A DNA stretch of 37,582 nucleotides from an uncultured Bacteroidales bacterium (GTDB taxonomy: Bacteria; Bacteroidota; Bacteroidia; Bacteroidales; Muribaculaceae), in assembly GCA_902782545.1 (NCBI GenBank), contig CACZNP010000174.1, positions 1 through 37,582 of the forward strand. The letters run 5' to 3'. The position numbers and the translations under genes were made by a program. The notes under the pieces were generated by a model. That model did not search any database and was not told the DNA's origin. It saw only the letters and a list, made by a program, of their open reading frames with translations. Shown one piece after another: positions 1 to 37,582 of the stretch. The first letter of the stretch is position 1. The number at the start of each line of letters is the position of its first letter.

Positions 1-27
1 AAACTAAAAACTTATCTCTGAAACTTA

Positions 28-1512
28 TCACTTCTTATTCAATGCGATGCGGGCCTGCAACTCCCAGGTGCGGATGCGGTCCTTGTACAGGTTGTTGCGG
101 TTCATCTTTTCCACGTCCAAACTGGCGTCACTGTTGTCGTCCCAGCGACGGCACATGTACACAGGCTCATACACACGGCCAATTTGGTAGGTACGCGAGA
201 TGTTCAGGCCCAGCGCATAATCCTCGCCGTAACTGGTGTTCGGTATCTTCACGTCACGGAGCACGGGTGTATAGAATGCGCGGGGAGCACCCAGACCATT
301 GATGCGCAACGCATTGTTGCGGCCATTCTCGGGCGTCCATTCCTTGTGGTCAATCACACCGGGAGGAATGGGGTTGCAGTTGATGTCGGTCATCAGGTAA
401 GTGCCCACAACCATCGCCACATTCTGCTCGTAGAATGCGTTCACCATCGTCTGCAGGGTATGCTCGTCCTTGTACATGTCATCGCTGTCGAGTTGCACAA
501 TGAACTTGCCGGCTTTCTCGTGGTGTGCGGCAAGGTTCCAATATCCGCCAATTCCCATGTCGTAGTAGTCGGCAATGATGTGGATCAGGCGTGGGTCATC
601 GTAGGAGGCAATGGCTTCGCGGGTGCCATCGGTCGAGAAGTTGTCCACCACCATCAGGTTGAACTTGAAGTTGGTCTGCTGGCGCAACACGCTGTCGATG
701 GCGTCGCGGATTGTGCGGATGCGGTTGCGCACGGGAATCATCACCGTGGCCTCCACCTCAAACCGGTCGTGGTCAAACTCGATGTGCTTGAAATTGGGGA
801 CGAGTTTTCCGTTCTCTTCTTTCTCGGGAGCCAGGTATCCACCGATTTCCTTCAGGTGCTCGGTGCAAGCCTTTTCCATCTCTATTTGGCGGCCACGGTT
901 GCGCGGATCCACATAGTCGAAGATTTTCTCTCCGCTCTTGCGGGTATCGAGTTCCACATCACTGTAGAGGAACTCGTTGATGTGAACAATCTGGGCGAAT
1001 TGAGACAACTTGAGGCGCAGGTCGTAAAGTCCGGCGAACTCATAGTCGGCCTTCATCGCTTGCGCGGCTTTCTTGAAGCAGCAGCCACAGAAGAACAGCA
1101 CACTGCCGAAGTCAAAATCATCACGCAACGAGCCAAACTGATAATCAATCACGGGTGCTTTGTCGGCGCCCTTCTCGGTCACATTGTAGTGGTCGGCATA
1201 GAGCATTCCGGCCTGCGTGTCGTCGGCAAGTTTGACGAAACGCTCAACGGCAAACGGCCCGAACTTGAGCGTGTCGTACTTGGTGTAGAGCATCACATAG
1301 TCGGCGCTGGCATGGCCGGCTATGACCTGAATGGTCTCGCTGGCGGTGAGGTTCTTCACGTGGAGGGTGTGGCAACCTTCCACTTGGGCCTCCACGCCTG
1401 GAGCGGCCAGCAAGAAGATGTTTTTCACCAGTTCGTTCTCCTGGAGATGAGCGATGGTTTGCGCAGCCTGCTCGGCAGTGGCAAACGGAATGAAGCAATC
1501 AATTCTTCCCAT
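28..1512 (-). CDS. Glycosyltransferase family 2 protein (N-terminal degenerate GT-A-like domain + C-terminal GT2 domain)
   Basis: C-terminal GT2 motifs: TVMIPVRNR, VVDNFSTDGT, DxD-type QLDSDD, GEDY. The architecture matches the conserved ~490 aa Bacteroidales GT2 found near 'xanthan lyase'/DUF4922/SpoIID genes. Confidence 0.85.
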   Translation of the reverse strand: MGRIDCFIPFATAEQAAQTIAHLQENELVKNIFLLAAPGVEAQVEGCHTLHVKNLTASETIQVIAGHASADYVMLYTKYDTLKFGPFAVERFVKLADDTQAGMLYADHYNVTEKGADKAPVIDYQFGSLRDDFDFGSVLFFCGCCFKKAAQAMKADYEFAGLYDLRLKLSQFAQIVHINEFLYSDVELDTRKSGEKIFDYVDPRNRGRQIEMEKACTEHLKEIGGYLAPEKEENGKLVPNFKHIEFDHDRFEVEATVMIPVRNRIRTIRDAIDSVLRQQTNFKFNLMVVDNFSTDGTREAIASYDDPRLIHIIADYYDMGIGGYWNLAAHHEKAGKFIVQLDSDDMYKDEHTLQTMVNAFYEQNVAMVVGTYLMTDINCNPIPPGVIDHKEWTPENGRNNALRINGLGAPRAFYTPVLRDVKIPNTSYGEDYALGLNISRTYQIGRVYEPVYMCRRWDDNSDASLDVEKMNRNNLYKDRIRTWELQARIALNKK

Positions 1513-1625
1513 AGTCTTTTTGTTGTTTTATTGATTTTATTGATTATTGTCTGATTTTTTTGTTTGAAGTGAGTTCTCGGCGAGCCATCACCTCACAGGT
1601 GCGCAGCCGGCATTCCTAACGGGCA

Positions 1626-4600
1626 CTATTTCTGATTCATGAAATCAAGGATGTTTTTCATCAACGCATCGCGCTGTGTCGAGGTCTTGATGGTCTCGAA
1701 CGGGTATCCCATCACCACGGTGCGGTAACCCTCACGTTGGCTCACGATGGCTGCTGGGATGTTGTTCTCGCTGTAGCGCATCCAGGTGGCACCTTTGCTG
1801 TCGGCGGGGCGAATGGCATCGGGCGACTGCACGGAGTAGAATTTGTCGTTCAGTTGGTTGTGGAAGTCGTAGGTGACCTCATCGGACAACAGACTGCTCG
1901 GCGTGGGCACTGTGTAGGCCTGTCCCCTGAGGGTGGCACGGCCGTCCACATATTCATAGCCCAGCACATTCTTGGCGAAATCTTTGTCGGCCTGCTCGGG
2001 ATTCTCCTTGTCCCAGATGTCACTGGCCACATACGAGCCGCTCACCAGCACATTGCCACCGGCCGATGTGTAGGCGGTCAGTGAGCGCTGCAGCGCGGCT
2101 GGGAAGGCTTGATAGCGGTCGGGCATCGCACCACGGCCGTTCTTGGTGGTCTTCTGCTTGCCCAAAATCAGGTCCACGGCATTGAATCCGTTCAGTGTCA
2201 CAAAGCCGTCTTCGACCGCCTTGACACTGCTCGAGACAAATGTGTATCCGGCTTTCAGAATCGATGCACCGTGAAGTCCTGGATAATCAAACGTGTTACC
2301 GGCAATGACCTCGGTCTCGTGATTGCTGCGGCAGGCACCAAAGCCCGGAGCATCGTCATCACGCCACGGCAGGTTGCGGCGGAACTCATGCTGGGCACCC
2401 AGGAAATTGATTTGCTGCATGTAGGGCACTCCGTGGTCTTTCTCGTTGTAGAATCCGGCCAACTTCTCACCGTCGAACCATTCGGGGGCACTCACGCGGG
2501 TGAAACCATTCACCACCATCACAGTGCCTTTGCTGCCAGGAGCCACACCCAAGGCAAGCGTCTCGCTGGGGAAACTGCGACCACCGTCGTTCATGGCAAC
2601 AATGCGGTACTGGTGCAACTGATTGTCGGCAATGCTCACCACATACTGTGTGGTCGATGCGATGGCCTTTTCCACAAATGCACCGTCCTCGCCCACCTTC
2701 TCCATCACGATGTAGCGCGTGGGGTCAGCATTGTCGCACAATTCATCGCGCGTGGGGCGCCACGACAGCAGGAACTGGTTACCCGTCACTGGGGTGATGG
2801 CAAACGAGTTCACGGGTAAGGGCTGCACCACATAGTTACGGTGGTCGCGCTTGGCGATGAACTTGAGCATGCCTTTGTAAATGGCGCGGCTCACGTCAAA
2901 GCGGAAGTTGGGGTCCAAGCCGTATTTCATATCGGCAAAATTCTGGTGCGACAGCAACTCCATGAGCAGGGCGGGCACTTCGGGCACACGGGCCTCGTAA
3001 TAGGCCTTGTCCCACATGCCGCGACGCGTCCAGTTGGGTTCATATTTCTTGCGGATGTCGTTCACCACCTCGGTCGACACCAAGTCAGCATATTGGCGCG
3101 AAAGTTCGCGAGGGGTTCCGTTTTCGTATTTCCCGAAGTTTTTCCCGTCCTTGCGGGTGCTGTAGATGAGCAATGTTCCAATGATGTCATCGTTGGGGGT
3201 TGTTCCGGCATCGGTGTGCAAGCAGAAGGACACATCCACAGGAATGTTCAGTCCCTTGGATTTGGGCAACACATCGCTGCCGCCAGCCAGGTAGTTCACC
3301 CACTCGCCACGGCTGCGGTAATCGTCCACATAGTCGTTGATACCTGTGGAGGTGGAGTACACTTCGTGCGGGAAGCCTGCCCATTGCAGGTAATACCTCG
3401 CGCCGATGTGGAACCAGGGATGCTCTCCGCTGCCCACCCACTTGTAGTCGATGTCCTCCTTGCCCAGGTATTTCTCATCGCCGTTCTCGGCGGCAATGCG
3501 CTTGTTCTCCTCGGTGGGCAGTGCCACACGGCGCACGATATTGCCCTTGCCGCCACCCACGCGGATTGCGTCGGCAGTGACTATGCCGTCTTTGGTCTCA
3601 CTCTGGTTGCTCAAGGTCACGAAGTCCTTGTTCAGTCCTTTTTTCATATCGAAGGTGCCCAAATACACCCACACGCCGCCGCCCATGGTCTGGTCCACTT
3701 TGAATGTGTGTGTGCCATTGAGGGCGTTGACCGTATAGAGGGCATCCTTGACACTCTTTTTCACGGTTTTGTACGAAATATACAGGGCAAAACTGCCGGC
3801 TTCGGGCATATCGACATCCCACGAGGCGGTCGACAGTTTTTTCTTGTCACGCTCGGCCTTGACCATACGGTAGGTGCCTTCCTCAAAGGGGTTCTCAAAG
3901 TCCTTATAGGTGGAGCGGGCATAGGCAAATCCCTTTTCCTTGCCCTGCTCCCACTTGCGCTTGCCGTTCTTCTCGGCATAGGTTTGCTGGGCCTGGCCAC
4001 CGTCGTTGTCGACCACTACCCCAAAGTTGTGTGTGTCGCGCTCACGGGCATCCCACACATAGGCTCCTGCATTTTCGAGCATGGGCATGAGGAACGGTAT
4101 CACATAACTGTGGGTGTACATGTCCTCCACCGTGTTGAAGATGCGGGCACGCTGCCACTCCCAACGGTTGAGCAACGGCTCGAAATACCATCCGTGGCTG
4201 GGCCACAAGGCAATGATGTTGCCGTCAAGACCGCTCTTGTAGTGGCGGTTGGGGTCCAACTGTGTGATGAACGGCGCATGACTGCGCTTGTAACTGGTCT
4301 CGAAATTGGTGAAATACTGGTCAATGTCGGCACCGGCAATGCTCAGTTTCACTTCATGGCCTCCATAGGACTCGCCCAGGGCGCGACGGATGCCGCTTTT
4401 TAGTTGGTCGATGCTCGCCACCGTGAATGGCACATCCCCGAAATTCTCACTCAGGTCCACCTCAATGGCATCGTCGGTGACATTCACGCTGCGTGCCTTC
4501 AGCGTACCTATCTCCATGTGGGCAGGAAGCACTGACGCTATCACTTGTTGAACACCGGCGAGTTGTGCCTCGCTCAACTCATGTGCTTGTACGGGCATGC

Positions 4601-4655
4601 AGGCCAGCACCAGGGTGCCTACCCATGCACACACGCTCCTTAAACTCTTGTTCAT
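1626..4655 (-). CDS. Large exported N-acetylmuramoyl-L-alanine amidase (Amidase_3)-like protein with an inserted beta-sandwich (golvesin/Xly-CBD-like) domain, FN3 and a C-terminal alpha/beta domain; this family is often annotated 'xanthan lyase'
   Basis: Start reassigned to ATG at 4655 (MNKSLRS..., signal peptide ending VQA). Amidase_3 Zn/catalytic motifs: IALWPSHG, TVED, FCLHTDAG, LMELLSH. FN3 motif: LLSW...YRIVAMNDGGRSFPSE. Confidence 0.75.
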   Translation of the reverse strand: MNKSLRSVCAWVGTLVLACMPVQAHELSEAQLAGVQQVIASVLPAHMEIGTLKARSVNVTDDAIEVDLSENFGDVPFTVASIDQLKSGIRRALGESYGGHEVKLSIAGADIDQYFTNFETSYKRSHAPFITQLDPNRHYKSGLDGNIIALWPSHGWYFEPLLNRWEWQRARIFNTVEDMYTHSYVIPFLMPMLENAGAYVWDARERDTHNFGVVVDNDGGQAQQTYAEKNGKRKWEQGKEKGFAYARSTYKDFENPFEEGTYRMVKAERDKKKLSTASWDVDMPEAGSFALYISYKTVKKSVKDALYTVNALNGTHTFKVDQTMGGGVWVYLGTFDMKKGLNKDFVTLSNQSETKDGIVTADAIRVGGGKGNIVRRVALPTEENKRIAAENGDEKYLGKEDIDYKWVGSGEHPWFHIGARYYLQWAGFPHEVYSTSTGINDYVDDYRSRGEWVNYLAGGSDVLPKSKGLNIPVDVSFCLHTDAGTTPNDDIIGTLLIYSTRKDGKNFGKYENGTPRELSRQYADLVSTEVVNDIRKKYEPNWTRRGMWDKAYYEARVPEVPALLMELLSHQNFADMKYGLDPNFRFDVSRAIYKGMLKFIAKRDHRNYVVQPLPVNSFAITPVTGNQFLLSWRPTRDELCDNADPTRYIVMEKVGEDGAFVEKAIASTTQYVVSIADNQLHQYRIVAMNDGGRSFPSETLALGVAPGSKGTVMVVNGFTRVSAPEWFDGEKLAGFYNEKDHGVPYMQQINFLGAQHEFRRNLPWRDDDAPGFGACRSNHETEVIAGNTFDYPGLHGASILKAGYTFVSSSVKAVEDGFVTLNGFNAVDLILGKQKTTKNGRGAMPDRYQAFPAALQRSLTAYTSAGGNVLVSGSYVASDIWDKENPEQADKDFAKNVLGYEYVDGRATLRGQAYTVPTPSSLLSDEVTYDFHNQLNDKFYSVQSPDAIRPADSKGATWMRYSENNIPAAIVSQREGYRTVVMGYPFETIKTSTQRDALMKNILDFMNQK

Positions 4656-4736
4656 CACTGTATTGCTTTGCGTTAGTTTATGTTTTGTTTCTGGTAAAAT
4701 ACGCCACTTCACTACAGGGTACAGCATATCTCACTA

Positions 4737-4744
4737 CAAAAATA
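4737..4744 (-). promoter_or_regulatory. Bacteroidetes sigma-A -7 element (TATTTTTG) upstream of the large amidase and GT2 genes
   Basis: caaaaata on + strand = TAnnTTTG on - strand, ~80 nt upstream of ATG 4655. No clean -33 element. Confidence 0.5.
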
Positions 4745-4874
4745 AAACAAACATTCCTAAACGAAAAGCAATTCACGCACGAAATGAACGAAATAAACAA
4801 TATTTATAATTTAACTACACATTTTTAGAAAACAACCCTTAAAACCCTCTTCACAATCCCAACCCCACCCACAC

Positions 4875-4928
4875 AAAAATCCCGCCGGCCCCACAGAACG
4901 GAAACGGTTCTCTGCGAGATCGGCGGGA
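4875..4928 (-). terminator. Rho-independent terminator after the sugar kinase gene
   Basis: TCCCGCCG (4880-4887) / CGGCGGGA (4921-4928) stem, extendable with G-U pairs on the - strand. A-run 4875-4879 gives the U-tract on the - strand. Confidence 0.7.
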
Positions 4929-4971
4929 ATGATTCTTTCGGACGCGGCGGCTGAATGCCGTGCGCACGCGG

Positions 4972-5892
4972 TCAGGATTTGTTTTGGAGTTTCAGCCGCT
5001 CGCGCTCACGGCGGGTGAGGGGCTTGTCGCTGTTGTTGGTGGAATGATAAGTCACCAAACCGGGCATGGAATTGCGCACAATCTTCTTCACCTGGGCACC
5101 AAACTCGTTAGCCACCTCAAGCAGCAACTCGCTGAAGGTGGTGGCCACCGTACCGACAAACGACACGGGATAATTGACATAGTCATACTGGCTGATGTTG
5201 CGCGTAAAGAAACGCTTGAACTCGTTGCGCACAAGCATACGCACATAGTCTTCGTCGAGATGCTCGCTCAGGAAGAAGGCATAGGCCCTCAGATTGCGAT
5301 TGGCGGCGGCATTGCTGTACACCGAATCCATGATGTCCTCTGGTGTCACCTTGTAGGTGTCGAAGAATTCCTCACTCAATTGCTTGGGAGCAAGGTCCTT
5401 GAGCACATCACCCAGGAAGAGGCGCCCCAATGCCGAGCCACTGCCCTCATCGCCCAAAATAAATCCCAACGGGCGGACGTTCTTCACGATTTCCTTGCCG
5501 TCGTAGAAGCACGAGTTGCTGCCCGTCCCCAAAATGCAGGCCAAACCGGCATCATGCACCAGCAACCCACGTGCCGCACCCAGCAAATCGCTCATCACGG
5601 TCACAGGTGTCTTGAACTGGGCTACTAGCGAAGCCTCGACAATGGCATTCTTCTCCACGCTGCTGCAACCGGCCCCATAATAGTAGATGTGATTCCAACG
5701 ACGCTTGAAGAAAACCTCGGGCAACTCCAGCCTGATGCTGTGGCTGATCTCGCGACGGGTTTGGAAAAACGGGTTCATACCCGTGGTGAATGCCTGCTCA
5801 ACAATCTCATCGCCCGACACGAGTGTCCACTCGGTACGCGTGCTGCTGCTCTCGGCAATCACGTTAATGACTTGATTCGTACTCATACTCAT
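4972..5892 (-). CDS. BadF/BadG/BcrA/BcrD-family ASKHA sugar kinase, MurK-like (N-acetylmuramic acid / N-acetylglucosamine kinase)
   Basis: Phosphate-1-like IAESSSTRTEW, TGMNPFF, FY/YYGAGC, catalytic SDLLGAARG, ACILGTGSNSC, GFILGDEGSG. ATG at 5892 or 5886. Confidence 0.8.
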   Translation of the reverse strand: MSMSTNQVINVIAESSSTRTEWTLVSGDEIVEQAFTTGMNPFFQTRREISHSIRLELPEVFFKRRWNHIYYYGAGCSSVEKNAIVEASLVAQFKTPVTVMSDLLGAARGLLVHDAGLACILGTGSNSCFYDGKEIVKNVRPLGFILGDEGSGSALGRLFLGDVLKDLAPKQLSEEFFDTYKVTPEDIMDSVYSNAAANRNLRAYAFFLSEHLDEDYVRMLVRNEFKRFFTRNISQYDYVNYPVSFVGTVATTFSELLLEVANEFGAQVKKIVRNSMPGLVTYHSTNNSDKPLTRRERERLKLQNKS

Positions 5893-5957
5893 CAGCAAAC
5901 TGAGTTAAAATCTCGATTTTAAAGTTAACAAGTGTTGATAACCATGCTTTGCACTTG

Positions 5958-5989
5958 CAAAGTTAACCACAAATCATCAGATAGTCAAA
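5958..5989 (-). promoter_or_regulatory. Sigma-A promoter for the kinase: TTTG-N20-TAACTTTG
   Basis: caaagtta at 5958-5965 and caaa at 5986-5989 with 20 nt spacing; matches the Bacteroides -33/-7 consensus. Confidence 0.7.
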
Positions 5990-6061
5990 GAAAAAGCAAG
6001 CGCGCATCGGCGCGTTAAGCAAAATTTAATGCACTTTTGCTAATATTAACTATTTGTTGGT

Positions 6062-6105
6062 AAATACCCAGGGTGGCCCACCTAATGTGAACCATCCCTG
6101 GGTAT
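6062..6105 (-). terminator. Terminator hairpin after the T9SS amidase
   Basis: Perfect 10-bp inverted repeat ATACCCAGGG (6064-6073) / CCCTGGGTAT (6096-6105), ~20 nt past the stop codon. Short U-tract. Confidence 0.65.
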
Positions 6106-6124
6106 GGTTTGTTGAGAATCTGTG

Positions 6125-8545
6125 TCAATGCGCCACGGCCACTTTGTGGGTCGACACGATACCGTTGATGTACACTTTGAGCACATACACACCGGCAGCG
6201 AAACCACTCACGTTCACGTAGTTGGTGGCATTGCGGGCTACAGTCTGTCCCTTGGCATCAATCAACTCCACTCCTTGCACCTGACTGTCGGCGGCAACCA
6301 CCAGATAGTCGCTTGCGGGATTGGGGCTCACAAACACGTTGTTGAGTGTCACCTCCTCCAGGGCAGTGGGCTTGAACTTGACCAAATTGTCAAGCCTGAT
6401 GGTGCCCTTACGGCCCTGCTTGGACCCATTCTTCACCATCTTGAGGCCAGCAAAATGATAGGTGCCTGTATGGGTCAGTGTGGAAGAAAGTATGTCCACT
6501 CCCATAAACTGCCAACCCACGAAATCCACCTCACCCAGATCAACCCATTCCACATCGGCACTGCCCTCGGGAGTGAATCCGGCGAACAGATGGTTGAAAC
6601 TCATGTCACCATACACATACAGACCCATACCGTCGCTCGAGGAGAAGGCATCCTCCTGTTCGGGTGCCGCAATTTGCATCTCACCACCCTCGATTTGGTT
6701 TTCGAAGGTGTAGGCCAACTGCAACGACTTGGAGCCGAACAGGGCGGTCGACGAAGCGGTGAGTTTCACGGTTGCGGGATTGTCGCTCTCCACATCCACA
6801 CTGTTGAAGCCTGTTGTGACCTCAAATGGCTCTATCAACTGACTCGACTCAAGCGGGACGCTCACATCGGTGGGGGTGAAATGGTATTCGATGGGCTGGG
6901 CAAGTTTCAGTCCCAAGGTGTCGCTCATATCTGTGTCTACCACAATCTTGTATTCCTCGCCAGGTTCCAATTCCTTGCTCAACGGGAAGCGCACCCAGCC
7001 ATAGTCATCGCCATCATCATTGTACTTGAGCGAGCGCTTGTTCCACGCCATCTCATTGCCCTCGGCATCAAAGATGTGCATATAGTTCATCACGTTGTAG
7101 GCATCGATGAGCGAATCGGTGCGGAACTCGGCATTCAGTGACTTGTAGTGCGGAGTTGACCCCTCGCGAGGATAGATGGCCAACTCGTTGATGTGGTTGC
7201 GGCTCTGTGTGGTGAATTCCAGCACAAAGTCCTCTTCCATGGGCGTGCCGCCTCCATGCTTGGCGCTCCGATTGAGGGTCAGGGTGTAGTGGGTGGACAC
7301 TTCATAGGCATCGGTCGGTGTGAACCGCAACCGGTAGTTGGCGTCTTCCCATTGCAAGGTGCCCTCCACCGGGGGCTCAATGCTGAAGGCGTCTTCCACG
7401 CTCTCGGTATCCATGTCCCAGTTGAATTCCAGCACGATGGGGGCATTGCAGCGCACAGGGGCGTCGCCTTCCTGCCACTGTGGGGCATAGTTCACCACCT
7501 CGGGCGGGGTGTTGCGCTGACGCTTGAGGTCAAAGTTCTGATATGTTTTCGATTGGGCGGTCACCTCCACCTGGGCCGATTTGCTGAAGTAGTCGGGGTG
7601 GCTCACCTCCACGGTGTAGGTGCCGGGCTCCACATACTTGAACAGGTAGATGCCGTTGCGCACGGTGTCGGTCTTGTAACTGTCCAGTTCATTGCCGTCG
7701 GCGTCGAGCAACCGCACGGTGGCCTCATTCACCGGCACGCGCTTGTCGGCTCCGATCATGGTACGGATATCGGTACGCGGCAGACGGTCGTCGCGGATGG
7801 CTCCGCTGATGATGCCTTTGTCGAAAAGGTCCAGACGGTCAAAATAGGCATCGGCTCCCAGCGAGAAAGCCCATCCCTCGACCCAGCAATACTCATGGTT
7901 GATCAGGCGGTAAGCCTCAGGATAATAGTCATGGAACGAGCCCTCGTCAAGGATGGCGGGCACGCGGTTGCCGCGCAACACACCGTAGCCCTGTGTGCCC
8001 CAGCCGGGCTGGAAAGTCCAGTCGCCGTACTCGGCATACTTGTCCTGCGACCACACAGTGCTCTTGTTGTCGATGATATAAGGTGCAAGCGCACGCAGCA
8101 GCGCCATCGACTTGGGGTTCTCGGGCTGGTTGGTGTAGCCACGGTAGAAACCCATGGGATAGTTGATGGCAGTGGCTTCGCCATAACCAGTGGCATTGCT
8201 GTGGATCGAATAGAAGGCATCGGCTCCGCTGGCATTGCTCAGCGCCACGATGGTCGACAACGCCAGGTCATCGTCCTCGGTGTTCCTCACACGCGAAATG
8301 CTGGTCTTGTAGCCTTTCTTCTTCAGGATTTCCATCAAGGCAAAGCCTTTCCACATGTTGGAGTTCGACTCCCAAAATCCCATGGTGTCGCCTTGCACAA
8401 ACGGTGGGATGACCACATTGCGGTCGTTGCCAGTGTGCCCACCGTGACCGGGGTTGATGTACACGTGTGGCTTGTCCTCGGCCACACTGGTCACAAAAAC
8501 TGCTGCCAGCAGTATTCCTGCGATGATAATCATTGTCTTTTTCAT
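6125..8545 (-). CDS. T9SS-secreted N-acetylmuramoyl-L-alanine amidase (Amidase_3 + carboxypeptidase-regulatory-like + two Ig-like Big_5 domains + beta-sandwich + type A CTD)
   Basis: Signal peptide. Amidase motifs YINPGHGG, WESNSN, YSIHSNA, LDEGSFHD. NGIYLFKYVEPGTYTVEVSHPDY is CarboxypepD_reg-like; IVLEFNWDMD...HYTLTL is Big_5-like. CTD: VFVSPNPASD...AGVYVLKV...THKVAV. Confidence 0.85.
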   Translation of the reverse strand: MKKTMIIIAGILLAAVFVTSVAEDKPHVYINPGHGGHTGNDRNVVIPPFVQGDTMGFWESNSNMWKGFALMEILKKKGYKTSISRVRNTEDDDLALSTIVALSNASGADAFYSIHSNATGYGEATAINYPMGFYRGYTNQPENPKSMALLRALAPYIIDNKSTVWSQDKYAEYGDWTFQPGWGTQGYGVLRGNRVPAILDEGSFHDYYPEAYRLINHEYCWVEGWAFSLGADAYFDRLDLFDKGIISGAIRDDRLPRTDIRTMIGADKRVPVNEATVRLLDADGNELDSYKTDTVRNGIYLFKYVEPGTYTVEVSHPDYFSKSAQVEVTAQSKTYQNFDLKRQRNTPPEVVNYAPQWQEGDAPVRCNAPIVLEFNWDMDTESVEDAFSIEPPVEGTLQWEDANYRLRFTPTDAYEVSTHYTLTLNRSAKHGGGTPMEEDFVLEFTTQSRNHINELAIYPREGSTPHYKSLNAEFRTDSLIDAYNVMNYMHIFDAEGNEMAWNKRSLKYNDDGDDYGWVRFPLSKELEPGEEYKIVVDTDMSDTLGLKLAQPIEYHFTPTDVSVPLESSQLIEPFEVTTGFNSVDVESDNPATVKLTASSTALFGSKSLQLAYTFENQIEGGEMQIAAPEQEDAFSSSDGMGLYVYGDMSFNHLFAGFTPEGSADVEWVDLGEVDFVGWQFMGVDILSSTLTHTGTYHFAGLKMVKNGSKQGRKGTIRLDNLVKFKPTALEEVTLNNVFVSPNPASDYLVVAADSQVQGVELIDAKGQTVARNATNYVNVSGFAAGVYVLKVYINGIVSTHKVAVAH

Positions 8546-8566
8546 AGCGATGCAGTTTTTCTAAGG

Positions 8567-9457
8567 TTATTCGTCAATGTTGATTCTCATCGACGTCAAG
8601 TTGCCGTCGATGGTGGTGTACACAATTCGGCCGCCTCCACAAGTGGGTTGCATGGTCATCGAAGTGGGACGGGTCAACTCGGCCTTGAACGTACCGTCGG
8701 CCTTGAGCAACACAATTTGCGACGAGGTGAACTGGTGCCCGTCGTCGGTGGCGTTTTGCGCCACGAGATAGTGGTCATTGTACCAGCAGGGCATCTCATA
8801 GCGGCCCAGCATGGCCGTCACCTGCCCGCGCAAATCAATCACCACGATACCCTGCTCGGCGGCAAAGAACGCCACGCGCTGGCCATCGGGCGACAACGAC
8901 GCCCACAGATAACCGGCCCACGAATCAACCGGTGAGAACACGCGGTCTTGGCCATCGACAGTGACAAACACCTTGCTGCCCTGGGTCCACACGGCCGTAC
9001 CAATCGATGGCGATGAGGAGTAGTTCCTGGCCGCCGACTTGAGGGCGCCGCCACGGGTGCCCACCGCGGGACGCACAGCGCCATGTTGTGCCTCAAGCAC
9101 GACACGCGACTGCCCCGATGCGGTATTATAGGCATGGCCAGTGCGATAAATCAGGTTGCCCTGTCCGCGTTCCTGTGTCACAAAATACACGTTGCCATCA
9201 CCGCCAAAGAATGCGTCGTTGCCAGCCACAAAACCGTCGCTCACCCGCGACACCACGTTGCTGGCGAAGTCATAAAGTTTCAGCGTGCCGTTCTCTCCGC
9301 TGGAGAACAGCAACCGGTCGCCCGCATCATTGAGCACGGGATAGTAGGCCGGGCCTTCCACGCCTTGCAGCAACCGCGACGTTTCCACCACAGTCACCAC
9401 CTGCCCACTTACTGTGAAGGCAAGCAGGCACAAAAAAGCAAACAGTGTTTTTTTCAT
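8567..9457 (-). CDS. Exported TolB-like beta-propeller protein (copy 2)
   Basis: SPI signal ending VSG-Q. PD40/WD40-like blades (YYPVLNDAGDRLLF, WASLSPDGQRVAF, MPCW, MQPT). No T9SS CTD and no lipobox. Paralog of 10694..11629. Confidence 0.7.
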   Translation of the reverse strand: MKKTLFAFLCLLAFTVSGQVVTVVETSRLLQGVEGPAYYPVLNDAGDRLLFSSGENGTLKLYDFASNVVSRVSDGFVAGNDAFFGGDGNVYFVTQERGQGNLIYRTGHAYNTASGQSRVVLEAQHGAVRPAVGTRGGALKSAARNYSSSPSIGTAVWTQGSKVFVTVDGQDRVFSPVDSWAGYLWASLSPDGQRVAFFAAEQGIVVIDLRGQVTAMLGRYEMPCWYNDHYLVAQNATDDGHQFTSSQIVLLKADGTFKAELTRPTSMTMQPTCGGGRIVYTTIDGNLTSMRINIDE

Positions 9458-9522
9458 CTCCTATTCGTATGGTTTAAGGTTGTTATTACTCTTTTAGGTT
9501 TTCATCACATTTTTTCAAAAAG

Positions 9523-9554
9523 CAAAGTTAAGTATTTTTTCCCAATATGCCAAA
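9523..9554 (-). promoter_or_regulatory. Sigma-A promoter for the propeller 2 / T9SS amidase unit: TTTG-N20-TAACTTTG
   Basis: caaagtta at 9523-9530 and caaa at 9551-9554 with 20 nt spacing. Confidence 0.7.
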
Positions 9555-9624
9555 TTTTGTAACATCCTTACATTCATTTGGTGGGATGATGGTTGGCTCC
9601 ACACCAGAGTCCATGCAAAAGCAG

Positions 9625-9663
9625 AAAAACCCCACCATTCACTCAGCGGCGAATGGTGGGGTT
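9625..9663 (-). terminator. Rho-independent terminator after the short amidase
   Basis: 13-bp perfect stem AACCCCACCATTC (9628-9640) / GAATGGTGGGGTT (9651-9663). A-run at 9625-9629 gives the U-tract on the - strand. Confidence 0.85.
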
Positions 9664-9683
9664 GTAGCGGTCATGGGCGATGC

Positions 9684-10697
9684 TCACGGGGCAGGAATCT
9701 CGAAATTGCAATAGGTCGATTGGTTGGCACGCACCGTGACGGGTTTCGGCTCGGACTCTCGTCCCTGCACCACCACCTGGTATTGGCCGGGTTGGAGGTT
9801 GGGGAACCAGAAGAAGCCGTTGTTCAAATTGTCGATGCGGTACTGTCCCACAGTGCGGCCGCGTTTGTCGAGCAGGGTCACAGTGAGGCGATTGGCCGGC
9901 TGGAGCAAATCCTTGTCAAAGGCCTTGTAGGTGGTGTCGGTGCGCTCGCATTGATGGCGCACCAATCCTGCCACTACGCCGGTTTTTCCTTTTTTGGCTC
10001 GGCCAAAATACTCATCGATGGCGAGCGACTGGTTCCACCCCTCAAGGCGGCAGAAATCGTCATTGAGTTTCCGACAACGCTCAGGCACATAGTCAAAGAA
10101 CGATCCCTCGCACAGCATTCCGGGCAGTTTGTTGTAGCGCAACACACCCAGACCGGTTTTATAGCCCCAGTTCTTGTAAAACGACCAGTCGCCCCAGTCT
10201 TTGGGCGAGTGGGTCCACACGGTGGTGGTGTTGGCTTGGAGGTGCTTTTTCATGGCGCGGGCAATGCTGTCCGAACCTTCAACGGCCGGCTCGCCGTTCC
10301 AGCCACGATACAGCGACAAGGTGTAGTTGAGCCGCGCGGGTGTGCCGGTGGCATTGCTGTGGACCGAGAGGAACAGGTCAGCACCGCTGTTGGCTGCCAG
10401 GGCCACCACCTCATACAGGTCCAGATCATCGTCACTGGTGTTGCCCTCACGGGTGATACGCACCTCGTAGCCCTTGTCTTCGAGGTTTTTCTTCAGCCCT
10501 TGCGCGGTGGCGAGGTTGGAGTCGCTCTCATAGTAAGTGACGGTGTCGCCCACTGTCCACAGGTAGAAGGGTGTGGGGCGGTCGTTGCTGTCATGGCCAC
10601 CATGGCCAGGGTTGAGGAACACACGGGGCACATCGCGACCCATGGTCAGCAGTACGGTGGTGGCCAGCAGGATGGTGAGGTAGATATAACGTTTCAT
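9684..10697 (-). CDS. Exported N-acetylmuramoyl-L-alanine amidase (Amidase_3 + carboxypeptidase-regulatory-like domain, no T9SS CTD)
   Basis: Signal peptide; FLNPGHGG, YESDSN, LSVHSNA, LCEGSFFD. Paralog of the first ~340 aa of 6125..8545. Start overlaps the upstream stop (ATGA). Confidence 0.85.
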   Translation of the reverse strand: MKRYIYLTILLATTVLLTMGRDVPRVFLNPGHGGHDSNDRPTPFYLWTVGDTVTYYESDSNLATAQGLKKNLEDKGYEVRITREGNTSDDDLDLYEVVALAANSGADLFLSVHSNATGTPARLNYTLSLYRGWNGEPAVEGSDSIARAMKKHLQANTTTVWTHSPKDWGDWSFYKNWGYKTGLGVLRYNKLPGMLCEGSFFDYVPERCRKLNDDFCRLEGWNQSLAIDEYFGRAKKGKTGVVAGLVRHQCERTDTTYKAFDKDLLQPANRLTVTLLDKRGRTVGQYRIDNLNNGFFWFPNLQPGQYQVVVQGRESEPKPVTVRANQSTYCNFEIPAP

Positions 10698-11629
10698 GGT
10701 TTTGGCTGGATTAGAATGGGTTGTGGAGAATTCTCTGAACCGTCGCTGGGGTTCAGCAGGTGAATGACACCTTCTTTGGTGGTATACAGGATTTTGCCGC
10801 TTGCAGTGACCGTGGGCTGAATGCAGCCATCCTCGGCAGTGAGTGTCTGGCAGTCGCTGCCATCGGCCTGGAGAAGGATGATGCCCGATCGCATATCACG
10901 CTGGACATTGCCGTTGTTGCCCATGGCCACAATGCGACTGTCGTCGAGCCACGAAGGCATGAGACACTTCTGCAAGCGTTGCAGCACACGGCCTTGGAGA
11001 TCACACACATAGAGCCCACGCGCCACAGCCTCGAACAGCACTTTGCTGCCATCGGGCGACACCTGTGCCCACAGATAGCCGGCACATTCCCCGGCAGGCT
11101 GCAACACGGTTTCACGGCCATCGGCCACGAGGTGAAGGTGCGACCCACGTGTGAAAGCGTAGGTGCCCACACGCTTGGCACTCTGATAGGTTTTCTTCTC
11201 TCCCACTATCACCACATCGGGGCCCACCCGCAGCACAACCATCTGGCCGTGTTGCGCCTTGAGCACCACACGATGCTGGCCGGTGGCGGGGTCATAGCAC
11301 CAACCGGTGCGGTAGACCAGCCCGTTTTTTTTGCGTTCCTGGGTAACATAGTAGATGCGGCCTTGCGCATCGAAACGCGCGTCAAAGCCGGGATAATGCT
11401 TGTCGGCCACCACTTGGGCATGATGGGTGGCTGGGTCGAACAAGGTCAGCACGGATCCCTCGGTGTTGGAATAAAGCAGGAATTTCCCATCATCACTCAT
11501 TTGCGGGAAATAGGCTGCGCTGTCGGTGGCACAGGTCATCAAGGAGAAGGCTTGTGAGGAGGTTTGTGCTCCCACAACGGCACCCATTCCCATAGCCACG
11601 ACAAGCAGCGCCAATAGTCTTTTTTTCAT
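10694..11629 (-). CDS. Exported TolB-like beta-propeller protein (copy 1)
   Basis: SPI signal ending VGA-Q. Blades YFPQMSDDGKFLLY, WAQVSPDGSKVLF, MPSWLD, IQPTV. Paralog of 8567..9457. Confidence 0.7.
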   Translation of the reverse strand: MKKRLLALLVVAMGMGAVVGAQTSSQAFSLMTCATDSAAYFPQMSDDGKFLLYSNTEGSVLTLFDPATHHAQVVADKHYPGFDARFDAQGRIYYVTQERKKNGLVYRTGWCYDPATGQHRVVLKAQHGQMVVLRVGPDVVIVGEKKTYQSAKRVGTYAFTRGSHLHLVADGRETVLQPAGECAGYLWAQVSPDGSKVLFEAVARGLYVCDLQGRVLQRLQKCLMPSWLDDSRIVAMGNNGNVQRDMRSGIILLQADGSDCQTLTAEDGCIQPTVTASGKILYTTKEGVIHLLNPSDGSENSPQPILIQPKP

Positions 11630-11670
11630 GCGAATTAGTAGTGTTTTGGATTCATATTTCTTTCAGAAAG

Positions 11671-11739
11671 CAAAAATAACACTTTACGAAGGAATATTGG
11701 CAGCATATGGCTGATTTTTGTTTTTTTTCAGTAACTTTG
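11671..11739. promoter_or_regulatory. Divergent sigma-A -7 elements: TATTTTTG on - (11671-11678) for propeller 1 / amidase, and TAACTTTG on + (11732-11739) for pepD
   Basis: Both match TAnnTTTG and lie in the AT-rich divergent spacer. The -33 elements are imperfect. Confidence 0.55.
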
Positions 11740-11753
11740 TCTCTCAGAAAAAT

Positions 11754-13220
11754 ATGAAATCCTTAAAAAATGATATGACGATGAAACAACGACCCACCAC
11801 CCAACGAGTGTTTGAGATTTTCAAGGAGTTGAACCAAATTCCGCGACCGTCGCACCACGAAGAGCGAGTTGCCGACTATCTGTGCCGGTTTGCCGAGCGG
11901 CTACATCTGGAGTACGACCGCGACAAAGAGAACTGTGTGGTCATCCGCAAGCCAGCCACCCCTGGCCATGAGCAGGCCGAGCCCATTGTACTGCTCAACC
12001 ACATGGACATGGTGTGTGTGGGAATGAACGACCCGCTCAACACACCCATCGAGGCTGTGGTCGAAGGCGGATGGATGAAAGCCCGCGGCACATCGCTGGG
12101 TGCCGACAACGGCATTGGGCTATCGATGGCACTGGCTGTGCTGGAAAGCGACGACATTGAGCACGGGCCATTGGAGGTCATCACCACCACCAACGAGGAA
12201 GACGGCATGAGCGGGGCATCGCAATTGGCTCCCGACTTCATCAGCGGACGCAAGGTCATCAATCTGGACTCGGAAGACTACGACACCATCACCACCGGAG
12301 CGGCTGGGGCCTGCCTGCAGTTTCACCGCATCCCGCTCACTCGCCAGCCGGCGCCTGTCGATGGGTTCAGTTGGTATCGCATCGGGTTCGAAGGGGGGCT
12401 GGGAGGCCATTCGGGCGTTGACATCAACAAGGGGCGCGCCAGTGCTGTGGTGCTCATGTGGGCTGTGCTGGCAGCCATCTACAACGAATGCGACCCACTG
12501 GTGAGCGACATCCGTGTGGGCGAGGCCAACGCCAGCATCGCATCGAGCGGATATGCCATCATCGCTGTGCCCACGGGCGAGGCGGCCCAGTGGGTCGAGG
12601 CCCAGCAAGACAGCATGAACCAATGGCTGCGGAGCGAGTATGGCAAAAATGACCCCCAGGTGTGTTGCCACATCGAGCCTTGCGAGCCGCAACCCCACGT
12701 CATCAACCCCAAAGCCTTCTACTCGTTGATGAGCAGCCTGGAACAGACACCACAGGGTGTGGTGCGCATGAGCGACACGATGCGCGACACGGTCGAGACC
12801 TCGAACAATGTGGGACGCATCGTCATGGAAGACGACCATATCTTTGTGAGCACTCACACGCGCAGTTTCATCGACAATGACATGGAAACGCTCAGCAAGC
12901 AGATTGCCGCCCATTTTGCCCATGCAGGGGCCACCAGCGAGGTGGTCATGCAGGCTCCGGCATGGCAGGAGAACCAGCATTCGGCATTCCTGCAACTCAC
13001 CAGCGACACTTTCAACGACGTGCTGGGCTGGCGACCGCGCATGGTGGCCATGCATTTTGTGCTCGAGGCAGGATTCTTTGTCCAGCACTACCCGGGCATC
13101 GAGATTGCCAGCATTGGGCCGCGCATTGTGGAGCCGCACTCCACCAGCGAGCGCGTGGAACTCAAGACCATCGAGGACATTTGGCAAGTGCTGCTCGAGT
13201 TGCTTCACCGTCTTGCCTGA
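11754..13220 (+). CDS. pepD: M20C aminoacyl-histidine dipeptidase (PepD family), divergent
   Basis: IPRPSHHE, HMDMV, LGADNGIG, NEEDGMSGA, NLDSED, GGHSG, VETSNN, SIGP, HSTSERV. Start is ATG 11754, 11775 or 11781. Confidence 0.85.
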   Translation: MKSLKNDMTMKQRPTTQRVFEIFKELNQIPRPSHHEERVADYLCRFAERLHLEYDRDKENCVVIRKPATPGHEQAEPIVLLNHMDMVCVGMNDPLNTPIEAVVEGGWMKARGTSLGADNGIGLSMALAVLESDDIEHGPLEVITTTNEEDGMSGASQLAPDFISGRKVINLDSEDYDTITTGAAGACLQFHRIPLTRQPAPVDGFSWYRIGFEGGLGGHSGVDINKGRASAVVLMWAVLAAIYNECDPLVSDIRVGEANASIASSGYAIIAVPTGEAAQWVEAQQDSMNQWLRSEYGKNDPQVCCHIEPCEPQPHVINPKAFYSLMSSLEQTPQGVVRMSDTMRDTVETSNNVGRIVMEDDHIFVSTHTRSFIDNDMETLSKQIAAHFAHAGATSEVVMQAPAWQENQHSAFLQLTSDTFNDVLGWRPRMVAMHFVLEAGFFVQHYPGIEIASIGPRIVEPHSTSERVELKTIEDIWQVLLELLHRLA

Positions 13221-13250
13221 CGGCCCACCCTACTCCACCTTTGTAACACT

Positions 13251-13287
13251 ATCGCGGCTGCCCATTGGTAGAATGGACAGCCGCGAT
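13251..13287. terminator. Hairpin between convergent pepD and the T9SS cargo gene (likely bidirectional terminator)
   Basis: ATCGCGGCTG-C-CCATT / AATGG-A-CAGCCGCGAT. No strong U-tract. Confidence 0.6.
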
Positions 13288-13310
13288 GATGATTCTGTGC
13301 CGTGACAACG

Positions 13311-14486
13311 TCAGCGCACCACCTTTTCCACGGAACGGGTGCCGTCGGTGTAGGTGCGCACCACGATGTTCATGCCATCGTGGGCATTGGCACTGGCTTG
13401 GCCAGCCAGGTTGTAGTAACGCTCAGTGGCCACGGTTTTAGATGCGTTCACATCAGCGACACCGGTCACCGAACCAGTGATGGTCGAACCCACATAATAC
13501 CAATTGTAGTAACTGGGTTCATCGGGCTTGCCGTTGATGAGCAGTGAGGTTTCCTGCACAAACTCGTTGGACGACGCATCATACGACATCACCACGTTGC
13601 AGGCTTTGGTATTGTCGGCAGTAACCCCCAACAAATACATATCGTACACTCCAAAATACGAGCCAAAGTACTGTCCAATTTCGAACTCGTATTTGTCGCC
13701 GTTCTTCGAGCCCTTGACCCACGCCTCGGGCAGATAGTTGCAAAGGCCTTGGATGTACACATCATCGCCGTCAAAGCCTACGTTCAGGTCGGCACTGTAA
13801 TCGGTGAAACTGATGCCTGTGGAGGCGTTGTAATGCAGTTCTTGGGCATTGTAGGCATAGGACTTGGCGACCAAACCGGCAGGCGGAATCACCACATGCA
13901 CTTCTCCGAGGTCACCCTTGTAAACCTCCAGGGGGTCCCAATAGCCCCAATAGTCGATATAGTCATTGGCATTTTTGTTTTCAATCAAATGATTATCCAG
14001 GGTAAACGTCTGGTTCTCTTCATCATAAGAAAACACAATGTCGGCGAAATCCACATAGTCGTTGGTGCCGCACATGAATTCGTCACCAAAGCCATCGGTA
14101 CCCACATACTGTCCCGAGGGGAACACCGCCTTGGTGCCACTCGCGCTGATAATGAGTTGACCTTTCATCCAAGCGTCCTCATAAAAATAGGCCAAGCCTT
14201 GGATGTAGACATCATCGCCATCAAAGGCCACCTGGGCTGCAAACTCCTCGTCGGCCGAACTCCCCATGGCTTTGAATGTGCCTTTGATAATCCAGTCTCT
14301 CTCAATGGTCACACCTTCGGGTACGGTAACCAAGTCGGCTTCACTCAACAAGCGGGGAGCCTTAGCGGAACCACTTTTGAGTTGGGACTTGAAAACGGCT
14401 TTCTGCGACAGAGCCTGCGGGTGTTGGGCCTGCGAAAGGAGGCAAACCAGCAGTGCCATGGCAATCAATGCGTAGATTTTTTTCAT
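13311..14486 (-). CDS. Secreted protein of unknown function with two tandem ~140 aa repeats and a T9SS-like C-terminal domain
   Basis: Start reassigned to ATG 14486 (MKKIYAL..., signal ending SQA-Q). Repeat motif FDGDDVYIQGL...AWxKG...GQYxG occurs twice. C-terminus TGVADV...RYYNLAGQ...GMNIVVRTYTDGTRSVEKVVR. Confidence 0.75.
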   Translation of the reverse strand: MKKIYALIAMALLVCLLSQAQHPQALSQKAVFKSQLKSGSAKAPRLLSEADLVTVPEGVTIERDWIIKGTFKAMGSSADEEFAAQVAFDGDDVYIQGLAYFYEDAWMKGQLIISASGTKAVFPSGQYVGTDGFGDEFMCGTNDYVDFADIVFSYDEENQTFTLDNHLIENKNANDYIDYWGYWDPLEVYKGDLGEVHVVIPPAGLVAKSYAYNAQELHYNASTGISFTDYSADLNVGFDGDDVYIQGLCNYLPEAWVKGSKNGDKYEFEIGQYFGSYFGVYDMYLLGVTADNTKACNVVMSYDASSNEFVQETSLLINGKPDEPSYYNWYYVGSTITGSVTGVADVNASKTVATERYYNLAGQASANAHDGMNIVVRTYTDGTRSVEKVVR

Positions 14487-14534
14487 AACTGTCAATTTTA
14501 ATGAATAATTAGTGTCGTTGTTGAAAGATTTGCG

Positions 14535-14624
14535 CAAAAATACACAAAAATACCCCACCACACAACGATTGTTGCGAACAAACCGAGAAAACTTTGCAAC
14601 AATGGAAATCATTCACTAATTTTG
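14535..14624. promoter_or_regulatory. Divergent promoters: two TATTTTTG -7 boxes on - (14535-14542, 14545-14552) and TTTG-N20-TAATTTTG on + (14593-14624) for gmd
   Basis: Direct matches to the Bacteroides -33/-7 consensus. Confidence 0.6.
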
Positions 14625-14649
14625 CGTATCAAACAACTATCCATCTATC

Positions 14650-15711
14650 ATGAACGAGAACAATCAACGAGTGGCTCTCATCACTGGCATCACCGGACAG
14701 GATGGCAGTTACTTGGCCGAACTGCTCCTCGACAAGGGTTACGAGGTGCACGGCATCTTGCGGCGAAGCAGCAGTTTCAACACCGGGCGCATTGAGCACC
14801 TGTACCTGGACGAATGGGTGCGCGACATGAAGCGCCGACGCCTCATCAACCTGCACTACGGCGACATGACCGACTCAAGCAGCCTCATCCGCATCATCGC
14901 CACGGTGAAGCCCGACGAAATCTATAACCTGGCCGCACAAAGCCATGTGAAGGTGTCGTTCGACGTGCCCGAGTACACCGCCGACGTCGATGCATCAGGA
15001 ACATTGCGGCTCATCGAGGCCGTGCGCATCACAGGACGCGAAAAACTCACACGCATCTACCAGGCAAGCACCAGCGAACTCTACGGCAAGGTGCAGGAAG
15101 TGCCACAGAGCGAAACCACCCCGTTCTATCCGCGCAGCCCCTATGCCGTGGCCAAACTCTATGCTTTCTGGATCATGAAAAACTATCGGGAGAGTTACGG
15201 CATGTACTGTGCCAACGGCATCCTGTTCAACCACGAGAGCGAGCGCCGTGGCGAGACTTTCGTGACACGGAAAATCACCATGGCGGCGGCACGTATCGCA
15301 CAAGGACGGCAAGACAAACTCTATCTGGGCAACCTCAACGCACGGCGCGACTGGGGCTACGCACGCGACTATGTGGAATGCATGTGGCTCATCATGCAAC
15401 AACCCGAGCCGGACGACTATGTGATTGCCACGGGCGAGTATCACACTGTGCGCGAGTTTTGCACACTGGCCTTCCACTATGCCGGCATCGAACTTGACTG
15501 GCAAGGCGAAGGACTGAACGAGCAGGGTGTGGAGCACGGCACCGGACGGGTGCTGGTGGAGGTGGATCCCAAGTATTTCAGGCCCGCCGAGGTGGAACAG
15601 TTGCTGGGCGACCCCACCAAGGCCAAGCAGAAACTGGGATGGAACCCCCAAAAAACCTCATTCGACCAACTGGTGCGGCTCATGGTGGAGCATGACCTGA
15701 AAAACGTGTAA
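14650..15711 (+). CDS. gmd: GDP-mannose 4,6-dehydratase
   Basis: [66 protein letters not shown]. Confidence 0.97.
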
Positions 15712-16793
15712 TGATGAACAAAGACAGCAAAATCTATGTGGCCGGGCACCGAGGACTGGTGGGATCGGCCATTTGGCGGAACCTGGAGCAAAAAGGATAT
15801 AGCAGGCTGGTGGGACGCACACACGCCGAACTCGACCTGATGGACGGCAGCGCCGTGCGACAGTTCTTCGATGACGAGCAACCAGAATATGTGGTGCTGG
15901 CCGCGGCACACGTGGGAGGCATCATGGCCAACCTCAAGTACCGGGCCGACTTCATCTACCAAAACCTGCAAATCCAGCAAAACGTCATTGGCGAGAGTTG
16001 GCGGCATGGTGTCAAGAAACTGCTTTTCCTGGGGTCCACCTGCATCTATCCGCGCGAAGCGCCACAGCCCATCCCCGAGACAGCACTGCTCACCTCGCCA
16101 CTGGAATACACCAACGAGCCCTATGCCATCGCCAAAATTGCCGGGCTGAAGATGTGCGAGAGTTTTAACCTGCAGTATGGCACCAACTACATCGCCGTGA
16201 TGCCCACCAACCTGTACGGGCCGCGCGACAACTTCAATCTGGAAACCAGCCACGTGATGCCGGCCATGATCCGCAAGATGCACTTGGCAAAGATGCTCAA
16301 CGAAGGAAACTGGGAAGGACTGCGCGCCGACTTGGACGGCCGTCCCGTGGAGGGTGTCGACGGCAAGGCAAGCAACCCACAAATCATCGACATGCTGGCA
16401 AAATATGGCATTCACAGTGACCACTTGTTGCTGTGGGGAACCGGGAAACCCATTCGCGAGTTCCTGTGGAGCGAAGACATGGCCGATGCCAGCGTCTACT
16501 GCCTGGAGCATATCGACTTTGACGACGTGAAAGGCGACAACCCCGATGTGCGGAACTGCCACATCAACATTGGCAGCGGCGTGGAAATCACCATTAGGCA
16601 ACTCGCCGAACTGGTGCAACGCACCGTTGCCTACAACGGCCGCGTGGACTGGGATGCCACCAAACCCGACGGCACCCTGCGCAAACTCACCGACGTGAGC
16701 CGACTTCACAGCCTGGGATGGCGCCACCGCATGGAAATTGAGGATGGTGTGCCGGCATTGTACCACTGGTACCTCAACTCACTGCAACCATGA
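15711..16793 (+). CDS. fcl: GDP-L-fucose synthase
   Basis: IYVAGHRGLVGSA, AAAHVGGI, FLGSTCIYP, LEYTNEPYAIAK, PTNLYG, SHV. TAATG overlap with gmd. Confidence 0.95.
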   Translation: MMNKDSKIYVAGHRGLVGSAIWRNLEQKGYSRLVGRTHAELDLMDGSAVRQFFDDEQPEYVVLAAAHVGGIMANLKYRADFIYQNLQIQQNVIGESWRHGVKKLLFLGSTCIYPREAPQPIPETALLTSPLEYTNEPYAIAKIAGLKMCESFNLQYGTNYIAVMPTNLYGPRDNFNLETSHVMPAMIRKMHLAKMLNEGNWEGLRADLDGRPVEGVDGKASNPQIIDMLAKYGIHSDHLLLWGTGKPIREFLWSEDMADASVYCLEHIDFDDVKGDNPDVRNCHINIGSGVEITIRQLAELVQRTVAYNGRVDWDATKPDGTLRKLTDVSRLHSLGWRHRMEIEDGVPALYHWYLNSLQP

Positions 16794-17359
16794 GCAAGGA
16801 AATCAAGAAGTGGACCACGCTGTCGAGCCGCTACATCATCCAGCGGCCGTGGCTCACGGCACGGGTCGACGAGGTGCAATTGCCCGACGGCCGTGTCAAC
16901 CCCGAGCACTATGTGCTGGAATACCCCGACTGGGTGAACGTCATCGCCATCACCCAAGAAGGCGACTTCGTGATGATACGCCAATACCGACACGCCATGG
17001 ACGTGGTGCTGCTGGAATTGTGCGCCGGAGTGGCCGAGCAAGGCGAGACCCCAGAACAGGCCGCACGGCGCGAATTGCGCGAAGAGACGGGCTACGGCGG
17101 CGGCAAGTGGCAGGAAATCATGACCATCGGGCAAAACCCCAGCATCTGCGACAACATCACCCACTGTTTTCTCGCCGAGGGGGTGGAGAAACTGGGCGAC
17201 CAACAACTCGATGACAGCGAGGACATCGAAGTGTTGCTCATGACCCGCCAACAAGTCTATGACGTCCTCAACGGCAATCACATGCTCCAAGCCCTCATGG
17301 CAGCACCCCTCTGGCGATACTTCGCCCAGCATCCTTCACCACAAAAGCAAGGCAAATAA
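16790..17359 (+). CDS. Nudix hydrolase, ADP-ribose/NDP-sugar pyrophosphatase (NudF/NudK-like)
   Basis: Canonical Nudix box GVAEQGETPEQAARRELREETG; RQYRH; NP downstream of the box; LDDSEDI. ATGA overlap with fcl. Confidence 0.85.
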   Translation: MSKEIKKWTTLSSRYIIQRPWLTARVDEVQLPDGRVNPEHYVLEYPDWVNVIAITQEGDFVMIRQYRHAMDVVLLELCAGVAEQGETPEQAARRELREETGYGGGKWQEIMTIGQNPSICDNITHCFLAEGVEKLGDQQLDDSEDIEVLLMTRQQVYDVLNGNHMLQALMAAPLWRYFAQHPSPQKQGK

Positions 17360-17371
17360 CCGTTTCTTACA

Positions 17372-17419
17372 AATAACACGTGGGGGTGAGTGCTGTAACA
17401 CTCACCCCCACGGTGTATT
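17372..17419. terminator. Strong hairpin between the convergent gmd-fcl-Nudix and nuo/atp operons (bidirectional terminator)
   Basis: 14-bp perfect stem CGTGGGGGTGAGTG (17379-17392) / CACTCACCCCCACG (17399-17412) with AT-rich flanks. Confidence 0.85.
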
Positions 17420-17435
17420 AATGCCTGTCAATGTA

Positions 17436-18896
17436 TCAGATCAGGGCAAAGATGTTTTTCACGCTCTCGGAGATGGCGTCGAACTGTGCGTAAACCCCAC
17501 TGGCAACACCCAGCAAGATGATTCCGAACACGCTCACCGTGAGGCCGAGTTCCTCGGTCCAATGGCTGTCGATGTAAGGAATGGCGCAATCATCCTGGCG
17601 CAGGAACATGGCCTTGACCACCAACAGGTAGTAGTACAACGAGATGATGGTATTGACCAATGCAATCAGCACGAGCACATAAATCGCCACACTGCCTTGC
17701 TGGCAAGCACCCACAAAGATGAAGAACTTGCTGAAGAAACCGGCAAACGGCGGAATGCCACCCAACGAGAACATGGCCAGCATCATGGTGAACGCCAACC
17801 AAGGATTGGTGCGGAACAGGCCGTTGTAGTCGTCCATGCTCACCTTGCCCGTGGCACGCTCAATGACACCGATCACGCCAAAGGCGGCGAGATTGCTGAA
17901 GATGTAGACCAGAATGTAGTACATCATCGAAGCCATGCCGGTGGTGTTCACAGCGATGATGCCAAGCATGATGTAGCCAGCCTGCGAAATCGATGAGAAC
18001 GCCAGGAAACGCTTGAGATTGCGCTGACGCACGGCAAACAGGTTGCCCAGGGTGATGGTGAGCACGATGAGTGCATAGAGCATCCACTCCCACACATCGG
18101 CATAGGCCGAGCCAAACACCTGGACAAGTATCACCAGGAAGGAGAATGCGGCCGCACCCTTGCTGATGACCGACAGATAACTCGTCACTGCCGTGGGAGC
18201 ACCCTGATACACATCGGCCGTCCACAGATGGAACGGAACCAGCGACAACTTGAAGCCCACACCGGCAATGACAAATGCAACGGCGGCAATGAGCAACGCG
18301 CTCTTGTGGCCGATGATACTGGTGGCGATGTCGGTGAAGTAGAGCGAGCCGCTCATGCCATAGACAAACGAGATGCCCAGCATGAAAATGGCGCTTGAGA
18401 ACACCGCGGTGAAGATGTACTTGGCCGCGGCCTCGCGCGACTCGTAATACTTCTTCTCGAAGGCGGCCAATGCGGCAATGGGCAGCGAGGCCGTCTCCAG
18501 TCCGATGACGAACAACAGGAAGTGACGCGACGAAATCATCAGATACATGCCCAGCAACGTGAGCAACAACAACTCGAAGAACTCGCCGCGGCGCACTGCC
18601 ACATGATCGCTGTTGCTCCACTTGATGGACTGCAGCAGAACCAGCAGCACACCCAGATTGAGGATGTTCTTCATCACCCAAGTAGCCGGGTTGGCCTCAA
18701 ACATTCCGCCAAAGGCATGACCCATCTGACAGGGGACAAAACTGTATATCGTGAACAGGGCAAACAGGATGGTCGTGAACAAGGGCAACTTGTCCTGCGA
18801 GCGCTGCGGCATGAAAGTGTCGTAGATAAACACAAGCAAGAACACAAGCAAGAGGCCAAGTTCTTGCGGCATCAATAAAAATTGAGAATAATCCAT
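17436..18896 (-). CDS. nuoN: Complex I subunit N
   Basis: Antiporter-like membrane protein; GLE, EAAAKY, FKLSLVPFHLWTADVYQGAP, SISQAGY, GIPPFAGFFSKF. Confidence 0.95.
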   Translation of the reverse strand: MDYSQFLLMPQELGLLLVFLLVFIYDTFMPQRSQDKLPLFTTILFALFTIYSFVPCQMGHAFGGMFEANPATWVMKNILNLGVLLVLLQSIKWSNSDHVAVRRGEFFELLLLTLLGMYLMISSRHFLLFVIGLETASLPIAALAAFEKKYYESREAAAKYIFTAVFSSAIFMLGISFVYGMSGSLYFTDIATSIIGHKSALLIAAVAFVIAGVGFKLSLVPFHLWTADVYQGAPTAVTSYLSVISKGAAAFSFLVILVQVFGSAYADVWEWMLYALIVLTITLGNLFAVRQRNLKRFLAFSSISQAGYIMLGIIAVNTTGMASMMYYILVYIFSNLAAFGVIGVIERATGKVSMDDYNGLFRTNPWLAFTMMLAMFSLGGIPPFAGFFSKFFIFVGACQQGSVAIYVLVLIALVNTIISLYYYLLVVKAMFLRQDDCAIPYIDSHWTEELGLTVSVFGIILLGVASGVYAQFDAISESVKNIFALI

Positions 18897-18940
18897 AAGT
18901 CTGTATTATCAAGTTTTTTAAAGATTCAACACTTTCATTA

Positions 18941-20473
18941 TCACAAACCGGCCACCGGGAAGTAGTCCTTCAAGGCATTCACCACCGGCAGGAAACTGTC
19001 GCTGATGATATTCACAAAGAAGTTGGGGAAGCAACCGATAATGGCCACCGACACAATGAGTGTGGCGGTGGACAGGCGCTCCTCCCAGGAGGCATCGGTG
19101 AGTGTGCGGTGATGCTCGTCCTGCACCTCGCCAAAGAGCAACTTGGCCACCACGCGCAGGATATAGACCGCGGTGATGACAATGCTGCTGGCACCGATGA
19201 TGGTGAGCACGCGGCGGAACAAATCGGCATTCTCAAACGACCCGAAGAAGATGGTCATCTCGGCCGCAAAACCACTCAGGCCCGGCAAGCCCAGCGAGGC
19301 CAAGCCGGCGAGAACATATCCCACGCCCAGATAGGGCATGATGTGCATCATGCCACCCATGTCGCGGATGTCGCGCGTGTGGGTGCGACCATAAATCATA
19401 CCGATGAGCGCAAAGAACAAGGCTGTCATCAAGCCGTGCGACAACATCTGCAGCACCGCACCGGTCATCGCCGTGGTGTTGAACATGAGGATGGCAAACA
19501 GCACCATGCCGCAGTGGCTCACGCTGGAATAGGCGTTGATGTACTTGAGGTCGGTCTGCACACAGGCGCTGAAAGCACCGTACACAATGCTGATACCCGT
19601 GAGCGTGAGGAAAATCCATGCCAATTCGCTGGCGGCATAAGGCATCAGATAGATGGCAATGCGGAAACAGCCATAGCCTCCCAACTTCATCAGCACGCCG
19701 GCATGAAGCATCGACACCGCCGTGGGGGCCGAAGCATGACCGTCGGGCGACCATGTGTGGAACGGGAACATCGCACCCAGAACACCAAATCCCACAAACG
19801 TGAGTGGGAACAGGTACATTTGCCACTGATGCGGGATGGCATCGTTGTGGGCAATGTCGAGAATGTTCATCGTCAGGTTTCCGTCGGCGCTGCTGTGGAA
19901 GTAAATGCCAATCAGGCCCAGCATCAAGAATGCCGAGCCGCCCATGAGCATCAGTGTCAACTTCATGGCGCTGTAGTTCTTGTTGCCGCTGCCCCACACT
20001 CCAATAAGCAGATACATGGGGATAAGGGCCACCTCGTAGAACATGAACATCGTGAACAGGTCTATCGAGATGAAGAAACCAAACACACCTGTCGACAACA
20101 GGAAGAACCACAGGAAGAACTGCCGGGGCAGCGGATCCATCTTCCACGAAGCGAATACGCCCGCAAACACGATGAACGCCGACAGCAGGATCATTACCAC
20201 ACTCACTCCATCAACACCCAGTGCCAATTCGATGTTGAACGGTGCGTACCAGGTGACCTTGCTCTGCAAAATCATCTCGCTGGTGTCGCCGGCTCCACGT
20301 GCCTGCAAGAACAGGCACACCAGATACACGGCCAGGGCAACCAGTGCCACTGCACCGACAACGGCTACAGTCCTGATGGCGCGTATGCCACGGTTATTGC
20401 AAAACGCCAGCCCCAGCAACGTGAGCATGGGGATAATCACGAAATAAATCAAAGGATTACTGAAAATTTCCAT
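18941..20473 (-). CDS. nuoM: Complex I subunit M
   Basis: FYEVALIPMY, PFHTWSPDGHASAPT, LMKLGGYG, AYSSVSH, GLPGLSGFAAE. Confidence 0.95.
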   Translation of the reverse strand: MEIFSNPLIYFVIIPMLTLLGLAFCNNRGIRAIRTVAVVGAVALVALAVYLVCLFLQARGAGDTSEMILQSKVTWYAPFNIELALGVDGVSVVMILLSAFIVFAGVFASWKMDPLPRQFFLWFFLLSTGVFGFFISIDLFTMFMFYEVALIPMYLLIGVWGSGNKNYSAMKLTLMLMGGSAFLMLGLIGIYFHSSADGNLTMNILDIAHNDAIPHQWQMYLFPLTFVGFGVLGAMFPFHTWSPDGHASAPTAVSMLHAGVLMKLGGYGCFRIAIYLMPYAASELAWIFLTLTGISIVYGAFSACVQTDLKYINAYSSVSHCGMVLFAILMFNTTAMTGAVLQMLSHGLMTALFFALIGMIYGRTHTRDIRDMGGMMHIMPYLGVGYVLAGLASLGLPGLSGFAAEMTIFFGSFENADLFRRVLTIIGASSIVITAVYILRVVAKLLFGEVQDEHHRTLTDASWEERLSTATLIVSVAIIGCFPNFFVNIISDSFLPVVNALKDYFPVAGL

Positions 20474-20505
20474 CTTTTTATCGTCATTTTAAAGGACTGT
20501 CATTA

Positions 20506-22500
20506 TCAAATCAACACACACACCATCGTGACCGCTGCCAAGGCAAGGGCACCCACCAGGTAAATGTACACATAACTTTGCACACTGCCCGACTGCAACC
20601 GACGGATGGCAAACGAGGCCGAGCCGGTGGCATTGGCGAGCATATTGAAGAAACCATCGATGATGTGGCGGTCAAACCACGCAATGGGAACACAGATGCC
20701 CTGGAAAATCACCTTGTGGGTGATGAACTGGTAGAGTTCGTCCATATAGAAACGGTGATAGGCCGCTGTCCACAACCCGCTGGCAGCGTTCTTCATGCGC
20801 TCGGGCAAGTCGTTCTCTTTAAAATAGAGTTTGTAGGCCAGCAGAATGCCCACAAGGGCAATCGCCACACTCGACCCTGCCACTGTCCAGTCAAGTTGGG
20901 TGTGCAGGTGATGGCCGTTCCAAGTCACCAGGTCATGGGCCGGTACAAATCCTGCCACCACCGAGACGGCAGCCAGGATGATGAGCGGCAACGTCATGGT
21001 CCAGGGCTGGTCCTTGGGCGCATGATGCGTGTGCACTTCGTGTTTCTTCCAGAAGAAAATCAGGAAATAAATGCGGAACATGTAGAATGCCGTCATTCCG
21101 GCCACCATGCTCATCCACAGCCCCCAGAAGAAGCCTTTGTGATAGGCAGCCACCAGAATCTCATCCTTGCTCCAAAAGCCTGCAAACGGCGGGATGCCCG
21201 CAATGGCCAAACAGCCAATGAGGAATGCGATACTGGTAATGGGCATGAATTTGTGCAAGCCGTGCATCTTGTCGTTCTCGTTGCTGTGAACGGCGTGGAT
21301 AATGGCACCGGCACACAGGAAAAGCAACGCCTTGAACATGGCGTGCGTGAACAGGTGGAACATCGAGGCCATATAGCCCAATCCGGTGCCACCGTGTATC
21401 TCTATCAAGGCGCCATCGGCACTGCTCACCGCCAACGAGGTCATCATGAAAGCGATTTGAGAGATGGTGGAGAATGCCAGCGCACGCTTGATATCGCTCT
21501 GCACACAGGCGATGGCCGCGGCATAGAATGCTGTGAAAGCACCCACCACACAAATGATTTCCATAGCACCCTGCTCAATCACATAGAGCGGGAACAGACG
21601 TGCCACCAGGAACACACCGGCCACCACCATCGTGGCAGCATGGATCAAGGCCGACACAGGCGTGGGACCCTCCATGGCATCGGGCAGCCAAATGTGCAAC
21701 GGGTACATGGCACTCTTGCCGGCACCGCCAATGAAGATAAACGTCAGTGCCCAAGCCGTGACCGAGCAACCCAAGAAGGTGGCCCCTCCGGCGCTCGCAA
21801 TGGCGCTTTGGGCAACTGCCATGTCATTGGCACCATTGGAACCGAACACCAACTGATTAAAGTCGAATGTGCCTGTGTAGTAACTCAGTATCATGATACC
21901 CAGCAGGAAGAACAAGTCGGCCAAACGGGTAACAATAAATGCTTTTTTGGATGCATGATTGGCGGCAGGGCTGCTGTAATAGAACCCGATGAGCAAATAG
22001 GACGACACACCCACCATCTCAAAGAACACGAATATCTGGAACAAATTGGTGGCCACCACCAGTCCCAGCATCGAGAAGGTGAACAATGCCAAGAAGGCAT
22101 AGTAACGCTGGAAACCTTCTTCGGGGTTGCCGTCGTGATCGCTCATGTAGCCCAAACTGTAGAGATGCACCATGAACGAGACGGTGCACACCACAATCAG
22201 CATCATGGCGGCGATGGGGTCGAGCAAGATGCCCATGCGCACAACCAGCGTGTCGGTAAATGACAACCAATCGGGGTTGAACACCGTCACCGCTTGGCGC
22301 ACACCATCGGCAATCTGGCCCTGCCCTGTCCCAAAGAAATAAGTCAGCGCAACACCGTAGGCTATCACCGTTGTGACCGCCATGCCCAACACACCCAGCA
22401 CTCCTGTGAGTTTTCTACTCATTTTCACGCCTGCCAGTCCCAAGAACAGGAACATGAACAGCGGAATGGCTATAACTGCTATCGTATAACTTAATGGCAT
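20506..22500 (-). CDS. nuoL: Complex I subunit L
   Basis: EMVGVSSYLLIGF, KSAMYPLHIWLPDAMEGPTPVSALIHAATMV, FHLFTHAMFKALLF, GFWSKD; C-terminal lateral helix QSGSVQSY. Confidence 0.96.
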   Translation of the reverse strand: MPLSYTIAVIAIPLFMFLFLGLAGVKMSRKLTGVLGVLGMAVTTVIAYGVALTYFFGTGQGQIADGVRQAVTVFNPDWLSFTDTLVVRMGILLDPIAAMMLIVVCTVSFMVHLYSLGYMSDHDGNPEEGFQRYYAFLALFTFSMLGLVVATNLFQIFVFFEMVGVSSYLLIGFYYSSPAANHASKKAFIVTRLADLFFLLGIMILSYYTGTFDFNQLVFGSNGANDMAVAQSAIASAGGATFLGCSVTAWALTFIFIGGAGKSAMYPLHIWLPDAMEGPTPVSALIHAATMVVAGVFLVARLFPLYVIEQGAMEIICVVGAFTAFYAAAIACVQSDIKRALAFSTISQIAFMMTSLAVSSADGALIEIHGGTGLGYMASMFHLFTHAMFKALLFLCAGAIIHAVHSNENDKMHGLHKFMPITSIAFLIGCLAIAGIPPFAGFWSKDEILVAAYHKGFFWGLWMSMVAGMTAFYMFRIYFLIFFWKKHEVHTHHAPKDQPWTMTLPLIILAAVSVVAGFVPAHDLVTWNGHHLHTQLDWTVAGSSVAIALVGILLAYKLYFKENDLPERMKNAASGLWTAAYHRFYMDELYQFITHKVIFQGICVPIAWFDRHIIDGFFNMLANATGSASFAIRRLQSGSVQSYVYIYLVGALALAAVTMVCVLI

Positions 22501-22505
22501 AATCG

Positions 22506-22817
22506 TTAGAATTTCAGTTTGAGGATTTGCTGAATGTCCACATTCTTGGTGGCACGGAAGATGTTAATCACGATGGCCAGGGCCAGCGCTGTCTCAGCAG
22601 CCGCAATGGCTATGGCAAACAGGGTGAAGAACATGCCGTCCAACTGTCCGGGGAACAAATAGCGGTTAAAAACTACAAAGTTGATATCCACCGAGTTGAG
22701 CATCAACTCCAAGGAAATCATGATGGCAATCATGTTTTTGCGGGTGATGAACCCGTACACACCACAGCCAAACATGAAGAGGCTGGGAATGAGATACATC
22801 AATAACGTCAAGTTCAT
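22506..22817 (-). CDS. nuoK: Complex I subunit K
   Basis: ISLELMLNSV and AIAAAETALAL (both conserved Glu present). Confidence 0.95.
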   Translation of the reverse strand: MNLTLLMYLIPSLFMFGCGVYGFITRKNMIAIMISLELMLNSVDINFVVFNRYLFPGQLDGMFFTLFAIAIAAAETALALAIVINIFRATKNVDIQQILKLKF

Positions 22818-22829
22818 AATCCTTCCTCC

Positions 22830-23345
22830 TTATCTTTTACGGGCAATAACCACTCCACCTATGATACAAGCCAACAACAGAATGCTGACAGCCTCAAAGG
22901 GCAACAGATAGCCCCACTTGTCGGTGCTCAACAGAAAATGACCTATGGTGGCCATGTCCAAGTCGGCTACGGTGGCCAACTGACGTCCACAGAACGCCGC
23001 ATGACTGAACACCGCATAACCGCACACGGCAATGCCCAACACCGCTGCCGACAAACCCAGCCAGCGACGATGGGTCGAGAGGGGCTCAGCGTCGGCACCG
23101 GGCTTGTGGGTGAGCAGGATGGCAAACACAAACAGCACCACAATGCCGCCTGCATACACGGCTATCTGAACGGCTCCCAGGAACTGATAATCCATCTGGA
23201 AGTAGAGGATGGCCGTGGCAAAGAGCACAAAGAGCAGGTAGGTGGCCGAGCGCAGGATTTGCCGCGTGGTGACGGTCAGCACCGAAAACACGATGATTGC
23301 AATCGCTATAACGAAATACAAAATGATATTTCCTACTGATTCCAT
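22830..23345 (-). CDS. nuoJ: Complex I subunit J
   Basis: VQIAVYAGGIVVLFVF, LPFEAVSILLL. Confidence 0.95.
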   Translation of the reverse strand: MESVGNIILYFVIAIAIIVFSVLTVTTRQILRSATYLLFVLFATAILYFQMDYQFLGAVQIAVYAGGIVVLFVFAILLTHKPGADAEPLSTHRRWLGLSAAVLGIAVCGYAVFSHAAFCGRQLATVADLDMATIGHFLLSTDKWGYLLPFEAVSILLLACIIGGVVIARKR

Positions 23346-23347
23346 GT

Positions 23348-23887
23348 TTATTGTTTTTCTTGATTATCGGGGGTTTCTGCACTCGGAGCACCGCCGGGGG
23401 CTGCAGCCGCAGGCTGGGGAGCGGGAACCGGCTCATCTTTCTCGGGCAGGTAGTTAAGTTGCTTCACCAACGACTCGCGACGGAACACCGCCTGCTCAAA
23501 ATCGTTGCTGAACTCAATGGCGTGGAACGGGCACGAGGTGACACACAGGTCGCAGAATGTGCAACTGCCCAAGTCATAGATGTACTTGTCCAGTTTTTGC
23601 TTCTTCTTGCCATTGGGCATGTCTACCGTGCGCGTTGTGATGGTGATGGTGCCATTGGGACAATTGCGCTCACAGGTGCGGCATGCCGTGCACTTGTGAT
23701 TGCCGTCGGCGTCGTAGATAAACTGCAACGTGGCACGGAAACGGTCAGGAATGTGCAGGGTGTCGCGGTTCTCGGGATACTGCTCCGTGACCTTGGGTGT
23801 CACCAACTCCTTGCCGGTGACCGCCATTCCTTTCAACAGGCTGACAAAGCCGCTGAAAAGTGAGGCGAAATACTCCTTAATGCTCAT
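23348..23887 (-). CDS. nuoI: Complex I subunit I (2x[4Fe-4S])
   Basis: VTEQYPE; CTACRTCERNCP and CTFCDLCVTSCP; Pro/Ala-rich tail. Confidence 0.93.
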   Translation of the reverse strand: MSIKEYFASLFSGFVSLLKGMAVTGKELVTPKVTEQYPENRDTLHIPDRFRATLQFIYDADGNHKCTACRTCERNCPNGTITITTRTVDMPNGKKKQKLDKYIYDLGSCTFCDLCVTSCPFHAIEFSNDFEQAVFRRESLVKQLNYLPEKDEPVPAPQPAAAAPGGAPSAETPDNQEKQ

Positions 23888-23938
23888 ATCTAAGTTTTAA
23901 GTGTTATTTTTTAGTGTCAATAACCGTTATTTCAACTT

Positions 23939-24826
23939 TCATCGTTCTACCTGTCCGCCCAAGATGTCGAGCAACTCGGTGGTAATGCTCTGCTGGCGCA
24001 ACTTGTTGTACTCCAAATTGAGCGAGTCGAGCAGTTCCTTGGCGTTGTCGCTGGCCGTCTGCATGGCCATCACTCGGGCGGCCTGCTCGCTGGCAGCACT
24101 CTGCGTGAACACATCCTGCATCATGGCACGGATGTGCAAGGGCAGCACGCTGTCAAAGATTGTGGCGGCATCGGGCTCAAACAGGCAAGGAGAATTGGCC
24201 GCACGGGCATCCACGCTCTCGGCCAACGCCTGATAACTGACTGGCAGTAACTGGTCCCTGCTGAACACCTGTCGACTGGGAGACTTAAAACGCACGTACA
24301 ACACCTCCACACGGTCAAATTCACCCTCCAGAAAACGAGTCTTCAGGTCGTCGGTGAAATCATGCAACTCCTCATGGGTGCTGCGTGTGTTCAAGTGCTC
24401 GTTTTTGAGCATCCGCAAATCGTCACCGGCAATTTTCGACACCGCCTTGGTGAGTTTGCGGCCCACAGGAACAACCGTGACTTGAACATGGTCGCCGTAC
24501 TGCTTTCGCACGCTATCGATGGTGGCGAGCAACTGCTTGAAGATGTTGATGTTGAAAGCACCGCACAAGCCATCGTCACTACCAAACACCACCAAGGCCA
24601 CACGCTGCACTTCGCGCTCGGCAATCAATGCCGACTCAAAATGCTCATCGGTGACCAGCAGGTGACTGATGACACTCTGCACCATCGTGCGGTAGGGCGA
24701 CAATCGCTGAAGTTGCTGCGTGGCCTTACGCATCTTGGCCGACGAAATCATCTTCATGGCGCTTGTCGTCTTCTGTGTCGAGGCGACCGAACCAATGCGG
24801 GTTTTTAATTCTCGTAGTGTTGACAT
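23939..24826 (-). CDS. atpG: F1 ATP synthase gamma subunit
   Basis: TQKTTSAMKMISSAK, SDDGLCGAFN, SEQAARVMAMQTASDNA, YNKLRQQSITTEL. Confidence 0.96.
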   Translation of the reverse strand: MSTLRELKTRIGSVASTQKTTSAMKMISSAKMRKATQQLQRLSPYRTMVQSVISHLLVTDEHFESALIAEREVQRVALVVFGSDDGLCGAFNINIFKQLLATIDSVRKQYGDHVQVTVVPVGRKLTKAVSKIAGDDLRMLKNEHLNTRSTHEELHDFTDDLKTRFLEGEFDRVEVLYVRFKSPSRQVFSRDQLLPVSYQALAESVDARAANSPCLFEPDAATIFDSVLPLHIRAMMQDVFTQSAASEQAARVMAMQTASDNAKELLDSLNLEYNKLRQQSITTELLDILGGQVER

Positions 24827-24844
24827 AGGTCAAGTTTCTTCAGT

Positions 24845-26422
24845 TCATTGGGCATACTTGGCGATAATCTCCTGGGCAGCGGCTTTGAGTTTTTCGGTCA
24901 CATCGTCATCGATCTTGCCTTGACGCAACACGTCGAGCACATCGGCCTGATGCTTGCCTCGCAAGTAATGGATGAACAATTTCTCAAACTCGCCCACCTG
25001 CTCCACGGGCACCTTTTGGAGCAAGCCGTTCACACCGCAGTAGATGACTGCCACCTGTTCCTCGACGGCCATGGGCTCGTACTGGGGTTGCACCAGCAGC
25101 CGCTCGTTCTTGCGACCGGTGTCGATGGTGCGGGCGGTCACCGGGTCGATGTCGCCACCAAACTTGGTGAACGCCTCGAGTTCACGGTATTGTGCCTGGG
25201 CAATCTTGAGGGTACCGGCCACACGCTTCATGCACTTGATTTGCGCGTTGCCACCCACACGGCTCACCGAGATACCCACATTCACTGCCGGACGGATACC
25301 TGCATTGAAAAGGGCTGTCTCCAGATAAATCTGGCCGTCGGTGATGGAAATCACGTTGGTGGGAATATAGGCACTCACATCGCCAGCCTGCGTCTCGATA
25401 ATGGGAAGTGCCGTGAGCGACCCACCACCCTTGACAATGGGCTTGAGGGCCTCGGGCAGGTCATTCATCACACTGGCCACATCCTGGTTCTCGTTGATTT
25501 TCGCGGCGCGTTCCAGCAAGCGGCTGTGCAAGTAGAAAATATCGCCAGGATAAGCCTCGCGGCCCGACGGACGCTTAAGGATCAGCGAAATCTCACGATA
25601 GGCCACAGCATGCTTCGACAGGTCATCGTAAATGACCAGCGCATCGCGACCGGTGTCACGGAAATACTCGCCGATGGCTGCTCCCGCAAAGGGCGCATAG
25701 TAACGCATCGAGGCCGAGTCGGCTGCTGTGGCAGCCACTATGATGGTGTAGGGCAAAGCCCCTTGCTCTTCGAGTTTGTTGACCAGTGCCGCAACCGTCG
25801 AAGCCTTTTGACCGATGGCCACATAGATGCAGTACACGGGCTTGCCGGCCTCGTAGCCACCTTTCTGATTGATGATGGTGTCGAGTGCGATGGCAGTCTT
25901 GCCAATCTGTCGGTCACCAATGATAAGTTCTCGCTGGCCACGGCCAATGGGAATCATCGAGTCGATGGCCTTGAGACCCGTTTGCAACGGCTGGTTCACC
26001 GGCTGGCGGAAAATCACGCCAGGGGCTTTACGCTCCAGCGGCAGACGCAGGCGGTCGCCGTCGATGGGTCCCTTGCCGTCGATGGGCTCGGCCAGCACGT
26101 TGATTACGCGTCCCAGCAGCCCCTCGCCCACTTGGATGGAGGCGATTTCACCGGTGCGGCGCACCTTCATGTTCTCGGAAACCGAGTCCACCTCGTTGAG
26201 CAAAATCACACCCACATCACTTTCCTCAAGGTTCATGGCCACGCCGGTGACGCCATTCTCGAACTCCACGAGTTCGTTGGCCTCAACATTGTTCAAGCCA
26301 TAGACGTGCGCCACGCCGTCGCCCACCTCGAGCACGGTACCGACCTCCTCAAAGGTGACACTCCGTTGCAGGTCACTGAGTTGCTGTTTTAGTATGTCGG
26401 ATATTTCGCTTGGGTTAATCAT
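24845..26422 (-). CDS. atpA: F1 ATP synthase alpha subunit
   Basis: [57 protein letters not shown]. Confidence 0.98.
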
Positions 26423-26438
26423 CTGTAAGAAATGTTTT

Positions 26439-26978
26439 TTACTTTTGGAGTTTTAAACGCAATGTCTTCAATTCATTCTTGATCGATGCGTCGAGCAGGA
26501 TGTCGTCAATCTTGACGGTAAACCCGCCAATCAAGTCGGGTTTGACGGTTTGTTCCACTTCGAGCGTCATGTCGCCCAGCCGTTGCTTGACAACATCCAC
26601 TATGGCATCGACCTCTTTGGTCGGCAATTCGCTGGCAGTGGCAATCTCCACCTTGGCGATGTTGTGCTCGGCACGATAGAGGTTCACATAAGAGAGGGCT
26701 ATCTTCCGCAAGAAACCGGCACGGTTGTTGCGGATGACCAGCAAGATGAATTTGTCGAGCGAACTTCCGGGCTTGGCACCAGCGGCTTCGAGCATGACGC
26801 GTCCCTTCTCCTCATCGGGGATATAGGGATTGAGCACCACGCGCTTCAGTTCGTCGATGGCCGTGTAGCGGAAGTTGAGCCGCTTGAGTTGGGCGTAGAT
26901 TTGGTCGGCATCGCCATTTTCTACGGCCAGTTTGTAAAGCGCTTTGGCATAACGCCGCGGAATCAGTCCGTCACTCAT
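26439..26978 (-). CDS. atpH: F1 ATP synthase delta subunit
   Basis: [16 protein letters not shown]...LDASI. Confidence 0.93.
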
Positions 26979-26984
26979 AGTTCA

Positions 26985-27482
26985 TCAGTTTTTGGTCTCT
27001 ACCTCACTCAGATACTGTTCAACCAGTTCCTGCTGCGCCTTGTCGGTGGCAACCTCGCGTCGAATCACTTTCTCGGCGATTTGCAGTGCGATTTCACCTA
27101 TTTCCTGGCGCAGTTGCTTCTCAGTCTCCTTGCGAGCCTGCTCGATGGATACCTGAGCCGCTTGCGAAACTTTCTTGGCTTCGATGGCGGCCTCGCCACG
27201 CGCATCCTCGATGATTTGGTTGCGCATCTTGGCCGCATCGCGCAAGATGTCGGCCTGTTGCAGTCGTGCATCGGCCAGCACCTTGTCGGCCTCGGCCTTG
27301 GCGTTGTCCAGTTTTGACTTGGCCTCTTGTGCATAGGCCACACCCTTGTCAATCAAGTTGGCACGATCCTCCATACTCTTGATGATGAAGGGCCATGCAT
27401 ACTTGGCAAGGATGAAGTACAGGCACAGGAATGCCACAAACATCCAGAACACCAGGCCAAATTCAGGCGTGAAAAGTTCCAT
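26985..27482 (-). CDS. atpF: Fo ATP synthase b subunit
   Basis: PEFGLVFW, single TM, KYAWP, coiled coil, IAEKVI. Confidence 0.93.
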   Translation of the reverse strand: MELFTPEFGLVFWMFVAFLCLYFILAKYAWPFIIKSMEDRANLIDKGVAYAQEAKSKLDNAKAEADKVLADARLQQADILRDAAKMRNQIIEDARGEAAIEAKKVSQAAQVSIEQARKETEKQLRQEIGEIALQIAEKVIRREVATDKAQQELVEQYLSEVETKN

Positions 27483-27497
27483 GAGAAACCGAAAGAA

Positions 27498-27749
<252 letters not shown>

Positions 27750-27781
27750 TTAATTGTTAATATTTTGTTTTTAATGTTTTC

Positions 27782-28861
27782 TCAATGTGTCGACTCGGCG
27801 TGGTGGGGTTCCACCAGCGCCATGGATATGAAGATGGTGCTCAAGATGGTGAACACATAAGCCTGAATGAAACTCACCAGCGTGTCGAGCAACAGCATGA
27901 ACAAGGTGAATGCCACCGAGAACAATGCCGTGCCACCACCAACGACCACACCAAACAGATTGGTGAAGATGAAAATGAGCAACACCAGCACCAGCACCAC
28001 CATGTGGCCGCTCATCATGTTGGCAAACAGACGAATCATCAATGCCAACGGCTTGGTGAAGATACCCAGCACTTCGATGATTTGCATCATGGGAACAGGG
28101 CACTTGAGCGCCATGGGCACCTCGGGCCAGAAGATTTCCTTCCAGTACTCCCGCGTGCCGCTGAATGTGGTGATCAAGAACGTGAGCAAAGCCAGCACCA
28201 AGGTCACGGCAATGTTACCCGTCAGGTTGGCACCTCCGGGGAAAATCACAATCAGCCCAAGCAGGTTCATCGTCAGAATGAAGAAAAACGCTGTGAGCAG
28301 ATAGGGGGCATACTTGGCGGCGTGCTTGCCCAGAATGGGGCGGATTGTGTCGCTGTACACAAAATCCACCACAAGTTCCAGGAACCCCGTGGCGCGACGT
28401 GGCGCTTTCATGCCGTTGCGGGCATACCACCGCCGCAATCCCATCACCATGATAACCACGACGATGGCCGCAATGATGATTCCCGCCACATTCTTCGTGA
28501 TGGAGAAATCCCAGGGGCGCACCTCACTGCCATCGGGCAGCACTTGAACCAATTTGCCGTGATGTTCCTCGCTGGTGGAGATTTTGAATCCCTCGAAGGT
28601 CTCTCCGCCCGTGATGCGATTGCTCATAAAGCAGTGCAGGCCATCCTGGCCCCATGCGATGATGGGAAGGGGGATGCGACTGCTGTGGTTGAAGGGCACC
28701 TCCCAGCCGTAGGCATCGCCCAAGTGCTCAAAAATGGTCTCCTTGGGGTTCAACTCGCTGTTGCCGCTGTGCGCCCGGTGCTGGACCGAACTGTAATAGC
28801 CCAGTCCCATTAGCACCACTACCGCTAATCCGACAACATACGCTATGATTTTACCTTTCAT
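27782..28861 (-). CDS. atpB: Fo ATP synthase a subunit with the long Bacteroidetes N-terminal extension
   Basis: IFEHLGD, DFSITKNV, GGANLTGNI, essential Arg in IRLFANMMSGH, IQAYVFTIL. Confidence 0.95.
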   Translation of the reverse strand: MKGKIIAYVVGLAVVVLMGLGYYSSVQHRAHSGNSELNPKETIFEHLGDAYGWEVPFNHSSRIPLPIIAWGQDGLHCFMSNRITGGETFEGFKISTSEEHHGKLVQVLPDGSEVRPWDFSITKNVAGIIIAAIVVVIMVMGLRRWYARNGMKAPRRATGFLELVVDFVYSDTIRPILGKHAAKYAPYLLTAFFFILTMNLLGLIVIFPGGANLTGNIAVTLVLALLTFLITTFSGTREYWKEIFWPEVPMALKCPVPMMQIIEVLGIFTKPLALMIRLFANMMSGHMVVLVLVLLIFIFTNLFGVVVGGGTALFSVAFTLFMLLLDTLVSFIQAYVFTILSTIFISMALVEPHHAESTH

Positions 28862-28877
28862 AATCTTGTGTATATTC

Positions 28878-29114
28878 TCAATACAAGCAAACCGACACCA
28901 CGTTGTTCTTCACGTCGGCCACGCCACCATGAATTTCGCGGCTCTCGGTACGGCCTTCGGCCACCCAACTCACTGTGCCTTTGGTCAAAGCGGCAATGAG
29001 GGCGGCATGGTTCTTGAGCACTTGGAACTGCCCCATTACACCAGGCAAAGTCACTAGTTCCACCGCGCCCTCGAACTCAATCTGCTCGGCCGATATGATT
29101 TTGAGTGTCATCAT
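28878..29114 (-). CDS. atpC: F1 ATP synthase epsilon subunit (N-terminal beta-sandwich only)
   Basis: VTLPGVMGQFQVLKNHAALI, HGGVADV; 78 aa with no C-terminal helices. Confidence 0.92.
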   Translation of the reverse strand: MMTLKIISAEQIEFEGAVELVTLPGVMGQFQVLKNHAALIAALTKGTVSWVAEGRTESREIHGGVADVKNNVVSVCLY

Positions 29115-29132
29115 CTCTTATATATTGTTCCA

Positions 29133-30668
<1,536 letters not shown>

Positions 30669-30692
30669 TTATTGTTTATTCTTTATCGATTG

Positions 30693-31769
30693 TCAAAAGT
30701 GCCAGCCGTTGGTCACCACCAAGGCCATCACCACCAGGTTCACCAGCCCTATGGGCATGAGATAACGCCATTCAAGGGCCAGCATCTGGTCGATGCGCAC
30801 ACGCGGGAATGACCAGCGTATCCACATGAAGACGAAGGTCATGAAAAAGGCCTTGCCCAGGAACCAAACCAGCGAGGGAATGTAATCCATCACAGCGTTG
30901 AAACCATCCCAGCCGGGAATGTGCAAAGGCATCCAGCCACCCAAGAACAACAGGGCTGCAATGCCACTGACCACAAACAGGTTCAGATACTCGGCCAGAT
31001 AGAACAGGCCGTAATGGATTCCCGAATACTCGGTGTGGTAGCCGGCGGTCAACTCATGCTCGGCCTCAGGAAGGTCGAACGGGCCACGGTTGTTCTCGGC
31101 ATTGGCTGCAACGATGTAGATGATGAATGCCACAATGGCAGGCAGATGGCCCTTGAACAAGAACCAACCGTCGTTCTGTGCCTCGACAATGCCACTGATC
31201 GACATTGTGCCGGCCAGACACACCATCGTGAGCACCGAAATGCCCACCGACAACTCATAACTGATCATTTGGGCACCGCTGCGCATGGCACCAATCAATG
31301 TGTACTTGCTGTTGCTCGACCAGCCTGCCAGCAGAATTCCCAGCACGCCAATCGACGAGACGGCGATGATGAAGAAAGCGCCGATGTTCATGTCCACAAT
31401 TTGCATTCCCTTGCCCCAAGGCAGGCATGCAAAGGTCATCACCGATGCAATCACCACCAGGAACGGGGCTAAAAAGAACAGGAACTTGTCGGTGTGCCAC
31501 AGGGTGATGATTTCCTTGGTCAAAATCTTGAACACGTCGGCAAAAATCTGCAACGAGCCGCCAGGACCCACACGGATGGGGCCGCGACGGCACTGTATCC
31601 AGCCGCACACCCAACGCTCGTACATGATGTAGAACATGGCCAGCACCGAATAGGCCAGCAGCAGCACCAGTGCCACGATGACACACTCCAGCGTCGTCGC
31701 CAGCCAGTCTGGCATGGCCTCATTGAACACATGGTTAAGCCATTTTGTGACTATACTAAAGTCGAACAT
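30693..31769 (-). CDS. nuoH: Complex I subunit H
   Basis: ERWVCGWIQCRRGP, ADVFKILTKE, GAMRSGAQMISYE, RGPFDLPEAEHELTAGYHTEYSG, PRVRIDQ. Confidence 0.96.
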   Translation of the reverse strand: MFDFSIVTKWLNHVFNEAMPDWLATTLECVIVALVLLLAYSVLAMFYIMYERWVCGWIQCRRGPIRVGPGGSLQIFADVFKILTKEIITLWHTDKFLFFLAPFLVVIASVMTFACLPWGKGMQIVDMNIGAFFIIAVSSIGVLGILLAGWSSNSKYTLIGAMRSGAQMISYELSVGISVLTMVCLAGTMSISGIVEAQNDGWFLFKGHLPAIVAFIIYIVAANAENNRGPFDLPEAEHELTAGYHTEYSGIHYGLFYLAEYLNLFVVSGIAALLFLGGWMPLHIPGWDGFNAVMDYIPSLVWFLGKAFFMTFVFMWIRWSFPRVRIDQMLALEWRYLMPIGLVNLVVMALVVTNGWHF

Positions 31770-31805
31770 AATCGTATCTTGTTAAGTGTTAAGTTCTCTA
31801 ATCCT

Positions 31806-33455
31806 TTACCTGTCAATATCGGGAATCACAAAGTCGATCGAAGCCGTGATGGTAATCAGGTCGGCAATCATGTTGTCGCGACACGTGAGGTCCACCACAC
31901 CCACCCGATTGAAACAGGGCGACTGGAAGTGCATGCGGTAGGGCTTCTGGAACGGCTTGGGGTCGCCATCACTCTCGATGTAGACACCAAACGCGCCACG
32001 CGAGGCCTCCACTTGCTGATACCAGTGTCCGGCGGGCAACTTGATGAGTTTGGGCACCTTGGCAGCCACATATTCGTTGCCTTCCTCGGCCTCAAGTTTG
32101 TCGCAGGCCTGGCGCAGAATCTTGATGCTCTGCTCCATCTCCTTCATGCGCACCATGTAGCGTGCCATGCTGTCGCCCGCTGTGTCGAGCACCTCGTCAA
32201 AGTCGAACTCGTTGTAGAGCGAGTAAGGATGGGTTTTGCGCACATCGCAATGCACCCCGCTGGCACGTCCACTGGGACCGGTCACAGCATAATCGATGGC
32301 CTGCTCACGGCTCAGCAATCCCACGCCGATCATGCGGTTGCGGGCAATGACATTGCCTGTGAACAGTTGGTGATACTCCTTGAGGGCTTTCTCAATGACA
32401 TCGCAAGCGTGGCGAACGTCTTTCACAAAGTCGGGATGAACATCGGCCACCACGCCACCGATGGTGGCATAACTCATCGACATGCGTGCGCCGCAGGTCT
32501 TGTCGAAAATATCATAAATCAACTCACGCTCACGGAATCCGTAGAAAAATGCCGTGGTGGCGCCTTGGTCCATAGTCAGACACCCGTAACTGAGCAGGTG
32601 CGACGACAGACGCATCAACTCGTCCATCATCAAGCGGATAAGTTCCGCGCGATGGGGCACCTCGATGCCCAGCGCCTTCTCAATGCACATGCACAGGCAG
32701 TGGCGGTTGATGTGAGCAGCCATGTAGTCCATGCGCTCGGTGTAGAGCAGGGTCTGCGGATAAGTGAGGCTCTCGCACATCTTCTCGATGCCACGGTGAA
32801 TGTATCCACTCACCACATCCACCTTCTTGATGATCTCACCGTCGAGCGAAGCGCGGTAGCGCATCACTCCGTGCGTGGATGGATGCTGAGGCCCAAAGTT
32901 GATGACATACTCATCGTCTTCAAACACCTTGCCGTCCACTTTGGTCACTTGGCCGTTCTCGTCCTCCACCCAGCGGCAGGTATAGTCCTCGTTGGGTTCA
33001 TCGTCGAGTCGCAGCGGGTTGAGTTCGGGGTTGTCGTCGTAGTCCTTGCGCAGGGGGTGTCCCACCCAGTCGCTACGCAGGAAAAAGCGGCGCATGTCGG
33101 GGTGGTTGATGAACACGATGCCAAAGAAATCATAAACCTCGCGTTCTTGGTAATTGGCCACCGACCACAGGTCACTCACACTGTGCAAGCGGGGGTTCTC
33201 GCGGTCGGCAGTGGCCACCTTCACATGAATCACCTCCTGTGTGTCGGTGTTGGTCAGGTAGTAGACACATCCCATCGAGTCTTTCCAGTCCACACCCACC
33301 AGGGCGGTGAGGTAGTCGAAGTGCAGTTTCTCCTTCAGGGCCTGTGCCAAGCAGTGCCAGTGAGCATCGTCCACAGTCACCAACAGAAACTCTCCGTCGG
33401 TGTCGAATTGTGCTTGTGGGCACAACTCACTGATTTTATCTTTCAATTCTGCCAT
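31806..33455 (-). CDS. nuoCD: Fused complex I subunit C/D
   Basis: NuoC part EREVYDFFGI...GHPLRKD. NuoD part NFGPQHPSTHGV, GYIHRGIEK, ERMDY, C-terminal DFVIPDIDR. No NiFe CxxC motifs. Confidence 0.95.
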   Translation of the reverse strand: MAELKDKISELCPQAQFDTDGEFLLVTVDDAHWHCLAQALKEKLHFDYLTALVGVDWKDSMGCVYYLTNTDTQEVIHVKVATADRENPRLHSVSDLWSVANYQEREVYDFFGIVFINHPDMRRFFLRSDWVGHPLRKDYDDNPELNPLRLDDEPNEDYTCRWVEDENGQVTKVDGKVFEDDEYVINFGPQHPSTHGVMRYRASLDGEIIKKVDVVSGYIHRGIEKMCESLTYPQTLLYTERMDYMAAHINRHCLCMCIEKALGIEVPHRAELIRLMMDELMRLSSHLLSYGCLTMDQGATTAFFYGFRERELIYDIFDKTCGARMSMSYATIGGVVADVHPDFVKDVRHACDVIEKALKEYHQLFTGNVIARNRMIGVGLLSREQAIDYAVTGPSGRASGVHCDVRKTHPYSLYNEFDFDEVLDTAGDSMARYMVRMKEMEQSIKILRQACDKLEAEEGNEYVAAKVPKLIKLPAGHWYQQVEASRGAFGVYIESDGDPKPFQKPYRMHFQSPCFNRVGVVDLTCRDNMIADLITITASIDFVIPDIDR

Positions 33456-33502
33456 ATTTTATTAAAAGGTAGGGTTGTTGTTTCTACGTTGGGTCTCACA
33501 AA

Positions 33503-34099
33503 TCACTTCTCGGCGACATATTCCAGTCGTTTCTCCTTGCGGTTGGCACCACCCAGGAACTTGCTCACCTTGATTTTGCGTTGCAACTGCATCAAGGCAT
33601 AGAACATGGCCTCGGGGCGCGGAGGGCAGCCAGGAAGGTACACATCCACGGGAATGATCTCGTCGATGCCCTTGACCACACAATAACTGTTCTTGAACGG
33701 GCCACCACTCACGGTGCAGGCTCCGCAAGCAATCACATACTTGGGCTCGGCCATCTGTTCGTACAGACGCTTCAGGGCGGGGGCCATGCGATAGGTGATG
33801 GTTCCCTGGCACATGATGTAGTCGGCCTGACGGGGGCTGTTGCGGGCCACCTCGGCACCAAAACGGGCCATGTCGTAGCGGGCGGCTCCCAGACACATGA
33901 ACTCAATGGCGCAGCAACTGGTGCCAAAGCAGAACGGCCACAGCGAGTTGCTGCGGCTCCAGTTGAGCAATTGGTCGAGTTTACCCACCACCACGTTCAC
34001 GCCTCCGGCGTTCAACTCGGCCACGAGTTGCTCGATGTACTCATTGTCCTTGAAGTCTTCATACTTCATGCTCTTGATGCGAGGTTTTTTCACTTCCAT
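33503..34099 (-). CDS. nuoB: Complex I subunit B
   Basis: Start reassigned to ATG 34099 (MEVKKPRIK). Tandem-Cys [37 protein letters not shown]. Overlaps the nuoA stop. Confidence 0.95.
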
Positions 34100-34464
34100 C
34101 TCAACGCTCCTTTCTTCCAGGCATAAGCCAGACCTAAAACAAGAATCACCAGAAAAGTACCCACGGCCAGCAGGGCCTGATTGCCCAGCGAACGGCAGAT
34201 GGTTGCCCACGGGAACAAGAACACCGTTTCCACATCGAACATCAAGAACAAGATGGCAAACAGGTAATAACCCACATGGAACTGTGCCATTGAATCACCG
34301 CGGGTGGGAATTCCACACTCGTAGGGCTCACCTTTTTTCTTGGTGTAACTGCGAGGCCCCACAATCCATGCGATAATCAAGGCTCCGGCCACCAGTACCA
34401 CAGCAGTGATTGCCGCCGTGACCGCCAGTGTCGTACTTTGAATACCGAAAATTGATGTATCCAT
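34090..34464 (-). CDS. nuoA: Complex I subunit A
   Basis: Start reassigned to ATG 34464 (MDTSIFG). [31 protein letters not shown]. Confidence 0.95.
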
Positions 34465-34588
34465 AAATATTAGTCTAAGTTTGTATTTTTCTCGACCTGT
34501 AACACAAATACGCCACAACCATCTCACTCACACCTCTTTACCTCTCACAAAGGGCTTTGGCGCGACCGAGACAGTGCGTTTTGTTGCG

Positions 34589-34596
34589 CAAAGATA
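34589..34596 (-). promoter_or_regulatory. Sigma-A -7 element (TATCTTTG) for the nuo-atp-nuo unit
   Basis: caaagata on + strand, ~125 nt upstream of the nuoA ATG. No consensus -33 element. Confidence 0.55.
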
Positions 34597-34791
34597 CAAA
34601 ATCTTTTTCAGTTTCACCCCACCCCACCGCAACTAATTGCGACATTAATTCTAAAAATATTCATGTTCAGGCGGATAGAAGCCATGTATTCCATCGTCCC
34701 TTTCATTCATGGCATTTGGAGCGGGACCGAGACGATGACGGCCCAGCCATCGGCCAACGGGACGCTCACCAGAAAATCCCCACTTGTAGTG

Positions 34792-34823
34792 ATTGCATGT
34801 GTGGAGCGGGTTTCGTAATTTTG
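34792..34823 (+). promoter_or_regulatory. Sigma-A promoter ATTG-N20-TAATTTTG immediately before the TBDR start codon
   Basis: TAATTTTG at 34816-34823, followed by CGGCC and ATG at 34829. Confidence 0.6.
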
Positions 34824-34828
34824 CGGCC

Positions 34829-37045
34829 ATGAAACAACGCATCTGCATGGCCGTTTGTGCCACCATCGCTGCCATTACCGCTCTCGCCGCCGAGCCCGAC
34901 ACCTTGCGCCTGGCCGAGGTCACCGTCACTGCCATCAAGCAGTCGGCCGACCTGTCGCGTCAAGCCAGTGCCATCACTGTGCTCGACCGTGGCGATGTGG
35001 AACGCAACAATGTGATGACCTCGCGTGCGGCGACCACGCAGGTGCCCAATGTGTTCATCCCCGACTATGGGTCGCGGATGACAAGCACCATCTATGTGCG
35101 TGGCATCGGCACCCGCATCGACCAACCCGCCGTGGGCCTCACCGTGGACAACGTGCCGGTGATGTGCAAGGAGAATTACGACGTGGACCTGGTCGACATT
35201 GGCCGAGTGGAAACGCTACGCGGGCCGCAAAGCACTCTCTTTGGGCGCAACACCCTGGGTGGGGTGATGAATGTGTACACGCTGTCGCCACTCAACTATC
35301 AAGGCACGCGTGTGCTGGCACAATACGGCTCACACAACACTTGGAGGCTGGGAGGAGGGCATTATGCACGGCCCAAACCGCAACTGGGACTGGCGGCCAC
35401 TGCCTACTACACCAGCACCGAGGGCGAATTCACCAACCAGTACAACGGACGCCGCACCGATTGGGAGCGCCAGGGCAGCGGACGCATCAAGGTGGACTGG
35501 CTGCCGGCCGACGGGTGGCAGGTGGCCAACGTGCTGTCGCTGAGCGTGAGCAGGCAGGGTGGCTACCCCTACGAATACCTTGCCACCGGTCAAATCGCCT
35601 ACAACGACACCTGCTTCTACCGTCGCACATCGGTGATGGACGGCCTGACGGTGACTCACCGCGGGCCATGGTATTCCCTGTCGTCCATCACCAGTTACCA
35701 GTACATCAACGACAACATGACCCTGGACCAAGACTTCACCACACTGCCCTATTTCACCTTGACGCAAGCACGACGCGAGCACGCCGTGACCCAGGACTTG
35801 GTGCTGCGGGACATTGCCGCCGGACAATATCACTGGCTGGCGGGGCTGTGGGGATTCTACCGGCACATGACCATGGACGCCCCTGTCACTTTCAAGGACA
35901 CGGGCATCGCCAGCCTCATCGAGGAACATGTGAACGAGGCCATCCCGGCCTATCCGGTGATGTGGGACACCCGCGAGTTTGTGTTGGGCAGCCACTTCAC
36001 CAGCCCCACATGGGGCATGGCGGCCTACCACCAGAGCACCCTGCAATTGGGGCAATGGACGCTGACCGCCGGCGTACGGCTGGACTACGAGCACTCCACG
36101 CTGCGCTATCACAGCGAGACTCATACCGGCTACAGCATCTGGAACCGGCACACCGACTCGCTCCATGGCCACGAAGCCATCGACATCGACGACCGCGGCC
36201 ACCTGTCCAAGGACGTTTTCGAGATTCTGCCTCGACTGAGCGTTGTGTGGCAACCCAGCGAAAACCGGCCGCACACCATCCATGCCTCCGTGAGCCGCGG
36301 CAGCAAAGCCGGAGGATTCAACACACAGATGTTCAGCGATGTGCTGCAGCAACGGCTCATGGGCATGATGGGCATCGGAGCCAGTTACGACGTGGACCGC
36401 ATCGTGGGCTACAAGCCTGAACGGGCATGGAACTACGAGGTGGGGGCGCATCTGGCATCGGGCAACAACCGCCTGACGGCCGATGTGGGCCTGTTCTACA
36501 TGGATTGCCGCAACCGACAACTCACCGTCTTCCCCGACGGCACAACCACGGGGCGCGTGATGACCAACGCCGGACAAACTCGCTCGCTGGGCGTCGAAGC
36601 CGCCCTGCAAGCACGGCTCACCGAGCGCACCACCCTCGTAGCCAGTTACGGCTGGTGCGACGCGCGCTTTGTGAAATACCACGACGGCAAAGCCGACTAC
36701 AAGGACAAACAGGTGCCCTACTCGCCGGCTCACACCCTCTTCGCAGAGGCACGGCACAACATCGGGCTGGGTGGCGACAACCGCACGCTCACCCTCGCTG
36801 TCAATGTGCAGGGGGCAGGACACATTCACTGGAACGAGGCAAACACGGTGACACAACCGTTCTACGCCCTGCTCGGGGCCAACGCCACGCTGCAACTCAA
36901 GCACATCGGACTGCAGTTGTGGGGCACCAACCTCACGGGCACACGATATCGCACTTTCTACTTTGTCTCCATAGGGCACGAATTCCTCCAGCGCGGGCAT
37001 GGACGGGCATTGGGGGCAACACTGAGATTGAACTTTAACACATAA
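34829..37045 (+). CDS. TonB-dependent outer-membrane receptor (non-SusC; metal/cofactor uptake type)
   Basis: Signal peptide; TonB box-like LAEVTVTA; plug IYVRGIG and RVETLRGPQSTLFGRNTLGGVMN; YKPERAWNYEVG; C-terminal beta strand LRLNF. Confidence 0.9.
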   Translation: MKQRICMAVCATIAAITALAAEPDTLRLAEVTVTAIKQSADLSRQASAITVLDRGDVERNNVMTSRAATTQVPNVFIPDYGSRMTSTIYVRGIGTRIDQPAVGLTVDNVPVMCKENYDVDLVDIGRVETLRGPQSTLFGRNTLGGVMNVYTLSPLNYQGTRVLAQYGSHNTWRLGGGHYARPKPQLGLAATAYYTSTEGEFTNQYNGRRTDWERQGSGRIKVDWLPADGWQVANVLSLSVSRQGGYPYEYLATGQIAYNDTCFYRRTSVMDGLTVTHRGPWYSLSSITSYQYINDNMTLDQDFTTLPYFTLTQARREHAVTQDLVLRDIAAGQYHWLAGLWGFYRHMTMDAPVTFKDTGIASLIEEHVNEAIPAYPVMWDTREFVLGSHFTSPTWGMAAYHQSTLQLGQWTLTAGVRLDYEHSTLRYHSETHTGYSIWNRHTDSLHGHEAIDIDDRGHLSKDVFEILPRLSVVWQPSENRPHTIHASVSRGSKAGGFNTQMFSDVLQQRLMGMMGIGASYDVDRIVGYKPERAWNYEVGAHLASGNNRLTADVGLFYMDCRNRQLTVFPDGTTTGRVMTNAGQTRSLGVEAALQARLTERTTLVASYGWCDARFVKYHDGKADYKDKQVPYSPAHTLFAEARHNIGLGGDNRTLTLAVNVQGAGHIHWNEANTVTQPFYALLGANATLQLKHIGLQLWGTNLTGTRYRTFYFVSIGHEFLQRGHGRALGATLRLNFNT

Positions 37046-37066
37046 CATTAATAAACAACGACAAAA

Positions 37067-37549
37067 ATGAAAAAATTCCTTTCAATGATGGCCATTGTGG
37101 CCCTGATGATGACAACTGCGGCATGCGGCGATGATGACAACAGTGACGACCCCAAGTCGCCCACAAACAGCGCATGGAACAGTGTCCACGAATTATCCAC
37201 CGACGCACATTTCACGTTCTATCCCACCCAGCAACAAGGTATTGAAAAATTCAGCGGATATGGCACCATTATGCTCTACAACGTGCAGTTCTCCATCGGC
37301 GAGCGCGTCTCTCCCAAAATGAACATCCGCATCGACGCACCCGTAAGCACCCAAAAGGACCAAATCACCTACAGCGGAACCGATATCATCCCCTATCTGA
37401 TCATGGGCAGCACACCCACACCGGCCGAGCAGTTTGTGGTCACCAACCTCACCGCCACCGTCGACACAAAGAACAAAACCTACTCCATCTCCTTCGACTG
37501 CCACGGGGGCCACTTCTCCCACCAGGGCAACGTCACAATGGCCATGTGA
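37067..37549 (+). CDS. Small beta-rich lipoprotein, probable surface partner of the TBDR (calycin-like by inspection)
   Basis: Lipobox TAAC followed by acidic GDDDNSDD, resembling the Bacteroidetes lipoprotein export signal; starts 21 nt after the TBDR stop. Confidence 0.7.
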   Translation: MKKFLSMMAIVALMMTTAACGDDDNSDDPKSPTNSAWNSVHELSTDAHFTFYPTQQQGIEKFSGYGTIMLYNVQFSIGERVSPKMNIRIDAPVSTQKDQITYSGTDIIPYLIMGSTPTPAEQFVVTNLTATVDTKNKTYSISFDCHGGHFSHQGNVTMAM

Positions 37550-37582
37550 GGCCCAGATGTGATAAAAATATTTAAAAATTGA

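What the first reader, a model, noticed from the sequence alone, without database searches (positions are those of the whole stretch)
17436..34596. Entire F1Fo ATP synthase operon nested inside the complex I operon (nuoA-B-CD-H-[atpD-C-B-E-F-H-A-G]-nuoI-J-K-L-M-N)
Seen: 18 contiguous minus-strand genes with spacers of about 55 nt or less. The atp block (23939-30638) sits exactly between nuoH and nuoI. Both junction spacers (30639-30692 and 23888-23938) are short and AT-rich, with no hairpin, no TAnnTTTG box and no transposase or repeat scar. There is one -7 box upstream of nuoA and one strong hairpin after nuoN. All genes look intact. Established: nuoH-nuoI adjacency is highly conserved, and Bacteroides-type genomes keep nuo and atp in separate loci. 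Inference: this is a ~17 kb superoperon that forces co-expression of a proton pump and a proton-coupled ATPase as one chemiosmotic module. The membrane-arm genes nuoI-N could only be transcribed by reading through atp. It could reflect a switchable H+ circuit, a physical supercomplex, or a unit gained and lost together. I know of no described example of this nesting.
Basis: partly seen in the sequence, partly recalled or inferred. Interest (0 to 1): 0.9.

Follow-up and report, generated by a model that had tools for sequence, protein, structure and literature searches.

The report
ATP synthase genes inside complex I
The eight ATP synthase genes really do sit in the middle of the complex I gene row, but this is the old, inherited layout of the gut family Muribaculaceae and six sister families, it was noted in print in 2016, and it likely puts a proton pump and a proton-driven ATP synthase under one promoter.

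Summary
Confirmed and not a misassembly: nuoA-B-CD-H-[atpD-C-B-E-F-H-A-G]-nuoI-J-K-L-M-N, spacers at most 54 nt; contigs from two sequencing studies bridge both junctions. Not new: Ormerod 2016 (PMC4936053) states that the F-type ATP synthase is integrated within the complex I locus of this family, and this scan found it before in two other genomes. The order was seen in 34 of 35 family genera sampled and in six sister families, and it has one origin on RpoB and Nuo trees. Comparative support for one promoter: the Bacteroides -7 box precedes nuoA in 82 of 107 nested loci and stand-alone atpD in 29 of 36, but nested atpD in 9 of 128. No V/A-type ATPase was found in 30 nested genomes. Co-transcription is untested, as RNA data were too thin. 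Side finding, absent from this window: some relatives carry a covarying, single-copy pseudoknot-like RNA in the atpG-nuoI spacer, not in Rfam.

The parts
34589..34596 (-). Bacteroides-type -7 promoter box TATCTTTG, predicted sole promoter of the cluster
   Evidence: box within 200 nt of nuoA in 82 of 107 nested loci; consensus from PMC7366714
34090..34464 (-). nuoA (124 aa)
33503..34099 (-). nuoB (ATG at 34099, overlaps nuoA by 10 nt)
31806..33455 (-). nuoCD fused (549 aa)
30693..31769 (-). nuoH (358 aa)
30639..30692 (-). nuoH-atpD junction, 54 nt, AT-rich, no -7 box
   Evidence: bridged by contigs in runs X1 and X4
29133..30638 (-). atpD, F1 beta (501 aa)
   Evidence: TIGR01039 above cut-off
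28878..29114 (-). atpC, F1 epsilon, N-terminal beta-sandwich only (78 aa)
27782..28861 (-). atpB, Fo a subunit (359 aa); no extra membrane gene between atpC and atpB
27498..27737 (-). atpE, Fo c subunit (79 aa), predicted H+-type
   Evidence: Na+ motif recalled
26985..27482 (-). atpF, b subunit
26439..26978 (-). atpH, delta subunit
24845..26422 (-). atpA, F1 alpha (525 aa)
   Evidence: TIGR00962 above cut-off
23939..24826 (-). atpG, F1 gamma (295 aa)
23888..23938 (-). atpG-nuoI junction, 51 nt; lacks the pseudoknot-like element that some relatives carry here
   Evidence: bridged by contigs in X1 and X4
23348..23887 (-). nuoI (two 4Fe-4S motifs)
22830..23345 (-). nuoJ
22506..22817 (-). nuoK
20506..22500 (-). 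nuoL
18941..20473 (-). nuoM
17436..18896 (-). nuoN
17379..17412 (-). 15-pair hairpin, predicted terminator between nuoN and a convergent Nudix gene

Best explanation
An F1Fo ATP synthase operon moved in between nuoH and nuoI of an 11-subunit complex I operon, most likely once, in the ancestor of Muribaculaceae and six sister families, and the 18 genes are likely read from the single promoter before nuoA. Shown: the order, its inheritance, and the near absence of a promoter box before nested atpD. Inferred: the complex, which lacks NuoEFG, would take electrons from reduced ferredoxin or flavodoxin (pyruvate:ferredoxin oxidoreductase is encoded), pass them to menaquinone and fumarate reductase, and pump H+. 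The predicted H+-type F1Fo, the only rotary ATPase found in this clade, would spend that gradient on ATP, while Nqr runs a separate Na+ circuit. Once the essential atp genes depended on the nuoA promoter, the layout would be hard to undo and would help keep nuo. Amounts of the two complexes would then be tuned after transcription.
For: Order and intact genes. Both junctions bridged in runs of two studies. nuoH directly before atpD in 77 of 80 GTDB loci. Nested in 34 of 35 family genera, the 35th on a contig too short to tell, and in 7 genomes of six other families. One side of a branch on RpoB (16 rows, 100/99) and on NuoB/CD/H/I (12 rows, 100/99), with matching inner branching on AtpD/A/G/B. 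TAnnTTTG within 200 nt: nuoA 82 of 107, nested atpD 9 of 128, nuoI 3 of 101 or 9 of 124 with a wider locus set, stand-alone atpD 8 of 9 and 21 of 27. G000 encodes NqrA (47), fumarate reductase/Sdh flavoprotein and PFOR (70); NuoF-type PF01512 and RnfC (48) were not found. V/A-ATPase subunit A found in 0 of 30 nested and 9 of 15 non-nested genomes. nuoI found in 121 of 121 family genomes, nuoH in 68 of 161 order genomes at E<=1e-60. Joint loss of both in genome H5 (PMC4936053). B. fragilis NUO has no NADH activity and is proposed to use another donor and pump H+ (PMC7002350).
Against: No transcript evidence: none of the listed RNA contigs of X19 and X20 reaches either junction. The promoter counts are over related genomes, not independent events, and other sigma factors were not tested. 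The electron donor is unknown: PMC10542786 argues that the ferredoxin role is not established, and a B. fragilis nuo deletion had no fitness cost. The clade-wide correlates (no V-ATPase, nuo kept) rest on one evolutionary event. RnfC is still present in 13 of 29 nested genomes, so Nuo is not simply an Rnf substitute. G000 is 83% complete, so absences in it are weak.
Confidence: 0.6

Rival explanations
1. Frozen accident: a neutral rearrangement placed atp inside nuo, the atp promoter decayed, and the order persists only because breaking it would silence essential genes. There is no selection for co-regulating pump and synthase.
For: One origin only; all other Bacteroidales checked keep the operons apart (and coordinates in 22 against 43); the junction tolerates a 716-aa surface-protein gene; hairpins are common at atpG-nuoI (45 of 122 unique spacers fold at -8 kcal/mol or lower).
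Against: The order is kept across seven families with NuoH down to 61% identity, and a structured element arose at one junction. Neither excludes this reading, which also overlaps the best explanation.
Confidence: 0.3
2. Reverse use: F1Fo mainly hydrolyses fermentative ATP to energise the membrane, and the complex I-like enzyme spends the gradient (reverse electron flow or ion homeostasis).
For: No V/A-type ATPase was found in 30 nested genomes, so F1Fo could be the main ATP-driven pump; epsilon lacks its C-terminal domain, which in other bacteria restrains hydrolysis (recalled).
Against: Fumarate reductase and Nqr are encoded, giving a forward chain; stand-alone atp operons have an equally short atpC hit, so this is not special to the nested form.
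Confidence: 0.12
3. The two complexes form a physical supercomplex, and nesting serves co-translational assembly.
For: Only the gene order; all nested operons lack the ~130-aa membrane gene between atpC and atpB (0 of 108 loci have a gap over 130 nt), so assembly may differ.
Against: No fused genes or shared extra subunit in the cluster. Two stand-alone operons (G030, G269) also lack that gene. G269 carries a nested-type atp operon apart from a different Nuo.
Confidence: 0.05
4. Misassembly of the MAG contig.
For: G000 is a fragmented assembly (294 contigs).
Against: Junctions bridged in runs of two studies; same order in 77 of 80 GTDB loci.
Confidence: 0.005

Closest known systems
Complex I locus with integrated F-type ATP synthase in S24-7 / 'Ca. 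Homeothermaceae' (Muribaculaceae); Ormerod et al. 2016, PMC4936053
   Same: [quoted passage not shown]
   Different: The passages give one sentence, with no insertion point, promoter analysis or reach beyond the family. Here the point is nuoH|nuoI and the trait extends to six sister families. The paper's supplementary figure S4 was not seen.
Headless 11-subunit NUO of Bacteroides fragilis and Prevotella (PMC7002350, PMC10542786)
   Same: Same subunit set; no NADH module; donor unknown (passages read).
   Different: There the operon is ten contiguous locus tags (BF638R_0850-0841), is poorly expressed and is dispensable. Here it encloses the atp genes.
Bacteroidales atpD-C-(membrane gene)-B-E-F-H-A-G operon
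   Same: Same order of the eight genes and a similar c subunit.
   Different: The ~130-aa membrane gene, present in 7 of 9 stand-alone operons examined, is missing; the promoter box is mostly lost; the proteins form a long-branched clade.
N-ATPase / alternate F1Fo (atpDCQRBEFAG, order recalled)
   Same: Starts with atpD-atpC ahead of the Fo genes.
   Different: Separate delta gene, no atpQ/atpR; alpha and beta score below the alternate-ATPase cut-offs and above the ordinary ones.

Membership tests
S24-7/Muribaculaceae integrated nuo-atp locus | F-type ATP synthase genes inside the complex I locus | tested here: met
S24-7/Muribaculaceae integrated nuo-atp locus | Host belongs to Muribaculaceae | tested here: met
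   Many of the nearest named records are titled Muribaculaceae (others carry looser labels such as Prevotellaceae or Bacteroidales); the three named AtpG hits say Muribaculaceae; G000's family code is shared by these relatives but is itself unnamed
11-subunit complex I-like oxidoreductase | NuoA,B,C,D,H,I,J,K,L,M,N all present | tested here: met
11-subunit complex I-like oxidoreductase | No NuoEFG module | tested here: met
   None in the cluster; PF01512 not found in G000 (83% complete), found in 2 of 4 relatives as 636-666 aa frames that were not examined
11-subunit complex I-like oxidoreductase | Quinone reduction coupled to H+ pumping | not testable with these tools
   needs biochemistry
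H+-type F1Fo ATP synthase | alpha, beta, gamma, delta, epsilon, a, b, c with catalytic motifs | tested here: met
   (Walker A in alpha and beta, DELSD in beta, conserved Arg motif in a; motif patterns recalled)
H+-type F1Fo ATP synthase | c subunit with acidic residue but without the Na+ signature | tested here: met
   IEG with Ile at the Gln position; signature recalled, ion not measured
N-ATPase | atpQ and atpR genes, no separate delta | tested here: not met
   TIGR03324 563.5 < 750.5 and TIGR03305 549.8 < 752
Single 18-gene operon | One transcript across both junctions | tested here: inconclusive
   No listed RNA contig reaches the junctions; promoter-box counts favour it
Known Rfam RNA (for the atpG-nuoI element of relatives) | Score at gathering threshold | tested here: not met
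   0 matches in 14 loci; only chance-level matches in one locus

The most novel reading that the evidence does not exclude
The nested locus is a regulated proton-circuit operon whose balance is set by an undescribed cis-acting RNA. In at least eight Muribaculaceae genera an H-type pseudoknot between atpG and nuoI (hairpin loop ATRCC pairing with a downstream GGYAT, covarying, one copy per genome) acts as a processing or decay barrier that uncouples ATP synthase output from nuoI-N, and lineages such as this window's have lost it.
Probability: 0.3. Interest if true: 0.6.

Novelty: already known. Interest (0 to 1): 0.27.

Why it matters
As a gene order it is a known, clade-wide trait, useful as a marker for Muribaculaceae and six sister families. 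Its remaining value is as a handle on an open question, what the headless complex I of gut Bacteroidales does: here it is tied to the only rotary ATPase found and is kept in all 121 family genomes searched, so a cultured Muribaculaceae may show a phenotype that B. fragilis does not. The pseudoknot-like spacer in relatives is a concrete, testable RNA candidate.

Tried and rejected
RNA evidence: X19 and X20 hold only 5-6% of the words; the listed contigs are short and none reaches a junction, so no conclusion. Foreign origin of the atp block: its proteins are long-branched, and a first test was rejected (p-AU 9.8e-05), but that test forced G269 out, which is unfair. With G269 allowed in, a tree close to the RpoB one was not rejected (p-AU 0.106), so transfer into the clade is not shown; the nested rows alone are only 68/53 on the atp tree. 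V-ATPase search with PF01496 at E<=1e-20 was uninformative, since only 1 of 14 controls rang; it was replaced. rpoB was not found in G000, so relatives stand in for it on the tree; G244 and G250 also lack a hit. The apparent break after nuoI in G047 is a run of N, with nuoJ-M elsewhere beside another gap. The E. coli-type promoter at the nuoH stop was rejected as chance. Mobile-repeat origin of the pseudoknot was rejected: one hit per genome, always at this junction, and one chance-like descriptor hit inside coding-like sequence in G000. L204 matched the pattern but is a plain hairpin and was dropped before alignment; L112 is misaligned in A1. The AtpG homolog search added only three source names. 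No complex prediction was run, as no specific contact is claimed. Paper searches that found no further description: (listings only); preprint 10.64898/2026.09.22.753630 has no mention of nuo, ATP synthase or Muribaculaceae in its main text.
Full report
Observation. The window is contig C174 of G000 (2.09 Mb, 294 contigs, 83% complete). NCBIfam names 18 consecutive minus-strand frames as nuoA, B, CD, H, atpD, C, B, E, F, H, A, G, nuoI, J, K, L, M, N. Each is single-copy in the genome and spacers are at most 54 nt. The -7 box TATCTTTG is at 34596-34589 (consensus from PMC7366714, passage read), a 15-pair hairpin follows nuoN, and neither junction holds the box.

Not an artefact. Contigs of runs X1 and X4 (two studies) bridge both junctions; X1, the best holder, may be the source sample. 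In the genus, nuoH is followed by atpD in 21 of 22 loci, while 7 of 7 loci of other families have nuoH-nuoI. Of 80 GTDB loci, 77 have nuoH directly before atpD. The exceptions are two with an inserted gene and one with nuoH-nuoI, titled as a Flavobacteriales bin. 65 of the 80 reach and show atpG-nuoI; 14 of the other 15 end too early and one is the nuoH-nuoI locus.

Reach. nuoI was found in 121 of 121 family genomes of 35 genera. atpG precedes nuoI in 28 of the 30 loci returned, 2 being cut by contig ends. Regions from the 22 genera not clearly covered by those loci show the nesting in 21, one contig being too short. Among the 30 best loci of an order-wide search, 7 genomes of six other families (f129, f99, f59, f100, f75, f27) are nested and 20 are canonical. 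For 20 genomes with hits in both, nuoH and atpD lie on different contigs or at least 30 kb apart. The other nuoH hits were not all inspected. Nested genomes form one side of a branch on RpoB (100/99) and on NuoB/CD/H/I (100/99), and the atp tree branches alike inside the clade: one old event, then joint inheritance. The sister families are unnamed handles.

Prior description. Ormerod et al. [quoted passage not shown] Two earlier notes of this scan reached the same verdict on other genomes; I had found the paper and the sister families before reading them.

One promoter. TAnnTTTG lies within 200 nt of nuoA in 82 of 107 unique nested loci and of stand-alone atpD in 8 of 9 and 21 of 27, but of nested atpD in 9 of 128 and of nuoI in 3 of 101 (9 of 124 in the wider set). 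nuoCD, nuoH, atpB, atpE and atpA give 0-2 of about 105-126, but nuoM gives 9 of 33 and nuoN 4 of 33. These are related genomes, not independent trials. RNA runs were too thin to test read-through.

The atp block. No nested locus (0 of 108) has room for the ~130-aa membrane gene that 7 of 9 stand-alone operons carry between atpC and atpB (no Pfam match for four examples). Nested atp proteins form a long-branched clade with one stand-alone operon, G269 of f125, whose RpoB and Nuo lie elsewhere. A transfer involving G269 is therefore likely, its direction unknown, and foreign origin of the nested block is not shown.

Likely working. G000 encodes NqrA, a fumarate reductase/Sdh flavoprotein and PFOR; NuoF-type, RnfC and V-type subunits were not found. 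V/A-ATPase subunit A was found in 0 of 30 nested and 9 of 15 non-nested genomes. RnfC was found in 8 of 22 family genomes (0 of 4 of the genus), 5 of 7 sister-family genomes and 12 of 15 non-nested ones. The c subunit lacks the recalled Na+ signature, as do those of relatives. In B. fragilis the same 11-subunit enzyme has no NADH activity and is proposed to pump H+ from an unknown donor (PMC7002350, passages); a ferredoxin donor has been proposed and disputed (PMC10542786, passages). I therefore read the locus as a likely H+ circuit under one promoter (0.6), with a frozen accident as the main rival (0.3).

Against strict lock-step. L031 carries a 716-aa BspA-repeat and dockerin gene between nuoH and atpD in the same orientation, and L049 has the same gene after nuoH, cut by the contig end. 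45 of 122 unique atpG-nuoI spacers fold at -8 kcal/mol or lower, against 12 of 126 nuoH-atpD spacers; the former are also longer, and 25 and 5 respectively reach z<=-2 against shuffles.

Side finding. 30 of 123 unique atpG-nuoI spacers match a loop-tail pattern; a similar pattern hits 32 of 130 loci at this junction and at most 1 at each of 17 other junction types. In 29 aligned rows the 7-pair helix is 96.6% paired, 3 pairs change on both sides (G-C 16, A-U 11, G-U 2 at one pair), and slid controls give 27-41%. The rows were picked by a pattern that fixes the invariant letters but not the match of the variable ones, and they are related, so the 0/500 shuffle figure is not a probability. In 26 spacers a script found a stem enclosing the 5' strand, 0-3 nt to its 3' side and a 13-38 nt linker (65 in one), the geometry of an H-type pseudoknot. 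A model built on it hit 16 of 121 genomes once each, all at this junction; 5 of them were not in training and all 5 keep the pairing. It missed three training genomes, so it undercounts. It does not hit the window or match Rfam, and searches found no description. Its function is untested.

Verdict. Interest 0.27.

Noticed in passing
L072:17785-17886 (+), L159:7536-7661 (-), L299, L303, L305, L307; atpG-nuoI spacers: Covarying H-type pseudoknot-like RNA, single copy per genome, in genera g1, g25, g37, g41, g43, g44, g47, g48; often followed by a small hairpin just before the nuoI start; absent from the window.
   Followed up: partly
L031:11139-13289 and L049:2349-3605: BspA-type leucine-rich-repeat gene (with a dockerin in L031) inserted right after nuoH in the same orientation in two close relatives; G024 also has a second, ordinary nested copy (L163).
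   Followed up: partly
L227 / L311 (G269:C71): A stand-alone atp operon of the nested type in a distant family, a likely horizontal transfer of unknown direction.
   Followed up: partly
G295:C34:42223-75558 (L309, L310): In a non-nested family, atp, rnf and nuo lie on one strand within about 33 kb.
   Followed up: partly
L211, L212 (G303, G174; family f30): The nuo row ends at nuoL, with no nuoM or nuoN in the next 9 kb.
   Followed up: no
upstream of nuoM in nested loci: TAnnTTTG within 200 nt of the nuoM start in 9 of 33 loci; may be a coding coincidence or an internal promoter.
   Followed up: no
G005:C118:15848-16363, G019:C12:20898-21413: NuoF-like (PF01512) frames of 636-666 aa in two genus members, possibly hydrogenase subunits; a candidate donor module that G000 seems to lack.
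   Followed up: no
window 14650-17359 (+), 11718-13220 (+), 6125-8545 (-), 34793-37045 (+): Neighbours look unrelated: GDP-mannose dehydratase, GDP-fucose synthase-like gene, Nudix hydrolase, dipeptidase, T9SS-sorted amidase, TonB-dependent receptor.
   Followed up: no
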